A stretch of 64,000 bases of DNA from Candidatus Omnitrophota bacterium (GTDB taxonomy: Bacteria > Omnitrophota > Gorgyraeia > JABMRG01 > JAFGKX01): NCBI GenBank assembly GCA_043797125.1, contig JAZDPX010000045.1, positions 72,338 to 136,337 on the forward strand. The letters run 5' to 3'. Both the position numbers and the translations under genes were made by a program. The stretch's first letter is position 1; every line of letters starts with the position of its first letter. Below the pieces are notes generated by a model. That model was not told the DNA's origin, made no database searches, and saw nothing but the letters and a program-made list of their open reading frames with translations. This document shows, one piece after another, positions 1 to 64,000 of the stretch.

Positions 1-3000
1 TGCGTTGAGCACAAGAGGATACCTGCTTCCTGCTGTGTTATCTTTTCCTTCCAGCGTAGGAGCTTTTCCCACAAGCGCATTTACCTTTTCTTCCCTGGTG
101 CGAGTTTCCGCCATAAGCGTTTCTGCTTCCCTGAACATATTATCTAACTCAAACACCTTCTCGTAATGCGCCTTTACCTTATCAAGCCTGGTTTTTATAG
201 TGCTGTCTTGCAAATCGAGCTCTTTGGCCTTTTCAAGCTCGTGGGCTTTTTCAAAATATTCTTTTGCGCGCTTGAAATCTTCTTTGTCGCTTCTTGCCAA
301 TATATTCCAATCCTTATCTTTTAAAAGGGCCTCTGCCGCGTTGACATATGTTGTCTTAAGTTCATTTATTACGGGCTTGCCCTTGCAATGCTTAAAAGCT
401 TCTTCAAGAATCGTTACAGCTTCTGTAAAATGATTTTGTTGCGAATGCTGCTTTGCCTTATCTAAGAAAGCCTGCGCCGCCTTATCTATTATAACCCGGT
501 CCTCGGGTTTTACCTCAAGGGCCTTGCGGAAAAACTCAACAGCTGTATCAAGGTCTTTTGCGTCAAAAGCAGCCGTTCCTTCGTTTAAGCAAATTTTCGC
601 GATCTCATCTTTTAATATGGTGTTATCTGGATATTTTTTAAGCGTTGTTTCAATAATATTTATCTTCCCCCGGGCATCCGGCTCTGTCTCTGCTTTCTCT
701 AAACACTCCTGGATATGGCTGGCTTCTTCAAAAATACCCCCCACCACAGCCTTTAACTTCAAGATGGTTTCGTTGTCTGGCTCTATGCTGTGCAACATTG
801 ACAATATGCAATATTTCATTCGCACTGACGCTTTTTGCTTTTCTTTCTCGCCCTCTTTGCCTGAAATCTCTGAAAGCAAAAGCTCAAGCAGCTCTGCTGA
901 ATGCACATTGCCATATATAGAGCTGATAAATCGCATCGCTTCTTTTAGCTCCATATTCTCAAGGGTTTCTTTAAAGATATTCTCCAGCCTCGCCCTGGCT
1001 TCATCAGTCTTACCCTCCAACAGCTCTGTCGCCGCTAAATAAAAATCTGTCTCCAGCGCAAACTCCTTGCTAAAGCTTCCCTTTTGCGCCTGTTGTATAT
1101 AATATCGCGCCATGTTGTATTGTTCGCTTCTTATCGCTATTGTTATCCTTGCGCAATAACCCAAACATATGTCTTCTTCCTCCGCCGCTTTTGCAACAAG
1201 AAGGCCGCTGTGCTTTATTATTCTTTGTACGTTTTCCTCCCGCGGCGAATACCACTCATACGCCTCCAGCATCCTAACATGCAGCTTAGAAAATTGGCCG
1301 AATTTTTCCGCAATCTTTTCATACATTTCATTGAGCCGCTCATAGTCTTTGGCTTCTTCATAGATATCAAGCGCCTTCCAATACAGAAATTCTTCATCCG
1401 GGTAGGCCTTGATTGCCTCTTTTATCTCTGTTTCCGCTCCTTTATAATCGCCGAGTTCGCGTTTGCAGATTGCGCGCACAAGGCAATGCTGCGCATGAAG
1501 GCGTTTTTTCGTTTCTTCTTTCGATAAATCCAGCTCTATGCCCGGAAGGTCAAAGCTCTTCCTGCCATGGCCAAGCTGCGCAATAAAGCTTCTATCCTTT
1601 CTAAATTTTTCATACAAACTATCTTCTATTTTTCTGAAGCCATGCAAATCCTTATTTAATTTTATCCAGCGCGTCAGTTCCACGTCGTACTTGCCGAATA
1701 TCTGTCTTTGCAATATTCTCAAAAGGTGGTGCGGGTTTTTATGCCATTGGCCGTATTCCGGCCAGGCCTCTTTATCTTCATTTGCTATGGACAACAACGT
1801 CTCCGGCGAGATACGCGCCCGGCCTATCTCCTCAAACTCCTGCGAGCTGTCTTTCCTTGCGCGCACTATAATGGCCGCGTTCTCGCGGTCATAGACAAGT
1901 TCAAGCAGTTTCTGCCGTCCCGGTTCATAGCCTATAAAATAATGGCATAGCTCATGAAATAACGCCACCGGGTTACCTACGAGTTTCTCGTGTAAAACAA
2001 TGAGGTTGCGCTCATCGTTTAAGGCAAAGCCGAAAAGGTCTTTTATTAAATCGGCATAGGCGAAATTATATAAAGCCGGGGTTTCCTCGTAAAAATCCGT
2101 TATTTTAAAAACGAACTGTTTATCTTCCTCAAGCATAAGGCCTGCTTTTTCAACGGAGTCCCTTAGGGCTGTTTTTGGGTCGATTCCGGTCTTATTAAAA
2201 AAGAGCGTGCCTAAACTAACGACTTTTGTCGGCTCGCCTTCAATAATTTCGTCCGCGCCTACCGGCTTGCATATCTCTATCTTCGCCTGGTTTTTATCCG
2301 GTTTTGTGAATTTAAAGGTCTCCAGGATTAGCATCGTCTCCTTTCCTATCCTGCCGGCTATATTATCCGAAGTCGTGGTATCGTATTGCGGGAAGCCCAT
2401 ATTTTCATAATCTTTGCGGTCGATTTTGCTTATGCCCGATACATTGTCTATTCTAATAAATTCAGGCCTATTATCGGCTGGGCGCTGTTGTTCAACGAAT
2501 ATCATTTTTGCAATTTCCTGTAATCGCCCCTCTAAAGCCTGGGCTTTAGTGATGTTGTTTTTTGCAATATATTCTTTCAAATCGTTTTTTATAAGATCGA
2601 TATAGCCCTGTTTAAAATCCGCTGCCGCCTTTGCTGCTGCCGTAAACTGGTCATATTCATTGCGCGCGCCGCCGCCTTCAAGTTCTTTGTGCGTCTTTAT
2701 GCCAAAAATCAGCATTACCTGTTTGCCGTAAACCTTAACAGGCGCGAAAAGAATACGCAAATCCCCGGTCAGCCGGATAGCCCTTGGCACTACAGGTTCT
2801 TCTTTTGCGCCTATGCCGTATTTTATACCTTTGAAACCCGTCCTTTTTTTGCTTTGGATCTTACCAATGTTATTTCCCGTGCTGGAAATTTTTTTCAGAG
2901 CCTTAAAACATGACATTGCCAAGCGTTTATTTTTCTTGTCTATTACCAGACTTTTATATTGCGTCGCCGCTTCATCGTCAATAACCAGCTTGTATTTTGT

Positions 3001-6000
3001 TTCAGCTGTTTTTGCAACATCCGTCAAAGAACGTTCTGTTGCAATATGCTCCAGTATTTTCTTTTTGTTTTTTGTAACGGGCTTCTTTGCGTGTTGTGCG
3101 GTTGGGGTTTCTTCAAGCGCGCCTTTGGAAAAATTACCCACATAGATATCTGTAAGCTTTTCCTGCGCAATAACCTGCTCTTTTCTTATCTTTTCTCTTA
3201 GCTGCGTGTTTTGCTTTGGCAGCAATGCCTCCTGTATGCTTAATAGGAAATAGTGCGTTTTGTATTCTTGCGGCATATTTATAAGCCTGTTATTAAGCCT
3301 TGAGTAATTATCGCCAGCTATTTCTATTTTGCCTATCCCTTTAATTGTAATTGTAGCGCCTCCGCCTTGTTCTTTTTTCTCTACTTCGAATTCTATCTTG
3401 TAATATTTGCATACATATTCCTTTATTTCGTGCAGGAGAGCCAGCGGATATTCAAGGAGATTTTCATGCAGCACCAAGAGTTTATCTTTTGGTTCGGCGT
3501 GCCCAAAATAATCCAATGTTGGATGCTCCGCAGACGGTTTAAAGCTGCAGAATTCAGGCTTATCCTTTTCCGGGATATTTTTAAATAGCTCAAGAAACTT
3601 GCCCCATATTTCCTTGTCGCGTAGCGGGGTTTCTGCAAGCGCCTGGGCTGATCTCATTAATGTCTCAACGCGATTTTTATCAAGCGCTTTAATCTCAACC
3701 TGAGCTAATTCATAAGGCGCAAACCCATACCTTTCCAGTTCTATATCCTGTATGCTCAGGTATCTTTTGCCATTCCTATATATAATCCCCCTGGCGCCGC
3801 CCTTCTTACCGATTCGGGCGGAGGCGGGATTTCCTATTTTTACCTGCGGCTCAATAACAGATGATGTAATGGTTGCTTTCGCGCTGGCTGCTTTTACCTG
3901 GCCGCCTAGGGAATCCAGATAGCGAGGTACATAGCTTTCCGGTATGGTTACGGTAAAGGTTTCCTTTTCGCCTTCGCCATAGCAATCCAGTATTTTAATA
4001 TTTAACAGGTTGGCTATGCCTTGCGTCAGTTTTGATACTGCTTTCTGCTGAGCCCCTGTTAAATGATTATAATTGGTGTAAAGCTTTTCTTTTACATAAA
4101 CAAATTCTCCGCTTTCAAGATAAACACCGTGTAAAAGCACGAGTCCCAATGTATCCATTGCAGCATTTTTCGTAATTATAATCAACTCTTGGGCGTCGCC
4201 GATAAAGCTCGTCAGGCTGTGCTTGTTCTCACCCGCGGATGTGCTGCGTTGGCAATTGCCTTGCCCGCTTGCCCCATAACGGCCTATTTTTAATGTTTCC
4301 TTTAAATCAAAGCCCACTTCTGCGCTCACCGCTTCTTTCGACTTTTGTCTGCTTGTGGGTAATTTTTGTAAAGTCTTAAGTAACCCTATCATATCTGCTG
4401 CGATAATGGATTGGGGCTTATTCTGGCTTTGCAACATTTGATAAAGCGTATTAAGCCCTGTTATAATATCTGCAAGGCTGTTTTCACATCTCTCGTATAG
4501 TTTCCTGACTTCTTGTGCTTGCTCATCTAACGGGCACTGCTCAATAAGCCCTATTTCATCCATTATGCCCATTGCCTGCTTTGATATGCTGTTGTCTTTT
4601 ATTATATTTAACTTGCCCAGCAGCCCTATGGCGCCGTTGCGTTTGTTCTCGTCTAGGTTTTCCTTATCAAATCTTAACTTCTTAAGCTCATTTATGTCCT
4701 TGGAAAGTATGGCTTCTTTTAGCTGTACATCCGCGGCTCCAGCATAAAGATCTTTTAGTTTGTTTTCTAGTTTCTGTATGTCTTCTTCCGAAGCGACGCT
4801 GCTTTCCCTAAAGCTTGCGCTATATTCTCCTATATGGCGTTTATAGTTTTCAAAGTTAGTTTTAAACCATGCATCAAATATGCTAAGATTATCGTCTGGG
4901 GCCTCTGGGCTAGCTGTTTCTTTAAGTTTAGCCAGTTCACTAAATTTATCCCTTACATGATGCGGGGCCTGTTTGAATGCAAGTCTGTGCGAGGCTTTGT
5001 GCTCTATTATGCCTTGTGTTCCTTTTAAAAGGTATACCCTGGCTAGTTCGGTAAGCCTTGTGTAAGCTGCTTCACTTTCTTTGCTGTATGCTTGCCTAAA
5101 ATTAAACAAATCTACAAGAAAATCTGCGTCTGCAAGGGCTTCTGTGGCGTCGGAATGGAGTTTTCTTTTTGTTTTGCTAATTTCGCCTCCTAGCAGATCC
5201 GACAGGGAATCGCAGATAACCTCTTCAATTGATGTTTTGGAAGACGCTTCATCCATGTTGGTTAGATCCAGCCTAGCTATTTTCTGTGGGTCGTCAAGCA
5301 AATCAAGGCTGTGTTTATATTTGGCAATTAGCTCTAATTGATATATAAAAACTTTTGGCTCGCGGGATAGTTTAGAAAATAGGCCAATATAATTACATTT
5401 GTTTTCTATTTCTTGCAGGAGCGTTAGAATAGCGCTTAGTTTGCGCGATGCAGAAACCGTACTTGCGTCGTAATTATCAAATATTGTAGTAAGGTTGTAC
5501 AGATTCGCATCGCCGGGAAACAGTTGATACCACAACATAATTATTTCTAAAAAGTCGTGAATGAATTGTTTTTGCCGCTGGTAATCTCTCTGTTTGTTGA
5601 CTGAAACTAATAGCTTAAGTGTTTTACTTTCTGTTTTTGTCAACAAAGATATGCTCTCTTTCTTAAAACCTAAGCCATTTAAACAGGCCTCTGCCGCCCT
5701 GTAAGCCAGCTTGATACAGTCTTGTCGCGCAAATTGTTCATTCCAAAACCCTAAAAGCAATGCCTGAGAAAAAAGTTTTTGCGCTTTTGCCTTTTCTTTC
5801 TGGCGGGGCGCATCTAATAACTCTTTTAACTTTTTTGGCTCTGTAAAGCGTTTTATAAGCGCGGGAGTATGATTTGTAAAACTTGATAGAGCGAGAATAA
5901 AGTCTGCGTCAATCTTGGCCTCATCATAAGAATCAATAACATCTTCTATGGCATCCTTTGCCTTCTCAAAAAGCTTTGCATGCATCTGCGCTCCAGCAAG

Positions 6001-9000
6001 AATTACGCGTGCCTTAAGCTTGCTACTGCCGGAAATATCGTCTAAAGCCATTCGCGCTTTAAAAATGGTTGCCTCTGCTTCTTCTGTTAACCCTACAAGG
6101 GCCTGGGCAGTAGCAAGCTCTGCCAGCTTGTTAATATAAGAAGCGCGGCTTGTCGCATGCATAACGCCTTGCGCATCCTTAAGTGTGTTGATTGCGTCTT
6201 TTACTAAACCTTTTTCTACCTGCTTGGCAATAAGATTTATAAGCAATTCAAATTTATCGTTAGTATAATGCATTTTATCTATCATGTCCTTTACTTCATC
6301 AAGCAGGCCTGTTTGCATTTTGGCGCTGGCAATATCCGAGATGCTAACTCCGCCTGCGTTATGTTTGTCCATGGTGTATTTTGCATCATCAAAAAAACCT
6401 GCTCGTATCTGGGCCTTAACAAAATAGCCCCAGTGTGTTTCAACGCCATATGCCAAAACGCCCTTTGAATCCAAAAGGCTTTGCGCCTTGGCAAAGCTCT
6501 CTTTCGCTTCCTTTGTCAACCCTATCTGCGCTTGCGCAGCGCCAAGGTTTGCCCAACCTGTAGGCACATCTTCGAAATCAGCTGAATAAACAGGCTCTTC
6601 CTTTATAATATCCTTTGCCTCTTCAAGGGTGCTTTCTGCCTTTTCTGCCAAACCCTCTTTTGCCTGTTTAATAGCAAGCCTTATGAGTAGTGCAAATTTG
6701 CGCGAAGCATTAATAGTTTCATTTATATTATTTTTTGCGTCATCAAAAAGGCCTGTTTCTATTTGCGCGGCAGCAAGGCTCTCATAGCCTTCCTGTTTAA
6801 AAAGGCCTTCTTTGGTTTTAGCTAAAAGGTTTTCTGCTGCAATAATGGTTTTCTTTGCTTCTTCTTTCAAGCCTACTTGGGCTTGGGTAATGGCAAGCTC
6901 CGCAAGATAGCTAATTTTATATGTTATGCCATCGTTTTCTTCTATGGTGGTTTTTACATCATCAAAGGTTTTCTTTGCTTCCTCTTTTAGCCCGGCTTTG
7001 GCCTGAGCAATGGCAAGGTTTGTAAGGGTTTTAATTTTAGCTTCAGGCCTGGCAATTTTGTCAGCAGCAATTTTCAGCTTGCCAAACCAGCAACACGAAG
7101 AGTTGATTAAGGAAAGAATAGAAACGTCTTCAGCGGGGGGGTTCTGTTTATGTTGTATTTTTCGTATAAGCTTTTTATCGCTATCTTTGAATATTTCTCT
7201 CTGAAGGGCCTTTAATAAATAATCTGATTCTTTTGGGTTTTTTAAGGCGATAGACAATGCTTCGCCCGTGATGTTTATTTCGGCTTTCTCTTTTTTGTCG
7301 CTATCCTCTACAACAATCTTATTTTTACCCCAGTGGCTATGTTTAAATTTTATCTTGAGCTTTCCTGCTTTGATAAGATACTTCATAAGTTCATGCCATG
7401 CTGCAATTGGTTCGTCTGCAAAATCTTCGTAAAGAGCAATAAGCCTATGTTCCGGCGAAGCAAAGCTGGTTAAGCCTTTTATAAGTTTGTTGTAAATGTA
7501 AAATTTAGGCTGTGCATATTGAAGCGGCCTGAACATAAAATAGAGCAACCAGTTACGCTCGCTGTCCTTAATTCCCAGCGCATCAATGCCCGCCTGCACC
7601 ATTCTTAAGGGATGATCCATTGTTCTTTGATAAAGGGTAAGGGTGCCTAGCTTTTCACCATACGCACTACCGGGAGCTCTTTCATACACGTCTACCATTG
7701 CTTCGCTCTCGTCATCTTTTATGAATTTTAACTGATTTATTTGTACATATGCCTTTTCCGTGCCAGCTTGTTGTTTTATTGCCTTTGTAAGCTTTTCGTC
7801 TGTTTCCCCCAGCGTCGCCTTGGCAAGGGCACGCAAATAATAATGGGTTTTGTTCTCTGGGTTTTGTCTTAATTTTATATTAAGCCATTCCAGTATAGGG
7901 GCTGGTAATTTTATTTTGGTAATCGACTTTAAAATATACAATTTTGATTTTGCGATAACAAGCGTATCATCCTGCAGTTTAAATTGTATGTTGTTGCTTT
8001 TGCATACATATTCCTCTATTTCATGCAATAGGGCATTGGGGTTGTTGAGAAGGTTTTTATAAAGCAGTATGGTGTTTTGTTCGGGTAAGGCTGTGCCGAA
8101 GGCATCTTCGATGAGGGTGTCGAATGTATAAAGCGCGGGAGGAGATTTCTCGCGCAGTTTGAGGAACATCTCAAGCAATTTCCTGTGCGCGGGCTTGTCT
8201 TTTATTAGGGTTTCAACTGCGGTTATCAGCGCCTTTAGCGTTTCATCGCTCTGAAGCTCTAATTTTACCGGATGCTTATCGCCTTTTAAGTCTTTTATGG
8301 TCGCTGTTTGCCGCGCAAGGTCTATTTCCGTAAACTCGCCGTCTTTGCCGATTTGGGCAACAGGGACAAGTTCTCTTGAGTTTTTGTAATTTTGCTCGGG
8401 CGCATCCAAATCAACCCTTAACACAAACTTGATGAAATCTTTCCCGGGCTGCGTATCCGCTTCTGCGGGGCTTTCAATTATTAAGCCCGCCTCCGCAAGG
8501 CGCTGTTGCTTCTTTAGTTTCGTCGCTTCGCTATCATCTTTTCTCGGCATAAGCAGCCAGTAGCTACCTTGCGCATCCGGGGTTGAGTCAAATATAATCT
8601 TAATGTCCTTTTCATATTTTTCTTTAAACATCTTTGCCGTGCCGCGAATAGACTTAAAAAGTTCTTTCATAAGCGCGCCGGCGGCCTTTCCTTTTTTATG
8701 CAAAACGGCAAAATCGGATATGCATACAATTTCTTCTTCTCTTTCTTTATCATAACCGACATGCGCAATTACATAACCGAGAAGTTTGCCGTCCTTAAAA
8801 TAACCTAAGCTTAAATTTTTCCTTCTTTCACCTTTTAATGCCTCATTATACATAATCCCAAGCAATTCCATTTCTATGCCTGCTATGTGGTTGCCGCCTA
8901 ATGCTATGTCTTTAAAAGCCTTGCTTTCAATATACGATATCTCAAGGAGATCTTCCGGGCTTAACGGTTTAACTCCGTTAAGCTCTTTTGCCGGGGTTGG

Positions 9001-12000
9001 CTTGTAGCTGTCTTCTATGGGAAGAAAGTTTACCGTGCTATCGGCCTTATCGGAATAGACATTAAGGATTTGTGTTAAAAAATAGTTGTCAAGCTTGCCG
9101 TCCAAACTGTGTAAAAATTTGGAATGGCGTGTTCCTACAATTACCTTGCTCTTGTTTATGGGCCTGCCCCTTAGTGTTGTGCCGCGCTCTTCGAAATATT
9201 CTTTGAAAAATTTTATATAAGCTGTTTCTACAATTTTTTCCGCCATTTTATTGCTGGACGCGAAATTTGCGTCTCCTTCTACATTGTCTAATGATATATA
9301 AACTTCTTTTGATATTTTGTCCATAAAGTCGCTGCCGAATAATTTTTCCGCGTCAAAAAGATCTCTTAGTTTTTCTATTGCTTCGTCATACTGGCTTGGG
9401 TTTATACTTGATGGCGCTACGCTTTTTATTATCTCCTCGAGCTCTGATATGCGCCTTGTAATTTCTCTGTCTGCTGTAACTACGCTTGTAGCTAAAATTT
9501 TGTTGTATCTGATTCCGTCTGCACTAGCCGTTTCTTTGGATAAGATTAAAATTTGTGAGTTTGGGTTAAAAATATAATGGGTATTCTTACCCGAGCTAAG
9601 CGACATGCAGTTAGATAATTCGCTGCCTGTCATGATTGTGTCCGGGTCGGATTTTCGCATTAGGCTTATTGTGTAGCGCGGTAAGATAAGGCCGCATCCC
9701 TTGAGTTCTTCAACGCCAAATTTTGCGTTTTTGGTTTGATCAACAATAGTGCCAAAAGTGGTCTGCCCTTTTTGAAGCAGGGTAAGTATTTTATTAATGC
9801 CGTTTGCGGTCCCGTTGGTCTGGGTTTTATAATCATCCGACTCCTGCTTTTGCTTAAAATATTTTACTAAAACTTCTCTTAATATGCCCTCTTCTGCACC
9901 ATAGCTTGCTAAACGTTGCAATAAAGAACCGCCTTTTATTGTCTTTATTTCTGTATCCACGTCGCTAATATCTATTGTGGTTGAAAGCGGCTGTAGTACC
10001 TGCAGGTGGTCGTATTTGCCAAGGATCAAGCCTAAAAGCAGCTCTTCGGCGCCAATATCAACGTATTCTAACTCTAAAAGCCGGCTGATTTTTTTGATAT
10101 GATTTGACAGCGGGACATTTGTATCTTCGAGATCCAGAAATTCTCTTGGATCCAATATCATTTTTTCTATGGTCTTTGAATACCCGCTTTTTACTGCCTG
10201 GTGAGTAAGCAGTTTATGATAATAAGCATAGATTTTTCTCCCGTCCTCTGTCCCGGAGAAACGATATAAATTAAGCGCTTTTTCGAGATCATTTGCCCCT
10301 ATTATGCTTATCAGCATCTCCAATCTTTGAAACTGCTCCCAGCTTTCAAGGAATCTGTTTTTTTCTAACAGCTCTATTTTCAGCTCTTTAAATGCTTGGT
10401 TGTCTAGCTCTATAGATCTTATTTCCTCTCTCCAGTTTCCATGTTTTTCTTTCAGGTCGCAAGCTGCTTTAACTATTTGCCAAAACTGAACATGGCTCGG
10501 GGGGGCATTATTGCCCGGGCTTGATTCACTCGCAACCTGTATAAATACATTGTTAATAAATAGGGTTTTCTCGCTCTTTTTCTTCTTGTCTTCTTGTTTG
10601 TCTTCCAGCGCGTTCATAAAAAGTTCTATATGTTCAAAAATCGATTGGTGGTTGTTATCGAGAAGCATAATATCCATGGCTCTCTTTTTATCTCTAGAGT
10701 CTATATATTGCAGCAGCCTTTGCGCCGGGATTGTTTGCATGCCGCGCATGAAACTTTCTATTGATGCCGTAAAATTGCTAAGCTCTCTTGGCAGTCGTTT
10801 TATAACAATCTCAAGGAACCTCTTAAGGTTGGATTTTTCGAAGCGCTGCCCTAACTCCAAAAGGCCCGGGACGGCTTCCTTTGCTTGGGCGCCATACATC
10901 TTCGGCATTTCCTCCGTTAATAATTGCTCTGTTTGCTCTATGCTTGCGCCGGCTTTAATCATTTTTATTACTAAGTCGCAAACATTAATCCCGTATTTAC
11001 ACGAAGGCAGTTTGATAAACAATAGCTCTATTAATTTCGATGCTGCCGGATCGCTGCTTGCCAGGTTTATTGCTTTATTAATTTCCCGGCTTAAATCGTC
11101 TTGCCCGGGGCCTTTTTCGCAGGTAACGCTGCTATATTCATGCGGCAGCCAGCGCGTCAACATTAACTCTATTGTATTCGTCGCTCCAAAATCATCAAGC
11201 TGTTGTTTTAGCGCTGAACGGATTTTGCTTATCTGCTCTGAACCCGCTATATTGCCTAAAATCTTTATTGTTTCCAATGAAGTGCTTTTATCCGCAGATG
11301 CAAAATTCTCCAGGCACTCTTGGATAGCGCTTATGCTCACGCCTGTTTTTAGCATCTGCAATATAGCGTTTAGTATCTCGTGAGAATTGTTGTCGTATTT
11401 TAGGAACACTTTAAACAGTAACGGGTCTATTGTTTTAGCTTTTGCCTTTTCTTCGCTCGCTTTGCCTGTTAATGCGTTAAGGTGGTTTCTCAGCTCAGTA
11501 ACTATTTTCGCGATTGCATCTGATTCTGCCAGTTCTTCTATCAATTCTATTGTTTTGGCGGTTGTATCCAGGTGGGGATTCGGCGTTTCCAATAAAAATT
11601 CTGCCGTGCTTTCGAAACTGAATCCTGCCTCCGATATAATGCTCCCTGCGGCTTTTGCTATTCTATAGAAGTTTTTGCCGTACAGCTTCGGCAGCTTAAA
11701 TAACAGGAAATCTATTACTTTTGTTTTCGCTTCTTCTTCGCCAAGCCGGGTGCTCAATTTTGCGCTGATTTTATCAATTATATCTAATGCCGCTATTTGT
11801 TCCAGTAGTGGCGCTGTTTCATACGCGCTAACGTGGTCGTAAAAGGGCATCTCAGATAATATTAGCTCCGTTGTTTTCGCCTTTGCTTTTTCTTCGCCAA
11901 TTAGCTTGCCCAATTTTTCCGCTATTTTGTTGATTACGCCTGAGCCTGTTATTTCTCCCAGGCCTTCTGCAACTTCGTATGCGTACACATGCGCGCGCAT

Positions 12001-15000
12001 CGCTACGTCACTCGTTTCGTTGCGGCCTGAGGGGCCCTGGAATTGCCGGCATAGGGGGTCGGTTTGGAGCCTAAAAAATAACAGCTCTGCTAATTTTGCC
12101 CTTGCTTCCTTCTCGCTAACCAACCAGTTTAATTTTGTCGCTATTTTATCTATTATGTCTGAACTCGCTATTTTTTCCAAAGTCTCTACGGCATCGGCAA
12201 ACCTGTCGGCATAATCATAATTATCCGGCATCTGGAAAAATAATAAATCAATGACCCTGGCTATTGTCTTGCTGCTGCCTGTTGGCTTCAGTTTTTCTAT
12301 CTTGTCCGCTATTTTATATATTGCCCCACTGTCTAGGATTTTATTAAATTTTTGCACCTTTCCGTATGTGCCTTGGTTTTCGAGGAACAAATTTTTAACT
12401 TTAGTTATTTCTGCTCCGCGCCACACCAGCCCGGCCGCTGCTTTAGCTGCCTCAACAGGAATCTCTCTGTATTTAAGCGGTATCTCACAAAATAACAGCA
12501 TTATCAGCGCCTTGGCGTCTTCGTCTCCTTTTTCATACGCAAAAGGGGTATCAGAACAAGGCAGTGTTGTTAGGTCTGTTTTGTCGCGCGGGGATATTAA
12601 TCCGTAGCGCTTTATTTCCGATTCTGCGATTCTACTTACCGATTTTGCGAGGCGTTCATTGCCTTTAAGGCCTATAGTAAAAATTGTTTTAATCTCTTCA
12701 AACCTGACTCCCAGTTTTATAAGCTGTAATATTGTTTCTCCAATTTTTATTTCGTCCATTAGCGCGTAACGTTGCACGAGTTCAGACCATGCCGTTTCGT
12801 ATGCATACGACCACCCATACTCTGTGTCTTTGTCGTTACCTATAAGGCCTATGGCCCTAAAGGCCTTATCTTTATTCATAGAATAATCTGGCAGACTCGC
12901 TTCTTCCGGGGCTTCTTCCGCGGGTATTGTCCTGTTTATATCGTGATACAACAAAACAAGGTCATATATAAACAACGACTCTACCGCCCCTTTGCTTATA
13001 TTCTCTTTTGCCGCGTCTTTCGCGGCTGATACTATTTTATCGGCTACCCCGCTTTTAATTAAACCGACCGCTCGTATCCCAGCTTGCTCTATAATACGGG
13101 CTGCGAGAGATGTGTTTCCCCGGCATTGTATGGGCCATTTTTCTCCGATTGCGCGTTCAATAATTTCTATATCAATGCCTCCTTTTGCCATAATCGCTGC
13201 TGCTTTTATGGCGCCGATCATATAATAGCAAAGGTCGGCATTGTTATATTGTTGAGGGATCGTATCCATTAATAAGCTGCGTATTTTGTCTATGCCTATT
13301 CTGCTCTCAGCCATCGCTACTGCTGTGGTTGCTGCCATATCTGCCGTTAGCATATCTTGATACCGCAGTGGGATCTCTTTTGTTAACAATTTTTTAGCCT
13401 CTTCGGCGTTAACACCGCAATCTGCCATACGCCCTGCGAGGCCCCTTGTCTCGATGCTTGCTGCGATATCAGCTACTAATCGATATTCCTCTTTTTTATC
13501 AACAGGCCTTTGGTCTGGCAGATATTCTTTTATCCAAGAGGGCGCTTTTGCCTTGGAGAAATTTCCTGCGTATAGGATGTTTGCTTTCTGCCAATTGTTA
13601 AATTTGGACGCAATTTTTGTTATTTTGTCGATGCGCGAACCTCTATCTACTAATTCCGCGTATCCTAAATTTTCGATTAGTTTGGGCATTAATGTTTCCT
13701 GGTTAGAAAACGCAAGATACGGCATAGTTTCTGCAATAAGCTCTGCCGCCAAAATATCCATCATCCCCGGGCCCATATCTTTTCTTGTGCTTCCTCTATA
13801 ACTATAGCTAAGGCAGGAACATGCCTGCTCAAGCAGAAATAGCTTAAGTTCATCATCTTCTAACCGGCGAAGGGAATTTTTGCAAAGCCACAAGCCGATT
13901 TCTCTTTCCCTGGGACCAGGGTTATCAGAGCCGCGCGTGTTGTATGTTAATAACGGTTTCACCATTTCAAAGAGTTCTTCCATTGTTGTTTGGTCATTAA
14001 TATGCGGAAGAATTTGTTTAAGGACATATGCGCCTCTGGGCACGCTCACATCCCCTTCCTCTGTTTTTGCCAAAACATCTTCGTTTCTTGTCTGTGAATA
14101 ATATACCCTTAGCCCTTTCTTTACCCCGCCGAGGAAATCCCGCTTAATGGCTTCGTTGTGCCTGTCCAGCGCTTTGGCAATAATTCTTATCATATTTGTA
14201 TAATAGATTTTGTTCATCTCGCCCGGAGAAAATATTTTATGCATAATTTCATCCAATATTTTTCTTTTGCCCTCTGCCCCAAAGCGAGAAATTATATCGT
14301 AAATCAGATCATAATCTTCCTCTTCGAGAGCTCTTGCATCAAGCAATATATCCCAGATGTCTTCGATTATAACCTGATTGTTTTCTGCAAGTAAATTTTT
14401 AACATCATTTTTGCTTTTTGTCGGGGCGTTTCCCGGTAATATTTTCAAAAATCGTAACAGTTTTGTTTTTAGGCTGGTCTGGTTATTGACACACCTAAAA
14501 ACATCCTTTGCCTCTTGCGCGTTCCTTTCCAGGTACCATTTAAACTCAAGCCAGGACATGTCTTCTTTAATGCCGGCTAGTATTTTTAGTTTTGCAGCGT
14601 GCCTGTTGATGTCTTCTTTGTCGTAATAATATATGCTGGGGCCGATGAAATGCTGGTTTGCTAAAATATAATCTCCAAACGTATATTTATCCAGTATGTG
14701 AACGAGCCTGACCGGGCCTATCCCGGGGGTGTTTTCGATTTTTATTTCGTCAATTTGTTTGCCGCGATATTCTGCTGTTTCTTCTTCCGCGCCTCTCGGG
14801 AAAAACATCGCCTTTTCTTCCAGCCGTTTAAGCAGGGCCTGGTTGTGTGCGATGTCTTTATGCTCAAGTTTTGGGGCCAAAATATGCTTTGCTTCTTCAA
14901 GCAAAAGGCGCGCTATATCTGTATCATCGATGTCTGCGCTGAGAAGCAGATTTTGCCCAATCCATATTGCCCTATCGTCTTTTCTGCTAACGCCTCGCCT

Positions 15001-18000
15001 TGCGTGAGCTATGGGCCCCCCGCGATAAAGCCTGAAACTATTTTTTACTACGATAATATCGATTTTTTTACCGACCCGGATTAGTTCTTCGCGGGCCTGA
15101 TCTTCTTTCAGCCCCAGTTTATCTGCCATGGTTTTTACATCAAAACCTTCGAGTTCGGCAGTGCGGTGAATTTTCCCCCGCACGCGCCCAAGTCTTTCTT
15201 GCATGTGGTTTTCCCACCAATCATATATATTAATTCTATACATTCTGTTTTCATCTATTATCTTCTTAAGCTCTTCGTTGCTCACTTCGTGTACGAGCTC
15301 TTTATCCGCCATGTCGGGAGATTCTTCCCGGCCGAGGCGCAATGCCGCCCAAAGCATGCGAATCCTCCTCCAAAGCCTAAGCCATGCTCCGCCAATCTGT
15401 GTCATCAGCGTGCCTGCTATGGCAATGCCGCTTGCGTTTGGCTTATTCGCGCTTATCTCCTTTGCAACTTCGCTCTTTTTTGGCTCTCCGGTTTTTTCTA
15501 CAATGCCTGTTTCTTCAAGAAATTCCGCGCCTGCGGGCGGCCACTGAGCGTTGTAGATTCCGTTGCCGTGCGTGCCTGTGCCGATTTTACCGACTATGTC
15601 AGTGCCGTATTCTTTCAAGTAGGGGACAGAATTACCTGTGCAGTATTGCAAATAGGTTCCAACTTCTATTTCCTCTTCTGTAAGCCTGGCTGTATCATAT
15701 CCATGCCTTTTAACTTCTTTTATAAAATTATCCCTGTCTTCGAGAAGGAGCGCACCATGCGCTATAAGAGCGTCTTTTGGGCTTAAGAATGTGCCTAGCG
15801 GGAAGTTATCCCCTGCCTCATTGTTATAGGTTGTTCCGCCCCTTACAAAACCTTTGTAATTTTGCGGCAGGAATCCCTTTTTCCTTAACCGCTCTTCAGA
15901 TTCTCCAAACCTATCCAAGCCAAGCGGGAGGGCAATATGGAAAACAGTTTCTTCGCCTGCGATACAATCTTGGGCAAACGCAATGTAGCCTTCGGCGAAT
16001 GCCGCGCTTATAAAATAACTTAAATCAATATCTATCCCGTTTTCTGCCATTTGCTTATGCGCCTCAAGCAGCGGATAAACGACTTCGGGCATGCAAAGAT
16101 ACAAAAGGATCTTTTGCGGCGCTCGGTTATATTTTGCTTCGATGTCCTGTCTTATCTTTTTAACTTTATCCGTGCCGATTAAATCAATGCTCTTATTAAC
16201 AACAGCCATAACTCCAGGGCTATTTACCCCCGGCTCGAATTGCATATAAGGCAGGGCTTTTTTAAAATCATCTTTGAATACCCCTAATGCTTTGTTTTTG
16301 ATTTCGTCAGGAGCGGGGTTTTCGTCGGAGGCAAGGATTAAAAGGCTATCTGCTACAGAATAATAAAAGTGGTTTTTAACATCATTGCTTTTTAGAATAT
16401 CTATTAGCGTGCCCAAAACGCTGATTTTGCCTTGTTCTGCAGCATAACGCAAGCCATAAGAGGCAACTGTAGCGCCCATAGAAACTAATTTACGCAGTGT
16501 TTTATAAATATTTGGGTTATCAATATCTATAAGAACTCTGAGGGCAGCAAAATCAAAGTCCTGATTTTTGCCTTCTGCGGTGGGATTTATCAATACATCT
16601 GTATCCATATATTTTAAAAGCTGCCGCATTTTTGCATCGTCTTTAAGGTCCGCGCTTGCTGCCCTTATTGTGGCCCAGGCATTGCCTTTCAGGATTAAAT
16701 TAATAAGCTCCCCCCGAGCAGCAACATTGCCTGCGTTAACCATAGTCGCTAAGGCGTTTGCAGAAGGGCTGTCTGTAAAAAGATGTTCTAAGGCAATATT
16801 TTCTGCAAACTTATCCGGGTTAATCTCTTTTAAAGCCTGTTTAGCGGTCTTCCTGGCTCTGCCATAGGTTGCATTTTCTAAAACAGATACAGCCTCTGCC
16901 TCCCCTAAGTTGCCTAACTTAACAAGGCAGGAAAAAGCTGTGGGGTTATCAAAGCCTGTTAGTTTATCAATCCAATAAATGGCATCTAACTTATTGGGTG
17001 TGTATTTAAGAAGTGGTGCGGCGTCAATCTGTTTTAATTTTTCTTCGATATACCCAGAACCGCCTCTGGCCATATCAATTAAGCTCCCCATGATGCCCAA
17101 GCTAATCATTGGCTCGGTATCTGCTCTCTCATAGTATAAATTAATAAGGTCATCCGCTGCTTGTGCGTCTTCGGCAGCGCGTTTGAGCAAATCAGTTATG
17201 TCTTTGTCCAGCATCGGCACATTGCTAATAGAAACAGGGGCTGTTTTACTCAACGAGGCTTGCGGCTTTTTATTAAAATATTGGTCTATTCTCTTTAGCG
17301 TTTCGTCGGGATTGCGTACTAGATATGTGAGGGCAGCGAATATCCCTGCGCCTATTATAAATATCTTTACAAATGGATTCTTCAACATGCTTTCTGCCAT
17401 ATCCGCTTCGCATATTGTCGCAGGAAGAGGCTCGCGTAATGCCTTGGCTGCTCTGTTAAGTTTGCGCTGCAGCCCTTTGCTATGAGAAATAATTTTATGG
17501 TCTGCGTAGGGGTCAAGAATATGCTTTGCTTCTTCCAGAAGCAGAAGCGCTATATCTTCGTCTGTGATTTTTTCGCTTGCGAAGAGCTTCTCCCCAAGCC
17601 ATATGGCTGTGTCACCTTTTTTAGAGACTCCGCGCCTTGTGTGCGCGTATGGGCCTTCGTGGTGGAGGGTCAGGCGGTTCTTTACTATAATGACGTTTAT
17701 TGGTTGTGCAATTTGAATTAGTCTTTGGCGGATTTGGTCTTGGGTAAGGTTTAGTTTTTTGGCAAGTTTTTTTACGTTTAGGGCATCGCTATTAGCAACA
17801 GCTTCGAGCGCTTCAGGTGAGCGTATACGTACAAGCGCCCTATGAACAGCTTTCTTCTGTTTCTCATCTGCTTCGTGCGAAATCTCTTTCTTCACCATGT
17901 CCGGGGACTGCCCGGGTTTCTTGCCCGTCTTCAAAACATCCTTTATCACCTTTACGGGACTACGCAGAAAATACTTTAAGCTAATACCTGCGGGCAGAGA

Positions 18001-21000
18001 TTTCATAAATGCGTCTGCGTTTTTGTAGGGCCTGTTTTCAGGCGCCATTTTGCTGAATATTACATCTAAAATTTCCCTGGCGCTCATGCCGTTGGTAAGA
18101 TAGCCTGTTTTCTTAAAAAACATCGCGGGTAGCATATGTTCATTGCCTTTTGTTTTTATCCCCAAGTCTGTCGCTATAAGGCCGTATAGAAGATCCTTAT
18201 AGGTTTTTTTATCTATTTTGCATTCTTCAACAGCGCCGACATCGATTAGATAGACCTTTATCTTCCCATCTTTTCTTACTATTCTGAAATTCCCGCCGTG
18301 CGGGTCAGCAAGATAAAGGCCTTTGCCAAACAACTGAACCATTAAAAAGTCAAATATTGTCTTTTTTAACTTTATAAGCTCTGCCTCTGTAAAACCCGCT
18401 TTGGCCTTAAGTTCTTCTTTGTTGTCTAAATCGCTGCCTGCAATTTTTTCCGCGTAAAGCACCGTCTCGGTGGAGTCTTCTCTTATTTTTGGGACTAAAA
18501 ATTCTATTTTTTCGCCCGAAGAAAACTTGTAGCCATTCTCTTTGTTTATTTCTGCAAGCTGCTTTTCCAGCTTCTTTGTGTTTTCTATTTCTCTCTTAAA
18601 GTCCGCGTCCCTTCCCAGGCCTTCCGATGCCCTGCTTTCAAACCCGTGCGGGATTTTTAACCCTTTCTTTCTTAATGAAGTGCATACGCGCCTGAAGAAG
18701 GCTGTCTCCTCATCTAAATAGTGCTGGACATCCGGCCTCTTAATTTTCAGGGCAAGCTCTTCATTGTTATAATCTTCGGCCTCAAAGACAATTTTTATCT
18801 TTGCCGAGCCCAGCGGTTTTCCTATTCTTTTTATCTTGCCCTGCTGGTTTGTGTTTTTAAGTGTTTCAAACGCCACTTTTTTGGTTAATGGGTTTGCTTT
18901 TGAAGACAGTGCGGCAAAGGCGTTTCTTAAAGCCTGCGGAATCCTCACATCCTCCGAAAAAACGAGAATCTGCGCAACCTGTATGCCTATAACATCCAGC
19001 GATTCCATAACCTTCGGAATGATTTCATAATACGCATGGCTGGTTTGGCCTTCCTGTTTTAATAAAAAGGCAAAGTTTACAAACAGGGCCTTGACAACCT
19101 TAAGCCTTTTTGCGCCATCAGCTTCTTGCATAATGGTTAAAAATATCTTTTTTAAATCCCCCTGCTTTATGTCCTTGCCCAGTTCTGTCTTTTTTATAAT
19201 AAAATTGTATACTGTATCGATAAGTTTCATAAAAATCTTCTCATTTTTTAATATACCGTCTTTGCCTAAAAACATCTCCCCGATGAGAAGCTCTCTTGTG
19301 CCTTCTCCGGCATGCGGATAGGCCGCGCTTGGTGATATGGAATAAATATCTTTTAAGGGCTCAAAGGACACACCCAGAAGTTCCTCGTATTCCCGCATGA
19401 ATAGTGGCATTTGGCTTATCCCCGCTATCCACAGAACAAAATCCTTCTTTTCCTCGCACGACATCCGCTCAAATAAAACCTTGAATTTCTCCTCATAGTA
19501 AACATTCTTAATCTTGTCTTCGTCATCCAAAATACCCTTTTTCTCCGCATAGAATAGGCCTGATATCTGTTCATATTCCTGGAACGTCTCGACCTTTTCT
19601 AAAACGCTTTTTAAAATGTCATCGCGCGAGTAGCTCTGGTCGGGGAAATACTTTTTGATTAACTCTATCTCATCATTTATATGCATATCGGGCTTAAGGG
19701 CCTTTTCCAGTTCCAGCGCCTTCAGGGAATACTTGTCTCTAAAATAGGCATTATAGAATTCCCCTAGCAGATTTTGCAGATGTATAACTTTTTCTGTTTC
19801 GCTAATGCCTATATCGCTTAGTACGTTTTCTGCTATCATCTCAAGGTATTTGTCTCTTAGTGGCTGCGAGCGCGGCAGCAGGCTAAGAATATAATTTATC
19901 TTGCCCTCAACGGCTATCTCTGCTTCTATTTTAGCTTCTATATTTTGCTCAAGAGCCGTTGCTATGGCTGCGTCCGGTTGGGCAAGCTTTTGCTGGTGGT
20001 TAAAATCAAAATAAAATATCCCGATTTTCGAAACACCAGCGTGTTTTCTTTTCCTTGCAATATATGACAGAATGGCCTTTCTTAAAAAAATCAGTTCCGC
20101 GTTAGTATAAATTACTCCTATTATCTCCTCCAAATAGTAATTTTTAATAAGCGGAACAAATGCTGCTATTTTGCCGGCTTCTAACGCCTCTTGGGCGCCT
20201 TCGGTGTCTAAGCCTTTTTTATCCATGATTTTTTTAATTTTCTTTACATATCTGCTTTTTAAAAAGTTGTGTTCAAAAAGCCATAATTCAGCCGGGGATA
20301 TTGACAAGTTAAACAGGTTCGCTAAAATAGAAACGTACCCACTGGTTTTCTCGTAAACATATTTGGTTTTCCTAACAACGTAGTCAAGAAAAGCGTGCCT
20401 TTTTTTCCCTCGCAGCTCTTTTAGATAGGTTTTAATCGTTTCTTTTAGCGCTAAATGAACATACGCGCCCACACCTATACCGCCTTCTTTATCTCCCTTT
20501 GCCTTTCTCTGCAGATAAAGAAAAAGGCTCGCGTTTGTTGTAGCAAGTTTATCATCCGAAACCATATGCGGTAATACTTGTTCGAGCTTTTTCATAAATT
20601 CTTTGTCTTCTTTTGCGATTTCATTGAACGATTGCAGATCATACGGATTAAGCTGCTGGTGGTTCTTTTTAATCTCTCTTGCCAATAATGAAAAAAGGAC
20701 AAAATTTCTAAAATAACTTGGGGGAAGTTGCTTGAGCGTAATTTTAATAAGGCCTTCAAAACTTATGCTTGAGTTTAGAATAAAGCCGAATAACCCTTCG
20801 AAGAAATCCTGCCTGCTTCCTGCAAAATCTGTTCTGTCCCCGTAAAAGGGGAGGTTGAACATCTTTTGAAAAAACGGTTCATATTGCATGGAAAATGCTG
20901 TGTTTGGGTTTGCTTTCTTTTCCGTCATGCTAATATTGGACTCCAAACGATCCCTGCCTGCTTTTGAAAGAGGGTTTTTTCTCTTGAATTGTTTTTGCCC

Positions 21001-24000
21001 TAAGTCCAGTTTGTAGCATAGCTCATCCAGCTTTTCCTTTGTTGCTGGGGTGCCTATGGTCTCAAAAAACACCCTTATGCATAAAGGCAGGATAACTTCT
21101 GACGGCTCTGTTACATTTTGCATGCCATCAACTAAGAATGATGTTTCAAATATATCTCTGCCGGAAAAGGCCCGTAAATCAACTTTCTTTTTAGGCGTTA
21201 AGTTATATTTCTCTTTATATAGTTTTGCTAAGTATGCGCTATTTAAAAATTCAACTAATACCCTTCTGTCCTTTATGCCCCTTGCCTTGTATGCATCAAA
21301 AAGGTCTTTTGTTAAGAGTCCGCCGCTGTTAAAAAAACGTATCATAATCTTTGTTTGCTGGCCTAGAGTGTTTGGGTTTACCTCTATGCCAGCTTGTTTA
21401 AAAATTTCTATTAGCTGTTTATCAAATGCTTCGGGCGTGGGAACGCAGCTTTTAAGTTCGTATAACAGCCTTTCTGATAGCGCCATGGGGGTTGTTGCGT
21501 GTTTATTGGATGAATAATAATACTGCAAAAGCTGCTCTAGTGTGTTTATGCGTTCTTCTTTGGCTTTTGGCTCTTTCCAAAAATCAAACATCATAATAAT
21601 GGTTTCGTCCAAGTTCCATGGGAGGGTGGCGCTCAAAAACAGATCCAATAACTGCGTTTTGCCTGTTTTTAATTCCTCCAAAGCATCTGTTGCTATTGTT
21701 TCATAAATCATTTTTTTATCAGCTTTATCTGTTATGCGCTCCAGCATCTTTGCAAAAAAGGTCTCCATGGATTTTTTGTCGAGGCTTTCCTCGCGATAGT
21801 GTTTGTATAAAAATTCAAAAACCGTTTTGCGCACGGCCGTTCTGGAATAAACCAAAAACGGATATTTCATAAGAAAATCAGCTTTTGCTTTATTGTCTAA
21901 TCCTGTATCTTCTAAAAGCCTGTTCGTTAATAAAGAAAGATCGTTGAAGCCGACTAAAAGCCCCTCTTGCCTGCTCGCGGTTGTCATAATGTCTTCCCAG
22001 TCTTGCCATGAAAGCTTATCGCTTATAGCAAAGGCCCCTTCCCAAATAAATTCTATATAAGTAAGCAGGGACTCCCCGACAAAAGAAAACGTAATGGTAT
22101 CCTGGGGCATTAGAAAGTTCTGCGCTGTTTGCAGATATGCGATTATGTCGTTTTTGTTGTTCAGCTTTCCTTTTAATGTATTTTTAAGCCGATTTTCCAA
22201 TATTTCCCGGAAGATACGCCTACTATCATCATGCCTTGAAGAGTGCTGAGAAGGCTTCGTTTCTATTTGGGGCCATGAATCTTTAAGAAGCTTAAATTTT
22301 ACCATTTCCGCCATTGTCGTGCCAAGGCTTTGTTTTATTGTCGCGAAGAAATTTTTATAATCCTGCCTTAATTGCGCATATTTTTGCTGCGTAAGTATTG
22401 TGTCGTAAACTCCATATGCCTCGGGCCTCATGCGTTTAAATGTGAAAACTTTGTACGGCGTAGGAGGGGTTATGTCCTCAAGAAGAAGCTTGGTTATATC
22501 CTGGTAATCATCGTTGTTGCCGCATATTAACGCGAAAATCAAAGCCGGCAGATAATGCTTCTCATTATCTTTTGTGGTTATGTCGTTCGGGACTGCTTTT
22601 AACGCGCTATCAAGGCCCTCAACTAATATTTCAAAAATATGCTCTGGAAAAGACGCGGCTTTCTCCAATAGTTGTGTCAGCTCATTTATGTTTTTTACCG
22701 AGTAAGAGCTCTCTATTGTTTCCAGCAGCAGCGTTTTATTGGATAGCTGCCCTAGGGCCTTTTGTGAAAATAGATGTTTTGTCTTTGTGTTTATCCAGTT
22801 ACTGCTGTCTAAAATTTCTTTTATCAACTTAATCCTTTTCTCATCCGGAAGGTGCACGTCAATTAAATCAACCGCTGTTCTAAGAAGATCCGGGAGTTTA
22901 TCCAGCTTGCTTAATATATCAAAGGTCTTGGCAGCTTCTAAGACATTGTAGCTTGCTGAGTTCATTAGCGTCAAAGCCCAGACATCTGCGTCTATTTCCT
23001 GCGCAAATTTTTCTTTAAGGGTGGTCCCCTTTCCTTGGACCATGTGCCGTATCTCGTGCGCCAGAATAAAGGCTATTACGTCTTTGGTTAAGCATTCGTT
23101 TTTCTGGAAATGCTTTAAAAGCCCCAGGGAAATGCATACAATTTTATGGTTGGTGATAGTAAATGCCGTTACCTCATCTGTTTCTAACAGATATAGCGCT
23201 GCGTCGGCCCATTCTTTTCCTGTTAAATGGGCGCAGAGCTTCTGAAATATCTCGTTGATTTCTTGATAAAGGCCGGAAAACGGCGAGGCTTCGCCATCTT
23301 CTATAAGACAGTGCATTCTCTTCAAAATATCTATTGTGGACCTTTTTCCATTTGCATCGGTGGCAGCAGTTAATCCTGCTATATCTACATCTTCAGGCAA
23401 GTCTGGTGAGCGTATTCGCGTAGGCGCCTTAGGAGCATCTCTTGGGCCTTTTTCTTCTTTGGTAATTGTGTATGTTTCTCTTTTGTCCAGCACGCTCTTA
23501 AGCTCTTCGTTGCGCTCCTGGTGCGGGATCTGTTTCTTGGCCATATCCGGGGATTGCTCTGGGTTACCAGTTTGCAGCGTTGTAGCGCGGGCAGGCTGCC
23601 CAACAACTATTTCTAATTTGTAGTCCTTAAGATCCAGTGGCACTAACAGCGCCTCGCCCAACGCAGGCACAGGGAAGTTTTTCTCTTCTGTTTCTGTTGG
23701 AGGAAGCCACATAAGGTCAAACTGGCCCCTAATTTCAACATTTGCGTTTATTCCTGCGGCCTTAAAGCGCCTAACCATGTATCTATATTGCTTTTTGACT
23801 GCTTCATCTACATGTGCCCTAAATTCCTCTCGCGACTCTTCTGGAATATTAAACATTTCGTACAGCGGGTTATATACGTCCTTCCACCCAAGCACCGCGG
23901 CTCTTTCCTCGCGGCCCGTATAATTAGAAAACTCTGCCGAGCTGCCTATACGCGCAAACGTGCCTTCCATGCCGCTTGCTGCGTCTGTGTCATAAACAAG

Positions 24001-25326
24001 CTCGCATTGTTCGGATGATAAATTGCCTTTAAACATATGCCGAGTTTCATATGCCATGTTGTTATATTTAATAACCGGCATAACAGATTCCATGACCCCT
24101 GAGTCTAACCCCGGCGTTGCAATATCTCTTATTGTAGATATAATATCAACTGCGTAGGCAATATTTGTGTCTATAAGAATCTTTGCTATGTGCTGGTTGT
24201 TGTTCTCTATAATGCTGACTCCTCCGGCGCCTGCTAATTTGCGTTTGCACTCTTCTATAACCGAGGTTTCTGTTGTTATAACTATTCTGCCGGATTGCTC
24301 CTTATCTAAAAAGAAGATCCCGTGGCCCCTCGCCCTACGATTCGGTTTGTACACCAAGGGCAATGCAATATCGCCCCAAAGCGCCCTCTTTATTGTGTCT
24401 TTAAAGTCTTTGATGTCTGCCGGGTTTACAAAAAGTGCATTTTGCCCGTCGTCGTCTCCAAACGTGACAAAAAATTCCGGCTGCTGAATTGGGCCGCTTC
24501 TAAAAAAGTTTCTCTGCTGGTATTTATGATTAAATCTATTTCGCATTTGTAGAAACGTAAGCCGCATAGCTGGCGGCAGGTTTGGGAAGGGGTTTGAGAT
24601 CTTCTCTGTCTGCGGAATCTGTTTCTTGGGCGTTTTTAGCACAATCTTGTTTAAAGGGATGCTCGGCTCGTATGCTGTTTTGCCTGTCGTTTCCCCGCTT
24701 ATGGCTTCTGCGCTCTCGCCCCGGCCTTTTTCTGTTTTTGCGTTAATCGCTTCTTCAAAAAGGTCTTGCACGTTTTCATTTTCGCACGCAAGCGGCGCAG
24801 CAAGGCTGCTTTGCATCGCCGTCATAATATCCCCATAGCCCGGCAATGCGCCTTGCATTCTTTGCTCATAAAGCCTCTCGCAGTCGCCATCTCCGAGATT
24901 TGGGCATATTACGATATAGGAGATGTCTTTTTGCTTTAAGATATTTGTTATCGCGCGGGTATGGAAGCCGCCTGTTACCAACACGCTTTTTACGCTACCG
25001 GTTCTATCCATCGCTCGCAATGTGTTTTCAATTAACGCAACGTCTCTTTTTGTGGCTAATTCGTAATATTCTTTTGCGTTGTTTATCGCTTCCTGGTTTA
25101 TCTGCGTTGTTAAAATATAAGGATTTATGGACAGGCCGCATTCCGGCATGTGTTTGCTTAAAAATGTTTTTATGTTAGCTATGTTTGTGTGTTCTGTGTC
25201 ATTATTAATGGAGGCGAGGCGCTCGTTGGTGAGTTTAAGCGAAAATAAATCGTTAAGCAGATTTATTGCTTTTGAGAATTTAACAAGCTCGCGCTGGGTG
25301 TTGTTTTGAGAAATGGCGGTAAGCAT
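1..25326 (-). CDS. giant multidomain protein, 3'-partial (continues beyond left window edge); >8,400 codons in window; helical-repeat arrays, M48-like HEXXH module, internal duplications
   Basis: Minus-strand frame with codon starts at positions congruent to 1 mod 3 is open at every hand-translated site. Sites checked: 1-300, 3361-3615, 6541-6720, 11701-11991, 14881-15183, 23011-23253, 23821-24559, 25258-25510. The provided track lists no long minus ORF in 1..25262, as expected for a frame open to the window edge. The plus-strand ORFs here are low-complexity antisense artefacts. First in-frame ATG (reverse complement) is at 25324-25326, and an in-frame TAG lies just upstream at ~25499-25501. 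Confidence 0.6.
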   Translation of the reverse strand, partial: MLTAISQNNTQRELVKFSKAINLLNDLFSLKLTNERLASINNDTEHTNIANIKTFLSKHMPECGLSINPYILTTQINQEAINNAKEYYELATKRDVALIENTLRAMDRTGSVKSVLVTGGFHTRAITNILKQKDISYIVICPNLGDGDCERLYEQRMQGALPGYGDIMTAMQSSLAAPLACENENVQDLFEEAINAKTEKGRGESAEAISGETTGKTAYEPSIPLNKIVLKTPKKQIPQTEKISNPFPNLPPAMRLTFLQMRNRFNHKYQQRNFFRSGPIQQPEFFVTFGDDDGQNALFVNPADIKDFKDTIKRALWGDIALPLVYKPNRRARGHGIFFLDKEQSGRIVITTETSVIEECKRKLAGAGGVSIIENNNQHIAKILIDTNIAYAVDIISTIRDIATPGLDSGVMESVMPVIKYNNMAYETRHMFKGNLSSEQCELVYDTDAASGMEGTFARIGSSAEFSNYTGREERAAVLGWKDVYNPLYEMFNIPEESREEFRAHVDEAVKKQYRYMVRRFKAAGINANVEIRGQFDLMWLPPTETEEKNFPVPALGEALLVPLDLKDYKLEIVVGQPARATTLQTGNPEQSPDMAKKQIPHQERNEELKSVLDKRETYTITKEEKGPRDAPKAPTRIRSPDLPEDVDIAGLTAATDANGKRSTIDILKRMHCLIEDGEASPFSGLYQEINEIFQKLCAHLTGKEWADAALYLLETDEVTAFTITNHKIVCISLGLLKHFQKNECLTKDVIAFILAHEIRHMVQGKGTTLKEKFAQEIDADVWALTLMNSASYNVLEAAKTFDILSKLDKLPDLLRTAVDLIDVHLPDEKRIKLIKEILDSSNWINTKTKHLFSQKALGQLSNKTLLLETIESSYSVKNINELTQLLEKAASFPEHIFEILVEGLDSALKAVPNDITTKDNEKHYLPALIFALICGNNDDYQDITKLLLEDITPPTPYKVFTFKRMRPEAYGVYDTILTQQKYAQLRQDYKNFFATIKQSLGTTMAEMVKFKLLKDSWPQIETKPSQHSSRHDDSRRIFREILENRLKNTLKGKLNNKNDIIAYLQTAQNFLMPQDTITFSFVGESLLTYIEFIWEGAFAISDKLSWQDWEDIMTTASRQEGLLVGFNDLSLLTNRLLEDTGLDNKAKADFLMKYPFLVYSRTAVRKTVFEFLYKHYREESLDKKSMETFFAKMLERITDKADKKMIYETIATDALEELKTGKTQLLDLFLSATLPWNLDETIIMMFDFWKEPKAKEERINTLEQLLQYYYSSNKHATTPMALSERLLYELKSCVPTPEAFDKQLIEIFKQAGIEVNPNTLGQQTKIMIRFFNSGGLLTKDLFDAYKARGIKDRRVLVEFLNSAYLAKLYKEKYNLTPKKKVDLRAFSGRDIFETSFLVDGMQNVTEPSEVILPLCIRVFFETIGTPATKEKLDELCYKLDLGQKQFKRKNPLSKAGRDRLESNISMTEKKANPNTAFSMQYEPFFQKMFNLPFYGDRTDFAGSRQDFFEGLFGFILNSSISFEGLIKITLKQLPPSYFRNFVLFSLLAREIKKNHQQLNPYDLQSFNEIAKEDKEFMKKLEQVLPHMVSDDKLATTNASLFLYLQRKAKGDKEGGIGVGAYVHLALKETIKTYLKELRGKKRHAFLDYVVRKTKYVYEKTSGYVSILANLFNLSISPAELWLFEHNFLKSRYVKKIKKIMDKKGLDTEGAQEALEAGKIAAFVPLIKNYYLEEIIGVIYTNAELIFLRKAILSYIARKRKHAGVSKIGIFYFDFNHQQKLAQPDAAIATALEQNIEAKIEAEIAVEGKINYILSLLPRSQPLRDKYLEMIAENVLSDIGISETEKVIHLQNLLGEFYNAYFRDKYSLKALELEKALKPDMHINDEIELIKKYFPDQSYSRDDILKSVLEKVETFQEYEQISGLFYAEKKGILDDEDKIKNVYYEEKFKVLFERMSCEEKKDFVLWIAGISQMPLFMREYEELLGVSFEPLKDIYSISPSAAYPHAGEGTRELLIGEMFLGKDGILKNEKIFMKLIDTVYNFIIKKTELGKDIKQGDLKKIFLTIMQEADGAKRLKVVKALFVNFAFLLKQEGQTSHAYYEIIPKVMESLDVIGIQVAQILVFSEDVRIPQALRNAFAALSSKANPLTKKVAFETLKNTNQQGKIKRIGKPLGSAKIKIVFEAEDYNNEELALKIKRPDVQHYLDEETAFFRRVCTSLRKKGLKIPHGFESRASEGLGRDADFKREIENTKKLEKQLAEINKENGYKFSSGEKIEFLVPKIREDSTETVLYAEKIAGSDLDNKEELKAKAGFTEAELIKLKKTIFDFLMVQLFGKGLYLADPHGGNFRIVRKDGKIKVYLIDVGAVEECKIDKKTYKDLLYGLIATDLGIKTKGNEHMLPAMFFKKTGYLTNGMSAREILDVIFSKMAPENRPYKNADAFMKSLPAGISLKYFLRSPVKVIKDVLKTGKKPGQSPDMVKKEISHEADEKQKKAVHRALVRIRSPEALEAVANSDALNVKKLAKKLNLTQDQIRQRLIQIAQPINVIIVKNRLTLHHEGPYAHTRRGVSKKGDTAIWLGEKLFASEKITDEDIALLLLEEAKHILDPYADHKIISHSKGLQRKLNRAAKALREPLPATICEADMAESMLKNPFVKIFIIGAGIFAALTYLVRNPDETLKRIDQYFNKKPQASLSKTAPVSISNVPMLDKDITDLLKRAAEDAQAADDLINLYYERADTEPMISLGIMGSLIDMARGGSGYIEEKLKQIDAAPLLKYTPNKLDAIYWIDKLTGFDNPTAFSCLVKLGNLGEAEAVSVLENATYGRARKTAKQALKEINPDKFAENIALEHLFTDSPSANALATMVNAGNVAARGELINLILKGNAWATIRAASADLKDDAKMRQLLKYMDTDVLINPTAEGKNQDFDFAALRVLIDIDNPNIYKTLRKLVSMGATVASYGLRYAAEQGKISVLGTLIDILKSNDVKNHFYYSVADSLLILASDENPAPDEIKNKALGVFKDDFKKALPYMQFEPGVNSPGVMAVVNKSIDLIGTDKVKKIRQDIEAKYNRAPQKILLYLCMPEVVYPLLEAHKQMAENGIDIDLSYFISAAFAEGYIAFAQDCIAGEETVFHIALPLGLDRFGESEERLRKKGFLPQNYKGFVRGGTTYNNEAGDNFPLGTFLSPKDALIAHGALLLEDRDNFIKEVKRHGYDTARLTEEEIEVGTYLQYCTGNSVPYLKEYGTDIVGKIGTGTHGNGIYNAQWPPAGAEFLEETGIVEKTGEPKKSEVAKEISANKPNASGIAIAGTLMTQIGGAWLRLWRRIRMLWAALRLGREESPDMADKELVHEVSNEELKKIIDENRMYRINIYDWWENHMQERLGRVRGKIHRTAELEGFDVKTMADKLGLKEDQAREELIRVGKKIDIIVVKNSFRLYRGGPIAHARRGVSRKDDRAIWIGQNLLLSADIDDTDIARLLLEEAKHILAPKLEHKDIAHNQALLKRLEEKAMFFPRGAEEETAEYRGKQIDEIKIENTPGIGPVRLVHILDKYTFGDYILANQHFIGPSIYYYDKEDINRHAAKLKILAGIKEDMSWLEFKWYLERNAQEAKDVFRCVNNQTSLKTKLLRFLKILPGNAPTKSKNDVKNLLAENNQVIIEDIWDILLDARALEEEDYDLIYDIISRFGAEGKRKILDEIMHKIFSPGEMNKIYYTNMIRIIAKALDRHNEAIKRDFLGGVKKGLRVYYSQTRNEDVLAKTEEGDVSVPRGAYVLKQILPHINDQTTMEELFEMVKPLLTYNTRGSDNPGPREREIGLWLCKNSLRRLEDDELKLFLLEQACSCLSYSYRGSTRKDMGPGMMDILAAELIAETMPYLAFSNQETLMPKLIENLGYAELVDRGSRIDKITKIASKFNNWQKANILYAGNFSKAKAPSWIKEYLPDQRPVDKKEEYRLVADIAASIETRGLAGRMADCGVNAEEAKKLLTKEIPLRYQDMLTADMAATTAVAMAESRIGIDKIRSLLMDTIPQQYNNADLCYYMIGAIKAAAIMAKGGIDIEIIERAIGEKWPIQCRGNTSLAARIIEQAGIRAVGLIKSGVADKIVSAAKDAAKENISKGAVESLFIYDLVLLYHDINRTIPAEEAPEEASLPDYSMNKDKAFRAIGLIGNDKDTEYGWSYAYETAWSELVQRYALMDEIKIGETILQLIKLGVRFEEIKTIFTIGLKGNERLAKSVSRIAESEIKRYGLISPRDKTDLTTLPCSDTPFAYEKGDEDAKALIMLLFCEIPLKYREIPVEAAKAAAGLVWRGAEITKVKNLFLENQGTYGKVQKFNKILDSGAIYKIADKIEKLKPTGSSKTIARVIDLLFFQMPDNYDYADRFADAVETLEKIASSDIIDKIATKLNWLVSEKEARAKLAELLFFRLQTDPLCRQFQGPSGRNETSDVAMRAHVYAYEVAEGLGEITGSGVINKIAEKLGKLIGEEKAKAKTTELILSEMPFYDHVSAYETAPLLEQIAALDIIDKISAKLSTRLGEEEAKTKVIDFLLFKLPKLYGKNFYRIAKAAGSIISEAGFSFESTAEFLLETPNPHLDTTAKTIELIEELAESDAIAKIVTELRNHLNALTGKASEEKAKAKTIDPLLFKVFLKYDNNSHEILNAILQMLKTGVSISAIQECLENFASADKSTSLETIKILGNIAGSEQISKIRSALKQQLDDFGATNTIELMLTRWLPHEYSSVTCEKGPGQDDLSREINKAINLASSDPAASKLIELLFIKLPSCKYGINVCDLVIKMIKAGASIEQTEQLLTEEMPKMYGAQAKEAVPGLLELGQRFEKSNLKRFLEIVIKRLPRELSNFTASIESFMRGMQTIPAQRLLQYIDSRDKKRAMDIMLLDNNHQSIFEHIELFMNALEDKQEDKKKKSEKTLFINNVFIQVASESSPGNNAPPSHVQFWQIVKAACDLKEKHGNWREEIRSIELDNQAFKELKIELLEKNRFLESWEQFQRLEMLISIIGANDLEKALNLYRFSGTEDGRKIYAYYHKLLTHQAVKSGYSKTIEKMILDPREFLDLEDTNVPLSNHIKKISRLLELEYVDIGAEELLLGLILGKYDHLQVLQPLSTTIDISDVDTEIKTIKGGSLLQRLASYGAEEGILREVLVKYFKQKQESDDYKTQTNGTANGINKILTLLQKGQTTFGTIVDQTKNAKFGVEELKGCGLILPRYTISLMRKSDPDTIMTGSELSNCMSLSSGKNTHYIFNPNSQILILSKETASADGIRYNKILATSVVTADREITRRISELEEIIKSVAPSSINPSQYDEAIEKLRDLFDAEKLFGSDFMDKISKEVYISLDNVEGDANFASSNKMAEKIVETAYIKFFKEYFEERGTTLRGRPINKSKVIVGTRHSKFLHSLDGKLDNYFLTQILNVYSDKADSTVNFLPIEDSYKPTPAKELNGVKPLSPEDLLEISYIESKAFKDIALGGNHIAGIEMELLGIMYNEALKGERRKNLSLGYFKDGKLLGYVIAHVGYDKEREEEIVCISDFAVLHKKGKAAGALMKELFKSIRGTAKMFKEKYEKDIKIIFDSTPDAQGSYWLLMPRKDDSEATKLKKQQRLAEAGLIIESPAEADTQPGKDFIKFVLRVDLDAPEQNYKNSRELVPVAQIGKDGEFTEIDLARQTATIKDLKGDKHPVKLELQSDETLKALITAVETLIKDKPAHRKLLEMFLKLREKSPPALYTFDTLIEDAFGTALPEQNTILLYKNLLNNPNALLHEIEEYVCKSNNIQFKLQDDTLVIAKSKLYILKSITKIKLPAPILEWLNIKLRQNPENKTHYYLRALAKATLGETDEKLTKAIKQQAGTEKAYVQINQLKFIKDDESEAMVDVYERAPGSAYGEKLGTLTLYQRTMDHPLRMVQAGIDALGIKDSERNWLLYFMFRPLQYAQPKFYIYNKLIKGLTSFASPEHRLIALYEDFADEPIAAWHELMKYLIKAGKLKIKFKHSHWGKNKIVVEDSDKKEKAEINITGEALSIALKNPKESDYLLKALQREIFKDSDKKLIRKIQHKQNPPAEDVSILSLINSSCCWFGKLKIAADKIARPEAKIKTLTNLAIAQAKAGLKEEAKKTFDDVKTTIEENDGITYKISYLAELAITQAQVGLKEEAKKTIIAAENLLAKTKEGLFKQEGYESLAAAQIETGLFDDAKNNINETINASRKFALLIRLAIKQAKEGLAEKAESTLEEAKDIIKEEPVYSADFEDVPTGWANLGAAQAQIGLTKEAKESFAKAQSLLDSKGVLAYGVETHWGYFVKAQIRAGFFDDAKYTMDKHNAGGVSISDIASAKMQTGLLDEVKDMIDKMHYTNDKFELLINLIAKQVEKGLVKDAINTLKDAQGVMHATSRASYINKLAELATAQALVGLTEEAEATIFKARMALDDISGSSKLKARVILAGAQMHAKLFEKAKDAIEDVIDSYDEAKIDADFILALSSFTNHTPALIKRFTEPKKLKELLDAPRQKEKAKAQKLFSQALLLGFWNEQFARQDCIKLAYRAAEACLNGLGFKKESISLLTKTESKTLKLLVSVNKQRDYQRQKQFIHDFLEIIMLWYQLFPGDANLYNLTTIFDNYDASTVSASRKLSAILTLLQEIENKCNYIGLFSKLSREPKVFIYQLELIAKYKHSLDLLDDPQKIARLDLTNMDEASSKTSIEEVICDSLSDLLGGEISKTKRKLHSDATEALADADFLVDLFNFRQAYSKESEAAYTRLTELARVYLLKGTQGIIEHKASHRLAFKQAPHHVRDKFSELAKLKETASPEAPDDNLSIFDAWFKTNFENYKRHIGEYSASFRESSVASEEDIQKLENKLKDLYAGAADVQLKEAILSKDINELKKLRFDKENLDENKRNGAIGLLGKLNIIKDNSISKQAMGIMDEIGLIEQCPLDEQAQEVRKLYERCENSLADIITGLNTLYQMLQSQNKPQSIIAADMIGLLKTLQKLPTSRQKSKEAVSAEVGFDLKETLKIGRYGASGQGNCQRSTSAGENKHSLTSFIGDAQELIIITKNAAMDTLGLVLLHGVYLESGEFVYVKEKLYTNYNHLTGAQQKAVSKLTQGIANLLNIKILDCYGEGEKETFTVTIPESYVPRYLDSLGGQVKAASAKATITSSVIEPQVKIGNPASARIGKKGGARGIIYRNGKRYLSIQDIELERYGFAPYELAQVEIKALDKNRVETLMRSAQALAETPLRDKEIWGKFLELFKNIPEKDKPEFCSFKPSAEHPTLDYFGHAEPKDKLLVLHENLLEYPLALLHEIKEYVCKYYKIEFEVEKKEQGGGATITIKGIGKIEIAGDNYSRLNNRLINMPQEYKTHYFLLSIQEALLPKQNTQLREKIRKEQVIAQEKLTDIYVGNFSKGALEETPTAQHAKKPVTKNKKKILEHIATERSLTDVAKTAETKYKLVIDDEAATQYKSLVIDKKNKRLAMSCFKALKKISSTGNNIGKIQSKKRTGFKGIKYGIGAKEEPVVPRAIRLTGDLRILFAPVKVYGKQVMLIFGIKTHKELEGGGARNEYDQFTAAAKAAADFKQGYIDLIKNDLKEYIAKNNITKAQALEGRLQEIAKMIFVEQQRPADNRPEFIRIDNVSGISKIDRKDYENMGFPQYDTTTSDNIAGRIGKETMLILETFKFTKPDKNQAKIEICKPVGADEIIEGEPTKVVSLGTLFFNKTGIDPKTALRDSVEKAGLMLEEDKQFVFKITDFYEETPALYNFAYADLIKDLFGFALNDERNLIVLHEKLVGNPVALFHELCHYFIGYEPGRQKLLELVYDRENAAIIVRARKDSSQEFEEIGRARISPETLLSIANEDKEAWPEYGQWHKNPHHLLRILQRQIFGKYDVELTRWIKLNKDLHGFRKIEDSLYEKFRKDRSFIAQLGHGRKSFDLPGIELDLSKEETKKRLHAQHCLVRAICKRELGDYKGAETEIKEAIKAYPDEEFLYWKALDIYEEAKDYERLNEMYEKIAEKFGQFSKLHVRMLEAYEWYSPREENVQRIIKHSGLLVAKAAEEEDICLGYCARITIAIRSEQYNMARYYIQQAQKGSFSKEFALETDFYLAATELLEGKTDEARARLENIFKETLENMELKEAMRFISSIYGNVHSAELLELLLSEISGKEGEKEKQKASVRMKYCILSMLHSIEPDNETILKLKAVVGGIFEEASHIQECLEKAETEPDARGKINIIETTLKKYPDNTILKDEIAKICLNEGTAAFDAKDLDTAVEFFRKALEVKPEDRVIIDKAAQAFLDKAKQHSQQNHFTEAVTILEEAFKHCKGKPVINELKTTYVNAAEALLKDKDWNILARSDKEDFKRAKEYFEKAHELEKAKELDLQDSTIKTRLDKVKAHYEKVFELDNMFREAETLMAETRTREEKVNALVGKAPTLEGKDNTAGSRYPLVLNA
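5900..7060 (-). other. array of ~36-40-aa alpha-helical hairpin repeats (TPR-like) within the giant ORF
   Basis: Translation of 6541-6720 gives ...FALLIRLAIKQAKEGLAEKAESTLEEAKDIIKEE.... The DNA periodicity (gcctctgcttcttc...gggcctgggc motifs) recurs across ~5.9-7.1 kb. Confidence 0.5.
11400..12300 (-). other. HEAT/armadillo-like ~55-aa helical repeats within the giant ORF (recurrent GEE[EK]AKAK / IDKI..KL motif)
   Basis: Translation of 11701-11991 gives ...AEKLGKLIGEEKAKAKTTELILSEMPFYDHVSAYETAPLLEQIAALDIIDKISAKLSTRLGEEEAKTKVIDFLL.... The DNA repeats visibly (ttcttcttcgccaa / ttttcgcc motifs). Confidence 0.45.
23044..23058 (-). other. HEIRH (HEXXH) zinc-metallopeptidase motif inside the giant ORF, with upstream NAF-like and GLL elements in an M48/HtpX-like arrangement
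   Basis: Careful translation of 23011-23253 gives ...EVTAFTITNHKIVCISLGLLKHFQKNECLTKDVIAFILAHEIRHMVQGKG. Confidence 0.5.
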
Positions 25327-26477
25327 TTTCTCTTGCGCTGCTTCGATTTCTTCGAAAAGCGCAAGGTGGTCGATGCGCTTGGAGAGCGCAAGGTAGTCGA
25401 TGTAGGCGAATAAATCATTGTGGGCTGTGGGCTGTGGGCTGTGGGCTTGTTGGCTGGTGACTTTGTGACCTGGTGACCTGGTGACTCCGCCAGTCCTGCT
25501 AGATAACTATAAAATTCCTCGTCCGTTATTTTGCCCAGCTTAAATTCCAAGCTTTTCGAGAGAAGCTCCTGTAATTTATCTTTCTCGAGGGTTTCTGAAA
25601 GTTCCTTTATCAACGCCTCCCTTTGTTCCTGGGCTTTGTTAAAATCTATTGCCTTCTCTTTTTCGACAAGCGCGATGAATGCCTGCAAATTTTTATATTT
25701 TGTTAAATCTGTTTTTGCTTTGTTGGAATATTTTTCTAATTGCTGGGCGTATTCTGAAAGCGTGATCGTTTTGTTGCTGTAATCATCGTTTGCCCTGTCA
25801 AGCGCAAGCATATCCTTTGCGTACGCTTCGGCTTTTAGCCTGTTTAAATCCGACCTTAAAAGCGCCGCGAAAGAAATTACATCCTGCTTGTTTAGCTGGT
25901 ATTTTTTATTACAATCAAGATGTTCAAGGTATAAGCCTCTATCCTCAACGCCTGTAGGCACTAAATATTTATCCCTGTTGGTTATCTTGTAAAATTCCGC
26001 CCCTGTAAAAAGCGCTGTTTTTACAAATGCTTGCGCAACCTGCTTTTTTCTTTCTGTATCCGGGAATTTATCGTAAAAGGATGTATCAAGCTCTCCGGAG
26101 GCGCCTTCAAGGCATAAAAGATGAAGGTTGTGCTTTTGCGCCAGGTTATCTATTATGCCTGCTATGTTAAATTGGGCGCAAGCATCCGCATGGCGGTCCT
26201 GGATGTGGACAATTAACTTTTGCTGGCTGCCTTTATATGTTTCTAAGACTCTGCCGTGTTTTTGGGATACTGACAAATCCAGCGGCGTAAGCGCAAGGCC
26301 GGTTTCTGCTTCTTTTGTTTCTTCATTAACATATCTTTGCGCGTGGGAGGTTTTCTTAAACAGGGTCTGGCCGTCAAAGCCGTAAGCAGGCGTGTTTGTT
26401 GTGAGAAAACATATTATTAGTATTATTGAGATAATCCTAATAATAAATTTCTTATGAGGCTTATGTACGTCTATCAT
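25263..26477 (-). CDS. signal-anchored secreted/membrane module (404 aa); probable 5' portion of the giant gene, separated from it by a frameshift inside a heptamer repeat
   Basis: ATG at 26477 with N-terminal hydrophobic helix (MIDVHKPHKKFIIRIISIILIICFLTTNTPAYG). Protein-like sequence continues until the repeat tract at 25420-25489. After the tract, this frame becomes low-complexity junk while the giant frame becomes protein-like. Confidence 0.55.
   Translation of the reverse strand: MIDVHKPHKKFIIRIISIILIICFLTTNTPAYGFDGQTLFKKTSHAQRYVNEETKEAETGLALTPLDLSVSQKHGRVLETYKGSQQKLIVHIQDRHADACAQFNIAGIIDNLAQKHNLHLLCLEGASGELDTSFYDKFPDTERKKQVAQAFVKTALFTGAEFYKITNRDKYLVPTGVEDRGLYLEHLDCNKKYQLNKQDVISFAALLRSDLNRLKAEAYAKDMLALDRANDDYSNKTITLSEYAQQLEKYSNKAKTDLTKYKNLQAFIALVEKEKAIDFNKAQEQREALIKELSETLEKDKLQELLSKSLEFKLGKITDEEFYSYLAGLAESPGHQVTKSPANKPTAHSPQPTMIYSPTSTTLRSPSASTTLRFSKKSKQRKRKCLPPFLKTTPSASLLNSQKQ
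25420..25489. repeat. (GTGGGCT)4 heptanucleotide tandem repeat followed by degenerate 7/8-mer units (TGGTGAC-like); coding phase changes here
   Basis: Four perfect GTGGGCT copies at 25420-25447, then tgttggc, tggtgac, tttgtgac, ctggtgac, ctggtgac. Both reading frames through the tract encode AHSPQPT-like peptide. Confidence 0.8.
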
Positions 26478-26567
26478 ATCTTTTACTTTTTAAAACATTT
26501 AATTAGTAGATGCAAAAATAGAGGGCTTTTACACCCCTTCCCCTTTTCATTGCCTTTATGTGTTATA

Positions 26568-26596
26568 ATTATACACTACAATAGGCTATTTGTCAA
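26568..26596 (-). promoter_or_regulatory. sigma70-type promoter for the giant gene (TTGACA-17 bp-TATAAT on the minus strand)
   Basis: Reverse complement reads cTTGACAaatagcctattgtagtgTATAATtataac. The -35 is at 26591-26596 and the -10 at 26568-26573, about 90 nt upstream of the ATG at 26477. Confidence 0.55.
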
Positions 26597-26782
26597 GAGG
26601 TTATGGCAATGTTTGCCTGATAAATCAGGCAACTACATTGTTTTGGTTTATAACAAGAAAGCGAGATGGTGGGAAATGTTGCGTATCTTGCCGAAGCAAC
26701 TATGCCAAGTGAAGCTTTTGCTTATAATCTGATGGCTGTGCCACGAACCCGAGCCTTAGCTTTTCTTGCGGCGAGTGGTTCG

Positions 26783-26860
26783 TGGCGTCCCCAACCGGAT
26801 TCGAACCGGTGTCGAGGGCTTGAAAAGCCCTTGTCCTAGGCCAGGCTAGACGATGGGGAC
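26783..26860 (-). tRNA. tRNA-Glu (anticodon UUC)
   Basis: Reverse complement is GTCCCCATCGTCTAGCCTGGCCTAGGACAAGGGCTTTTCAAGCCCTCGACACCGGTTCGAATCCGGTTGGGGACGCCA. It folds as a cloverleaf, closely resembles E. coli tRNA-Glu, and encodes the CCA. Confidence 0.85.
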
Positions 26861-26904
26861 GCGGAAAAGTTCAAAATTCAAAATGTAAAATTCAAAATTC
26901 TTCT

Positions 26905-29334
26905 TTACTCTTCTTCTGCAAAGACGCTGGCGACCGCAGAGACGGTGTCGTTTCCTTTAAGCGATATTGCCCTTACTCCTTGCGTGGAGCGGCCTGTTGT
27001 TCTTATGTCTTTTACGGGGGTGCGCACTATCATGCCTTGCTGCGTAATTATCATAATTTCGTCGCCGTCTTTTACGCTTTTAATCGCGACAACAGGGCCG
27101 TTTTTAGCGGAAATTTTTAAATTTATAATGCCTTTGCCGCCCCTGCTTTGTGTCCTGTATTCTGAAAGCTCGCTTCTTTTCCCGAAGCCTTTTTTGGTCA
27201 CTGTCAGAAGGGTCGCGTCTGTTCTTACAACCTCCATGCCCACAACAGAATCCTTTGGCCCCAGCTTAATACCTCTTACTCCCCGCGCCGCCCTGCCCAT
27301 TTCTCTTATGTTTGTTTCTTTAAAGCGCAGGCTTTTGCCTGCCTCGGAAGCAAGAACAACTTCTTCTTTGCCGTCCGTTAAAAGCACGCGCTCCAGGATA
27401 TCGTCCTTGTCAAGGCCAATAGCTATTATACCTGCCTTGCGCGGGTTAGCAAACACTGACAGGTTCACCCTTTTCACGTTGCCCTTTTTTGTGACCATCA
27501 TAAGAAAGCGCTTGTCATCGAATTCCTTTACCGGCACAAACGTTGTTATGTTTTCTCCCTTTTCAAGCTGCACAAGATTCACTATCGCCTTGCCCCTTGT
27601 TGTTCTGCCTGCCTGCGGTATCTCGTGGACCTTAAGCCAATACGCCTTGCCTTTGTCCGTAAAAAATAATATGTATTCATGCGTTGACGCTATAAACAGG
27701 TGCTCTATAAAATCTTCGTCCTTTAGCGCCGCTCCAGCTATACCCTTGCCGCCCCTGTTTTGTTTTCTGTATGAGCTGACAGGCAGCCTTTTTATATATC
27801 CGGAGTGGCTTATTGTAATCACAACGTCCTCTTCCTTGATCAGATCTTCTATCTCAAGGTCTTCCGGCGCTGCGACAATATCTGTCCTTCTTTCGTCCGC
27901 GTATTTTTCTTTAATCGCGAGGATTTCTTCTCTTATAATAGCCAGCACCTTTTTCTCGCTCTTTAAAATAGACTGGTAATATTCTATCTTTTTGATAAGT
28001 TCAAGATACTCCGCCTCTATCTTGGAGCGCTCCAGTGCGGTAAGCCGCTGTAACTGCATCTCCAATATTGCCTGCGCCTGCTTATCGGACAAATCAAAGT
28101 TTTCCATCAGGGCAATTTTTGCCTCCGGCGTGCTTTTCGAGGCCCTGATTGTTTTAATAATTTTCTCTATGTGGTCAAGCGCGATTTTTAAGCCTTCAAG
28201 TATGTGCGCCCTTGCCTGCGCTTTTGCCAATTCAAATTTTGTTCGTCTTGTTACCACTTCTTTTCTGTGGTCGATGTAAACATCTATTGCCTGGCGAAGG
28301 TTCAGCATTTTGGGCTGGTTTTTAACTAAGGCCAGCATAATAACGCCAAAGGTTTCCGCAAGCTGTGTGTGTTTGTAAAGCTGGTTCAGTATAAGCTGCG
28401 CCGGGTAGTCGCGTTTTATGTCCACCACTATGCGCATGCCGTCTTTGTCGGATTCGTCTCTTACGTCTGAAATGCCTTCTACTTTTTTCTCTTCTGCAAG
28501 CTCTGCTATGGCTGCGATGATGTTCGCTTTGTTGGTCTGGTATGGGATCTCTGTTACTATTATGGATTCCTTACCGCCTTTTTGCGTCTCAATATTCGCC
28601 TTGGCGTGCAATTTAAGCGAACCCCTTCCCGTAAGGTATGCGTCCTTTATCCCGTCTCTGCCGCATATCAGTGCGCCTGTCGGGAAATCCGGGCCTTTGA
28701 TAATTTTCATAAGGTCCTTTATTTCAACGCCGGGTTCGTCAATAACCTTTACAACGCCGTCAACAACCTCGCCCAAGTTGTGCGGCGGGACGTTTGTGGC
28801 CATGCCCACAGCAATGCCGCTTGAGCCGTTTATTAAAAGGTTGGGAAGCACAGAGGGAAGAACTGTCGGTTCCTGCATGGTATCGTCAAAGTTGGGCACA
28901 AAATCTACGGTCTCTTTGTCTATGTCCTGCAAGGTTTCTTCGGCAATAGCCGCCATGCGCGCCTCTGTATATCTCATGGCCGCCGGCGAGTCTCCGTCGA
29001 CCGATCCAAAATTCCCCTGTCCGTCAACTAACGGATATCGCAGCGAGAAATCCTGCACCATCCTTACAAGCGCGTCATAAACCGACATATCTCCGTGCGG
29101 GTGGTAGCGGCCGAGGCAGTCTCCGACTATTCTCGCGCACTTTTTGTAGGGCTTGCTGTGCTGCAGAGACAAATCATTCATTGTAAATAAAATGCGCCTG
29201 TGTACGGGTTTTAGCCCGTCGCGGGCATCCGGCAAAGCCCTGCCCACAATAACGCTCATCGCGTATGTAATATAAGAATCTTTTATTTCCTCTTCAATCC
29301 GCCTTGGTTCTATGCGTTCGTTTTTTGTGTACAT
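26905..29334 (-). CDS. gyrA: DNA gyrase subunit A
   Basis: 809-aa ORF with canonical GyrA N-terminus (ITYAMSVIVGRALPDARDGLKPVHRR) and C-terminal beta-pinwheel repeats. Lies downstream of gyrB. Confidence 0.95.
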   Translation of the reverse strand: MYTKNERIEPRRIEEEIKDSYITYAMSVIVGRALPDARDGLKPVHRRILFTMNDLSLQHSKPYKKCARIVGDCLGRYHPHGDMSVYDALVRMVQDFSLRYPLVDGQGNFGSVDGDSPAAMRYTEARMAAIAEETLQDIDKETVDFVPNFDDTMQEPTVLPSVLPNLLINGSSGIAVGMATNVPPHNLGEVVDGVVKVIDEPGVEIKDLMKIIKGPDFPTGALICGRDGIKDAYLTGRGSLKLHAKANIETQKGGKESIIVTEIPYQTNKANIIAAIAELAEEKKVEGISDVRDESDKDGMRIVVDIKRDYPAQLILNQLYKHTQLAETFGVIMLALVKNQPKMLNLRQAIDVYIDHRKEVVTRRTKFELAKAQARAHILEGLKIALDHIEKIIKTIRASKSTPEAKIALMENFDLSDKQAQAILEMQLQRLTALERSKIEAEYLELIKKIEYYQSILKSEKKVLAIIREEILAIKEKYADERRTDIVAAPEDLEIEDLIKEEDVVITISHSGYIKRLPVSSYRKQNRGGKGIAGAALKDEDFIEHLFIASTHEYILFFTDKGKAYWLKVHEIPQAGRTTRGKAIVNLVQLEKGENITTFVPVKEFDDKRFLMMVTKKGNVKRVNLSVFANPRKAGIIAIGLDKDDILERVLLTDGKEEVVLASEAGKSLRFKETNIREMGRAARGVRGIKLGPKDSVVGMEVVRTDATLLTVTKKGFGKRSELSEYRTQSRGGKGIINLKISAKNGPVVAIKSVKDGDEIMIITQQGMIVRTPVKDIRTTGRSTQGVRAISLKGNDTVSAVASVFAEEE

Positions 29335-29353
29335 TTTCTATGCATCCTGTCTT

Positions 29354-31930
<2,577 letters not shown>

Positions 31931-31957
31931 TTATCCTTTAACCTTACGCTTTACACT

Positions 31958-32272
31958 TTACGCTTTTTCTACTTCCCCGGCCCTGAACCGTATTTTTTTA
32001 ATCTTGTCGCTTTTTAATAGCGCTGCCATGTTTTTGATCAGCTCGCTTTCTTTTGTGCGCAGTTGGTATATCCACATTGTGCTGTCCACATTTATCACAA
32101 GGTCGTTGTTTCTTATAAGCGCTGGGCTGCTATGTTTTGCCGCCTGCTCACCTGCGGCCTTGCGCCAGGCGTCATATATGTCATATTTGCCGGTGTTCGC
32201 TGTCTTGTCTATGCCGCCTATCACTTCCTTTACAGCGTCACTTATATGCGATGGTTTCTTATACTGCCTCAT
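31958..32272 (-). CDS. DUF721 / DciA-like small protein
   Basis: 104-aa ORF between dnaN and gyrB. Pattern W..A.G...A.H..P......L.V.V.S..W..EL matches DUF721 proteins typically found at this locus. Confidence 0.55.
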   Translation of the reverse strand: MRQYKKPSHISDAVKEVIGGIDKTANTGKYDIYDAWRKAAGEQAAKHSSPALIRNNDLVINVDSTMWIYQLRTKESELIKNMAALLKSDKIKKIRFRAGEVEKA

Positions 32273-32276
32273 GTCT

Positions 32277-33374
32277 TCATGCTATCTGCATAGGCAAAAC
32301 AACGTACAAATAATCCTCTTGGTCTTTTACCATGGCCGGCTTTTCCGCTCCCTGGAACTCTATGTTAAGCTCGTCCTGCTTTATGTTCTTTAGCCCCTCT
32401 AAAAGGTAGGTCGGGTTAAACCCTATGAAAAATTCTGCCCCCACATAACTACACCCCAGCTCTTCTTTTGCTTCGCCTATGTTTGGTGCAATCTTCGAGA
32501 CAACAACCTTGTCCTTAAAAACATCCAGCCTGATGGCCTGGGAATCCGGGGTGGTTAACAGCGCGGCCCTTTTTATGGCCAGCAAAAACTTTTCTTTCTC
32601 TATCGTTAATATGTCTTTATATTGCTTTGGTATTGCCTGCTCGTAGTTTGGAAACTCGCCCTCTATCAGCCTTGATATTATCCTTGTTTCGTTAATATTA
32701 AACATGGCCTGGTTTTCGTCGAAAGAAATGGTTGCTTGGCCCTCTGTTCCCAACATTTTGCTTATCTCTTGTATTGTTTTTGACGGCACAACCACTTTTA
32801 TGTTCAGGCCCTTTGGCAGCGGTGTTTGTTTTTTAATAATTGCCAGCCTTCTTCCGTCTGTGGCAACCATGGTTGTTGTGTCGTTGTTCAATATAAACAG
32901 TATTCCGTTTAAAATATACCTTGTTTCGTCGCGGCTGGTCGCAAACACCGTTCTTGCCAACATCTCTTTTAGGGTGTTTTGTGGGATTGTGAGTTTGTTT
33001 TTGTTTGTGTGTGTTGGTAGTTTAGGAAACTCTTCTTTTGGTATCCCGATTATTTTAAAAAATGTGTTTTTGCACTCTATATTAATTGTGTTGTTCTTTT
33101 TTGTTGTAATTTTTACCTCGTCTTCGGGCAGCTCTTTTATAATGTCTGTGAATTTCTTTGCCGGTATTGTAATGGCGCCGTCCTCTATTACCTCTGTTTT
33201 TATTGCCTCTGTGATGCCTATGTCAAGGTCTGTGGCGATTAATTCCAAAAACCCACCTTCTTTTGTTTGTATTAATATGTTTGATAGTATTGGTAGTGTG
33301 TTTTTTTGTGTTACCACTCCAATCACCCGTTGCAATCCCCCAAGCAAATCTTGCTTATTCACTTTTATTATCAT
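32277..33374 (-). CDS. dnaN: DNA polymerase III beta sliding clamp
   Basis: 365-aa ORF with typical three-domain beta-clamp sequence. Lies immediately downstream of dnaA. Confidence 0.9.
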   Translation of the reverse strand: MIIKVNKQDLLGGLQRVIGVVTQKNTLPILSNILIQTKEGGFLELIATDLDIGITEAIKTEVIEDGAITIPAKKFTDIIKELPEDEVKITTKKNNTINIECKNTFFKIIGIPKEEFPKLPTHTNKNKLTIPQNTLKEMLARTVFATSRDETRYILNGILFILNNDTTTMVATDGRRLAIIKKQTPLPKGLNIKVVVPSKTIQEISKMLGTEGQATISFDENQAMFNINETRIISRLIEGEFPNYEQAIPKQYKDILTIEKEKFLLAIKRAALLTTPDSQAIRLDVFKDKVVVSKIAPNIGEAKEELGCSYVGAEFFIGFNPTYLLEGLKNIKQDELNIEFQGAEKPAMVKDQEDYLYVVLPMQIA

Positions 33375-33460
33375 GTCATCTCCCCTACTATTAAGTTATA
33401 TATAATATAAATCTAGTAGTACTATTAATAAAGCGTGTGTATATGTGGATATCTTGGTAA

Positions 33461-34810
33461 CTATTTGTTGTTTTTAATGTTATACACAATTTTATCTATG
33501 GATTCTTTTATGTTTTTGTTGTTTATGACCTCTTTTTTTATTTTTTCGTGCGCGTGCAGTATTGTGGTGTGGTCTTTTCCGCCAAACAGGTTTCCTATCT
33601 CTGGGAACGAGTTATCGGTCAGCTCTCTAGATAAATACATGGCGACCTGGCGCGGAAGCGCGACGCTTTTTGTTCTTCTTTTACTTTTTATCTCCGCCAC
33701 GCTTATATTAAAATACTCAGACACAGCCTTTTGTATGGATTTAATAGATATTTCCTTGTTTTCTTCTGCCGCAACCTCTTTTAAAACCTCCTTGGTCATA
33801 TCCAGATCTATGGTTTTGCCTATCAAAGAAGAAAACGCGACAACCCTTATTAGGGCCCCCTCCAATTCTCGTATGTTTGTCTTAACTTTTTCCGCAACAT
33901 AAACAACAACGTCGTCAGGCACGCTTATAATCTCTTTTTCGGATTTTTTCTTTAAAATAGCCACCCTTGTTTCAAAGTCAGGCGCCTGTATATCCGTAAC
34001 AAGGCCCCACTCAAAACGCGAAACCAGCCTTTTTTCCAAAGAAAGGATCTCTTTGGGTGGGCGGTCGCTCGACACAACAATTTGTTTGTGCGCATCGTAC
34101 AGGGTGTTGAATGTGTGAAAAAACTCTTCCTGGGTGGCTTCCTTGCCGGCAATAAAGTGTATATCGTCTATTAAGAGAACATCCTGCTCGCGGTATTGTT
34201 CGCGGAATTTTAACATGGTCCTGTTTTGCAGCGCGCTAATCAGCTGGTTTGTGAATTTTTCGCTGGATATGTATGTAACCTTAAGCCGGGGGAGATTTTT
34301 AATTATATGTTGTCCAATTGCCTGCATAAGGTGGGTTTTTCCAAGCCCTACCCCGCCGTAAATAAACAACGGGTTATATGACTTTGCCGGCGATTCTGCC
34401 ACAGCCATAGACGCGGCATGCGCAAAGCGGTTGCTAGGCCCAACCACAAACTCCTCAAAGGAATACCTGGCGTTAAAACGCACTCCTGGCTGGATAAGGC
34501 GCTCAAAAGGCTTGGTAAAAAAACCAAGGCCCCTTTTCTCCTTTTGTTTTGCGTCGTCACTAACAGCGCCCCCCTTAGCAATGGTTATCTCGAAGTCAAG
34601 GGGCCCGCCGGCCGCACTCGTTACGGCCTTTTTAATGACCTCGCTATAATGCTCAGAAAGCCATGTTTTAAAAAACGCGTTGGGCGCCTCAATAATAAGC
34701 CTCCCGTCCGCAAGAGAAACCTGCTTTATGGGCAAAAACCACGTTTCATAGCCCTGCGGGCTTACTTCCTGCTTTATCTGCTTTAAGGCGCCGTCCCAAA
34801 GGTTTTCCAC
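33461..34810 (-). CDS. dnaA: chromosomal replication initiator DnaA
   Basis: 449-aa ORF with Walker A (GGVGLGKTHL), AAA+ sensor motifs and a C-terminal DnaA-box-binding HTH domain. Confidence 0.95.
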   Translation of the reverse strand: MENLWDGALKQIKQEVSPQGYETWFLPIKQVSLADGRLIIEAPNAFFKTWLSEHYSEVIKKAVTSAAGGPLDFEITIAKGGAVSDDAKQKEKRGLGFFTKPFERLIQPGVRFNARYSFEEFVVGPSNRFAHAASMAVAESPAKSYNPLFIYGGVGLGKTHLMQAIGQHIIKNLPRLKVTYISSEKFTNQLISALQNRTMLKFREQYREQDVLLIDDIHFIAGKEATQEEFFHTFNTLYDAHKQIVVSSDRPPKEILSLEKRLVSRFEWGLVTDIQAPDFETRVAILKKKSEKEIISVPDDVVVYVAEKVKTNIRELEGALIRVVAFSSLIGKTIDLDMTKEVLKEVAAEENKEISIKSIQKAVSEYFNISVAEIKSKRRTKSVALPRQVAMYLSRELTDNSFPEIGNLFGGKDHTTILHAHEKIKKEVINNKNIKESIDKIVYNIKNNK

Positions 34811-35012
34811 TTACACACCCCTTTTTAGCTATTCACAACTTATCCACAGCAATATTTAAGCGCGCGGACACGCGTAATTAACGCGGGGCATATTATAACA
34901 GAACAAAAATTCTTTTTCAAGCAAAATTTTCCGACGGAAAAATTAAAAATTTTTCCTTGACTGGGGAGTTTTATGTGTTATACTCGTATAACCGCACAAC
35001 AAAGGGTGTAAA
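34811..35012. promoter_or_regulatory. candidate oriC / dnaA promoter region with a perfect DnaA box TTATCCACA (34841-34849), a near-match CTATTCACA, and an AT-rich DUE-like tract
   Basis: Lies between divergent dnaA and rpmH. Sequence aaaattctttttcaagcaaaattttccgacggaaaaattaaaaattttt follows the boxes. Confidence 0.5.
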
Positions 35013-35150
35013 ATGAAAAAAAATCTAACATTAAAATCTAACCGGAAAAGAAAATATAAACACGGGTTCAGAAGAAGAATGTCCACCAAAACAGGAAGGC
35101 GTGTCCTGGCAAGGCGCAGACAAAAAGGGCGCAAAATCCTGTCTGTATAA
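35013..35150 (+). CDS. rpmH: 50S ribosomal protein L34
   Basis: Encodes [45 protein letters not shown], not listed in the provided track. Confidence 0.9.
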
Positions 35151-35182
35151 AACAAGCCCGCACAAACCCGCCGGCAAAACAG

Positions 35183-35392
35183 GTGAAAAATCTTTTAATC
35201 TGCGCAATAAAGTTTTATCGTTGTTGTCTGCGGACACACTTGGCCCCTGCGTGTAAATACCACCCGACGTGTTCCGAATACGCAATTGAAGCCATAAAAA
35301 CAAAAGGAGCCCTGCGGGGCTGTGCCATTGCAGCGTGGCGGCTTTTAAGATGCAATCCGTTTTCAAAAGGAGGCTATGATCCTGTAGGATAA
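35183..35392 (+). CDS. yidD: membrane protein insertion efficiency factor YidD
   Basis: 69-aa ORF with the conserved YHPTCSEYAIEAI...CNPF... core. Confidence 0.85.
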   Translation: MKNLLICAIKFYRCCLRTHLAPACKYHPTCSEYAIEAIKTKGALRGCAIAAWRLLRCNPFSKGGYDPVG

Positions 35393-35396
35393 AATT

Positions 35397-37013
35397 ATGG
35401 ATTCTCAAAGCAGGCTTTTAATAGCAGTAGCGCTTTCAGTGGCTGTGCTTGTTATTTACCAGGCAAAGCACCAGCCCGCTAACCGTATCACAACCGTATC
35501 ACAGCAGCAAAAGGCAGATACGGTTTCTGCTTCTGCAAACGAAACAATCGGCGGCTCAGACACACTAAAACAAGCAAGGCCCGGCACAACAGACTCGATT
35601 GAAAACCAAGCGCTCAAGATCGAGTTAACCAGCGACGGCGCCAGAATTAGGCAGATATGGCTAAAAAATTATAAAGACACAAAAACAAACGAACCAACGC
35701 AAATGCTTGACAGCAGGATTACAGACGCGTTGTTTACCGGGCCGCTATTGACAGAAGACATGTTTTTGCAGCAGGACAAGGCACAGCAGTGGGAAGTTGC
35801 AGAAAAAAGGACAGATTACATAAAATACACGTTTGGCGGGAGAGAAGGCGTTGTCGCTGCAAAAGAGATTTTTTTCCACAACACAAACTATGGCATAGCG
35901 TTACGGCTTAGCATCGCAAACAAGGCAGATATCTCCACCCCAGTAAAATATAAAATTTTGGGAGGTTCAGGTTTTTTAATTAAACAAGCAGGAGATGCAA
36001 ATTTTCTTGGCGCAGATATTAAAATCGGGCAGGATGCAATGAGGCTAAACCCGAGAAAATATCTTAATGATAAGCCTGCCATTTTTTATAATAGCCCGAC
36101 ATGGATATCAATGCGAGGCAGATATTTTTCATTGGCGCTCGAACCAAAACAGCAGGAGCAGGCGTGCTTTATTGAAAAGGAAGACGACAAACACGCGCGA
36201 ATGGGCATCGTTGTGGGCCCGACCACGCTTAAGCCAGGAGAAACGGTTACAAACGAATTTGTATTATATGCTGGTCCAAACGACACAGACCAGATAAAGA
36301 AGGTTTCTGCTAACATGGAAGATGTAATCACATATGGTAAGCTAACCCCAATCAGCATGATGCTGCTTAAGCTGTTACGGTTTTTTAATGGTGTTGTCAA
36401 TAATTATGGGTTGTCTATAATTATGCTGGTTGCGTTGACAAGCCTTGTGCTTTTCCCGCTGACAGGCAAAGGCCTAAGATCAATGAAGGAAATGCAGCAG
36501 CTGCAACCGGAAATAGAAGAGCTGAGAAAAGAGCATAAAAACAACCCCCAAAAACTGCAAAAGGAAATGATGGAGTTATATAAAAAGCACAAGATAAACC
36601 CGCTGGGGGGATGCCTGCCTATGTTTTTGCAGATGCCCGTGTTTATAGCCTTGTATCAGGTTTTAATGCGGTCTGTAGAGTTAAAAGGGGCAAGGTTTTT
36701 GTGGATTAAGGACCTATCAGAGCCGGACGCGGCTTTTAAGCTGCCGACAGCCATACCATTGCTGGGGCAATACATTAACATCTTGCCGCTATTAATGATC
36801 GGGGCTATGTTTTTGCAGCAGAAGATATCCCAGCCAAAAACAGGGCAAACAGAGCAACAAAAAATGATGGCTGTTATGATGCCGCTTATGTTTGGAATTA
36901 TGTTTTATAACCTGCCATCAGGCCTTGTGTTGTACTGGCTTACAAACACGGTTATAATGGTGTTTTTGCAGGAATTTGCATTAAAATCAACACCCTCGAC
37001 GAGCCACGCATAA
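35397..37013 (+). CDS. yidC: membrane protein insertase YidC
   Basis: 538-aa ORF with N-terminal TM, periplasmic domain and C-terminal 5-TM Oxa1 core (GGCLPMFLQMPVFIALY). Confidence 0.9.
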   Translation: MDSQSRLLIAVALSVAVLVIYQAKHQPANRITTVSQQQKADTVSASANETIGGSDTLKQARPGTTDSIENQALKIELTSDGARIRQIWLKNYKDTKTNEPTQMLDSRITDALFTGPLLTEDMFLQQDKAQQWEVAEKRTDYIKYTFGGREGVVAAKEIFFHNTNYGIALRLSIANKADISTPVKYKILGGSGFLIKQAGDANFLGADIKIGQDAMRLNPRKYLNDKPAIFYNSPTWISMRGRYFSLALEPKQQEQACFIEKEDDKHARMGIVVGPTTLKPGETVTNEFVLYAGPNDTDQIKKVSANMEDVITYGKLTPISMMLLKLLRFFNGVVNNYGLSIIMLVALTSLVLFPLTGKGLRSMKEMQQLQPEIEELRKEHKNNPQKLQKEMMELYKKHKINPLGGCLPMFLQMPVFIALYQVLMRSVELKGARFLWIKDLSEPDAAFKLPTAIPLLGQYINILPLLMIGAMFLQQKISQPKTGQTEQQKMMAVMMPLMFGIMFYNLPSGLVLYWLTNTVIMVFLQEFALKSTPSTSHA

Positions 37014-37041
37014 GCCAGTTTCACGAAACACGAACAAAAAT

Positions 37042-37248
37042 ATGAAGAAACACGAACAAGTTGAAACAGAAGCAAAAACAGTTGCGGAAGCCATAAAAAA
37101 GGCCCTCAAGATTTTAGGCGCAAGCAGGGATAGTGTTGACATTAAAATCCTGGCAGAGGGGGAAAGAGGGCTTTTTAATATGGAAGGTGCAAAGCCAGCC
37201 AGAATACGTGCCACGCTTAAAGACAAGCGCAGAAACAAACAAGATTAA
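37042..37248 (+). CDS. Jag/KhpB-like N-terminal domain protein (short, 68 aa; KH/R3H domains absent)
   Basis: Lies at the Jag position after yidC and has Jag_N-like sequence (TVAEAIKKALKILGASRDSVDIKILAEGERGLF). It is followed by a repeat-rich 224-nt spacer instead of KH/R3H coding sequence. Confidence 0.5.
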   Translation: MKKHEQVETEAKTVAEAIKKALKILGASRDSVDIKILAEGERGLFNMEGAKPARIRATLKDKRRNKQD

Positions 37249-37424
37249 TGCGCGTGTTAGAATACCAGAACATCAGAAAACCAGAGCGAGAACATCAGAA
37301 CATCAGAAGAACAGATAAATTCTAATAATCTGGTAATCTGATAATCCAGCTCCGATAATCTGATTATCAGATGCTCTATCTTCAGCATAAATACCATTAA
37401 GCACAAGGTGCACCTGTTGCAAAA

Positions 37425-37460
37425 TGTTCTTGACACTTAATCTTATATGTGTTAATTTAC
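37425..37460 (+). promoter_or_regulatory. putative sigma70 promoter for parAB (TTGACA...17 nt...TAATTT)
   Basis: ttgacacttaatcttatatgtgttaatttactatatat lies just upstream of the parA start. Confidence 0.4.
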
Positions 37461-37472
37461 TATATATATTAG

Positions 37473-38321
37473 ATGCGGCCTATGAAAATAATTTCAATAT
37501 GTAATCAAAAGGGCGGGGTTGGAAAAACAACTACCGCAATTAATCTTGCTGCATATTTAGCACAAGCCGGGTATAAGGTTCTGTTGATAGACTTAGATCC
37601 CCAGTCAAACACTACAAGTGGGTTGGGCATAACAAAAGAGAGCCTATCAAAGACAATATACAATGCGCTATTAGAACAAGCCTCGTTAGACGAAATAGTT
37701 ATTCCTACAAAAATCAACAACCTGTTTATCGCTCCATCCAACCTACAACTTACAGGAGCCCACGTCGAGTTAATAAACACAATTGGCAGAGAGTTTAAGC
37801 TTAAACAGTCCGTAGAACTAACGCAGAAACAATTTGACTATGTTTTTGTAGATTGCCCGCCGAGCCTAGGAATCCTGACTATAAACGCTTTGGTTGCGTC
37901 TAACAGCGCCCTGATACCGCTGCAGTGCGAATACTATGCAATGGAAGGATTAAGCCAGCTTCTTAGCACCATTGAGCTGGTAAGAAAAAATTTAAATCCC
38001 GGCCTGACAATAGAAGGTGTGTTGCTCACAATGGCAGATTATAGAACAAGGCTAACAACAGAAGTAATTGATGAGGCCAAGAAATTTTTGCAGGACAAGG
38101 TTTATACAGCCATAATCCCGCGGTCAATTAAACTTAGCGAAGCCCCGGGGTACGGGGAGCCTGCGATGACGTACGATAAAAGTTCACAGGGAGCGCTGTC
38201 ATACAAACAGCTGGCAGAGGAATTTATTTCTCGTAACCCTAACACCTACAAAGAGTTACAGCAAATTAATCTGCCAGAAACACAGCCGACAGCATCTGCT
38301 GTAGAAGCGCAAGGAGAATAA
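37473..38321 (+). CDS. parA: chromosome partitioning ATPase ParA/Soj
   Basis: Deviant Walker A motif KGGVGKTT. Alternative start at 37482. Confidence 0.9.
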   Translation: MRPMKIISICNQKGGVGKTTTAINLAAYLAQAGYKVLLIDLDPQSNTTSGLGITKESLSKTIYNALLEQASLDEIVIPTKINNLFIAPSNLQLTGAHVELINTIGREFKLKQSVELTQKQFDYVFVDCPPSLGILTINALVASNSALIPLQCEYYAMEGLSQLLSTIELVRKNLNPGLTIEGVLLTMADYRTRLTTEVIDEAKKFLQDKVYTAIIPRSIKLSEAPGYGEPAMTYDKSSQGALSYKQLAEEFISRNPNTYKELQQINLPETQPTASAVEAQGE

Positions 38322-38322
38322 A

Positions 38323-39162
38323 ATGGAAAAACGAAAAGCTTTAGGCAGAGGACTGCAAGCCCTAATTCCGGAAGCTGACACGAGACAGGAAGAAGCAATT
38401 TTATATCTTAACACAGCAGAGATATTGCCAAACAGATACCAGCCAAGGACAGATTTTAATCAGGAAAAACTGAACGAGTTAATGACATCCATAAAAGAAA
38501 AAGGCGTTGTGCAGCCGCTGCTTATAAGGCGCACAAGCGCGGGGTACGAGCTTATAGCGGGCGAAAGAAGGCTGCGCGCGCTGAAGGCCTTAGGCATAGA
38601 AAGGGCGCCGGCAATCTTGAAAGACGTCGACGATGTCGGAGCCATAGAGCTGGCGCTGATAGAAAACATACAAAGAGAAGGCTTAAACGCGGTCGAAGAA
38701 GCGCACGCCTATAAACAGCTAATAGACGAATTTCGTTTCACGCACGAAAGGCTAGCGCAGACAATAGGCAAGGACCGCACCACAATAACAAACACCCTGC
38801 GCCTTTTAAATTTGCCAACGCAGATACAGAGATATATTGCGGAAGGAAAAATAACCGCGGGCCACGCGCGGGCGATTTTAGCTGTCGGAGGACTGCAGCA
38901 ACAGCTTAACTTATGCGAGAAGATAATTAAGGGCGACCTGTCTGTGCGGGAAGCAGAATCATTAACAGGTCAAAAGCTAAAAAGACGGCCGGCGCAAGGC
39001 ACAACCAGAGATCCCCACACAATAGAGCAGGAAGAGATGCTGCAAAACGCCCTGGCAACAAAAGTAAGAATTCTGCAAGGCCCAAAAAGAGGCAGAATTA
39101 TAATAGAATATTATTCTACGGACGATCTGGAAAGAATAATCGGCAAAATAAAGAAAGCCTAA
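38323..39162 (+). CDS. parB: chromosome partitioning protein ParB/Spo0J
   Basis: ParB box (GERRLRA) and HTH. Translationally coupled to parA. Confidence 0.9.
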   Translation: MEKRKALGRGLQALIPEADTRQEEAILYLNTAEILPNRYQPRTDFNQEKLNELMTSIKEKGVVQPLLIRRTSAGYELIAGERRLRALKALGIERAPAILKDVDDVGAIELALIENIQREGLNAVEEAHAYKQLIDEFRFTHERLAQTIGKDRTTITNTLRLLNLPTQIQRYIAEGKITAGHARAILAVGGLQQQLNLCEKIIKGDLSVREAESLTGQKLKRRPAQGTTRDPHTIEQEEMLQNALATKVRILQGPKRGRIIIEYYSTDDLERIIGKIKKA

Positions 39163-39180
39163 CGCCGAAGATTAAAGGGG

Positions 39181-39293
39181 TTGACTTTTTTTCTTTATTT
39201 TATATAATAGTAACACTAGCACAGGGGACACCCTGCGGCACAAAAAATTTCTTGCACAAAAACAGCAGATTTTTTGTGCTGCAGAGTGTCCCC
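39181..39293 (+). promoter_or_regulatory. ndk promoter (TTGACT-16-TATAAT) followed by a ~25-bp-arm inverted repeat in the 5' leader
   Basis: The -35 is at 39181-39186 and the -10 at 39203-39208. The inverted-repeat arms are 39224-39248 (ggggacaccctgcggcacaaaaaat) and 39269-39293 (attttttgtgctgcagagtgtcccc). Confidence 0.45.
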
Positions 39294-39309
39294 ATCTGGG
39301 AGTTTTAAC

Positions 39310-39810
39310 ATGAACGAACCGACATTAATTTTAATAAAACCGGACGGCCTGGTAAAGTCCCTCACAGGTAATATATTGACCCGCCTATCAGAAACAAAGC
39401 TGGAGATAGTCGCAGCAAAAATTACCAGCGTTACGGATGAGCTTGCCCGCGAGCACTATAAGCACATGCAGGATAAGCCCTTTTTCGGCGAGCTTATTCA
39501 ATATCTTAAAGGAGAACTGCACAACAGGCGCAAGGTGTTGGCAATGGTGTATTACGGCGAGGGAGCGCTTGAAAAAGTGCGCGCCATAGCAGGGGCGACA
39601 AACCCCGAAGAGGCAGACTCGGTAAGCATAAGAGGCCAGTACGGCAGGATAACCACTAAAGGCATTTATGAAAACGTGATTCACGCCTCAAGCAATGCCC
39701 ATGAAGCGGAACGGGAGATCAAGCTTTGGTTTAACCCCCACGAGATAATAGTAGACCTTTATGCCACAAAAGTAACCTCGCGGGAAACCAAGGAAAGGGT
39801 GTGGAAATAA
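39310..39810 (+). CDS. ndk: nucleoside diphosphate kinase
   Basis: N-terminal ILIKPDG motif and NVIHASSN... core. The track ORF starts earlier; the ATG at 39310 follows the leader hairpin. Confidence 0.85.
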   Translation: MNEPTLILIKPDGLVKSLTGNILTRLSETKLEIVAAKITSVTDELAREHYKHMQDKPFFGELIQYLKGELHNRRKVLAMVYYGEGALEKVRAIAGATNPEEADSVSIRGQYGRITTKGIYENVIHASSNAHEAEREIKLWFNPHEIIVDLYATKVTSRETKERVWK

Positions 39811-40691
39811 TGCTGCGAAGCATGACCGGGTTTGGAAAAAGCGAAGCGGAAAACTCAAAAGCCAGAATCTACATAGAGATAAAAGCGGTAAACCACAAAT
39901 ATTTTGACTTAATGAACAAGCTCCCGCTTGGGTTTCTTTCTTTTGAGGACGGCATTAAAACAGCCCTGCAAAAGCACATAAGCCGCGGCAGGATAAACCT
40001 GTTTCTGGACTACGAAGACTTAAGCGGTAAAAACTCAAGCGCCCAAATAAACATGAAAACCGCCCGCAGGTATACGAAACTCTTAAAGGGCGTAAAAACC
40101 TCTCTTGGCCTCTCGGATGAGGTTACGCTGCAGCAGCTTATGTCGATGCCCGGGGTGCTGACTTATGGTTCCGGGAAACCGGACGCAAAACAGCTGTGGC
40201 CCCTTATAAAAAAAGTGCTGGATGATGCGGTAAAACAGCTTTTGGCGTCTAAGGAAGAGGAGGGCAAGGCGCTAAGAAAGCAGTTGGCCGGCATTTGTGA
40301 AAAAATTGAGGGCTCGCTTAAGATAATAAAACACCATTCCGCCGGGAGAAAAAAGGAACATAAAAAGAAACTGACAGCCATGATAAAAGGCGCTACAAAA
40401 TCTGACAGGATAATTAACAGGCAGAAGCTGGAAGAAGAGGTGGCTATTTTTGCCAGGAACTCCGACATTGCCGAAGAGACATGCAGGATAGACGCGCACA
40501 CAAAGGCCTTTAAAAGAGTGTTGTTTAATCATAAAGAAGTAGGCAGGCGGCTGGATTTTATCGCGCAGGAGATTTCCCGCGAAGCGAACACGATAGGCGC
40601 AAAGGCCAACAACGTTCAAATAGCAGGGGAAGTTATAAAAATAAAAAGCCACATAGAGAAGATAAGAGAACAGACGCAGAATGTCGAATAG
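39801..40691 (+). CDS. yicC: YicC-family stress-induced protein
   Basis: 296-aa ORF with YicC N- and C-terminal regions. Conserved yicC-gmk-rpoZ-coaBC synteny. Confidence 0.8.
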   Translation: MEIMLRSMTGFGKSEAENSKARIYIEIKAVNHKYFDLMNKLPLGFLSFEDGIKTALQKHISRGRINLFLDYEDLSGKNSSAQINMKTARRYTKLLKGVKTSLGLSDEVTLQQLMSMPGVLTYGSGKPDAKQLWPLIKKVLDDAVKQLLASKEEEGKALRKQLAGICEKIEGSLKIIKHHSAGRKKEHKKKLTAMIKGATKSDRIINRQKLEEEVAIFARNSDIAEETCRIDAHTKAFKRVLFNHKEVGRRLDFIAQEISREANTIGAKANNVQIAGEVIKIKSHIEKIREQTQNVE

Positions 40692-41286
40692 CAAAAAAAG
40701 AGGAAGGGTTTTTGTAATATCGGCCCCCTCAGGTTGCGGCAAGACAACTCTTTGCAACAGGCTGCGCAAAAGCGTACGACAGCTTTTACGTTCCGTGTCT
40801 TACACTACGCGCCCCCCAAGAAAAGGCGAACAAAGCGGCGTTGACTATAACTTTGTTTCCGCCAAACAGTTTAAAACGCTGTTAAAAGGGGGCAAATTTG
40901 TTGAGAGCGCCAGAGTCTTCGGCAGGCTTTACGGCACACCAGTCGGTCAGATTAAACAGGCGATAGCAGGACAAAAAGATATTTTGCTAAGCATAGACGT
41001 AAAAGGCGCGATGCAGATAAAAAGGCTTTTTGGTGAAAGAAGCGCGCTCATTTTTATATTGCCGCCGTCGGTGTCCGCGTTAAAAACGAGGCTTATGAAA
41101 AGGCACGCGGACTCAAAAAATGAGATCGAAAAAAGATTAAGAATAGCAAAAAAGGAAATGTCATATTTAAATAAATATGATTATGCTGTTGTAAACAATA
41201 AATTAAGCGAAGCCGTTGCGCAGCTTAAGGCAATTATAACAACGGAAAGGTTAAAAACAGGTAAAGACCATGTCAATAGTTACTAA
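40681..41286 (+). CDS. gmk: guanylate kinase
   Basis: P-loop GPSGCGKTT and SYTTRPPR motifs. Confidence 0.9.
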   Translation: MSNSKKRGRVFVISAPSGCGKTTLCNRLRKSVRQLLRSVSYTTRPPRKGEQSGVDYNFVSAKQFKTLLKGGKFVESARVFGRLYGTPVGQIKQAIAGQKDILLSIDVKGAMQIKRLFGERSALIFILPPSVSALKTRLMKRHADSKNEIEKRLRIAKKEMSYLNKYDYAVVNNKLSEAVAQLKAIITTERLKTGKDHVNSY

Positions 41287-41470
41287 ACAGGATTTGCTGG
41301 AAAGAGTGCCTTGTGTTTTCAAGCTGGTTGTCCTCGCGTCGCGAAGAGCCTTTGATATAAATGCCGGCGCGCCGACATTTATACATGAACTAAACGCAAA
41401 GGCTACGCACATTGCGCTCGAAGAAATCAAGGCCGGCAAGATTACATACAAAGAGATAATAGGCAAATGA
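41270..41470 (+). CDS. rpoZ: RNA polymerase omega subunit
   Basis: 66-aa ORF with RpoZ-like sequence in the expected position after gmk. Confidence 0.75.
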   Translation: MSIVTKQDLLERVPCVFKLVVLASRRAFDINAGAPTFIHELNAKATHIALEEIKAGKITYKEIIGK

Positions 41471-42015
41471 AGACGCAAAAGACGATATTGCTCGGCGTAA
41501 CAGCCAGCATAGCGGCATACAAGGCGTGCGAGATAATTAACCGGTTAAAACAGGCCGGTTTTAATGTAATAGCGTGCGTTACAAAAGACGCGCTGCATTT
41601 TATCACCCCGCTCACGCTGCAGGCGCTTTCAGGCAACAGGGTCTTTTGCGACATGTTTGAGCAGGTTGCGGAATGCAACCCCGCGCATATAAGCCTGGCC
41701 AAAAGAGCGGACCTTGTTTTAATAGCCCCGGCCACAGCGGATTGCATATCTAAAATGGCGTCGGGCATTTGCGATGATATATTAACCTGCGCGGTGGTTT
41801 CTACCAAGGCCCCGGTTTTAATAGCGCCCGCGATGAATGAGAATATGTACAAAAACAAGATTATACAGGCTAATATCGAAAAACTAAAACAGGCAGGCTT
41901 TCAATTTGTCGGGCCAAAAAAGGGGAGGCTTGCCTGTGGCGAATGGGGCGTGGGCCACATTGCGGATGTTTCCGAGATAATCAAGGAAACAAAAAAGATA
42001 TGCGCATTCTCATAA
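41467..42015 (+). CDS. coaC: phosphopantothenoylcysteine decarboxylase (flavoprotein; CoaC domain)
   Basis: Flavoprotein fold motifs (GVTASIAAYKA, PAMNENMY). Ends 16 nt after the start of the CoaB-domain ORF, in a different frame, next to an A6 run at 41991-41996. Confidence 0.8.
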   Translation: MKTQKTILLGVTASIAAYKACEIINRLKQAGFNVIACVTKDALHFITPLTLQALSGNRVFCDMFEQVAECNPAHISLAKRADLVLIAPATADCISKMASGICDDILTCAVVSTKAPVLIAPAMNENMYKNKIIQANIEKLKQAGFQFVGPKKGRLACGEWGVGHIADVSEIIKETKKICAFS

Positions 42016-42746
42016 CAGCAGGCCCCACCAGGGAATTTATTGACCCAGTGAGATATATCTCAAATTTATCGACGGGCAACATGGGGTACGCGATAGCAAG
42101 GCGCGCTAAAAACAAAAAGCATAAAGTTACCCTTGTGTCAGGCCCGGTTGGCCTTAAGCCACCGGAAGGTATCAGGGTTATCGAATGCGTTAGCGCAAAC
42201 GATATGTTCAGGGCGGTAAAAAAGGAATTTAAAAAAACAGATTGTCTGGTTATGTCCGCCGCGGTCAGCGATTTCAGGCCAGAGATAAAGCATAAAGAAA
42301 AGATAAAAAAGCAGAAGCCCCCCAACGGCAGAAAATTGGCGTTGGTGCAGACCCCAGACATACTCGCGTGGGCGGGCAAAAACAAGGCCGACAAAACAAT
42401 AGTCGGTTTTTGCTTAGAGACAAGCTCTTTGACGCAAAACGCGAAAAGAAAACTAGAGGAAAAAAACGCGGATATAATAGTAGCGAACCAAATAGATAAA
42501 AATTTTTCCGCATTTGGTTTCGGCAAGACAAAGGTTTTGGTAATTGGAAAAGGCGGCAGCGTCGAGAAAATCGGCCCTAGCACGAAAGAAAAAATAGCAG
42601 AAATTCTGCTCGAGAGAATAGAAAAACTTTGGCATAACGGCCGTTTCGCGGAGGCAAAGGTCCCTCACCCCGAAGCGCCGGGGTCCGGGACAAATTTTCC
42701 GAAAAATAAAGCCGTAGAAAATTTGGCGGCGTACCCAAGAGGCTAA
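42000..42746 (+). CDS. coaB: phosphopantothenate--cysteine ligase (CoaB domain)
   Basis: MRILITAGPTREFIDPVRYISNLSTGNMG matches the CoaB N-terminus. The 3' end reads into tRNA-Cys. One extra A in the A6 run would fuse it to coaC as a canonical CoaBC. Confidence 0.8.
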   Translation: MRILITAGPTREFIDPVRYISNLSTGNMGYAIARRAKNKKHKVTLVSGPVGLKPPEGIRVIECVSANDMFRAVKKEFKKTDCLVMSAAVSDFRPEIKHKEKIKKQKPPNGRKLALVQTPDILAWAGKNKADKTIVGFCLETSSLTQNAKRKLEEKNADIIVANQIDKNFSAFGFGKTKVLVIGKGGSVEKIGPSTKEKIAEILLERIEKLWHNGRFAEAKVPHPEAPGSGTNFPKNKAVENLAAYPRG

Positions 42747-42800
42747 GGGAAGAGTCTGCAAAACTCTGATGCAGCGGTTCGACTCCGCTCGCCGCCTCCA
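42725..42800 (+). tRNA. tRNA-Cys (anticodon GCA)
   Basis: GGCGGCGTACCCAAGAGGCTAAGGGAAGAGTCTGCAAAACTCTGATGCAGCGGTTCGACTCCGCTCGCCGCCTCCA. Anticodon loop CUGCAAA, U73 discriminator, encoded CCA. Confidence 0.8.
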
Positions 42801-42947
42801 GTTTTGCCCTAGCCAACATTAGGCAAAACTGCCCGAGGAGCCCCGAAGCACCGGGATGACGAGAGACAATGAGGAACACAAACATTAAGCCCCTCCGGCG
42901 CTCCCATAAAGTCGTGCCGTCGGGACAAAGTTTACTTCGTAAACTTT

Positions 42948-43024
42948 GGGCGGTTAGCTCAGTTGGTTAGAGTGCTTCCTTGACATGGAAGAGGTCACAG
43001 GTTCGAGCCCTGTACCGCCCACCA
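42948..43024 (+). tRNA. tRNA-Val (anticodon GAC)
   Basis: GGGCGGTTAGCTCAGTTGGTTAGAGTGCTTCCTTGACATGGAAGAGGTCACAGGTTCGAGCCCTGTACCGCCCACCA. Clean cloverleaf with A73 and encoded CCA. Confidence 0.9.
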
Positions 43025-43066
43025 GCTTGCACGAGCGTGGGTGCAGGCAAACTGTCCCGAGGAACG

Positions 43067-43086
43067 CCTGCCTGCCGGCAGGCAGG
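43067..43086. repeat. 20-bp perfect palindrome CCTGCCTGCCGGCAGGCAGG (REP-like family, copy 1), nested in a longer hairpin tgtccc...gggaca
   Basis: Same 20-mer at 46836-46855 and 53928-53947; degenerate copy at 53975-53994. Confidence 0.8.
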
Positions 43087-43099
43087 AAGCGACGAGGGA

Positions 43100-43393
43100 C
43101 ATTCATCAGTGGATATTAAACATTATTTCTACATAGCAAGATGCAACGATGGCTCTTTATATTCCGGCGCAACCAAAAACGTAGAAGCAAGAATTAATAG
43201 GCACAATCAAGGCAAGGGCGGTAAATACACTCGTGGCCGGAAACCCATAACGTTGGTTTACAAGGAAGAATTTAGCAGTTTGTTATTAGCGCGCAGGCGC
43301 GAAAGCGAAGTAAAGAGTTGGGGGCGTAAGAAGAAGGAAGAGCTTATTGAGGCGGCAGGTTTCCCTCGGCCTATGGCCTCGGGACTAATGTAG
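43100..43393 (+). CDS. small GIY-YIG nuclease-family protein (UPF0213/YhbQ-like); GTG start
   Basis: VDIKHYFYIARCNDGSLYSGATKNVEARINRHNQGKGGKYTRGRKPITLVY... matches GIY-YIG (YIG, YTRGRRP-like). The track ORF start at 42980 runs through tRNA-Val and is not credible. Confidence 0.7.
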   Translation, partial: HSSVDIKHYFYIARCNDGSLYSGATKNVEARINRHNQGKGGKYTRGRKPITLVYKEEFSSLLLARRRESEVKSWGRKKKEELIEAAGFPRPMASGLM

Positions 43394-43420
43394 CCTATAT
43401 AGAAGCAAAAGCTCCATTAG

Positions 43421-43441
43421 CGAGCCCTGTACCGCCCACCA
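43421..43441. repeat. 21-bp direct repeat of the tRNA-Val 3' end (CGAGCCCTGTACCGCCCACCA); att-like duplication bounding the GIY-YIG insert
   Basis: Identical to 43004-43024. Confidence 0.85.
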
Positions 43442-43492
43442 TCCGCCTTCGTGTATTGGGCTAGGTTCGTAGTAGATAGCCTTCGGCGGATT
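43442..43492. mobile_element. second copy of the MITE-like ~52-nt element (ATCCGCC...GGCGGAT), followed by ~130 nt with further inverted repeats (ttcgtagtagata / tatctactacgaa)
   Basis: Near-identical to 29374-29425, with one G/C difference. Confidence 0.6.
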
Positions 43493-43625
43493 TTAATCCG
43501 CCGCATGTTATCTGCTATGAACCGCAGAAGCAAAGTAGGCGGATGAGCCCGCCGTACGTTATCTACTACGAAGCTCAAAAGCCAGGAAGGCGGGCCAGAA
43601 AACAAAGCAGCTTTTTGCAGGGCGA

Positions 43626-44381
43626 GTGGTGAAATGGCAGACACGAAGGACTATTATGAAACGCGCTAGCGGCGATGAAACAAAATATAGCTTGCTATTT
43701 AAGAACAAACACTTTTGGTATTTAGTAGGCTTGGTTACCGCAGATGGTAGTTTGAGTAAAGACAAAAGGCATATAGATATTACCTCTAAAGATAAAAAGT
43801 ATTTAGAAGACTTGAAAACGTGTTTTAATTTAGATAATCGTGTTGCTATGAAGAACAAAAATAAGAAAAACGTAGCATACCGCATCCAACTAGGCAGTAA
43901 GCTCCTGTGGAACTTTTTATATTGTATAGGCTTAATGCCAAGAAAGACACACGAACTGATGTCGGTTAATGTCCCGGCAACCAAATTTAGAGATTTTTTG
44001 CGAGGGTTTATTGATGGCGACGGCAATATCCAGAGCTGGATAAATAATAGAAACGGGCACAGGCAATGGTCCTTAAGAATGAAAATTCTATCAGGCGCTT
44101 TTGCCAAATGGCTTTGTAAAGCAACAGAATATTATGTAGGAGCCAAAGGCCGCTTGCATCTTGAGAGCAAAGAAAACAGGCAAGACATATATGTGTTGAA
44201 GTTTGGCAAGCTTTCTGCGAGGCACATACTTAAAAGATGTTATTATAAAGGCGCTTTCGCATATTACAGAAAACGTAGCCTTGCGCTGCAATGTTTATCT
44301 AGCGAAACAGGTTGGTCAACGCATAGCAGCGTTTTAACAAAAGCGCCGGGATGCTGGAATTGGCATACAGTGCAGACTTAA
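43626..44381 (+). CDS. LAGLIDADG-family homing-endonuclease-like protein (two LAGLIDADG motifs)
   Basis: YLVGLVTADGSL and FLRGFIDGDGNI motifs. Alternative start at 43656. The ORF reads into tRNA-Leu and its TAA stop is the tRNA anticodon. Confidence 0.65.
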   Translation: MVKWQTRRTIMKRASGDETKYSLLFKNKHFWYLVGLVTADGSLSKDKRHIDITSKDKKYLEDLKTCFNLDNRVAMKNKNKKNVAYRIQLGSKLLWNFLYCIGLMPRKTHELMSVNVPATKFRDFLRGFIDGDGNIQSWINNRNGHRQWSLRMKILSGAFAKWLCKATEYYVGAKGRLHLESKENRQDIYVLKFGKLSARHILKRCYYKGAFAYYRKRSLALQCLSSETGWSTHSSVLTKAPGCWNWHTVQT

Positions 44382-44433
44382 AATCTGCTGGAGCTTAGTC
44401 TCCGTGTGGGTTCAAGTCCCACTCCCGGCACCA
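44345..44433 (+). tRNA. tRNA-Leu (anticodon UAA), long variable arm
   Basis: GCCGGGATGCTGGAATTGGCATACAGTGCAGACTTAAAATCTGCTGGAGCTTAGTCTCCGTGTGGGTTCAAGTCCCACTCCCGGCACCA. Anticodon stem gcaga/tctgc, loop CUUAAAA. Confidence 0.8.
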
Positions 44434-44594
44434 TGTACCACTTGCGTTTGCCTGTAGGTGGTACATGCCCCATACCGGAGCAAAAACGAAGTTTTTGCGA
44501 CTGGTATAGGGCAAACGCTCGGGTACATGGCACGCCATTTAATTTTTGTTAGGGTTCGTGGCGCGGCCACGCAAGTTTTAGAGAAGGATATATT

Positions 44595-46307
44595 ATGGAT
44601 CTCGAAACATTAAGACATAGCACGTCGCACGTACTGGCGCAGGCGGTGAAACAACTTTGGCCGGGCACAAAACTTGGCATAGGCCCTGCTATTGAAAACG
44701 GTTTTTATTATGATTTTGATAAAAAAGAGCCGTTTGTCCCGGAAGATTTGGAAAAAATAGAAAACCAGATGCGCAAAGTAATAAAAGAAGACCACAAATT
44801 TATAAGAAAAGAATTAAGCAAGCAGGATGCCATAAAACTTTTCAAGGGCATGGGCGAGAATTATAAGGGCGAGCTTATAAACGAAATTCCCGACGGGACA
44901 GTCAGTATTTACACAAGCGGAGATTTTACAGACCTTTGCCGCGGCCCGCACATTGAGTCGACGGGCAAGGTGAAAGCATTCGCGCTTACGCATATAGCGG
45001 GCGCTTATTGGCGCGGCAGCGAAAAAAACCAGATGCTGCAAAGAATATACGGCGCTGCCTTTGAAACCGAAAAAGAATTAAAACAACACCTTAACCTTAT
45101 AGAAGAGGCAAAGAAAAGGGATCATAGAAAAATCGGCAAGGAGCTAGGCTTTTTTATCGTCGACGAAGAAGCCGGCGCAGGAATAATAATATATAAGCCA
45201 AAAGGCGCAATGCTGCGCGACATAATAGAGACATGGGAGAAGAAAGAGCATTTACAGCGCGGCTACGAATTGGCCGTAGGCCCGCATATTCTTAAATCCG
45301 ATATATGGGTGCGCTCCGGCCATTACGATTATTATAAAGAGCACATGTACATATTTAATATTGAAGGCGCGGAATATGCGGTAAAGCCCATGAACTGTCC
45401 CGCGCACATACTTATATATAAATCGGAAACCAGAAGTTACCGCGATCTGCCCGTTAGGCTTTTTGAGCTGGGCACGGTATACAGGCACGAAAAAAGCGGC
45501 GTTCTGCACGGGCTTTTGAGGGCAAGGGGCTTTACTCAGGACGATGCCCACATATTTTGTTTGCCGTCGCAGGTTACAGAAGAGATAAAGGCGGTCATCG
45601 ATTTTGTGCTGTGCGCACTAAAGATATTCGGGTTTAATGATTATCAGGTTGAATTAAGCACCATGCCCGAAAAACACATAGGCGAAGACGCCGACTGGAA
45701 GCGCGCTACAGAAGCGCTCGAGGTTTCATTAAAAGAAAAAAATATCAAATATGATATTAATGAAGGAGACGGCGCATTTTACGGGCCAAAGATAGATATA
45801 AAATTAAAAGACGCGCTTGGCCGCGCGTGGCAATGCGCGACCATACAATGCGACTTTGCGCTTCCGGAAAGATTTGACCTTGCATATATTGATAAAGACG
45901 GCAACCAGCAGCGCCCAATAATGCTGCACAGGGTTATTCTCGGCAGCATGGAGAGGTTTATCGGCGCATTAATCGAACACTATGCCGGGGCGCTTCCTGT
46001 GTGGCTTTCACCGGAACAGGTGCTGGTTATGCCGATAACAGACAAGCAGGCGCAATACGCCGGCGCTGTGAACGAACAACTAAAACAGAACAATATCCGA
46101 AGCAGCGTAGATTTGCGCAACCAGACCATAGGATATAAAATAAGAGACGCGCAAAAAAAGAAAATACCTTACATGTTAATTATAGGAGAAAAAGAAAAGC
46201 TGGATAAAACCGTTTCTGTAAGAAGCCGCACAAACCCGGACGAAGGAAAATTTACAGTAGAGGATTTTATTAAAAAAATACAAAAGGAGGTGAATTCCTA
46301 TAAATAG
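44595..46307 (+). CDS. thrS: threonyl-tRNA synthetase (lacks N-terminal TGS domain)
   Basis: 570-aa ORF starting in the editing domain (RHSTSHVLAQAV), then class II core and anticodon-binding domain. Confidence 0.9.
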   Translation: MDLETLRHSTSHVLAQAVKQLWPGTKLGIGPAIENGFYYDFDKKEPFVPEDLEKIENQMRKVIKEDHKFIRKELSKQDAIKLFKGMGENYKGELINEIPDGTVSIYTSGDFTDLCRGPHIESTGKVKAFALTHIAGAYWRGSEKNQMLQRIYGAAFETEKELKQHLNLIEEAKKRDHRKIGKELGFFIVDEEAGAGIIIYKPKGAMLRDIIETWEKKEHLQRGYELAVGPHILKSDIWVRSGHYDYYKEHMYIFNIEGAEYAVKPMNCPAHILIYKSETRSYRDLPVRLFELGTVYRHEKSGVLHGLLRARGFTQDDAHIFCLPSQVTEEIKAVIDFVLCALKIFGFNDYQVELSTMPEKHIGEDADWKRATEALEVSLKEKNIKYDINEGDGAFYGPKIDIKLKDALGRAWQCATIQCDFALPERFDLAYIDKDGNQQRPIMLHRVILGSMERFIGALIEHYAGALPVWLSPEQVLVMPITDKQAQYAGAVNEQLKQNNIRSSVDLRNQTIGYKIRDAQKKKIPYMLIIGEKEKLDKTVSVRSRTNPDEGKFTVEDFIKKIQKEVNSYK

Positions 46308-46335
46308 AGACGCTAGGAAGACAAGGGTAAACCAA

Positions 46336-46815
46336 ATGATAAGGGTGCCGCAGATAAGAGTTATTGGCGCCGAAGGCGAACAGCTCGGCGTAATGCGCCC
46401 GGAAGAAGGACTAAGGCATGCGCAGGAGGCAGGCCTTGATTTGGTAGAAGTAGCGCCTTTAGCAAGCCCGCCTGTTTGCAGGATAATAGATTTCAGCAAA
46501 TACAAATACGACCAGGAGAAACAGGAAAAGGAGGCGCGCAAAAGGCAGCATGTAATAAAACTCAAAGAGATCAGGTTAAAGCCGGGCATAGAGGAGCACG
46601 ACTACAAGACCAAACTCGCTCATGCAAGAAAATTTTTAACAAAGGGCAACAAGGTAAAATGGTCGCTAATGTTCCGCGGCAGGGAGATGGCGCACACCGA
46701 GTTTGGACGCATTCTGCTTGATAGAATAATCCAGGACACAACCGATATAAGCGAAGTAGAAAGAGCTCCTCGTAAAGAGGGCCGGTTCATGTTCATGGTG
46801 TTGACGCCGAAATAA
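46336..46815 (+). CDS. infC: translation initiation factor IF-3
   Basis: IRVIGAEGEQLGVM...PVCRIIDF... An in-frame stop at 46315-46317 leaves ATG 46336 as the only start. Confidence 0.85.
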   Translation: MIRVPQIRVIGAEGEQLGVMRPEEGLRHAQEAGLDLVEVAPLASPPVCRIIDFSKYKYDQEKQEKEARKRQHVIKLKEIRLKPGIEEHDYKTKLAHARKFLTKGNKVKWSLMFRGREMAHTEFGRILLDRIIQDTTDISEVERAPRKEGRFMFMVLTPK

Positions 46816-46835
46816 ATGAAAAATTAAAAATTCAA

Positions 46836-46855
46836 CCTGCCTGCCGGCAGGCAGG
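46836..46855. repeat. REP-like palindrome CCTGCCTGCCGGCAGGCAGG (copy 2) within an AT-rich inverted-repeat spacer between infC and rpmI
   Basis: Exact 20-mer. Surrounding aaattcaaaat-type inverted repeats run from 46860 to 46950. Confidence 0.8.
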
Positions 46856-46968
46856 AATGTAAAATTGCAATTCAAAATTAAAAATTTGTACAATTTTGAA
46901 TTTTAAATTGTAATTTTGAATTTTTCATTTTACATTTTTAATTTATACGTCTGCACACAGGAGGAGTT

Positions 46969-47166
46969 ATGCCGAAACTTAAGACGAGGAAATCTATAGC
47001 GAAGAGGTTTAAGATAACGAAAACAGGAAAGGTCAAGTGCTCAAAGGCCTTCAAAGGCCACCTGCTTGGGCGAAAGAGCAGGAAGCGCAAAAGGGCGCTT
47101 TCAAGAGGCTCGGTTTTGAATAAAACAGACGCAAGGAAGATAAAGGCGATGTTGCCTTACGGATAG
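46969..47166 (+). CDS. rpmI: 50S ribosomal protein L35
   Basis: MPKLKTRKSIAKRFKITKTGKV... Confidence 0.9.
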   Translation: MPKLKTRKSIAKRFKITKTGKVKCSKAFKGHLLGRKSRKRKRALSRGSVLNKTDARKIKAMLPYG

Positions 47167-47182
47167 CGGATAGGAGCAAACA

Positions 47183-47542
47183 ATGGCAAAAGTAAAACAC
47201 GCAGTTGCAGCAAGAAGGCGCAGGAAAAAGGTATTTAAAAGAGCAAAAGGCTTTGTCGGCGGAAGGCGCAAGCTTTTACGCACAGCCAAGGAAACAATAA
47301 GGCGCGCAAAGGTCTACGCTTATAGGGACAGAAAAGTCAAAAAAAGAATGTTTAGAAGCCTCTGGATAGTGAGGATAAACGCAGCTTGCCGTGCGCACGG
47401 TATGAAATACTCGGAGTTTATCTCGGGGCTTAAAAAGGCAAATATTCTTTTGGATAGAAAGTCTTTGGCAGAGCTGGCGGTAAACAACAAAAGCGTATTT
47501 AATAAATTAGTAAGCACAGTAAAGGAAAATACTAAATCCTAA
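47183..47542 (+). CDS. rplT: 50S ribosomal protein L20
   Basis: [24 protein letters not shown]... Conserved infC-rpmI-rplT operon. Confidence 0.9.
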
Positions 47543-47645
47543 ACACTAAACTCTAAACAAACATAAAACACAAAACCTAAAACCGCGGTTTAGAAAATTT
47601 GAGTTTTGGATTTGTTTATAATTTAGAGTTTATAATCAATAAATT

Positions 47646-49049
47646 ATGAAAAAACTAAGCGCTTCTCAAATAGTATTGTTGAGTTTTTTGGCGGCTATTC
47701 TTTGCGGGGCAGGCCTTTTAATGCTGCCGGCCGCTTTGAAAGACGGCCAGAAAATTTCATTTATAGACAGCCTTTTTACATCTACCAGCGCCACTTGCGT
47801 CACAGGCCTTACCGTAAAGGATACAGGCACGTTTTTTTCCAATTTCGGCCAGGCAGTTATACTTTTATTTATACAATTAGGCGGGTTGGGCATAATGACA
47901 TTCTCGACTCTTTTTGCGGTTTTTCTGGGGCGCAAGATGACAATGTCGCAGAGCCTAAACACAAAAGATGCCTTGGGCGTCGACGGCATAGACGGCCTGA
48001 AGGAGCTAATTGTATATATTGTGCTCATAGCGTTTGGCATAGAGCTTATCGGCGCTGTCATATTATACCTTAGGCTGTCCGCAACCACGCAGCTTCCCTG
48101 TTTAAGCATGATAAAAAACGCCACATTTCACTCTGTTTCGGCATTCTGCAACGCGGGATTGTCTCTTTACCCGGACAACTTAACGTCATGGCGAAACGAC
48201 GCGATTCTCATGCTTACAATAATCGGCCTTATTATTATTGGGGGCCTCGGGTTTGTGGTGATACTTAATATGCCGAGGCTTAGATTCTATATACCGTTTT
48301 TTAGGGCGCGGAACCTAGCCCGCCAGGCGCAAAGCGGAATTAAAAACCCCCTTGTCCACAAGATAAACCTACAGACAAAAGTGGTGCTTTTGGTTACGGC
48401 TGTTTTATTATTAATCGGCACGGCAGCAGTGCTGCTTTTTGAGTATAATGGTACGCTGCAGGGCATGACATGGAAAGAGAAATTTTTAAGCGCGTTTTTT
48501 ACGGCTGTTACGCCGCGCACCGCGGGTTTTAATGTAATATCCACCGCGGGTCTGCAGGTGGCAACAAAGTTCTTAATTATAATTCTGATGTTCATCGGGG
48601 CTTCCCCGGGCTCCACCGGCGGCGGTATAAAAACAGTGACTCTGGCAGTGCTTATGACGGGTTTTTTCGCAATGCTTAAAAGCAGGGACAGGATATTTTT
48701 ATTTGGCAGGACAGTTACAAAGGACGCCTTCAGAAGGGCGGTGGCGGTTTTTGTATTGGCAGCAGGCCTGATAGCTGTCTCGACGCTGCTCTTGGCAATT
48801 ACAGAGAAGGCGTGCTCGGGGGCAAACGATTTTTTCTTAAATATGCTCTTTGAGACCACGTCAGCCTTTGGCACATGCGGGCTATCCGCAGATGTTACGC
48901 CGCAGCTAAGCGCGCTGGGAAAAATAATAATTATTATAACGATGTTTGTGGGCAGGGTAGGGCCCTTAACCGCAGCTTTGGCATTAGCAATGCGCCCGGA
49001 GAAAAAAATAGATTACTGTTATCCGGAAGAGAAAATAATGATTGGGTAA
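47646..49049 (+). CDS. TrkH/KtrB-family potassium transporter membrane subunit
   Basis: 467-aa polytopic protein with repeated pore-loop GxGG/GLS-like segments. Followed by an RCK-domain gene. Confidence 0.8.
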   Translation: MKKLSASQIVLLSFLAAILCGAGLLMLPAALKDGQKISFIDSLFTSTSATCVTGLTVKDTGTFFSNFGQAVILLFIQLGGLGIMTFSTLFAVFLGRKMTMSQSLNTKDALGVDGIDGLKELIVYIVLIAFGIELIGAVILYLRLSATTQLPCLSMIKNATFHSVSAFCNAGLSLYPDNLTSWRNDAILMLTIIGLIIIGGLGFVVILNMPRLRFYIPFFRARNLARQAQSGIKNPLVHKINLQTKVVLLVTAVLLLIGTAAVLLFEYNGTLQGMTWKEKFLSAFFTAVTPRTAGFNVISTAGLQVATKFLIIILMFIGASPGSTGGGIKTVTLAVLMTGFFAMLKSRDRIFLFGRTVTKDAFRRAVAVFVLAAGLIAVSTLLLAITEKACSGANDFFLNMLFETTSAFGTCGLSADVTPQLSALGKIIIIITMFVGRVGPLTAALALAMRPEKKIDYCYPEEKIMIG

Positions 49050-49127
49050 GCATGGGGCATGCCCCTCCAACGCTCCTGTTCGTCGCGTTGTCGGGGCAGT
49101 TTTAACTTCGTTAAAACTGGAGGCGCA

Positions 49128-49793
49128 ATGAGACAATTCGCTGTGATAGGGTTGGGCAGGTTTGGTTCAAGCGTGGCAAGGACATTGGCCCTAAAAGGGT
49201 GCCAGGTGCTTGCTGTTGACAGGGATGAAGACAAAATACAGGACATATCAGGTGTCGTGACGCAGGCAGTATGCCTTGACGCTACCGACGAGAAAGCGCT
49301 TAAGGCCGTAGGCGTGCAGCAGGTCGATATAGCCATAGTAAGCGTAGGCGACGATATTGAGGCAAGCATATTAATAGCATTGCTGCTGAAAGAAATGGGC
49401 ATAAAAGAAGTTATTGCAAAAGCAGTTACGCCACAGCAGGGCAAGGTTCTGGAAAAGATAGGCGTTGAAAAAATAATATTTGCCGAAAGAGACATGGGCG
49501 AGCGCCTGGCAAACGCGCTTACCTCCCCGAAAGTAACAGATTATCTTCAGCTGTCAGGCAATTGCGGCATAATAGAAATAACCCCGCCAAAAGAGTTTCT
49601 TGGCAAGACCCTTAAGCAGTTAAGCGTAAGGACGCAGTACAAGCTAAACATCGTGGCAATAAAGCGCAAAGACGAACAAGGCAAAGACGCGATTAATGTT
49701 GTTCCGCTGGCGGAAGAGAAAATCCGCGAAGGGGACATACTTTTAGTGGCCGGCGCAAACGAGGACATCGAAAAGTTAAAAGAAAAAGAATAA
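49128..49793 (+). CDS. TrkA/KtrA RCK-domain K+ uptake regulatory subunit (NAD-binding)
   Basis: MRQFAVIGLGRFG Rossmann motif plus RCK_C. ATG 49128 has a GGAGG Shine-Dalgarno. The track ORF starts earlier, at 49059. Confidence 0.8.
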   Translation: MRQFAVIGLGRFGSSVARTLALKGCQVLAVDRDEDKIQDISGVVTQAVCLDATDEKALKAVGVQQVDIAIVSVGDDIEASILIALLLKEMGIKEVIAKAVTPQQGKVLEKIGVEKIIFAERDMGERLANALTSPKVTDYLQLSGNCGIIEITPPKEFLGKTLKQLSVRTQYKLNIVAIKRKDEQGKDAINVVPLAEEKIREGDILLVAGANEDIEKLKEKE

Positions 49794-49802
49794 AAAGCCT
49801 GC

Positions 49803-50816
49803 ATGGAAAAGCAATTAAAAGAATTAAAAGAACAGGCGATTTCTGAAATAGAAAATGCCGCAGAGCCCGACGCGCTCGAACAAGTAAGGGTTAAATACCT
49901 AGGCAGAAAAGGCGAAATAGCCAAAATAACCAGCCAGATTCCGTCTATGCCGGAAGACCAAAAGCCGCTTATCGGTAAACTGGCAAACGAAATCAAAAAC
50001 ACCCTACTGGAAACAATCTCCAACAGAAAACAAACGCTTTCCCAACAAAGCTCCCAGCCATCCGGCGAAAAGATAGACCTCACTATGCCAGGTTATAATT
50101 TTAAAATAGGCCGCGCGCACCCGATAACCCAGACGCTCAATCAAATCTGCAGGGTGTTTAGAAATATGGGTTTTGCAGTTGTAGAAGGCCCGGAGATAGA
50201 GACAGAGCATAACAATTTCGAGGCCTTAAATATCCCGACGGATCACCCGTCGAGAGATGCCTTCGACACGTTTTATATTGAAAATGATATGCTTCTGCGA
50301 AGCCACACCTCGCCGGTGCAAGTAAGGTTCATGCAGGCGCACAAACCGCCTTTCGCGATTGTTGTCCCGGGCAAGGTTTACAGGCCTGACGCAGTTGACG
50401 CGTCGCATAGTTTTATGTTTTCGCAGGTAGAAGGGCTTATGGTAGATACCGGCGTGAACTTTTCGCACTTAAAAGGAGTGTTGCTTGAATTTGCAAAGCA
50501 GATTTTTGGCGAACAGATAAAGCTGCGTTTTAGGCCGCACTTTTTCCCGTTTACAGAACCGAGCGCCGAGGTGGATGTATCGTGCATTATCTGCAAAGGC
50601 GATGGCTGCAGCGTGTGTTCTAAAAAAGGCTGGCTTGAGATATTGGGGGCCGGCATGGTAGACCCTGCGGTTTTTGCGGTAGTGGGCATAGACAAGGAAA
50701 AATACACCGGATTTGCATTTGGCATGGGAGTCGAAAGAATCGCCATGCTTAAATACGGGATTAATGATATACGGTTGTTTTACGAGAATGATGTGAGATT
50801 CTTAGAGCAGTTTTAG
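49803..50816 (+). CDS. pheS: phenylalanyl-tRNA synthetase alpha subunit
   Basis: Class II motifs (FAIVVPGKVYRPD, GAGMVDP). Confidence 0.9.
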   Translation: MEKQLKELKEQAISEIENAAEPDALEQVRVKYLGRKGEIAKITSQIPSMPEDQKPLIGKLANEIKNTLLETISNRKQTLSQQSSQPSGEKIDLTMPGYNFKIGRAHPITQTLNQICRVFRNMGFAVVEGPEIETEHNNFEALNIPTDHPSRDAFDTFYIENDMLLRSHTSPVQVRFMQAHKPPFAIVVPGKVYRPDAVDASHSFMFSQVEGLMVDTGVNFSHLKGVLLEFAKQIFGEQIKLRFRPHFFPFTEPSAEVDVSCIICKGDGCSVCSKKGWLEILGAGMVDPAVFAVVGIDKEKYTGFAFGMGVERIAMLKYGINDIRLFYENDVRFLEQF

Positions 50817-50818
50817 CC

Positions 50819-52864
50819 ATGAAAATATCATACGAGTGGATAAGAGAATATGCCCCGACAAAAGTGCGGGCAGCAAACCTTGCGCAGATGCTTACAATGT
50901 GCGGGCAGGAAGTTACCGCGATAGAGCAAAAGGGCGATGATTTTATTTTTGACATAGAAGTTACCTCAAACCGGCCTGACTGCCTATGCCATATCGGCAT
51001 TGCAAGAGAAGTAGCTGCGATAACAGGCAAGAAACTAAAACTTCCTGCCTATAACATAAAATCTTGCTTTGGCAAAAAGATACCTAAGCCGCAAGTTATT
51101 GTAAAAGACGCGAACGCCTGCCCGCGCTACACAGCGCGCCTTATTGCGGGAGTTGAAGTGGCGCCTTCTCCGAAGTGGCTTATTAAAAAAATAGAATCCA
51201 TTGGGCTTCGCCCGGTAAACAATATAGTAGATATTACGAATTTTATTCTGTTTGAGACAGGCCACCCCCTGCACGCATTTGATTATGATAAACTCGGCGG
51301 CAAAAGCGTGATAGTCAGGATGGCAAAGGACGGCGAAGAGATAACAACAATCGATAATGTAAAAAGGAAATTAAAACCCCACACGCTGGTAATAGCGGAT
51401 TTGCAAAGGCCCGTGGCAATAGCAGGTGTTATGGGCGGCGCAAACACCGAAATCAGCCAGAATACGAAAAATATTTTGCTTGAGTCCGCTTATTTTGATC
51501 CGGTATCTATACGACGGACATCACGCCAGCTTGGCTTAAGCACAGATTCAAGCTATAGGTTTGAACGCGGCGTGGATCTTGTTAATGTGGCGCAGGCGTC
51601 TGACAGAGCGGCGTCCATGATCTGCGCTATAGCTAAAGGCAAAACACACAAAACACCGGTTGATATCGGCAAAAAAACTTTAAAGGCACCTGTTATAAAT
51701 TTAAGGCCGCAGAGGGTTAATTCGGTGTTAGGCGCAAAAATATCAAACCAGGCTATAAAGAAAAGTTTAGCGGCCGTCGGGTTTAAAGTATCCGACGCAA
51801 AATCCGCGATGAAGGTTATCGCTCCGTCTTTTAGAATAGCCGACGTAAAAAGAGAAGAAGATTTAATAGAGGAAATAGCCAGAATCTGGGGCTACGAATT
51901 CATACCGGTTGTATTGCCCAGGGCAATTATAACGGATGAAGAGTCGGCATTTAAAAGAAAAAAAGGCATAATTAGTTCTACGCAAGAGACGCTTGCGGCC
52001 CTTGGATTTACAGAGATATTGACATACAGCCTGATAAGCAAGGATGACATAGGCAAAACAGCCATACCGCAGATAAATGTTATACCTATACAAAATCCGC
52101 TAAGCGACCAGCAGGCTGTTATGCGAAACAGCCTGCTACCGGGCATGCTGAAGGCAATAGCTTATAATATTAACAGGGGCAATTCAAACTTAAGCCTGTT
52201 TGAATTTTCAAATATATATTTTAGGCACGCAGAAAATTTAAGCGAGCAGTTAAGCCTTATCATGGGTGCCTGCGGCGAGACAGAAGGCGACTGGAAAAGG
52301 CAAAGGCAAGAAAGAGACCTTTTTTATTTAAGAGGCGTATTAAAGACGCTCTTCGAAACAATGGCAGTCAATATTTATTTTGAGGAAACCCAGCACCCTA
52401 GCTTTGAGCTGGGCAAGACCCTTGCGATTATGAGCGGCAGCGAAATGCTTGGCACCGTAGGCGCAATAAGCCCGCAGGTCTTGGCAGCCATGGATATAAA
52501 ACAAAAAGTTTTTTGCGCGGAGATAAACACGCAAATTTTATTTAAAAACGCGCGCCTAGAAAAATATTATAAGCCTATAATTAAATTCCCCGGCGCGCAG
52601 AGAGATATTTCTGCATGTGTTGATAATGGAATCGCTTTTGAAGATATTTATAGGGCAGTTAAGCAGGCGGGGGGCCACATTATTAAAGATATAGAGCTTG
52701 TTGAGGAATACAAGGGCAAGCAGATTCAAGGCAGCCAGAGGGCGCTTTTGTTAAGAATAGCCTATCAGGCAAAAGAACGCACTCTTACGGAGCAGGAGAT
52801 AGAGCGGGCGCATAACGGAATCAGGGAGAAACTTAAAAAAGAATTTAACGCGCAATTACGTTAA
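50819..52864 (+). CDS. pheT: phenylalanyl-tRNA synthetase beta subunit
   Basis: 681-aa ORF with B3/B4, B5 and FDX-ACB-like segments. Coupled to pheS. Confidence 0.9.
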   Translation: MKISYEWIREYAPTKVRAANLAQMLTMCGQEVTAIEQKGDDFIFDIEVTSNRPDCLCHIGIAREVAAITGKKLKLPAYNIKSCFGKKIPKPQVIVKDANACPRYTARLIAGVEVAPSPKWLIKKIESIGLRPVNNIVDITNFILFETGHPLHAFDYDKLGGKSVIVRMAKDGEEITTIDNVKRKLKPHTLVIADLQRPVAIAGVMGGANTEISQNTKNILLESAYFDPVSIRRTSRQLGLSTDSSYRFERGVDLVNVAQASDRAASMICAIAKGKTHKTPVDIGKKTLKAPVINLRPQRVNSVLGAKISNQAIKKSLAAVGFKVSDAKSAMKVIAPSFRIADVKREEDLIEEIARIWGYEFIPVVLPRAIITDEESAFKRKKGIISSTQETLAALGFTEILTYSLISKDDIGKTAIPQINVIPIQNPLSDQQAVMRNSLLPGMLKAIAYNINRGNSNLSLFEFSNIYFRHAENLSEQLSLIMGACGETEGDWKRQRQERDLFYLRGVLKTLFETMAVNIYFEETQHPSFELGKTLAIMSGSEMLGTVGAISPQVLAAMDIKQKVFCAEINTQILFKNARLEKYYKPIIKFPGAQRDISACVDNGIAFEDIYRAVKQAGGHIIKDIELVEEYKGKQIQGSQRALLLRIAYQAKERTLTEQEIERAHNGIREKLKKEFNAQLR

Positions 52865-52904
52865 TAATTTAGCGTAGGAGCCGCCTCTGGCGGCGAACAA
52901 AATC

Positions 52905-53888
52905 ATGATAATCATTACAGGAGCGGCAGGATTCATAGGAAGCGCGGTTTGCTGGGGCCTTAATAAGAGGGGCAGGCGCAGCATAGTTGCTGTAGATGAG
53001 GCAAACCTGCCGGAAGATAAAAAGAAAAATCTAAAACCCCTGCAAATCGCAGAATACATAGACAAGGACAAGTTTATCAAGCAGATTAAAAGCGATTCCC
53101 TACAATTTGCTGCCGAGGCCATAATACACCTGGGGGCATGTTCGGATACTACGGAAACAGACGAGAAATTTTTAACTGAAAATAACTTTGAATACACAAA
53201 GGCCTTGTGCGAATATTGCGTAAAAAATAACACGCGCTTTATCTACGCATCAAGCGCGGCCACTTACGGCGACGGCTCGCAGGGCTATTGCGACGATGAA
53301 AACACAATTGACGCGCTTAAGCCGTTAAACTTTTACGCAGCATCAAAACAGAAGTTCGATCTGTGGGCGAGAGACAACAAGTTACTCGGCAGGATAGCCG
53401 GCTTAAAATATTTTAACGTATTCGGCCCCAACGAATACCACAAGGCCGACATGCGAAGCATTGTCTTAAAAGGCTATGAGCAGATAAAAACAACAGGTAA
53501 AATGCATTTGTTTAAATCGTACAAGCAGGGATTTGCGGACGGAGAGCAAAGAAGAGATTTCTTATACATAAAAGACGCTGTTAGCATGACTTTGTTTTTT
53601 TTAGACGATCCCGGCACATGCGGCATTTTTAATCTGGGTACAGGCACGGCAACCACCTACCACAACATTACAAAGGCTATATTCAAAGCGCTTAATAAGC
53701 CGCCTGCCATAGAATACATCGAGATGCCGGAGACGCTACAGCCGCGCTATCAGTATTTTACGCAGGCCGATATATCAAAACTTCGCGGCGCAGGATACGA
53801 CAAGCCGGTAACGCCAATCGAAGAGGCGATACGGGAATATGTTCAAGACTACCTTGTTAGCGGTGCCCGCCTTAGCAACGCTTTATAA
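52905..53888 (+). CDS. hldD: ADP-L-glycero-D-manno-heptose-6-epimerase (LPS inner-core heptose pathway)
   Basis: MIIITGAAGFIGSAV Rossmann motif and YASSAATYG catalytic motif of the extended SDR family. Confidence 0.8.
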   Translation: MIIITGAAGFIGSAVCWGLNKRGRRSIVAVDEANLPEDKKKNLKPLQIAEYIDKDKFIKQIKSDSLQFAAEAIIHLGACSDTTETDEKFLTENNFEYTKALCEYCVKNNTRFIYASSAATYGDGSQGYCDDENTIDALKPLNFYAASKQKFDLWARDNKLLGRIAGLKYFNVFGPNEYHKADMRSIVLKGYEQIKTTGKMHLFKSYKQGFADGEQRRDFLYIKDAVSMTLFFLDDPGTCGIFNLGTGTATTYHNITKAIFKALNKPPAIEYIEMPETLQPRYQYFTQADISKLRGAGYDKPVTPIEEAIREYVQDYLVSGARLSNAL

Positions 53889-53927
53889 CTAAAGGCTACC
53901 CCAGCGTTAATGACAAATAACAAAATC

Positions 53928-53994
53928 CCTGCCTGCCGGCAGGCAGGCAAAATCCAAATGAAATCCAAATGTCACCTGCCTGGCGGCAGGCAAG
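53928..53994. repeat. REP-like palindrome CCTGCCTGCCGGCAGGCAGG (copy 3, 53928-53947) plus a degenerate copy (53975-53994), followed by tgtcatt-type AT-rich repeats
   Basis: Exact 20-mer, then cctgcctggcggcaggcaag. Lies in the hldD-rarA spacer. Confidence 0.8.
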
Positions 53995-54115
53995 CATGAC
54001 AAACTTCAAAACAACAATTTTGTTATTTGATATTTGTAATTTGTCATTCATTTGTCATTTGTGCTTTGGCATTTGTCATTAACTTATAAAGCAAAATATT
54101 TTTATTACTTTTCAC

Positions 54116-54144
54116 TTGCGCTTACCAGGCCCCGGGATTATAAT
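54116..54144 (+). promoter_or_regulatory. sigma70 promoter TTGCGC-17-TATAAT driving a ~280-nt ORF-less leader/ncRNA upstream of rarA
   Basis: ttgcgcttaccaggccccgggattataat. No ORF of 60 aa or more lies between it and rarA. Confidence 0.45.
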
Positions 54145-54327
54145 AAAGATGTCCCTGCTGTGTGCGTGTTAAGACTGCGCGAAGTAAGAACCAACAAATT
54201 TATGCTGGGAGCCTGGTTTTAGATGTGGAGCGGCATGCTCTTTCAACAAGGAGAAACCACGAAGCATTTAACAGGGCACCCACCTAGTAAGAGGGTTCTG
54301 ATTACTTTGCAGCCTCACGCCATAAGC

Positions 54328-54402
54328 GGGGATTTTTAATGAGTACCCCCTGTTTTCTTTGTTTTCACAAAGAAAACAAAGAAGGGGGTACGAATTAATC
54401 CC
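54328..54402 (+). promoter_or_regulatory. long near-perfect hairpin (~30-bp stem, ACA loop) immediately 5' of the rarA start
   Basis: gggatttttaatgagtaccccctgttttctttgttttc ACA aagaaaacaaagaagggggtacgaattaatccc. Confidence 0.5.
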
Positions 54403-54430
54403 GAGCGAAGCGAGGGATCTTATCAATATG

Positions 54431-55780
54431 GATTTATTCCAAGCAACCACTCAAATTACAAGCCGCCTTCCTCTAGCTGCAAGAATGCGCCCGGCCACGC
54501 TAAAAGAATTTGTAGGCCAGGAGCATATTGCCGCAGAGGGCAAACTTCTGTCCAGGGCAATACAGGCAGATAAAATAACATCACTAATACTCTACGGCCC
54601 GCCCGGCGTAGGCAAAAACTGCCTTGCTATCATCATCAGCAACATCACCAAGGCGCATTTCGATGAGGTAAACGCCGTTACGTCTAATGTCGCCGAACTT
54701 CGCAACATTATTGAAGCGGCTAAAAACCGCCTAAAGACTACAGGCAAAAGGACAATCCTTTTTATCGACGAGATACACCGCTTTAACAAGGCGCAGCAGG
54801 ACGTGCTTATGCCTTATACGGAAAAAGGCGAAGTGATTTTAATAGGCGCGACAACGCATAACCCGTTTTTTTCAATAATAGCGCCGCTTATCTCCCGCTC
54901 CCTGGTCTTTGAATTAAAACCGCTTTCGCAGGACAATATTAAGGCCATTTTACAAAGGGCTGTTGATGACAAAGAAAACGGGCTCGGTAGCCATAAAATA
55001 AAAATAGAAAAAGAGGCGCTTGAGTTTCTGGCGAAAATCTGCGACGGAGATGCCCGGCGGGCGCTAAACGCGCTGGAGCTCGGGGGCCTGACGACAAAAC
55101 CCGCCAAAGACGGGTTTATTAACTACACGCTAAAAATCGCGCAAGAGTGCACGCAGAAAAAGGCGGTTGTATATGATAAGGATGAAGACAGCCATTACGA
55201 TACCATATCCGCTTTTATAAAATCAATGCGCGGCTCCGACCCTGACGCGGCGCTATACTGGCTCGCGAAGATGTTGTTTGCCGGCGAGGATCCGAGATTT
55301 ATCGCAAGAAGAATCGTAATATGCGCGGCCGAAGACGTAGGCAACGCTGACCCGCAGGCGCTGGTTTTGGCAAACGCCGCAATGCAGATATCGGAATTCG
55401 TCGGAATGCCGGAGGCGCGTATTCCGTTAGCGCAGGCAACTGTTTATATCGCCTGCGCGCCCAAATCAAACGCCGCATATATGGGAATAGAAAAAGCCCT
55501 TGCTGATGTTGAAAAAGGAAGGACCTTTGAAGTGCCTACGCATTTAAAAGACGCCAGCTATTACGGGGCAGAAAGATTGGGGCATGGCGAAGGATATAAA
55601 TACGCGCATTCTTACAAAGATCATTATGTTAAGCAGGAATATATTCCTAAAAAACAGATTTATTATGAGCCGACAGATATCGGTTACGAAAAAAAGATAA
55701 GGGAATATCTTGAAGGACTCAAGGCAGTGTCATTCCCGCGGAAGCGGGAATCCATAAACGATAGTTATCCACAACCGTAG
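54431..55780 (+). CDS. rarA: replication-associated recombination protein A (RarA/MgsA AAA+ ATPase)
   Basis: Walker A GPPGVGKN and MgsA C-terminal helical domain. Start MDLFQATT at 54431; the track's 54359 start lies inside the hairpin. Confidence 0.85.
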   Translation, partial: DLFQATTQITSRLPLAARMRPATLKEFVGQEHIAAEGKLLSRAIQADKITSLILYGPPGVGKNCLAIIISNITKAHFDEVNAVTSNVAELRNIIEAAKNRLKTTGKRTILFIDEIHRFNKAQQDVLMPYTEKGEVILIGATTHNPFFSIIAPLISRSLVFELKPLSQDNIKAILQRAVDDKENGLGSHKIKIEKEALEFLAKICDGDARRALNALELGGLTTKPAKDGFINYTLKIAQECTQKKAVVYDKDEDSHYDTISAFIKSMRGSDPDAALYWLAKMLFAGEDPRFIARRIVICAAEDVGNADPQALVLANAAMQISEFVGMPEARIPLAQATVYIACAPKSNAAYMGIEKALADVEKGRTFEVPTHLKDASYYGAERLGHGEGYKYAHSYKDHYVKQEYIPKKQIYYEPTDIGYEKKIREYLEGLKAVSFPRKRESINDSYPQP

Positions 55781-55804
55781 CGCAGGCTTAAGCCTGCGCT
55801 ACGG
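55765..55804 (+). repeat. DnaA-box-plus-hairpin element copy A (TTATCCACAACC GTAGCGCAGGCTT AAGCCTGCGCTAC GG), supplies the rarA stop codon
   Basis: 26-nt perfect palindrome GTAGCGCAGGCTTAAGCCTGCGCTAC preceded by TTATCCACA. Confidence 0.8.
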
Positions 55805-55834
55805 GTACCTAAATAGCGATAGGAGGAAACGCGC

Positions 55835-56050
55835 ATGAAAACTTTCATAGTCGTATTAATAGCAGCTGTAATAACAGCCGCCCTTTTCTTTAGCGTAAGC
55901 TCGTTAAAGGCAGAGCAAGGCGAACCCACGATAAAAGATCTGGCGAAACAGCTTGAGCAAGCGCTGCAGAATCAAGCAGACATTATTGCGAAGCTTGGCG
56001 AGATAAAAGAAGAGCTTAAGATTATCAAGGTAAGGTCAACCCTTCGCTAG
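55835..56050 (+). CDS. small membrane-anchored coiled-coil protein (71 aa)
   Basis: N-terminal TM helix (MKTFIVVLIAAVITAALFF) then an amphipathic helix. Good RBS (AGGAGG) upstream. Confidence 0.5.
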   Translation: MKTFIVVLIAAVITAALFFSVSSLKAEQGEPTIKDLAKQLEQALQNQADIIAKLGEIKEELKIIKVRSTLR

Positions 56051-56059
56051 AAACTCCAT

Positions 56060-56200
56060 TAAGAGGCCTCGGGACCGGTTTAGGGCGGGTCCTGTCTTGC
56101 CGAGCCGAAGCCCTTACCGCGCGCAAGCAAAGCTGAGCACGGTGAGGTGGCTCGGCAAGACACCCGCCTTTAATTATGGCCACCCCTCGGCCTGAAATTT
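56060..56200 (+). ncRNA. candidate structured RNA (possible 6S/ssrS-like) upstream of the MTHFS gene
   Basis: Long imperfect helix (gggcgggt/acccgcc and gtcttgccgagcc/ggctcggcaagac, 13 bp) enclosing a ~42-nt apical region. ssrS-ygfA(MTHFS) linkage is conserved in other bacteria. Confidence 0.3.
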
Positions 56201-56227
56201 CGTAAAACAAAAAAAATTCAAAGAGAT

Positions 56228-56315
56228 TGCTGAAATATTGTCAATGACGTAAAAATGGAATATTTCAGCAATCTCTCCTTTTACCATTGACAATCTAGTA
56301 TAAGCTATATATTAT
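56228..56315 (+). promoter_or_regulatory. perfect 18-bp inverted repeat (agagattgctgaaatatt / aatatttcagcaatctct) followed by sigma70 promoter TTGACA-17-TATTAT for the MTHFS-rny operon
   Basis: -35 at 56287-56292 and -10 at 56310-56315. The operator-like palindrome sits immediately upstream. Confidence 0.45.
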
Positions 56316-56354
56316 ACAACAAGGGGCAATTTCCCTTGACCCTAATAATATGAT

Positions 56355-56930
56355 ATGGTAAAATCTAATACTGCAATTTTGGAAAAGGTTAAAATCAGAA
56401 AGGAGATTTTAGCTAAACTGCGCGCTCAGAGCGCTTGCGACAGGCAGCGTAAAAGCGCACAGATTAAGGATAAGCTGTTTGCAGACAACGTTTTTAAATC
56501 GTGCGCCTGCGTCATGTTTTACGTCGCTAAAAATTATGAGGTTGATACGCAAGGCATGATAAAAGAGGCGCTTAAATTAGGTAAAAGGGTAGTAGTGCCA
56601 GTGACATCCGTTGGAGAAAAAAGGATAATTCCTTCTGAAATAAAAGACCCGGAAACAGAATTAGAAATCGGGCCGTTTGGAATAAAACAGCCAAAGTCAA
56701 AATATATGAGACCTGTGCCTGTAGAAGATATAAATATGGTGATAACCCCGGCAGTTGTATTTGATGATTTAGGCAACCGTATCGGACACGGCGCGGGCTA
56801 TTACGATAGCTTTTTAAAGACGCTACCACCGCCCACCCTTAGCGTAGGCCTGGCGTTTGATTTCCAAATTCTCAAGAAGGTCCCCTCCACCCCCTCGGAT
56901 GTTCCTGTCAAAAAGATAATCTTCGCATAA
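56355..56930 (+). CDS. 5-formyltetrahydrofolate cyclo-ligase (MTHFS)
   Basis: 191-aa ORF with the conserved GHGAGYYD motif. Confidence 0.8.
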
Positions 56931-56958
56931 ATACAACAACACAACGGAGGTAAAAGCC

Positions 56959-58533
56959 ATGTTACAAAACCTAACCCCCGCTGCGCTTATTCTCATTGCC
57001 TTAGTCTCATGGGTGGTTATATTTTTCTTGGGATATGCTGTTAGCAAATATTCCGGCAGAATGAAACTCGCCTCTTCAAGAGAAAAGGCCAAGACCATTC
57101 TAGAGCAGGCAAAAAAAGAAGCTGAGAACGCGCGCAAGGAAGCAGAGCTTGAAGTCAGGGACGCAAAGCTTAAGATGCGCTCTGATTTTGAGCAGGAAAC
57201 AAAAGACAGAAGGCAGGAATTAGCGGCATCGGAGAAAAGACTGACGCAAAAAGAGGAAAACCTAGACAGAAAAGTTGACCTCTTAGACGGAAAAGAGAGA
57301 AAACTTGGCGAGTCGGAGAAAGAACTCATTAGAAAACAACAGTCAATAGAAAGCGTGAAGTCCGAATTAGACCAGCTGCTTGTTAAGGAAAAAGAGCAAC
57401 TGCAGAGGATCACCAGGATGACCGCGGAAGAAGCGAAAAGAGAGCTGTTGGCAAGGACAGAAAAGGAAGTAAGACAGGAAACAGGCGCCATAATAAAGCG
57501 CGTGGAAGACGAGACAAAAGAACTCGCGGACAAAAAGGCGCGCAACATAATCAGCATGGCTATGCAAAGATGCGCCGCGGAGCACACCGCGGAATCAACA
57601 GTGAGCGTGGTAAGTCTGCCCAACGATGAAATGAAAGGCCGCATAATAGGCAGGGAAGGAAGAAATATCCGGGCCTTAGAAACAGCAGCAGGCGTTGATG
57701 TGATTGTTGATGATACTCCTGAGGCAGTTACATTATCCAGCTTCGATATGGTAAGAAGGGAAGTGGCGCGCATTTCTTTGGAGCGGCTGATAGAAGACGG
57801 GCGTATCCACCCCGGGCGCATAGAAGAAGTAGTTGAAAAAGTAAAAAAGGAAATGGAAATAACAATAAAAGATGAAGGCGAGAAGGCTGCCTTTGACCTT
57901 AACATCCACGGCCTGCATCCGGAAATAATAAAGCTCTTGGGCAGGTTAAAATACAGGACAAGCTACGGGCAAAACGTGTTGCAGCATTCAAAAGAAGCAG
58001 CTTATCTTATGGGAGTCTTGGCAAGCGAAGTAGGCCTTGATTTTAACCAGGCAAAAAGAATAGGCCTTTTGCATGATCTTGGAAAGGCAGTGTCTTACGA
58101 AGTGGAAGGACCGCACGCGAAAATAGGCGCTGACTTAGCAAGAAAATACAGAGAAACAGAGGCTGTTATACACGCGATAGAGGCACATCACCAGGACATA
58201 GAAGCCCGCTCTGTTTTTGCGGTGCTTGTGCAGGTGGCTGACGCCATAAGCGCTACACGCCCGGGAGCCCGACGGGAAACCCTGGAAAGCTATGTAAAGA
58301 GGCTCGAGACGCTAGAAGCAATAGCAGACTCGTTTAAAGGCGTAGCCAAGTCTTTCGCGATACAGGGAGGCAGAGAAGTAAGGATAATAGTTCAGCCTGA
58401 TAAATTAAACGAACTTGAGGCAATTACTTTGGCCCGCGATATAACCAAAAAGATAGAAGAGGGCCTGGAATATCCCGGCCAGATTAAAGTAACGGTGGTC
58501 AGGGAGACAAGGGCAGTGGAGTATGCTAAGTAG
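56959..58533 (+). CDS. rny: ribonuclease Y
   Basis: N-terminal TM, coiled coil, KH domain ([15 protein letters not shown]) and HD domain ([10 protein letters not shown]...LHDLGK). Confidence 0.9.
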
Positions 58534-58540
58534 TTAATGG

Positions 58541-58606
58541 TCTATAGTCTATAGTCAATAGTCTATGGGAATTGTTTAACCATTGACCATCGACCATTGA
58601 CTATAG
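58541..58606. repeat. ~66-bp imperfect palindrome in the rny-ymdB spacer (tggtctatagtc...gactatagacca, with internal tagtcaatag repeats)
   Basis: Outer arms are perfect 12-bp inverted repeats. Possible terminator/operator. Confidence 0.5.
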
Positions 58607-58625
58607 ACCAACATAGGAGTTTTTC

Positions 58626-59405
58626 GTGAACGTTTTATTAATCGGCGATATAACAGGCTCGCCGGGCAGGGAGGCGGTAAAGGCGCTTGTGCCCGGCTTA
58701 AAGAAGAAAGAAAAAATAGATTTTGTTATTGCTAACGCTGAAAACGCGGCAGGCGGAAGCGGCGTAACACCCGAGACTTGCAGCGAACTTCTGGATGCGG
58801 GAGTCAACGTGCTTACATCAGGCGACCACATATGGAAGCAAAAACAGGTCCTGGAAATAATCGGCACGGAAAAAAGACTGCTTCGCCCTGGCAATTATCC
58901 TGAAGGCGCCCCCGGTTCAGGCGCGGGCCTTTACGTCGCTGGAGATTTTTTAGTCGGCGTCATAAATGTGCAGGGCAGGGTGTTTATGGATCACATAGAT
59001 TGCCCGTTTAAAGCCGCAATGCGCTACGCGACAGAGCTGTCGAAAAAGACAAAGATTATTTTGGTGGATGTGCACGCGGAAGCAACAAGCGAAAAGATAG
59101 CCATTGGCTGGTATCTCGACGGGCTTGTATCCTGCGTATTCGGCACGCACACCCACGTGCAGACCGCTGACGATAAGATATTGCCGAAGGGCACCGCGTA
59201 TATAACAGATTTGGGGATGACAGGCCCGTTTGATTCCGTCATCGGCAGAAGAAAAGAACAGATATTGGAAAGATTCATCACGCGCATGCCCGTAAAATTT
59301 CAGGTCGCAGACAGCGACGTGCGCCTAAACGGCGCTATAGTTGATGTTGACGAGAAAACCGGCAAGGCCAGATCAATAAAAAGAGTTCAGATTGGAAAAG
59401 ATTAG
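58626..59405 (+). CDS. ymdB: YmdB-family metallophosphoesterase (TIGR00282-type)
   Basis: GDITGSPGR and GDHIW motifs. Conserved rny-ymdB linkage. GTG start. Confidence 0.8.
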   Translation: MNVLLIGDITGSPGREAVKALVPGLKKKEKIDFVIANAENAAGGSGVTPETCSELLDAGVNVLTSGDHIWKQKQVLEIIGTEKRLLRPGNYPEGAPGSGAGLYVAGDFLVGVINVQGRVFMDHIDCPFKAAMRYATELSKKTKIILVDVHAEATSEKIAIGWYLDGLVSCVFGTHTHVQTADDKILPKGTAYITDLGMTGPFDSVIGRRKEQILERFITRMPVKFQVADSDVRLNGAIVDVDEKTGKARSIKRVQIGKD

Positions 59406-60636
59406 CGGTATAGGCGCAAAAAAGAAGATATACACGGTAAGCGAGCTTACAAGAGAGATAAGGTTTATCTTAGAGAACAGCTTTCCTGCTGTGTGGGTCG
59501 AAGGAGAGGTTTCGAATTTTACAAGGCACAGCTCAGGCCACTGCTATTTAAGCCTTAAGGATTCTGAAAGCGTAATTTCATGCGTTATATTCAAAAATAT
59601 AGCAGACACTCTCAAGTTTGACATAAAAGACGGCGTTCGCTTAATCTGCTTTGGCAGGATAAGTCTTTATAATAAAAGAGGGCAGTATCAGTTTTATATT
59701 GAAGAAGCAGAACCAAAAGGCGTAGGGGCGTTGCAACTTGCCTTTGAGCAGCTTAAGGAAAAGCTGCAGAAACAAGGACTGTTTGACCAATCTCATAAAA
59801 GGGCCATACCTATTTTGCCAAGCAGGATAGGTGTTGTAACCTCCCCCACAGGCGCCGCAATAAAGGACATACTTAATGTAATAGGCAGGCGTTTCCCCAA
59901 TATGCATATAATTTTATATCCTGCCAAGGTTCAAGGAGACGGCGCAAGCCAAGAAGTCAAAGAAGGCATAGAAGCATTTAACCGCCTGAAAAACGTGGAT
60001 GTAATAATAGTCGGAAGGGGCGGCGGAAGCCTTGAGGATTTGTGGGCCTTTAATGAGGAAGTCTTGGCGCGCGCCATATACAATTCAGGCATACCAATAA
60101 TATCAGCGGTCGGCCACGAGATAGATTATACGATAGCTGACTTCGTAGCTGATTTAAGGGCGCCGACTCCGTCCGCTGCAGCTGAAATAGTCGCAGGCAA
60201 AAAAGAGGATTTCCTGAATAATATCGAGAATTTAAATCAGCGGCTAAAAAGCGCCCTGATGGCGGAATTAGATTCGGCAAAAAACAAATTAGAGGCATTA
60301 AAACAAAGATACGCGTTCAAACAGCCGCTTTTTTTAATTCAGCAGAATTTTCAGAGAACGGATGACCAGACAAAAGCCCTTAACCAGAACATAAACCATT
60401 TTTTGCAGGAAAAGCAGCACCAGCTGGACAATTTATCCAGCACCCTTAAGGCCCTTAATCCGACAGCGATTTTATCAAGAGGCTACAGCATTACGGCAAG
60501 GGCCGCAGACGGCAAGATAATCAAGGACGCCGAAGAATTAAACGAAGGCGACATCATAAAGACGCGATTGGCAAAGGGTGAGGTAGAGAGCAGGGTTGAG
60601 AAAAAGGACTTATCCACAACCGTAGCGGAGCCTTAA
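59392..60636 (+). CDS. xseA: exodeoxyribonuclease VII large subunit
   Basis: OB-fold N-terminus and catalytic core. The last eight codons and the TAA stop are encoded by a hairpin element. Confidence 0.85.
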   Translation: MEKISGIGAKKKIYTVSELTREIRFILENSFPAVWVEGEVSNFTRHSSGHCYLSLKDSESVISCVIFKNIADTLKFDIKDGVRLICFGRISLYNKRGQYQFYIEEAEPKGVGALQLAFEQLKEKLQKQGLFDQSHKRAIPILPSRIGVVTSPTGAAIKDILNVIGRRFPNMHIILYPAKVQGDGASQEVKEGIEAFNRLKNVDVIIVGRGGGSLEDLWAFNEEVLARAIYNSGIPIISAVGHEIDYTIADFVADLRAPTPSAAAEIVAGKKEDFLNNIENLNQRLKSALMAELDSAKNKLEALKQRYAFKQPLFLIQQNFQRTDDQTKALNQNINHFLQEKQHQLDNLSSTLKALNPTAILSRGYSITARAADGKIIKDAEELNEGDIIKTRLAKGEVESRVEKKDLSTTVAEP

Positions 60637-60649
60637 GGCTCCGCTACGG
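60610..60649 (+). repeat. DnaA-box-plus-hairpin element copy B (TTATCCACAACC GTAGCGGAGCCTT AAGGCTCCGCTAC GG)
   Basis: Same architecture as copy A, with compensatory gcaggc/gcctgc to ggagcc/ggctcc changes that keep the stem perfect. Confidence 0.8.
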
Positions 60650-60677
60650 TTACAATGACACAGATCAGGGGGGCGCG

Positions 60678-61009
60678 ATGAAAGAGAAGGAGCAGGATTT
60701 TGAAGGCGCGATAAAAAAGCTGGAAGATATTGTCGAGGAACTGGAAGGCGGGGATGTATCTCTCAGCGACGCTATCAAAAATATGAAGAGGGCATGAAGC
60801 TTTCCCAGCTTTGCACAAAAAAACTGCACGACATCCAAAAAAGGATAGAGGTGCTTGTAAAAGATTCATCCGGCAATCTCTCGGCAAGAGAATTCCAGGC
60901 GGAAAAAGCTCAGGAGTCTAAAGAGAGCAAGCCTGCCTATCCGGCAGGTAAACCCGCGCAGGATAAAAAGCAAAAGAAGTCGAAAGGGGCGGAGGGGCTT
61001 TTGTTTTGA
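60678..61009 (+). pseudogene. xseB: exodeoxyribonuclease VII small subunit, interrupted by a -1 frameshift at an A5 homopolymer (60776-60780)
   Basis: Frame 1 gives MKEKEQDFEGAIKKLEDIVEELEGGDVSLSDAIKN then MKRA*. The XseB consensus continues in the adjacent frame (YEEGMKLSQLCTKKLHDIQKRIEVL...). One extra A restores a single ORF. Confidence 0.7.
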
Positions 61010-61881
61010 AACCCGGCGCCTATTTAAAGAATAAACAAAGGCTGATAGACGACAAGTTAAACGCGCTTATTCCGGATGCAAAAAGTTTTCCGCCGCTGAT
61101 TTATCAGGCAATGCGCTACAGCATGGCAGACGGCAAAAGAATAAGGCCTATTCTTTGCATGGCCTGTGCTAAAATGTGCGCAGCCAGCGAAAAAGATTCT
61201 CTTCTTTGCGCCTGCGCAATTGAAATGATACATACGTATTCTCTGATACACGATGATCTGCCATGCATGGATAACGATGACTACAGAAGGGGCAGGCCTT
61301 CGTGTCATAAAAAATTCGATGAAGCAACGGCTGTTTTGGCCGGGGACGCATTAATGACGCTCGCTTATAATATATTGGCAGGCGCCACAAAAGGCCCCGG
61401 CATAAATAACCGTTTAATAAAAGTGCTGTCAGAGGCAACCGGCTCAAAAGGCATGATAGGCGGCCAGGTTGTGGACATAGGTTGCGCCCACAGCCCACAG
61501 CCCACCCCATACCATTCGCTTCGCTCAGGTACGGGGCAGGCAGCCCACAGACCAATGGATTTACCGACGATCGAGTACATAAACACCCATAAAACCGGCG
61601 CCTTGATAGCTGCCTCATGCAGGTTAGGCGCAATTATAGCGAGAGCCTCCAAGCGAAAAGAACAGGCAATTTTTAAATTCGGCGAATATATTGGATTTGC
61701 ATTTCAGGTTGTGGATGACATGCTGGATAACGAGGGCATGGCTAGGGTTATCGGTAAAAAGCGCTCGCATGTAAGGGCAAAAGATTTAATAGAAAAGGCA
61801 AAGGCCCAGCTTTCTACGTTTGGCAAAGATAAAAAGCCATTGCTGGATTTAGCGGATTTTATTTTAGAAAGAAAACAATAA
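61006..61881 (+). CDS. ispA: (2E,6E)-farnesyl/geranyl diphosphate synthase
   Basis: DDxxD motifs (LIHDDLPCMDNDDYRRG; VVDDMLD). xseB-ispA-dxs synteny. Contains a ~19-aa in-frame insertion carrying heptamer repeats. Confidence 0.85.
   Translation: MKPGAYLKNKQRLIDDKLNALIPDAKSFPPLIYQAMRYSMADGKRIRPILCMACAKMCAASEKDSLLCACAIEMIHTYSLIHDDLPCMDNDDYRRGRPSCHKKFDEATAVLAGDALMTLAYNILAGATKGPGINNRLIKVLSEATGSKGMIGGQVVDIGCAHSPQPTPYHSLRSGTGQAAHRPMDLPTIEYINTHKTGALIAASCRLGAIIARASKRKEQAIFKFGEYIGFAFQVVDDMLDNEGMARVIGKKRSHVRAKDLIEKAKAQLSTFGKDKKPLLDLADFILERKQ
61485..61507. repeat. GCCCACA heptamer tract (GCCCACAGCCCACAGCCCACCCC) inside ispA, part of a ~57-nt in-frame insertion translated as ...CAHSPQPTPYHSLRSGTGQAAHRPM...
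   Basis: Same heptamer, same encoded AHSPQPT peptide, as the giant-gene junction repeat at 25420-25447 (reverse complement). Confidence 0.7.
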
Positions 61882-61883
61882 GC

Positions 61884-63782
61884 ATGTTGCTCGATTCCAT
61901 AAATTCCCCTCAAGATTTACGCAAACTCGCGCAGGAAAAACTGCCGGAACTTGCCCATGAAATAAGAAGCTTTATCATAAAAACTGTTTCTGAAACAGGC
62001 GGGCATCTTGCCCCAAGCCTTGGGGCTGTGGATGTTATTATCAGCCTTCATTATTGCCTGAATACGCCGAAGGACACTATTGTGTGGGATGTAGGCCATC
62101 AGGCATACGCGCACAAGATATTAACCGAAAGAAGAGATAAATTTCATACGTTAAGGCAAAGAGACGGGATAAGCGGTTTTCCTAACGCGTTTGAATCGGA
62201 ATATGACGCGTTTACCGTCGGGCATGGTTCTACCTCTATATCCACCGCGTTAGGCATGGCAGCAGCCCGGCGCATAAAAAAGATAAAAGACAAGACAATC
62301 GCGTTTATAGGAGACGGTTCTTTGGGCGGGGGCATGGCGTTTGAGGCGCTAAATCACGCAGGCCAGCTGCAGGAAGACCTGCTTATTGTTTTAAATGACA
62401 ACGAGTTTTCGATATCGCGCAGCGTCGGAGCTTTCAGCAAATATTTAAACAGGGTCCTTACAAACCCCATATACAACCGCATAAGGACGCAGATGCAGGA
62501 TGTTGTAAAACGCATTCCCAAGGTTGGTTCAGCAACATTTAACGCGGCCAGAAAACTGGAAGAGGCGTTAAAAAATTTACTCGTACCCGGTATAATATTT
62601 GAAGAGATGGGCATAAGGTATTTTGGCCCGGTAGACGGACACAACATAAACGCGACGATAGGCCTGTTAAAAAATGTGATACCCATTAAAGGGCCGCGCA
62701 TAATTCACGTTGTTACAAAAAAAGGCAAAGGTTATGAGCTTGCGGAAAAATCACCCCACAGATTCCATGGCACCACGCCTTTTAATATAGACAGCGGCGA
62801 GAATAAAACTGCAAGCAGTTTTAGTTTTACAGACGCGTTCAGCCAGAAACTTATTGAGCTTGCAAGCTCAGACGATAAAATTATTGCCGTAACAGCAGCC
62901 ATGCCGGAAGGCACGGGCCTTGACGCGTTTCATGAAAAATTCCCAAACAGATTTTTTAATGTCGGCATAGCCGAAGAGCACGCCGTAGGCCTGGCAGCGG
63001 GCCTTGCAAAAAGCGCTCTTGTGCCTGTTGTCGCGATTTATTCCACATTTTTGCAGCGTTCATACGATCAGATAATACACGATGTGGCGCTGCAGAATTT
63101 GCATGTTGTGTTTTGCCTTGACAGGGCAGGCCTTGTGGGCGAGGACGGGCCTACGCATCACGGAAATTTCGATATAGCGTTTATGCGCCACGTCCCGAAT
63201 ATTGTATGTATGGCGCCAAAGGACCAGCAAGAACTCATGGATATGCTTGAATTCGCCATATACAAGGTTAAAGGCCCTGTGGCGATACGCTACCCCAGAG
63301 GTAGCGTGACCCAAAGACCAGGCAGCTCATCTAGTAGCGCAGGCTTAAGCCTGCGCTACTCTGGCGGAGCAGAGATTCAACTCGGCAAGGCAGAAGTTTT
63401 AAGAGAAGGCAAGCACGTAGCCATATTAACAATCGGCTCAATGGCACAAGCCTCTTTAGAAGCCGCTGATATTTTATCGGAATATAAGATTTCAGCCGAG
63501 GTTGTTAATATGAGATTTATAAAGCCTATCGATGAAGACCTCATGAGAAAGCTTTGCCAGCGCATAAGGCATATTGTTACTGTTGAGGACGGCTGCCTTA
63601 AATGCGGGTTTGGTTCGGCTATTCTTGAGACAATAAATAAATCAGGAATAAAAAATTTAAGCGTAGAAACCTTAGGCCTGCCGGATGAATTCATTACGCA
63701 TGGGAAAAAAGACCAGCTTCTTTCGGATTATGGCTTAGATGCAAAAGGCATCGCTTCGACGGTGAAGGCCTTATTAAAGTAA
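61884..63782 (+). CDS. dxs: 1-deoxy-D-xylulose-5-phosphate synthase
   Basis: TPP-binding GDG...N motif (IGDGSLGGGMAFEALN) and transketolase-like domains. Carries an in-frame palindrome insertion. Confidence 0.9.
   Translation: MLLDSINSPQDLRKLAQEKLPELAHEIRSFIIKTVSETGGHLAPSLGAVDVIISLHYCLNTPKDTIVWDVGHQAYAHKILTERRDKFHTLRQRDGISGFPNAFESEYDAFTVGHGSTSISTALGMAAARRIKKIKDKTIAFIGDGSLGGGMAFEALNHAGQLQEDLLIVLNDNEFSISRSVGAFSKYLNRVLTNPIYNRIRTQMQDVVKRIPKVGSATFNAARKLEEALKNLLVPGIIFEEMGIRYFGPVDGHNINATIGLLKNVIPIKGPRIIHVVTKKGKGYELAEKSPHRFHGTTPFNIDSGENKTASSFSFTDAFSQKLIELASSDDKIIAVTAAMPEGTGLDAFHEKFPNRFFNVGIAEEHAVGLAAGLAKSALVPVVAIYSTFLQRSYDQIIHDVALQNLHVVFCLDRAGLVGEDGPTHHGNFDIAFMRHVPNIVCMAPKDQQELMDMLEFAIYKVKGPVAIRYPRGSVTQRPGSSSSSAGLSLRYSGGAEIQLGKAEVLREGKHVAILTIGSMAQASLEAADILSEYKISAEVVNMRFIKPIDEDLMRKLCQRIRHIVTVEDGCLKCGFGSAILETINKSGIKNLSVETLGLPDEFITHGKKDQLLSDYGLDAKGIASTVKALLK
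63334..63359. repeat. 26-nt perfect palindrome GTAGCGCAGGCTTAAGCCTGCGCTAC inserted in-frame within dxs (translated SSAGLSLRYS)
   Basis: Identical to the hairpin of element copy A. Lies in a ~12-aa segment absent from E. coli Dxs, between RYPRG and the LGKAE region. Confidence 0.7.
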
Positions 63783-63783
63783 G

Positions 63784-63821
63784 TTATCCACAACCGTAGC
63801 GGAGCCTTAAGGCTCCGCTAC
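63784..63821 (+). repeat. DnaA-box-plus-hairpin element copy C, just 3' of the dxs stop
   Basis: TTATCCACAACCGTAGCGGAGCCTTAAGGCTCCGCTAC. Confidence 0.8.
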
Positions 63822-63828
63822 AGAAACT

Positions 63829-64000
63829 ATGAGCAAATTCAAAATTATCATAAACAAAGAACGATGCAAGGGTTGCGAACTTTGCGTGATTTTTTGCCCT
63901 AAGCAGGTTTTAAAAATAAGCAAGGAATTAAACAAAAAAGGCATTCATTTTGCAGAAACGGTAAACGAGAAAGACTGCACGGGATGTACGAACTGCGCGG
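63829..64000 (+). CDS. 4Fe-4S ferredoxin-domain protein, 5'-partial view (runs off right edge)
   Basis: MSKFKIIINKERCKGCELCVIFCP...DCTGCTNCA shows two CxxCxxCxxxCP-type cluster motifs. Confidence 0.6.
   Translation, partial: MSKFKIIINKERCKGCELCVIFCPKQVLKISKELNKKGIHFAETVNEKDCTGCTNCA

Follow-up and report, generated by a model that had tools for sequence, protein, structure and literature searches.

Gene-end palindromes in a Candidatus Omnitrophota genome are probably GTAG-type REPs, some with an adjoining DnaA-box-like 9-mer

Introduction

At the ends of rarA, xseA and dxs in a Candidatus Omnitrophota bacterium (GCA_043797125.1 JAZDPX010000045.1:72338-136337), a DnaA-box-like 9-mer is joined to a hairpin, and parts of this repeat are read as terminal codons and stop codons. 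An initial annotation of the 64-kb stretch of DNA that was analysed (hereafter the window), made from the sequence alone, left several roles for the repeat side by side (REP-like repeats, DnaA titration, and mobile palindromes). The locus therefore raises the questions of what kind of element this is, how genes came to end in it, and what the DnaA box beside it means. The present analysis indicates that the window hairpins are very probably GTAG-type REPs, which were inserted and would have been spread by a RAYT encoded at another site of the genome. A REP is a short DNA repeat that is not autonomous; it would be recognised and copied as an ssDNA hairpin by the RAYT, a Y1/HUH enzyme. The REP itself is an ordinary bacterial repeat, and the new part is the consensus DnaA box beside the REP hairpin.

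Results

The exact 12-mer TTATCCACAACC was found three times in the 64-kb window, always on the + strand and starting with the box (Table 1), where shuffled sequences gave an expectation of 0.28 matches at ≤1 mismatch. Directly 3′ of each 12-mer lies a 26-nt perfect palindrome of the pattern GTAGCG-N4-CTTAAG-N4-CGCTAC, with a chance expectation of none, and perfect pairing extends beyond these 26 nt in copy A (30 nt) and copy B (34 nt). The thrice-present unit consists of (A/G)TTATCCACA, a 3-nt spacer and the palindrome, the latter composed of a GTAG head, a complementary variable inner stem and the CTTAAG centre. The three box-bearing copies at the three gene ends were recovered as initially annotated, while the count of three in all was not, as a box-less fourth copy inside dxs had been overlooked; the window total is four palindromes in 64 kb, all within 8 kb. 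The paired stem changes had been read correctly, with CAGG/CCTG in copies A and D and GAGC/GCTC in copies B and C. The suggested fold check gave strong RNA hairpins (−23 to −32 kcal/mol, z −5 to −8), and the DNA folds reached −13.5 to −19.5 kcal/mol, with the single box of the window copies unpaired and 5′ of the stem in the ssDNA fold. No Rfam covariance model matched any copy, at gathering scores or at E up to 5.

Table 1. Positions of the REP palindromes and adjoining DnaA-box-like 9-mers in the window
Feature	Position	Strand	Context
Copy A, DnaA-box-like 9-mer TTATCCACA	55765..55773	+	encodes part of the rarA tail (..SYPQP); 3-nt spacer ACC next
Copy A, REP palindrome GTAGCGCAGGCTTAAGCCTGCGCTAC	55777..55802		perfect pairing 55775-55804; rarA stop TAG at 55778-55780 in the GTAG head
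Copy B, DnaA-box-like 9-mer TTATCCACA	60610..60618	+	read in another frame than that of rarA; part of the xseA tail LSTTVAEP
Copy B, REP palindrome GTAGCGGAGCCTTAAGGCTCCGCTAC	60622..60647		perfect pairing 60618-60651 (34 nt); xseA stop TAA at 60634-60636 in the loop
Copy D, box-less REP palindrome identical to copy A	63334..63359		in frame within dxs
Copy C, DnaA-box-like 9-mer TTATCCACA	63784..63792	+	starts 2 bases past the last base of the dxs stop (63780-63782)
Copy C, REP palindrome GTAGCGGAGCCTTAAGGCTCCGCTAC	63796..63821		next gene, a ferredoxin-like ORF, begins at ~63830

The pairing was then assayed across 29 distinct 26-mers from many phyla, in which positions 1-4, 11, 16 and 23-26 were fixed by the search pattern. 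All 6 variable pairs were changed on both sides, and 96.6% of the cells were paired, compared with 78% in shuffles and 19–43% for slid partners, while G-U pairs occupied only 3 of 319 cells. The compensatory changes, from which selection on secondary structure had been deduced, were thus borne out beyond the window; because G-U pairs are nearly absent and because of the RAYT link described below, however, they point to a hairpin at the DNA rather than the RNA level.

Two syntenic relatives (L095/L096 and L097/L098) share the gene order of the window from pheT to the POR genes, and neither the GTAG palindrome nor TTATCCACA was found in ~20 kb of their syntenic sequence. None of their rarA, xseA and dxs products carries the tail of its window counterpart, so that the C-terminal residues, which homologues should share if the coding sequence were ancestral as the initial annotation had considered, are missing from both. 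Since these genes end there without element or box, the odd C-terminal tails and borrowed stops of the window genes come from insertions. No target-site duplication was visible in comparison with the empty sites, which are too diverged for base-level mapping.

Of the three frames of the palindrome, one contains a TAG, a second a TAA, and the third is open; therefore, an upstream gene that runs into the element gains a short tail and a borrowed stop. Both stops placed inside the element by the initial annotation agreed in their coordinates, with the rarA product ending at the TAG of the GTAG head and the xseA product at the TAA of the hairpin loop, and the xseA family model stops 11 residues short of the C-terminus of the window XseA. 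The apparent recruitment of codons and stops is a mechanical outcome of the palindrome sequence and already known for GTAG REPs: donation of TAG stops and occasional intragenic copies, both shared by the window elements, are described by Di Nocera 2013 (PMC3733652). At dxs, one base separates the stop from the box of copy C, while copy D is read in its sole stop-free frame (..SAGLSLRY..) and forms a ~10 aa insertion in a variable Dxs loop when compared with 11 homologues. A different palindrome occupies the same Dxs loop in one relative.

Enrichment at ORF ends was seen over the copies as a whole. Among 92 copies, 27% contained the stop of an ORF of ≥150 codons inside the unit vs. 6.5% of random positions, and a further 13% lay ≤40 nt past such a stop vs. 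3.2%; altogether, 40% of the copies were at or ≤40 nt from a long-ORF stop, compared with 10% of random positions. Conversely, only 15% of the copies but 69% of random positions were inside long ORFs.

Scanning of 596 Gb of genome sequence with the above palindrome pattern yielded at least 78 loci, compared with ~9 expected by a rough estimate for 596 Gb, and Omnitrophota, Syntrophomonadaceae, Anaerolineae, Planctomycetia, Elusimicrobia, Auribacterota, Saprospiraceae and others were among the matches listed. Other MAGs carry at least 6–12 strict copies each. Besides the three gene ends, the palindrome thus occurs at 63334 in the window and in other genomes. Clustering of the ORFs near the scan matches gave a single recurrent family of ~160 aa, which is Pfam Y1_Tnp. 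This family conserves the HUH motif and the catalytic Tyr, and among solved structures E. coli TnpAREP (4ER8) is its best match. The five members taken into an NCBIfam scan (L047, L050, L061, L070, and L074) matched NF047646 ‘REP-associated tyrosine transposase’ with 121–131 bits at a cut-off of 80.

In eight other genomes, namely those five and L099, L100 and L101, the RAYT gene is flanked by such REPs. A strict palindrome lies on either side of it in L047 and L050, and the flanks in L050, an Omnitrophota MAG, are the exact 26-mer of window copies A and D. Around the RAYT gene of L070, 4–5 variants with the CTTAAG centre were found, among them the GGAGCC stem that window copies B and C have; the copy B 26-mer recurs at L070:3126, and a 24-nt version of it lies upstream of the RAYT gene. 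The REPtrons of L061, L074, L099, L100, and L101 have a similar layout, that of L100 with ATAG/CTAT in place of GTAG/CTAC. In L047, L099 and L100, the RAYT occupies a conserved chromosomal position beside the same CsgG-like gene, and the L099 and L100 enzymes are 55–56% identical to that of L047. No RAYT gene was found within the 64-kb window, and the flanks of three inspected Omnitrophota-labelled RAYT-like genes (P0131, P0138, and P0140) were without this REP. The same palindromes at RAYT genes elsewhere, together with the empty orthologous sites in the two syntenic relatives, upheld the earlier proposal of a REP-like or mobile palindromic element.

The box was assayed with TTATCCACA and TTWTNCACA as criterion, and was the perfect 9-mer in all three box-bearing window copies. 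Of the 92 copies, 26 had TTATCCACA with ≤1 mismatch at 2–3 nt from GTAG, whereas the background rate was 0.125% per side. In 590 kb, 43 perfect boxes were counted, 27 of them adjoining a REP, and across genomes 25 of 36 REP-adjacent boxes were perfect. The box sequence is kept next to a spacer of changing sequence; within the box, position 5, which is the N of TTATNCACA, varies most. On both RAYT flanks of L047, L099 and L100, the REP is followed by a spacer and TGTGGATAAC, and a box-bearing REP lies 100–170 nt upstream of the RAYT start. The RAYTs beside box-bearing REPs are single-domain proteins of 155–173 aa with no extra DNA-binding domain. The perfect TTATCCACA near the predicted oriC was also confirmed, at 34840-34848 and 30 nt upstream of dnaA (33461-34810, minus strand), where the GC and AT skews change sign, and the host DnaA is canonical (TIGR00362, 574 bits). 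Orientation of the box is random relative to the neighbouring genes and to the skew, the former counting against an RNA role for the box.

The box is dispensable for the REP, since it is missing from many family members and from entire genomes, e.g., nzgw291 and JACPAX. The box module moves with the element in a subset of lineages, comprising Omnitrophota and some other uncultured, probably PVC-group, bacteria, and it is most likely a putative double-strand site for the host DnaA that the REP carries. Double-box copies (L060 and L013) occur in other genomes, and their box is part of the stem when they are folded as ssDNA. Tandem amplification has affected the box and the REP half-arms alike in one MAG.

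Discussion

As GTAG-type REPs, the window elements would have been inserted into the narrow gaps between genes of a tightly packed, operon-like row, and copy D into a permissive surface loop of Dxs, where the third frame is read through. The source genome presumably encodes the cognate RAYT, and mobilisation may proceed as in characterised REPtrons, with GTAG as guide and ssDNA cleavage at CT/CA dinucleotides, both of which are described for RAYTs (PMC8266576).

Other functions for the hairpins were weighed against this assignment. GC-rich hairpins immediately 3′ of genes could be intrinsic transcription terminators, but this is very unlikely, as no T-tract follows any copy and a terminator scan called none of them, both in line with the initial annotation; in addition, copies lie between genes of conserved operons, e.g., xseA-xseB-ispA-dxs, one copy is within the dxs coding sequence, and an identical sequence is repeated, unlike in ordinary terminators. 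The perfect symmetry of the palindrome, centre included, might suggest an operator recognised by a dimeric DNA-binding protein or, as CTTAAG is an AflII-type site, a target of restriction-modification, yet either is extremely unlikely, because the inner stem varies freely while always remaining complementary, contrary to a half-site model, and because the copies sit at gene 3′ ends and inside dxs and are associated with RAYT genes. A role at the RNA level, with the transcribed hairpins acting as intra-operon 3′ stabilisers or processing barriers or slowing ribosomes at the overlapping stops, appears rather doubtful. The strong RNA folds would suit it, all window copies lie among genes of one direction, at or overlapping stop codons, and REPs in general have been proposed to stabilise upstream mRNAs (PMC3733652). 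However, G-U pairs are almost absent among the variants, the orientation to adjacent genes is random, the syntenic relatives manage without the elements, and a palindromic centre is not required by an RNA loop; therefore, an RNA effect is probably a by-product of insertion.

For the box, two explanations compete. In one, which is compatible with the REP identity and possible rather than probable, it makes the REPs dispersed high-affinity DnaA sites that titrate or position the initiator. This is consistent with a 9-mer that is the consensus R-type box and stays exact across many genomes though the spacer varies, with a box–REP association far above background, with a canonical host DnaA and the same 9-mer upstream of dnaA, and with the random orientation to genes and skew expected of a double-strand site. 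The box in the ssDNA stem of the L060 and L013 copies also agrees with it, since such double-box copies could, like an A-site loading DnaB, present a duplex DnaA box within an ssDNA hairpin; the window copies, however, have a single box outside the stem. Box-less REPs and genomes of the same family argue against DnaA sites, and three REP boxes in 64 kb are too few to gauge a titration effect. In the other explanation, which is tentative and on the unlikely side, the box would serve RAYT-specific recognition or cleavage, being cut at its CA dinucleotides and co-evolving with one RAYT clade, and the DnaA match would be coincidental. The box is on both flanks in the same orientation in all three REPtrons of one clade (L047, L099, and L100) and missing from the five of the other clade; RAYTs cleave at CT/CA near the hairpin (PMC8266576), and the box has CACA 3–7 nt from GTAG; the joint amplification of box and half-arms in one MAG also fits. 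On the other hand, the chance of an exact match to the DnaA consensus is ~8e-6 (a rough estimate, given a 9-mer and either strand), known RAYTs require only GTAG, hairpin and dinucleotide, and the enzymes at box-bearing REPs are without an added DNA-binding domain.

Returning to the DnaA-site explanation, we tentatively propose, as a possibility that is far from assured, that a consensus DnaA box was acquired by a RAYT/REP lineage of Omnitrophota and related uncultured bacteria, where selection has maintained it in the mobile unit. If so, the repeats would be dispersed high-affinity DnaA sites that tie REP biology to the replication initiator. They would also be the first REPs for which a link to a host replication factor is defined. 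They might then titrate DnaA near the origin, recruit DnaA and, through it, the helicase to extruded hairpins as an A-site does, or let DnaA control the RAYT gene through the upstream box-bearing REP.

The elements resemble the GTAG REPs and REPtrons of E. coli (REP/TnpAREP), S. maltophilia (SMAG), and Marinomonas (REPMb group 3) in being short GC-rich palindromes with a GTAG head. Sub-families with complementary stems, a mostly post-gene location and a RAYT bracketed by repeats are further common traits (PMC3733652, PMC8266576). In group 3 REPs, the palindrome is perfect and the loop sequence-specific, and the elements here likewise have a perfect palindrome with a conserved 4-nt loop (PMC8266576). 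In contrast to classical REPs, in which GTAG is an unpaired foot 5′ of the hairpin, GTAG is here paired with the 3′ CTAC and the element is fully symmetric, and therefore its orientation is set by the box alone. Further differences from these REPs are a stem that, with 11–13 bp, is near the upper limit of the known range, a CTTAAG centre kept across phyla and, in one lineage, a consensus DnaA box 2–3 nt outside GTAG; the hosts are uncultured Omnitrophota or PVC-type bacteria instead of Proteobacteria.

The REPINs of Pseudomonas are likewise non-autonomous, symmetric and mobilised by a typically single-copy RAYT, but consist of two imperfect REPs ~70 nt apart, while the present unit consists of one perfect palindrome of 26 nt, in some cases with mirrored boxes. 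Copy D, in a permissive loop of an essential enzyme, recalls the in-frame coding insertions of Rickettsia palindromic elements (RPEs), although RPEs are 100–150 bp long and unrelated in sequence to these REPs, and we know of no transposase assigned to them. A MITE, defined by 70–300 bp, terminal inverted repeats that enclose an unrelated core and a target-site duplication, was rejected, the unit here being a single hairpin of 38–44 nt.

The sole published link between a RAYT-like enzyme and DnaA-box-type recognition found in the literature is that of the subclass 2.1.2 Y1 transposases, which have a Bac_DnaA_C-like C-terminal domain, while their flanking repeats are unlike DnaA boxes (Quentin et al. 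2018, PMC6006769); this domain is missing from the RAYTs at box-bearing REPs. Hairpins of the A-site type with a single DnaA box support DnaA-dependent loading of DnaB (PMC6127211). The A-site of the ABC primosome thus combines a hairpin with a single consensus DnaA box, as here, but the window copies were rejected as A-site hairpins, since their box is outside the duplex stem, and only the double-box copies L060 and L013 have it inside. The BIME/RIP composites of E. coli, in which REP units are combined with a binding site for the host DNA-binding protein IHF, are likewise REP-based units with a host-protein site. Recruitment of IHF is mentioned in PMC3479197. In BIME/RIP, the IHF site is between two REPs, whereas in the present elements the DnaA box lies directly beside a single REP.

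Copies of the Element and Their Reading Frames

The sequence TTATCCACAACC matched exactly at three sites of the window, all on the plus strand, and each match ran directly into a 26-nt palindrome, GTAGCG-N4-CTTAAG-N4-CGCTAC, with perfect pairing; in the palindrome scan, the perfectly paired stretch was longer in copies A (30 nt) and B (34 nt). The initial annotation had placed these copies at the ends of rarA, xseA, and dxs, and the sites were as described, but it overlooked a fourth palindrome (copy D) that has the same sequence as copy A, carries no box, and lies inside dxs, where it is translated as ..SSAGLSLRY... The ORF listing also agreed with the earlier reading that the rarA stop is the TAG within the GTAG head (tail ..SYPQP), and that xseA, in another reading frame, ends with LSTTVAEP at the TAA in the hairpin loop, while the dxs stop lies one base upstream of the copy C box. 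Given that the palindrome provides TAG in one frame, TAA in another, and no stop in the remaining one, all three possible outcomes are seen in the window.

Fold energies of the hairpins were −23 to −32 kcal/mol as RNA and −13.5 to −19.5 kcal/mol as DNA. As stated previously, no T-tract was found 3′ of any copy, and no Rfam family matched any copy in the window. Intrinsic terminator, MITE, and operator site were rejected as readings of the hairpins, and an assembly artefact was ruled out because identical 26-mers were found in many independent assemblies.

Coordinates of the features in the window and in other genomes
Feature	Position	Remark
TTATCCACAACC, copy A	55765	rarA end
TTATCCACAACC, copy B	60610	xseA end
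TTATCCACAACC, copy C	63784	dxs end
Palindrome, copy D	63334-63359	inside dxs
Hairpin TTCCCGCGGAAGCGGGAA	55733-55750	just upstream of copy A
xseB	60678-61009	A missing from A-run at about 60783-60790
IspA insertion (CAHSPQPTPYHSLRSGTGQAA)	61480-61550	~20 aa
CCTGCCTGCCGGCAGGCAGG palindrome	43067-43086	46 nt past a tRNA
CCTGCCTGCCGGCAGGCAGG palindrome	46836-46855	~20-40 nt past a gene end
CCTGCCTGCCGGCAGGCAGG palindrome	53928-53947	~20-40 nt past a gene end
CCTGCCTGCCGGCAGGCAGG palindrome, degenerate	53975-53996	
CCTGCCTGCCGGCAGGCAGG family, syntenic relative	L097:18979	
6S RNA	54149-54336	Rfam RF00013, 85 bits; between epimerase gene and rarA
52-nt repeat	29373-29424; 43441-43492	two copies, 98% identity
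Inverted partial copy of 52-nt repeat	43495-43523	after the second copy
Intergenic hairpin	56060-56175	-66 kcal/mol as RNA
Intergenic hairpin	56205-56300	-25 kcal/mol as RNA
Intergenic hairpin	58534-58625	-31 kcal/mol as RNA
Origin region	32277-37013	dnaN, dnaA, rpmH, yidC, and DnaA box
dnaN	32277-33374	minus strand
dnaA	33461-34810	minus strand
Perfect DnaA box	34840	30 nt upstream of dnaA
rpmH	~35014	
yidC	35397-37013	
Tandem arrays, CALLYX MAG	L031:560-760 and 4150-4650; L054:4781; L060:1780-1880	
P0131 and P0140	L092:300-1000; L093:1900-2600	Omnitrophota Y1 proteins
RAYT gene with tandem repeats	L074:6077-7250	Syntrophomonas zehnderi

The Palindrome Is a GTAG-Type REP of a RAYT System

One genome per species was scanned with the palindrome pattern, the inner four positions being left free, and at least 78 loci were found vs. 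about 9 expected by chance (our estimate). Hosts among the matches listed included many Omnitrophota, and also Syntrophomonadaceae, Anaerolineae, Planctomycetia, Elusimicrobia, Auribacterota, Saprospiraceae, one spirochaete, and one cyanobacterium; the free inner positions were complementary in 79 of 88 copies among these matches. The viral contigs scanned gave no match to the palindrome. In a metagenome scan, the 18-mer of the initial annotation, TTATCCACAACCGTAGCG, gave 12 matches, about the chance level by our estimate, and only two or three of them (L081, L088, and perhaps L080) were REP-like.

All ORFs within 2.5 kb of palindrome copies were clustered, and the sole recurrent family directly adjoining the palindromes comprised proteins about 160 aa long and was present at five loci among the matches listed. 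It matched Pfam Y1_Tnp, scored 121–131 bits against NCBIfam NF047646 “REP-associated tyrosine transposase” (RAYT; cut-off 80), had E. coli TnpAREP (PDB 4ER8) as its best solved relative, and kept the HUH motif and the catalytic tyrosine. At loci L047 and L050, the RAYT gene carries a strict 26-mer on either side; in L050, from an Omnitrophota MAG, the flanking 26-mer is exactly that of window copies A and D, and the hairpin supplies the final codons (..DVAQA) and the stop of the RAYT. At L070, the RAYT gene lies amid four or five CTTAAG-centred variants, among which the GGAGCC stem known from copies B and C of the window recurs, and three more palindrome-bracketed RAYT genes were found (L099, L100, and L101). 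A RAYT gene bracketed by palindromes is the defining REPtron arrangement, therefore the window palindrome is a GTAG-type REP that belongs to a RAYT system. Repeats of this kind are known, and the identification is in line with the REP-like or mobile palindrome option of the initial annotation. No RAYT gene was found within the 64-kb window.

The Omnitrophota RAYT-like proteins P0131, P0138, and P0140 were not flanked by the window-type REP. P0131 and P0140 are flanked by the inverted repeat AAGACCGTTTCTA...TAGAAACGGTCTT, a TIR-type layout unlike that of the REPtrons with the window-type palindrome. In S. zehnderi, 79-nt tandem repeats flank the RAYT gene, and each unit is a composite REP doublet with two dissimilar GTAG-type hairpins.

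Gene Context and Stem Covariation

The positions of 92 copies among the matches listed were scored relative to ORFs of at least 150 codons, with random positions as the control. An ORF stop fell within the unit in 27% of REP copies vs. 6.5% of random positions, 13% vs. 3.2% lay no more than 40 nt after a stop, and 15% vs. 69% were inside a long ORF. GTAG REP termini often supply the TAG stop of flanking ORFs, REPs are also found within ORFs, and REP sub-families are distinguished by complementary stem changes (Di Nocera et al., PMC3733652); stop-codon donation, the intragenic copy, and stem covariation are known GTAG REP behaviour and not new.

Among 29 distinct 26-mers, a collection in which only GTAG, C....G, and CTAC are fixed, all six variable stem pairs had changed on both sides, and 96.6% of the cells were paired, vs. 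78% in shuffles and 19–43% with slid partners, with G-U in 3 of 319 cells. The two-sided changes and the pairing level indicate that selection on secondary structure had been correctly recognized from the window copies. Because wobble pairs are scarce, the centre is itself palindromic, and the element is linked to RAYTs, the hairpin is more likely a DNA structure than an RNA one.

Insertion of the Element at the rarA–dxs Locus

The window Dxs has a 100% identical match in a protein from a Candidatus Omnitrophota MAG. Two relatives, whose Dxs proteins are 70–71% identical to the window Dxs, were compared with the window over about 20 kb of the locus. Both have the same gene order (from pheT through rarA, rny, xseA, xseB, ispA, and dxs to the POR genes), several of the junctions in question being gene overlaps or gaps of 3–30 nt, and the GTAG palindrome and TTATCCACA are absent from the approximately 20 kb of both. 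RarA ends with ..KKAQNKGEYHE and ..KIKKEM in the relatives vs. ..KAVSFPRKRESINDSYPQP in the window, and XseA with ..KVTDG and ..VTKRG vs. ..VEKKDLSTTVAEP. Consistently, the xseA family model stops 11 residues short of the end of the window protein, and the AGLSLRYSGG stretch of the window Dxs is an insertion compared with 11 homologues. Homologues sharing the rarA and xseA C-termini had been named beforehand as the sign of an ancestral sequence; the tails of the relatives differ, and as palindrome, box, and window tails are all lacking there, the comparison is in favour of the window tails and the Dxs stretch being inserted. Since neither box nor palindrome occurs at the locus of the relatives, the comparison shows that the box and the hairpin came in together. 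Insertions of one repeat family explain the three odd C-termini, the 10-aa Dxs insertion, and the repeated hairpins.

The separate hairpin TTCCCGCGGAAGCGGGAA encodes SFPRKRES of the rarA tail, which is thus composed of two different palindromes; a second copy of it was not found in the window. An imperfect palindrome codes for the IspA insertion, which both syntenic relatives lack and which may represent a further small element located in a coding loop. The xseB reading frame is broken in the window, its two parts lying in different frames, but is continuous (AIKKYEEGMKLSQ..) in the relatives; the break reflects either misassembly or a genuine frameshift.

The DnaA-Box Module

Of the 92 copies among the matches listed, 26 had TTATCCACA (at most one mismatch) 2–3 nt from GTAG on one or both sides, vs. 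a background of 0.125% per side; the listed loci, 590 kb in all, contain 43 perfect boxes, and 27 of these adjoin a REP. The box is nearly invariant and mostly preceded by AG, and it varies most at position 5, where the DnaA consensus has N, whereas the spacer between box and GTAG takes many sequences and the REP stems vary among genomes. Depending on the copy, the box flanks either end of the REP or both ends; with two boxes, the whole forms a palindrome some 50 nt long. Genomes with the box are mostly Omnitrophota; copies without it occur in Syntrophomonas, Anaerolineae, Elusimicrobia, and also some Omnitrophota. Literature searches for a DnaA box within REP/REPIN/RAYT systems and for palindromic repeats in Omnitrophota returned nothing relevant. 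The conserved box module, absent from the literature searched, sets this repeat apart from known GTAG REPs, as does the conservation across phyla of a fully symmetric GTAG...CTTAAG...CTAC hairpin.

Box orientation relative to adjacent genes (n = 22) was same strand in 7, opposite in 6, and both in 5, and with respect to the local skew of GC and AT the counts were 7 and 6 of 18 loci. The lack of bias toward either genes or skew leaves a strand-specific role of the box unsupported and argues against an RNA-level role. Two explanations are live. The box may be a site for host DnaA that the REP carries; when folded as ssDNA, double-box copies hold the box within the stem and resemble the A-site hairpin where DnaA loads DnaB (PMC6127211), whereas the window copies fold differently. 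Alternatively, it could be a RAYT-clade-specific module holding CA cleavage dinucleotides (PMC8266576). The RAYTs of L047, L099, and L100 are orthologous (55–56% identical to L047), each adjoins the same CsgG-like gene, and each lies between two identically oriented sets of REP, spacer, and TGTGGATAAC, while the REPs of the other RAYT clade lack the box. Some Y1 transposases have a Bac_DnaA_C-like domain (Quentin et al., PMC6006769), but the RAYTs beside box-bearing REPs here are single-domain. Such a domain as the box reader was rejected: tblastn of the window DnaA C-terminus against all loci gave noise only, the L054 match being a GidA/MnmG-type tail, and the longer RAYT homologues (199–232 aa) gave no Bac_DnaA_C match even at E = 1.

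With these results, the range of REP/RAYT systems comes to include Omnitrophota and uncultured phyla close to them, and a near-identical hairpin occurs in distant phyla. Why hosts retain REPs and single-copy RAYTs is a long-standing question, and a REP subfamily with a perfectly conserved DnaA box beside the GTAG head offers a specific candidate interaction with a host factor that experiments could probe.

The CALLYX MAG contains arrays in which REP half-arms (GTAGCGCAGA..) are repeated in tandem, as many as about 8 times, in mirror image on the two sides of a central REP, and at L060 the REP is mirror-flanked by 2 and 5 tandem DnaA boxes; such arrays suggest that the element was cut and rejoined repeatedly.

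Predicted Origin and Other Repeats of the Window

GC and AT skew change sign at 34–36 kb of the window, near the DnaA box, where gene orientation also flips; together with the dnaA-region genes and the perfect box upstream of dnaA, this made the earlier oriC call reasonable. The repeat elements lie 21–29 kb right of the predicted origin, within a row of co-directional genes.

CCTGCCTGCCGGCAGGCAGG forms a second perfect-palindrome family. In the syntenic relative L095 (protein P0005), the Dxs loop that holds copy D in the window has instead a CLPAGR insertion from a palindrome of this family (CCTGCCGGCAGG), and a PAGRQ C-tail in this relative also derives from the family. The second 52-nt repeat and the inverted partial copy that follows it form a long hairpin. 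The arms of the intergenic hairpin between 58534 and 58625 are short tandem repeats of about 7 nt, and, judging from the window, the intergenic spaces of the source genome hold unusually many hairpins.

Follow-up and report, generated by a model that had tools for sequence, protein, structure and literature searches.

How does an essential enzyme such as IspA come to carry a stretch of repeat-encoded residues, and why does the same repeat unit, GCCCACA, recur in an unrelated giant gene? Both questions are raised by a stretch of 64,000 nucleotides (the window) from a member of the Omnitrophota, an uncultivated phylum with unusual genomes that include giant genes, and with ultra-small cells. The preliminary description of this DNA proposed a mobile or expanding heptamer microsatellite shared by the two genes. 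The analysis presented here points to a composite origin as the probable explanation, in which heptamer slippage and a palindrome would together have produced an in-frame, lineage-specific loop expansion in IspA under the filter of selection, and the giant-gene tract would represent an independent instance. The features on which this argument draws are located in Table 1.

Table 1. Positions of the genes, repeats and palindromes discussed, numbered from the first nucleotide of the window.
Feature	Position	Strand	Basis
ispA ORF (291 aa), short-chain polyprenyl diphosphate synthase	61006..61881	+	ORF list; PF00348
Expanded inter-helix loop of IspA, 26 codons, residues G159-M184 (GCAHSPQPTPYHSLRSGTGQAAHRPM)	61480..61557	+	Alignment, AlphaFold
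GCCCACA x 2.9 (2.86), perfect tandem heptamer encoding AHSPQPT	61486..61505	+	TRF, pattern search
Imperfect GC-rich palindrome in ispA	61500..61541	+	RNA fold shows hairpin
Solitary GCCCACA immediately 3' of the ispA palindrome	61543..61549	+	Pattern search
P2, perfect 28-nt palindrome (AGTAGCGCAGGCTTAAGCCTGCGCTACT), inserted into a dxs loop with the frame kept	63333..63360	+	Palindrome search
P1-type palindrome (GCCTGCCTATCCGGCAGGT), lying in frame within the xseB C-terminal tail (KPAYPAGK)	60931..60949	+	Sequence search
1-nt poly-A deletion splitting xseB into two frames	60771..60795	+	Comparison with five relatives
rny-ymdB intergenic spacer filled by GTCTATA x 3.9 and ACCATTG x 4.6	58540..58610	+	TRF
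Other heptamer arrays of the window	26866-26900, 46882-46944, 47527-47647, 54019-54080		TRF
Four perfect GCCCACA copies and a degenerate fifth (giant-gene coding strand)	25419..25456	-	TRF, period 7, 5.3 copies
Octamer array, (GTCACCAG) x 4, next to the heptamers	25454..25485	-	TRF, period 8, 4.0 copies
404-aa ORF, N-terminal part of the giant protein, with hydrophobic N-terminal segment	25263..26477	-	ORF list, homologues
Giant-gene open frame, at least 8502 codons, running off the window	1..25506	-	Open-frame scan

The ispA gene lies in an xseA-xseB-ispA-dxs cluster, and its product is 100% identical to a protein from a Candidatus Omnitrophota metagenome-assembled genome (MAG) at NCBI. It matches the PF00348 polyprenyl synthetase profile with 169.3 bits (gathering score cut-off of 27; E = 1.2e-49) and contains both Asp-rich motifs, DDxxxxD and DDxxD, as well as the substrate-site KT. 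Residues D83, D84, D89, D237, D238, K196, and T197 are invariant in an alignment of 30 homologues, and D241 is nearly invariant (at least 90%). The AlphaFold model of the protein (mean pLDDT 91.9, pTM 0.89) has a sole low-confidence, non-helical stretch, spanning approximately residues 161-185 and reaching pLDDT values of 49-55 over residues 161-180, which is located between the helices of residues 150-161 and 186-211. The all-helical prenyltransferase fold is undisrupted by the insert in this model, disorder being confined to the inserted loop, and IspA with its expanded loop is probably a normal, functional polyprenyl diphosphate synthase.

Comparison with homologues bears out the approximately 19 extra residues originally reported at 61470-61560. 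The distance from GGQVVD to HKTG is 37 residues in the window protein, against 16-18 in most of the best 120 homologues and 25 in seven close relatives, an excess of ∼19-21 residues over the standard loop and of 12 over the nearest relatives. The accompanying claim that the heptamer encodes these residues holds for 20 of the ∼78 inserted bases and fails for the rest, whose core is an imperfect palindrome. The heptamer array makes up the first 20 nt (TRF score 40, 100% matches) and gives the loop a lag-7 periodicity of P = 0.0014 relative to shuffles, while the palindrome accounts for the next 42 nt. The 5' arm of this palindrome (GCCCACCCCATACC, 61500-61513) overlaps the last heptamer and is followed by the loop ATTCGCTTCGCTCA and a 3' arm, GGTACGGGGCAGGC (61528-61541), that terminates in GGCAGGCAG, a 9-mer shared with the arm of a dispersed palindrome termed P1. 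The 13-mer GCCCACAGCCCAC occurs five times in the window, where 0.05 occurrences are expected, and all five lie within the ispA and giant-gene tracts.

The same loop has been remodeled in related genomes with different repeat units. Tandem heptamers are found at this position as ACCGAAC x 4 (L209), GAAACCA x 5 (L208), AAAGTTN x 5 (L203), and ATTCAAA x 2.3 (L002), and lag-7 periodicity reaches P ≤ 0.0014 in four of the five ispA loops formed by these and the window. The common loop lengths of 16-18 and 25 residues are separated by a step of ∼7 residues. The most direct comparison is provided by the ispA genes of L002 and L212, which are 86% identical in amino acids and 91% in nucleotides and differ by exactly two 21-nt indels: the first is a difference of two versus five copies of AAAATTC in the loop, and the second is a palindrome near the C-terminus, GCCTGCCTACCGGCAGGC, filled in L002 and empty in L212. 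A second filled/empty pair of palindrome sites between close relatives is that of the P0104 and P0116 loops. A metagenome scan with IspA recovered relatives at no more than 46% identity, too distant for close comparison, and these loci were reused as controls. The insert is thereby conserved in neither sequence nor length among relatives, and what stands of the expanding microsatellite originally envisaged is a lineage-specific ispA insert that is built in part from heptamers.

The palindrome core has a distribution of its own. Across 1.96 Mb of loci, the exact 14-mer GGTACGGGGCAGGC is present only in the window ispA loop and twice in that of L205, where the palindrome is tandemly duplicated with a 34-nt period, and CCACAAGGGTACGGGGCAG is common to the loops of L206 and L205. 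The IspA proteins that carry the core at this loop are only 43% identical, and the core is translated as GTGQ in the window and L206 and as YGAG and VRGRQ in L205, in all three frames; conservation of the insert at the protein level was considered and is rejected, the common DNA being read in three frames. The recurrence of this palindrome, here P3, at one loop of such divergent proteins could instead signal a position-tied function. One such function would be an RNA or DNA signal kept at this position (for RNase processing, pausing, or protein binding) that tunes dxs within the xseB-ispA-dxs transcript, the peptide being a by-product. Besides the same 14-mer in the same loop and in different frames, this would fit hairpins with better folding than shuffled controls in L205 (z -2.96) and L206 (z -2.69), and a G in the L206 stem at the position where the stems of the window and L205 have an A mismatched with C, though three sequences are too few for covariation. 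The window hairpin is itself unexceptional (z -1.18), the Rfam search of the insert matched no family, and the L205 duplication resembles repeat dynamics rather than a conserved site. The palindrome is also absent from most relatives, including P0116, which is 64% identical to P0104 and falls inside the L205/L206 clade, and a regulatory hairpin is accordingly regarded as quite improbable. A scan of viral contigs for the hairpin pattern gave two matches, both attributable to chance in GC-rich coding DNA. Derivation of GGTACGGGGCAGGCAGC from the 341-357 region of 16S rRNA (CCTACGGGAGGCAGCAG) would require two indels and is rejected as unsupported.

That the ispA insert is an artefact of assembly or sequencing is hardly credible. 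The assembly does have one or more 1-nt indels affecting a conserved gene, but the insert keeps the frame and contains no stop codon, and six independent assemblies (NCBI, ENA, JGI, and Logan) have counterparts at this loop, either heptamer arrays or the palindrome core.

Heptamer arrays are a general feature of these genomes. In nine clade loci, arrays of period 7 occur at 22 per 100 kb, compared to 1.3 for period 6, 4.6 for period 8, and 3.9 for period 9, and perfect period-7 runs number three in the window against 0.1 expected and five in L002 against none expected. Of the 12 period-7 arrays of the window, ten lie between genes or at their ends, and the remaining two, inside genes, are the GCCCACA tracts. 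Nearly every array has its own unit, and GCCCACA is the sole unit to occur twice in the window. Spacers filled by heptamer arrays are likewise found in L002 (10843-10915, 14926-14959, 18106-18135, and 20134-20167), where the array at 14926-14959, AACTGAT x 4.9, is a rotation of TAACTGA and stops 3 nt before a start codon. A scan of genome contigs for GCCCACAGCCCACAGCCCAC found at least 120 stretches containing (GCCCACA)n in unrelated phyla, with up to 14 copies and no Omnitrophota among the matches listed, and GCCCACA is therefore not a lineage marker.

The palindromes also have dispersed counterparts. P1, with the consensus CCTGCCTGCCGGCAGGCAGG, has four intergenic copies in the window (43067, 46836, 53928, and a variant at 53975) in addition to the xseB variant, and is present in L002, L203, and L204, some copies lying within dxs and ispA. 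P2 totals four copies in the window, the one within dxs and near-identical copies at the gene ends 55775-55804, 60618-60651, and 63796-63821. Both are perfect, short GC-rich palindromes without a loop, with centers of CCGG or CTTAAG, that are located 13-40 nt past stop codons or overlap them, and no T-run follows their copies. The ispA-type palindrome has one copy in the window: allowing one to three mismatches, no more were found there or in related loci (1.96 Mb) outside ispA loops. Other mismatch-tolerant matches were discarded as a tRNA T-arm or chance.

These distributions bear on whether one discrete mobile element, MITE- or REP-like and with the heptamers included, entered ispA as well as the giant gene, with GCCCACA as its signature. 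In keeping with such an element, the window has just two arrays in coding regions, which share their unit and their orientation relative to translation, the palindrome core is common at the DNA level to the ispA genes of L205 and L206, heptamers flank the palindrome in both the window and L206, and P1 and P2 are clearly dispersed, also in frame within genes. The giant-gene heptamers, however, have no palindrome beside them and adjoin an octamer array instead, and P3 has the restricted distribution described above. Unrelated units occupy the same loop in relatives, (GCCCACA)n is widespread among unrelated phyla, and neither a target-site duplication nor a transposase was seen: the 64-kb window has no evident RAYT-type transposase, and none of ten window proteins scanned is a transposase. 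A mobile GCCCACA element linking the two genes, one of the possibilities first raised, is thus improbable. The further link drawn from their same translated phase is uninformative, because three units of 7 nt pass through all three phases and, whichever frame is used, the product is AHSPQPT in cyclic permutation.

The second GCCCACA tract was correctly recognized near 25420-25447, its four perfect copies spanning 25419-25446 of the minus strand, and the contrast drawn between a frame kept in ispA and lost in the giant gene is also upheld. The heptamers and octamers fall within the ∼240-nt overlap of the 404-aa ORF and the larger open frame, in a variable linker ∼350 residues from the N-terminus, where the window protein has ∼15 extra, repeat-encoded residues relative to its homologues. 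Three of these, P0122 (842 aa, partial), P0123, and P0125, are continuous across the junction, and because they read straight through, the frame of the assembled sequence is truly broken, at the repeats or close by. By frame arithmetic, it is restored by one additional heptamer, by removal of two heptamers, or by removal of one octamer; the minimal repair is +1 nt. Programmed ribosomal frameshifting at the tract was rejected, as GCCCACA does not fit the X XXY YYZ pattern of a slippery site.

A contingency locus, in which heptamer or octamer number toggles a probably surface-exposed giant protein and the assembly shows the OFF state, is a possible reading of this break, if a doubtful one. It would account for non-triplet units situated ∼350 codons into the gene and past the N-terminal hydrophobic segment, for repair by whole units, and for homologues that are uninterrupted, and the three-unit differences between close relatives demonstrate that arrays do change length in the clade. 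Four copies are nevertheless short for a high-rate switch, and a lesion that a single added nucleotide suffices to mend is like the poly-A deletion in xseB, and possibly the coaC/coaB A6 run, which points to assembly indels. In xseB, the window reads ATCAAAAATATG, compared to AT(A)AAAAAA(T/G)TA(T/C)G in five relatives. Because the same assembly contains this 1-nt deletion, an assembly error in the giant gene is plausible, and the break may be such an error with the same likelihood as true slipped-strand variation. The overlap of coaC and coaB at the A6 run is itself ambiguous, reflecting either separate genes or a second poly-A deletion. A separate observation concerns the unit shared by the two coding arrays, which speaks against their independent origin: ∼0.04-0.08 shared pairs would be expected under random units, as estimated from ∼1,200-2,300 possible unit classes and 91 pairs.

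Under the composite origin favored here, the IspA site would be a naturally length-variable, solvent-exposed inter-helix loop that was expanded in frame. The GCCCACA array would have been created and resized by replication slippage, an inferred mechanism, and because 7 is not divisible by 3, the changes surviving in an essential gene would be those of three units (21 nt, 7 codons). The short GC-rich imperfect palindrome would be a member of a DNA-level palindromic set that usually resides at gene ends and in spacers and, by a presumed mode of spread, occasionally reaches fixation as an in-frame insertion where a loop or tail is permissive; P3 may be assigned to this dispersed family by the 9-mer arm in common with P1 and by analogy with P1 and P2. 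Selection would merely filter, the loop accepting almost any Pro/Ser/Thr/Gln-rich peptide, and such tolerance would be the reason that the same loop has been struck repeatedly in different lineages. The giant-gene tract, a heptamer and an octamer array in a variable linker, would be a second, independent instance, whose one-base offset could be a true slipped-strand OFF variant, a pseudogene, or a 1-nt assembly error. The process is clade-wide: simple DNA of these two kinds occupies spacers and repeatedly enters tolerant loops of housekeeping proteins.

A broader proposal, speculative and distinctly doubtful at present, is that a strongly 7-nt-biased repeat process coupled to short palindromes continually rewrites spacers, remodels the surface loops and the tails of such essential proteins as IspA, Dxs, XseB, pyruvate:ferredoxin oxidoreductase, and L20 by three units or one 21-nt palindrome, and switches the frame of non-essential giant surface genes. 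If true, the recurrence of the palindrome at the IspA loop would point to insertion by a site-specific mechanism or to a nucleic-acid signal with a function. Tiny palindromes and microsatellites of non-triplet unit would offer a route to protein length variation in an uncultivated phylum, with selection filtering such repeats into in-frame, three-unit steps within essential enzymes, and 91%-identical genes that differ by exactly 21 nt are dated examples usable for rate measurement. Annotation of these MAGs calls for caution, as their unusual low-complexity loops and C-terminal tails are repeat-derived, and labeling the split giant gene as a pseudogene or as phase-variable would be premature without read support.

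Several known systems invite comparison with these repeats. Contingency loci undergo phase variation by slipped-strand mispairing, as in the CTCTT repeats of Neisseria opa genes and the tetranucleotide repeats of Haemophilus. The giant-gene tract is similar in that a non-triplet repeat lies early in a coding region and one unit toggles the frame, but it is short, its break is possibly an assembly error, and the comparison is drawn from a single assembled sequence; the ispA tract could not act as a switch, the gene being essential and three-unit steps alone viable. Extragenic palindromes of the REP/BIME type and terminator-like repeats such as SPRITE are known classes of short repeats. P1 and P2 are like them in being short GC-rich palindromes just past or overlapping stop codons, yet they have neither a loop nor a T-run, some copies are inside genes, and no RAYT-type transposase was seen in the window.

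The closest likeness for the arrays is found in the STRR heptanucleotide repeats of cyanobacteria and the TAACTGA repeats of Beggiatoaceae, Cyanobacteria, and Bacteroidetes (MacGregor 2015, PMC4679880). These are tandem 7-nt units in two to ∼10 copies, with many arrays per genome, that are mainly intergenic and often stop only a few bases short of a start codon, and that occasionally occur in ORFs, chiefly at protein termini (PMC4679880). The Omnitrophota arrays are similarly over-represented, mostly intergenic, and often reach almost to start codons; they differ in having no dominant unit, in entering an internal loop of an essential enzyme with three-unit changes, and in being interleaved with GC-rich palindromes. 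No report of heptamer repeats in Omnitrophota was found in the literature searched, the phylum not being among those reported, and the phenomenon is now extended to it.

For the palindromes, the counterpart is the Rickettsia palindromic elements (RPE), selfish palindromic DNA found in frame within protein-coding genes (PMC10969869). As with RPE, the palindromes described here are both intergenic and in frame in housekeeping proteins, at positions compatible with the fold. They are shorter, however (18-42 nt, compared to ∼100-150 nt), are perfect or near-perfect palindromes that encode no conserved peptide and are read in different frames, and the ispA type is so far confined to ispA. The ispA insert therefore belongs to known kinds of DNA, combining STRR-like heptamer repeats with RPE-like in-frame palindromes.

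The window derives from a Candidatus Omnitrophota MAG. Its ispA gene lies in an xseA-xseB-ispA-dxs cluster, and by database comparison the 291-aa product matches, at 100% identity, an NCBI protein encoded on a contig of 142,845 bp. The stretch from GGQVVD to HKTG spans 37 residues, compared with 16-18 in most of the 120 best homologues and 25 in seven close relatives; similarly long loops are found only in the homologous proteins P0002 (35) and P0117 (38). The loop thus exceeds the standard one by 19-21 residues, in agreement with the ~19 extra residues of the preliminary description, and that of the nearest relatives by 12. From a 30-sequence alignment, AlphaFold gives a model (mean pLDDT 91.9, pTM 0.89) that is confident except at residues ~161-185, a non-helical link joining helices 150-161 and 186-211; the alignment shows the KT motif and the two Asp-rich motifs preserved. 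The insert is predicted to form a disordered surface loop on an otherwise normal enzyme.

In sequence, the insert combines a heptamer repeat with an imperfect palindrome. GCCCACA copies make up only its first 20 nt, the last copy continuing into the palindrome, which forms a hairpin in RNA folding; the earlier proposal that the insert is repeat-derived is supported in part. Across 1.96 Mb of fetched DNA, the exact 14-mer of the 3' arm recurs beyond the window ispA only twice, both times in the ispA loop of the comparison locus L205, which encodes P0117, and there it belongs to a 34-nt unit in tandem duplicate. P0117 is just 43% identical to the window IspA. A 19-mer, CCACAAGGGTACGGGGCAG, is common to L205 and L206 (the source of P0104) at the same loop, and the palindrome is absent from P0116, which is 64% identical to P0104. 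Translation of the shared DNA gives GTGQ for the window and for L206, YGAG and VRGRQ for L205; what is conserved is therefore the nucleotide sequence and not the peptide. The 3' arm terminates in GGCAGGCAG, an arm of the dispersed palindrome P1. The L205 ispA probably starts downstream of its annotated start, where another palindrome spans the annotated N-terminal 17 codons.

The same loop carries different heptamers in related Omnitrophota loci: ACCGAAC (four copies) in L209, degenerate GAAACCA (five) in L208, AAAGTTN (five) in L203 and ATTCAAA (2.3) in L002 (CP070655.1), beside GCCCACA (2.9) in the window. Four of these five loops show significant lag-7 periodicity (P <= 0.0014). Across orthologues the insert is conserved in neither length nor sequence, as first supposed, relatives' loops being mostly 16-18 or 25 aa and some of them carrying other heptamers; the 25-aa class exceeds the standard loop by ~7 aa (21 nt). 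Exactly two indels, each of 21 nt, separate the ispA genes of L002 and L212 (protein identity 86%, DNA identity 91%): AAAATTC in the IspA loop (two versus five copies) and the palindrome GCCTGCCTACCGGCAGGC near the C-terminus (present versus absent). This pair shows that heptamer change and palindrome gain or loss both operate over short time scales, and that an essential gene retains three-unit, in-frame steps only.

GCCCACA tracts are indeed present both in ispA and in the giant gene, a minus-strand open frame running off the window at position 1 plus a 404-aa N-terminal ORF; the 13-mer GCCCACAGCCCAC, with 0.05 occurrences expected, is present in the window five times, always in these two tracts. 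Their common translated phase, initially offered as evidence, is uninformative, since three heptamers (21 nt) pass through all three phases in turn and any frame of (GCCCACA)n yields a cyclic permutation of AHSPQPT; such permutations are seen in both frames at the giant-gene tract. With ~14 arrays and ~1,200-2,300 possible unit classes, the author's estimate is that a shared pair would be expected ~0.04-0.08 times, so the coincidence of unit in the two intragenic arrays is mildly surprising. Three observations nevertheless speak against a specific GCCCACA element: flanking similarity is nil apart from the repeat, the palindrome is absent at the giant-gene tract, and arrays of 3-14 GCCCACA units turn up in at least 120 stretches, whose sources include Streptomyces, Bacteroidota and Planctomycetota. 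The tracts are treated as two arrays of one putatively expansion-prone unit and are not taken to prove the mobile microsatellite suggested at the outset. Unrelated genomes (L020, L025, L029, L031, L100 and others) carry arrays of 8-14 copies, frequently at the end of a contig; several of these belong to one Bacteroidota MAG and to Polaribacter.

The two giant-gene frames share ~240 nt in the region of the tracts. A query spliced over their junction matches the homologues P0122, P0123 and P0125 with continuous alignment on both sides, the octamer and heptamer arrays adding ~15 residues to the window protein in a variable linker. These homologues read on through the tract; the frames therefore belong to one gene whose reading is broken there, as originally proposed. 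One added base reaches the downstream frame, and one more heptamer, two fewer heptamers or one fewer octamer would mend it equivalently, so that the break fits a slipped-strand OFF state. It may also be a 1-nt deletion in the assembly. In the same window, xseB is split by one A lost from a poly-A run (five relatives have one more A), a lesion that the giant-gene break matches in size and sign, and one extra A would join the coaC and coaB frames; these poly-A sites suggest that the assembly may hold 1-nt deletions. Either reading fits the window sequence. The split in xseB may itself reflect an indel in the assembly or a genuine pseudogene. With its extra A, the coaC/coaB pair would become a single fused CoaBC; alternatively, coaB begins at its own ATG (~42000). 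The giant gene comes after gyrA and tRNA-Glu, and GC skew and AT skew both switch sign at around 34-36 kb.

Twelve period-7 arrays were found in the window by Tandem Repeats Finder, with units almost all distinct (AAAATTC, TTACGCT, AAATTTT, AAACACT, TTTGTCA, GTCTATA, ACCATTG and others); ten lie at gene ends or in intergenic spacers, and only the two GCCCACA tracts are intragenic. In nine clade loci (154 kb), period-7 arrays of at least 2.5 copies number 22 per 100 kb, versus 1.3, 4.6 and 3.9 for periods 6, 8 and 9, period 8 being the second commonest. Perfect period-7 runs exceed Markov expectation in the window (3 versus 0.1) and L002 (5 versus 0). Entire spacers of L002 are heptamer arrays extending to the next start codon, and its AACTGAT array, ending 3 nt upstream of a start codon, is a rotation of TAACTGA, a repeat known from Beggiatoaceae, Cyanobacteria and Bacteroidetes (PMC4679880). 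Some distant ispA loci from metagenomes, L171 and L175 (Ga0233425 contigs) and also L137, L138 and L140, are richer still in period-7 arrays (18-19 in 21 kb), so the phenomenon reaches past the close clade. The C-terminal tail of L20 and its stop codon are encoded by a heptamer array at the end of rplT.

The dispersed window copies of P1, a perfect 20-bp palindrome (CCTGCCTGCCGGCAGGCAGG), lie, variant included, directly after genes or a tRNA. P1 is also found in L002, L203 and L204, including in frame in the L203 dxs loop and the L002 ispA C-terminus, and is essentially absent outside the clade, ~1.8 Mb of fetched loci giving only two marginal partial matches (L019, L098). P2 has the consensus GTAGCG[C/G]AG[G/C]CTTAAG...CGCTAC, centred on CTTAAG. 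Its mgsA, xseA and downstream-of-dxs copies have a common 5' extension, TTATCCACAACC, and the first two provide those genes with their stop codons and final residues; the window Dxs has 10 extra residues at its in-frame P2 loop. Other lineage-specific insertions in orthologues are likewise heptamers or palindromes: ACAAATC (four copies) in the L001 dxs loop, AAATTCG (4.7) in an L002 pyruvate:ferredoxin oxidoreductase loop, and two palindromes in that same loop of L203. Upstream of a 6S RNA stand a TTTGTCA array (nine copies) and two P1 palindromes. The final 21 nt of tRNA-Val recur exactly 417 nt downstream, and between the two copies lie a P1 palindrome and a small ORF, GIY-YIG-like by eye; with the LAGLIDADG-domain ORF that follows, the region looks like a small element integrated at a tRNA gene.

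Coordinates of repeats, palindromes and associated features (window unless a locus is named)
Feature	Position	Strand	Context
Open frame, at least 8502 codons	1-25506	-	giant gene
404-aa ORF	25263-26477	-	giant gene
GCCCACA, four perfect copies and a degenerate fifth	25419-25446 (perfect copies)	-	giant gene
Octamer array (GTCACCAG)x4	25454-25485		adjoins GCCCACA tract
Octamer array GAAGAAAA (coding strand)	31885-31910		first codons of annotated gyrB ORF
Replication-origin neighbourhood	32277-37013		dnaA, dnaN, gyrB, gyrA (-), yidC (+)
Octamer arrays CAGAACAT, TCTGATAA	37259-37346		spacer downstream of yidC
CoaC flavoprotein and CoaB DFP domains	41467-42746		frames overlap 41943-42015, meeting at A6 run
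tRNA-Val 21-nt repeat	43004-43441		
LAGLIDADG-domain ORF	43626-44381		overlaps tRNA-Leu
P1	43067-43086, 46836-46855, 53928-53947		
P1 variant	53975-53994		
AAAYACT-like heptamer array	47527-47583		starts within last five rplT codons
6S RNA (Rfam RF00013, 85 bits)	54149-54336		long epimerase-mgsA spacer
P2	55775-55804		overlaps mgsA stop codon
P2	60618-60651		overlaps xseA stop codon
xseB, two frames	60677-61009		break 60771-60790, reads ATCAAAAATATG
P1 in frame	60931-60949		xseB tail, encodes KPAYPAGK
ispA ORF, 291 aa	61006-61881	+	PF00348 polyprenyl synthetase
GCCCACA x2.86, error-free	61486-61505	+	ispA; repeat and pattern search
Palindrome 5' arm GCCCACCCCATACC	61500-61513	+	ispA
Palindrome loop, 14 nt	between the arms	+	ispA
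Palindrome 3' arm GGTACGGGGCAGGC	61528-61541	+	ispA
Solitary GCCCACA	61543-61549	+	pattern search
P2, perfect 28-nt copy	63333-63360		in frame, dxs loop
P2	63796-63821		just downstream of dxs stop
AACTGAT x4.9	L002 14926-14959		
Palindrome, 20-nt arms (GGGTAGATGCGTAGGCTACC...GGTAGCCTACGCATCTACCC)	L205 1-60		annotated ispA N-terminus

Heptamer arrays are probably made and resized by replication slippage, and the short palindromes appear to spread, as identical dispersed copies and filled and empty sites suggest. To judge from the 21-nt steps and the structure model, selection would tolerate variants in disordered loops and tails only if they stay in frame and free of stop codons. On a more novel and less likely reading, a 7-nt-biased process would act together with the palindromes, or the IspA loop would carry a functional signal. 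The literature searched contained no Omnitrophota reports of heptamer repeats or in-frame palindromes, and the phylum would be new to both. The closest known systems are the STRR/TAACTGA heptamer repeats and the Rickettsia palindromic elements (PMC10969869). The former have one unit, whereas the Omnitrophota clade has many; compared with the latter, the Omnitrophota palindromes are very short and perfect; and a further difference is that the sites are internal loops of essential enzymes.

Follow-up and report, generated by a model that had tools for sequence, protein, structure and literature searches.

A perfect palindrome within the dxs gene

The window analysed here, the whole 64-kb stretch of Omnitrophota DNA, carries near its end a full-length dxs gene (61884..63782, forward strand), which encodes 1-deoxy-D-xylulose-5-phosphate synthase with all three of its domains. 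Within this gene lies a perfect 26-nt palindrome, GTAGCGCAGGCTTAAGCCTGCGCTAC (63334..63359, no strand assigned), in which the outer arms GTAGCG and CGCTAC and the inner stems CAGGC and GCCTG enclose a TTAA centre. The identity of this palindrome with an intergenic copy, claimed in the initial annotation, is exact: it matches the copy at 55777-55802 in 26 of 26 nucleotides, and 100 shuffles produced no match to the repeat. Together with the A and the T on its flanks, the dxs copy extends to a 28-nt palindrome (63333-63360).

The dxs open reading frame runs through the element uninterrupted, and its translation around the palindrome, RYPRGSVTQRPGSSSSSAGLSLRYSGGAEIQLGK, agrees with the one given originally, with codons 484-492 read as SSAGLSLRY. 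This is the only stop-free frame through the palindrome, the others meeting the TAG within GTAGCG or the TAA within the loop. Folded as single-stranded DNA, the dxs hairpin reaches -15.1 kcal/mol (z = -7), and all copies in the window fall between -13.5 and -20.8 kcal/mol (z = -6 to -9). With a stem of 11-14 bp and a TTAA centre, the element corresponds to the short palindrome, 20-40 nt in length and folding into a stable stem-loop, that is typical of GTAG-type REPs.

Both flanks of the dxs copy carry CT dinucleotides, matching the known cleavage sites of REP-associated tyrosine transposases (RAYTs). The footprint that an insertion would have left, CT-A-(26 nt)-T-CT (63331..63362, forward strand), consists of the 28-nt palindrome plus one CT, which amounts to 30 nt or 10 codons, in agreement with the 10-aa excess of the linker over the modal length of 16 aa. 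Its boundaries and the CT junction are those we infer, because the search among proteins turned up no empty site in a close relative, the best match being 74% identical.

Further copies in the window

The pattern GTAGCG-N5-TTAA-N5-CGCTAC occurs four times in the window (at 55777, 60622, 63334 and 63796), against an expectation of 0.01, and a relaxed hairpin scan of the window (shuffle mean 0.48) returned the same four copies only, all of them perfect. No degenerate copies were found in the window, its giant gene included. The three intergenic copies are full units, each composed of GTTATCCACA, a 3-nt spacer and the palindrome; all three lie at the 3′ ends of genes, and two of them donate the stop codon. 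The first (55764..55802, forward strand; type A, with ACC as the spacer) terminates mgsA through the TAG of its GTAGCG. The second (60609..60647, forward strand) is of type B, with the inner stem GAGCC/GGCTC; it encodes the last eight residues of XseA (LSTTVAEP), and its loop TAA serves as the stop codon. The third, also of type B (63783..63821, forward strand), starts one base past the dxs stop and lies upstream of a ferredoxin gene. Types A (CAGGC) and B (GAGCC) differ by two compensatory stem changes. The copy within dxs is of type A and is devoid of the TTATCCACA box, which is present in all full units.

Although the four copies cluster in one 8-kb operon, they are singletons, spaced 462 to 4845 nt apart, and do not form the inverted pairs that define REPINs or BIMEs. 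The 64 kb contain four copies, three of them at gene 3′ ends, and many copies occur across Omnitrophota genomes. As G+C-rich hairpins that follow straight after stop codons, the copies resemble intrinsic terminators, from which they differ in that no T-tract stands behind any of the four (the tails read GGGTACCT, GGTTACAA, TCTGGCGG and AGAAACTA) and in that one copy lies inside a gene. A terminator scan reported none of the four copies, and Rfam 15, searched over 55000-64000 with E-values up to 10, gave no match overlapping any of them.

The initial annotation had further proposed that this genome tolerates small repeats within its genes. The ends of xseA and mgsA conform to this proposal, as do a separate 20-nt hairpin in mgsA, situated exactly at an 8-aa gap of the orthologue, and a GCCCACA heptamer repeat inside ispA.

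The palindrome occupies a variable inter-domain linker of Dxs

Pfam places Transket_pyr at residues 313-475 of this Dxs and Transketolase_C at residues 501-623. The insert falls between the two, in the linker that joins the pyrimidine-binding domain to the C-terminal domain (codons 476-500; 63309..63383, forward strand), which is the site that tolerates this insert. In the AlphaFold model, residues 472-503 form a coil, and pLDDT drops below 50 at residues 479-495; the structural mapping suggested at the outset thus leads to a low-confidence coil between domains. An alignment of 31 Omnitrophota Dxs sequences likewise upheld the extra loop anticipated between the RYPRG and LGK motifs: the linker exceeds those of the closest relatives (P0002-P0004 and P0006-P0008, 70-74% identity) by 10 aa and that of E. 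coli DXS (2o1s) by 10+2 aa.

The length of this linker is hypervariable among Dxs proteins: in 120 homologues it spans 12 to 37 aa and is most often 15-16 aa. The argument for an insertion is accordingly based chiefly on the palindrome matching a dispersed repeat exactly, and not on linker length by itself. Segments of the same length without the palindrome, which would speak against an insertion, do occur in distant clades, as equally long linkers in a few more distant Omnitrophota Dxs, whereas the nearest relatives have short linkers. The palindrome is missing from all Dxs orthologues examined, and three syntenic loci (L001, L102 and L103) carry no GTAG-type elements at the matching gene junctions or in dxs. 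Small hairpins unrelated to the present one are found in other Omnitrophota Dxs, in one case in the same linker (P0005, locus L001) and in another in a nearby turn (P0064, locus L103). The linker of P0119 (SSSSRAGL...) resembles the peptide encoded in the window; it was rejected as a further case, its DNA containing no significant palindrome.

A REP family associated with RAYT genes in relatives

In a pattern scan covering one genome per species, 85 of the 106 matches listed are perfect palindromes, and at least 43 of those 85 belong to Omnitrophota. The hosts comprise many Omnitrophota MAGs, and also Chloroflexota, relatives of Syntrophomonas, and Planctomycetota. Among the matches listed, the inner stems vary (about 30 different ones) while the palindrome is kept, as in sub-families related by compensatory change. 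The full unit of the family consists of (A)GTTATCCACA, 2-3 nt, and a 26-nt palindrome of the form GTAG-N7-TTAA-N7-CTAC.

At one locus, L096, the unit of box, spacer and palindrome flanks a Y1_Tnp gene on either side (Pfam E-value 2e-12), and the product of this gene matches the NCBIfam model NF047646 (REP-associated tyrosine transposase) at 114.6 bits, above the cut-off of 80 bits. The RAYT is ~162 aa long and has no extra domain. The unit brackets RAYT genes in 21 of 24 closely homologous metagenomic loci, with a palindrome that is always 26 nt long, and GTAG or a one-base variant of it forms the 5′ foot of all 42 palindromes flanking RAYT genes (42/42) and of all four copies in the window (4/4). 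A cognate RAYT, as required for a REPtron, is therefore present in relatives; the 64-kb window contains neither a RAYT gene nor a Y1 ORF. Judged by its sequence, the element in dxs is the core hairpin of a GTAG-type, RAYT-linked REP.

Members of the family also lie in frame elsewhere, namely, in giant ORFs and in an IleRS-like gene, where the copy separates the catalytic domain from the anticodon domain. A long ORF spanning a copy at another locus (L038) has no Pfam hit and looks spurious. With respect to flanking genes, the full units are oriented by their TTATCCACA side in sense in 6 cases and in antisense in 8, and we accordingly rejected a fixed transcript orientation, and with it orientation as a sign of function at the RNA level. 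No specific neighbouring gene family was recovered either: when 2397 ORFs from 99 loci were clustered all against all, housekeeping families alone emerged, with a single exception, a 3-member cluster of Y1 transposases. The Y1 gene at L051 was discarded as a RAYT of this family, its flanks carrying different repeats. Carriage by phages was likewise dismissed, given only 2 matches in 2.9 million viral contigs.

Probable origin of the dxs palindrome

The dxs palindrome is probably a copy of the REP core hairpin that brought a net gain of ~30 nt, was likely spread by a RAYT, and is tolerated in the linker; arrival by insertion would account for it better than evolution in place. The RAYT, an HUH/Y1 single-strand DNA endonuclease, presumably spreads the repeat, and one copy of the core would have landed in the part of dxs that encodes the flexible linker joining domains II and III, thereby lengthening this disordered surface linker by about ten residues (…SSAGLSLRYS…). 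Because a gain of 30 nt keeps the frame, it would be an insertion of the kind that an essential gene can survive. Most likely, the insert is a neutral, tolerated passenger without a function of its own.

A different route to the same product would be the copying of the core hairpin by template switching or gene conversion, rather than by RAYT transposition, from the type-A copy 7.5 kb upstream. The two copies are identical, the one in dxs consists of the palindrome alone without the TTATCCACA box, and all four copies of the window are contained in a single 8-kb operon, as such local copying would lead one to expect. In addition, a native hairpin, ACGCTACC-CCAGA-GGTAGCGT (63287..63307, forward strand), spans the conserved RYPRG(S) codons at a distance of 26 nt upstream from the insert; its hexamers, CGCTAC...GTAGCG, are those of the REP ends in everted order. 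The chance of finding both hexamers within 60 nt is ~1e-4, as computed post hoc, and the pair, which lies 26-45 nt upstream, may have helped such an event. However, these hexamers do not adjoin the insert, a search for REP half-sites near the other intragenic copies found none, neither an intermediate nor a partly converted tract can be seen, and the CT-flanked footprint of 30 nt suits the cleavage preference of RAYTs. Taking both sides together, we consider local copying possible, albeit unlikely, as the source of the insert.

It is improbable that the hairpin has been kept for a role in cis, whereby mRNA structure, ribosome pausing, or transcript stability or processing would regulate the first enzyme of the MEP pathway. 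Such a role would be in line with the two stable, adjacent hairpins of region 63270-63380 (-51 kcal/mol, z = -4.4), with the position of the insert exactly at a domain boundary, and with the fact that the dxs copy is still a perfect palindrome. It is difficult to reconcile with the absence of the element from the orthologues, the occurrence of identical copies at unrelated sites, and the mixed orientation of the full units, and the unrelated hairpins seen in the same linker or a nearby turn of other Dxs are better explained by a site that is permissive than by one acting as a specific regulator. Least plausible is an assembly fault, whether a chimera induced by repeats or a spuriously inserted stretch. 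In its favour, the contig is metagenome-assembled, its protein cluster comprises one member from one contig, and no independent assembly was found. Against it, dxs continues on both flanks of the insert in one frame with its domains intact, analogous in-frame hairpins occur in independent assemblies of other genomes (L001 and L002, from JGI and ENA), and assemblers usually work with k-mers longer than 26 nt, which makes a misjoin at a repeat of this size unexpected.

Comparison with known repeat families

The family shares with GTAG REPs and REPtrons (PMC2817692, PMC3733652, PMC8266576) a short, G+C-rich stem-loop with GTAG at its start, sub-families related by compensatory changes, a location just after gene 3′ ends, often with donation of TAG stop codons, occasional in-frame intragenic copies (tRNA synthetases included), and a RAYT bracketed by the same repeat. 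In-frame intragenic GTAG REPs and the donation of TAG stop codons have already been documented (Di Nocera 2013, PMC3733652); an in-frame REP by itself is thus of a known kind and will not surprise specialists. The GTAG of classical REPs forms an unpaired, one-sided tail, whereas here it pairs with CTAC within the perfect 26-nt palindrome and is present on both strands. The unit owes its asymmetry to the TTATCCACA box, a distinct and highly conserved element at a distance of 2-3 nt. A further difference from classical REPs is that the copies in the window do not occur as inverted pairs or BIMEs; published surveys nevertheless record REP families made up mostly of single units, so inverted pairs are not obligatory. 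As for the proposed mover, RAYTs cleave at CT dinucleotides adjoining REPs (Corneloup 2021, PMC8266576). No system has so far provided a demonstration that a RAYT inserts a REP at a new site, the same study reporting cleavage and strand transfer in vitro only.

The initial annotation had likened the insert to the palindromic elements of Rickettsia (RPEs), and the behaviour is indeed comparable, since a palindromic repeat lies in frame in an intact ORF and is translated as an extra surface segment. By family, the element is not an RPE: as Ogata et al. 2000 is summarized in PMC10969869 and PMC3733652, RPEs measure ~100-150 bp, encode 30-50 residues, fall into the sequence families RPE-1 to RPE-10, occur in Rickettsia only, and have no known transposase, whereas the dxs element, at 26-30 nt and about 10 aa, is RAYT-linked and, set apart from RPEs by size on this description, belongs with GTAG-type REPs.

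The TTATCCACA box is an exact DnaA-box nonamer, placed at a fixed 2-3 nt in all full units and flanking the RAYT genes at either end. A context of oriC or dnaA for these boxes was considered and rejected, as the ORFs of ~440-480 aa in question encode radical-SAM enzymes, not DnaA. At one locus (L086), a radical-SAM ORF directly adjoins a boxed copy. A RAYT-related group with some link to DnaA-type recognition is already known among Y1/HUH proteins, namely, TIRYT or subclass 2.1 TnpA_Y1, which carries a C-terminal HTH resembling Bac_DnaA_C and is flanked by repeats unlike DnaA boxes (Quentin 2018, PMC6006769). In the relatives studied here, by contrast, the RAYT has no such additional domain and the exact nonamer is in the flanks, so that, if TTATCCACA binds DnaA, the arrangement would be the mirror image of TIRYT. 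A limited literature search found no description of the family, either as REP/RAYT in Omnitrophota or as a link between RAYTs and DnaA boxes.

We regard as doubtful, if worth pursuing, a more ambitious joint reading in which TTATCCACA would be a working DnaA box that couples the REP/RAYT system to the replication initiator, and the linker between domains II and III of Dxs would be an insertion hot spot and more than a permissive site, the target of independent insertions by unrelated families of hairpins in different Omnitrophota, and preceded in this genome by a cryptic everted pair of REP ends (CGCTAC...GTAGCG). Binding of DnaA might then give the REP/RAYT system access to single-stranded DNA or titrate DnaA. 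Should local DNA structure attract the machinery, REP cores could be a recurrent source of inter-domain linkers in essential enzymes. Even taken by itself, the DnaA-box match offers a testable lead on how the element chooses its strand or gains access to single-stranded DNA.

The RAYT-linked REP copy that we favour as the identity of the dxs insert would carry REP/RAYT biology, which is known chiefly from Proteobacteria, into Omnitrophota and the uncultured lineages near them. It would also provide a clean natural example of an essential enzyme absorbing a mobile hairpin, with a single usable frame, a length divisible by three, and a landing site in a linker between domains. For annotation, hairpins of this family can account for unusual tails at protein C termini, for stop codons that have shifted, and for differences in the length of conserved proteins encoded by these MAGs.

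A perfect palindrome shared by dxs and intergenic units

The 26-nt palindrome GTAGCGCAGGCTTAAGCCTGCGCTAC, which the initial annotation had placed within dxs, lies at 63334-63359 and is indeed identical to the intergenic copy at 55777-55802; it did not occur in any of 100 dinucleotide-preserving shuffles of the window. With the inner 5 nt left free, the pattern GTAGCG-N5-TTAA-N5-CGCTAC has four copies in the window versus 0.01 expected. Those at 55777 and 63334 have the inner stem CAGGC (type A) and those at 60622 and 63796 have GAGCC (type B); the two types differ at two stem positions, each compensated on the opposite arm. A relaxed scan, in which a 26-mer needed only a TTAA centre and 8 or more of 11 possible pairs, returned the same four copies only; all of them are perfect, and shuffles averaged 0.48. 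No Rfam family matched these copies, no T-tract accompanies any of them, and the terminator scan reported none.

The three intergenic copies share the left flank (A)GTTATCCACA plus ACC immediately 5′ of the palindrome, which is absent at the dxs copy. Each of these full units carries the nonamer TTATCCACA 2-3 nt from the palindrome (55765-55773, 60610-60618 and 63784-63792), a candidate DnaA box by virtue of its identity to the consensus DnaA-box nonamer. All three units are situated at the 3′ ends of genes that belong to a single operon and run in the same direction (mgsA, a small ORF, the 5-FTHF cyclo-ligase gene, rny, ymdB, xseA, xseB, ispA, dxs and a ferredoxin gene). The mgsA stop codon is the TAG of the element's GTAGCG, the last eight residues of XseA (LSTTVAEP) and its TAA stop are supplied by the element, and the third unit begins one base past the dxs stop codon.

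The dxs copy lies in an inter-domain linker

The copy at 63334 falls within an ORF (61884-63782) translated as a full-length Dxs containing ...RYPRGSVTQRPGSSSSSAGLSLRYSGGAEIQLGK..., in which the palindrome constitutes codons 484-492 (SSAGLSLRY), in agreement with the in-frame translation proposed initially. Inspection of the sequence shows that the remaining two frames through the palindrome are stopped by the TAG in GTAGCG and the TAA in the loop, and both strands have the same stops because the sequence is palindromic; with two of three frames closed, dxs therefore uses the sole open one.

The window Dxs is a 100% match to a Candidatus Omnitrophota MAG protein, the next-best Dxs proteins being 70-74% identical. 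Alignment to E. coli DXS (PDB 2o1s) opens gaps of 10 and 2 residues over the insert stretch. The Pfam domains Transket_pyr and Transketolase_C cover residues 313-475 and 501-623, respectively, and AlphaFold2 predicts a coil at 472-503, with pLDDT below 50 at 479-495; this puts the insert in the domain II-III linker, in keeping with the loop that had been anticipated. This linker is hypervariable, spanning 12 to 37 residues among 120 homologues (mode 15-16) and 26 in the window Dxs. The initial annotation had regarded same-length linkers without the palindrome as evidence against an insertion. Some more distant Omnitrophota Dxs do have linkers of 23-37 residues without any palindrome, whereas in an alignment of 32 Omnitrophota Dxs the closest relatives (P0002-P0004 and P0006-P0008) lack 10 residues present in the window protein, as expected of the extra segment. 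Linker length alone is no proof of insertion, and the deciding point is the exact sequence identity to a dispersed repeat.

Upstream of the insert, at 63287-63307, the native RYPRGS codons form a hairpin, ACGCTACC/GGTAGCGT, which presents the REP end hexamers everted (CGCTAC...GTAGCG) 26-45 nt from the insert (post hoc chance about 1e-4). At other dxs loci, RYPRG is encoded by different codons.

A GTAG-type REP family with a cognate transposase

Our scan (one genome per species, a 16-base pattern, at least 99 stretches) left the inner 5 nt unconstrained, and 85 of the 106 matches listed are perfect palindromes; about 30 distinct inner stems, with compensated changes, are represented among the matches listed. 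The 85 perfect palindromes include 43 from Omnitrophota, 13 from Chloroflexota, 10 from Syntrophomonas-type Bacillota and 5 from Planctomycetota; viral contigs gave only two matches in 2.9 million. Approximately a quarter of the matches listed carry TTATCCACA (at most one mismatch) 2-3 nt from one end, occasionally from both. Among the matches listed, the box side relative to flanking genes was sense in 6 cases and antisense in 8, and this lack of a fixed orientation argues against a transcript-level role of the full unit. At the loci L093 600-4600 and L011 900-1100 (unclassified MAG, ERR2113683 bin), several copies each of the half-sites GTAGCGCAGA and TCTGCGCTAC flank a central palindrome on both sides, giving long nested palindromes, some within open frames.

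When all ORFs of the 99 listed loci were clustered, no recurrent neighbour emerged among them except one small cluster, identified as Y1 transposases by phmmer (with an E. coli RAYT sequence as the probe) and confirmed as Y1_Tnp by Pfam. In L096 (Omnitrophica GWA2_41_15), the Y1 gene is bracketed by REP units on both sides, reading GTAGCGGACGTTTAAACGTCCGCTAC-CC-TGTGGATAA-CT-ATG upstream and, after the TAG stop, TTATCCACA-GCC-GTAGGTACCGTTTAAACCTCTCCTAC-CC-TGTGGATAA downstream, with boxes at 3660-3680 and 4165-4185. Its protein reaches 114.6 bits with the NCBIfam model NF047646 for REP-associated tyrosine transposases (RAYT; cut-off 80), and the E. coli TnpA_REP structure 4er8 is a further match. 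Used as the query of a metagenome scan, the protein yielded 35 loci, and we analysed the flanks of 24 (L104-L127; near-full-length, 67-100% identity). A 26-nt palindrome of the form GTAG...CTAC, together with TGTGGATAA, stands before the start codon in 21 of the 24, and TTATCCACA with a 26-nt palindrome comes after the stop codon in 21; the box lies between palindrome and start codon, and again directly after the stop, in 21, with box-palindrome spacers of 2-3 nt. The box is conserved better than the inner stem. The full units in the window share this exact architecture, which identifies the family as a GTAG-type REP that has a cognate RAYT (a 'REPtron'); within the 64-kb window itself there is no RAYT gene. 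A Syntrophomonadaceae RAYT (L010 380-1460; NF047646, 117 bits) lies amid several GTAG-type hairpins that differ from one another, among them CCGCGGAGATTCAAATCTCCGCTAC and GTAGAGGCGAATTGATTCGCCG, with a copy of GTAGCGGAGAATTAATTCTCCGCTAC about 390 nt upstream.

GTAG REPs form sub-families with compensatory stem changes, are positioned just after genes, donate TAG stop codons and are, in a minority of cases, intragenic and in-frame, including in tRNA synthetase and DNA repair genes (PMC3733652). Some RAYT groups recognise perfect palindromes (PMC8266576). Unlike in textbook REPs, GTAG is here paired inside a perfect 26-nt palindrome, and the asymmetry is carried by the conserved DnaA-box-like nonamer. 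The Y1 proteins described by Quentin et al. possess a DnaA-like HTH domain, and DnaA boxes are missing from their flanks (PMC6006769); the arrangement here is the reverse, with the nonamer in the flanks. A literature search of limited extent found no description of REP/RAYT systems in Omnitrophota or of this REP family. The analogy with Rickettsia palindromic elements drawn initially holds for the behaviour of the dxs element, but not for its size or family, since it belongs to the GTAG REPs.

Origin of the dxs insert

The best-supported reading is that a REP core hairpin entered dxs and persists as a passenger. The core copy, possibly mobilized by an RAYT in this genome, would have survived through its length of 3n, its single open frame and the disordered linker, and would now be carried along, presumably neutrally. 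RAYTs cut single-stranded REPs at CT dinucleotides beside the hairpin (PMC8266576). The insert is flanked as CT-A-(26 nt)-T-CT, and the 28-nt palindrome plus one CT makes 30 nt, equal to the 10-codon excess, which is only suggestive of a possible junction.

Alternatively, template switching or gene conversion may have copied the hairpin from the type-A unit nearby. Both the missing box and the odd native CGCTAC...GTAGCG pair over the RYPRG codons would fit; however, that pair lies apart from the insert, and comparable half-sites were not found at other intragenic copies, and we consider this route unlikely. Selection for a cis-acting mRNA structure at the boundary between the domains, to which the folding of the dxs region (z = -4.4) might point, is more improbable still, as the hairpin is absent from all orthologues examined, with unrelated hairpins in its place elsewhere. 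The continuous frame and the parallel cases in independent assemblies make an assembly artefact unlikely.

Other hairpins and repeats in coding sequence

The in-frame REP core in dxs has parallels at other scanned loci, where the same palindrome type occurs in a stop-free frame within long ORFs, several of them Pfam-supported genes. In an IleRS-like class I synthetase of Anaerolineae (L034), the insert separates the catalytic (160-429) and anticodon-binding (479-628) domains; here too, the site is a linker between domains of an essential enzyme. Two giant TPR proteins (L004 and L009) contain it in-frame, as does the giant ORF L072. The giant ORF of the window (more than 8,500 codons; 1-25506, minus strand, running off the window start) has no GTAG palindrome, unlike the giant ORFs L004, L009 and L072 of other Omnitrophota.

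Unrelated hairpins also occur in coding sequence. The same linker of P0005, the Dxs of the syntenic locus L001, holds an in-frame palindrome, TGCCTGCCGGCAGGCA (11455-11475), of the CCTGCCTGCCGGCAGGCAGG family, a degenerate member of which forms the C-terminal tail of P0005; the window has three copies (43067-43086, 46836-46855 and 53928-53947) without shared flanks, and a degenerate one at about 53975-53995. P0064, a Dxs from another Omnitrophota MAG (L103 4549-4584), carries a 30-nt in-frame insert, GACTTA-TCCCGCCCCGGCATGCAAGGGCGG-GACTTA, starting 8 residues past the linker end; it is a hairpin with an 8-bp stem between 6-bp direct repeats that look like a target-site duplication. Near the 3′ end of mgsA (55732-55751), a 20-nt in-frame hairpin, ATTCCCGC-GGAA-GCGGGAAT, single-copy in the window and read as SFPRKRES, coincides exactly with an 8-residue gap in the L001 orthologue. 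These cases indicate that small G+C-rich coding hairpins are recurrent in the lineage, concentrating where proteins tolerate extra residues.

The heptamer repeats reported initially are tandem arrays. One lies at 25419-25456, where TGTGGGC is repeated 5.3 times at the giant gene's 5′ end (minus strand), and the other at 61486-61505 in ispA, where the complement GCCCACA is repeated 2.9 times. Long hairpin-forming stretches at 56060-56300, after the small ORF 55836-56050, and at 58538-58610, between rny and ymdB, contain the heptamers GTCTATA and ACCATTG; microRNA models matched them below the Rfam threshold and on both strands, as generic hairpins do. Finally, 42971-44381 may be a homing-endonuclease islet, in which a GIY-YIG-domain ORF (42971-43393) with a CCTGCC palindrome in its 5′ part stands beside a LAGLIDADG ORF (43539-44381), the two being separated by a 29-nt inverted repeat (43464-43523).
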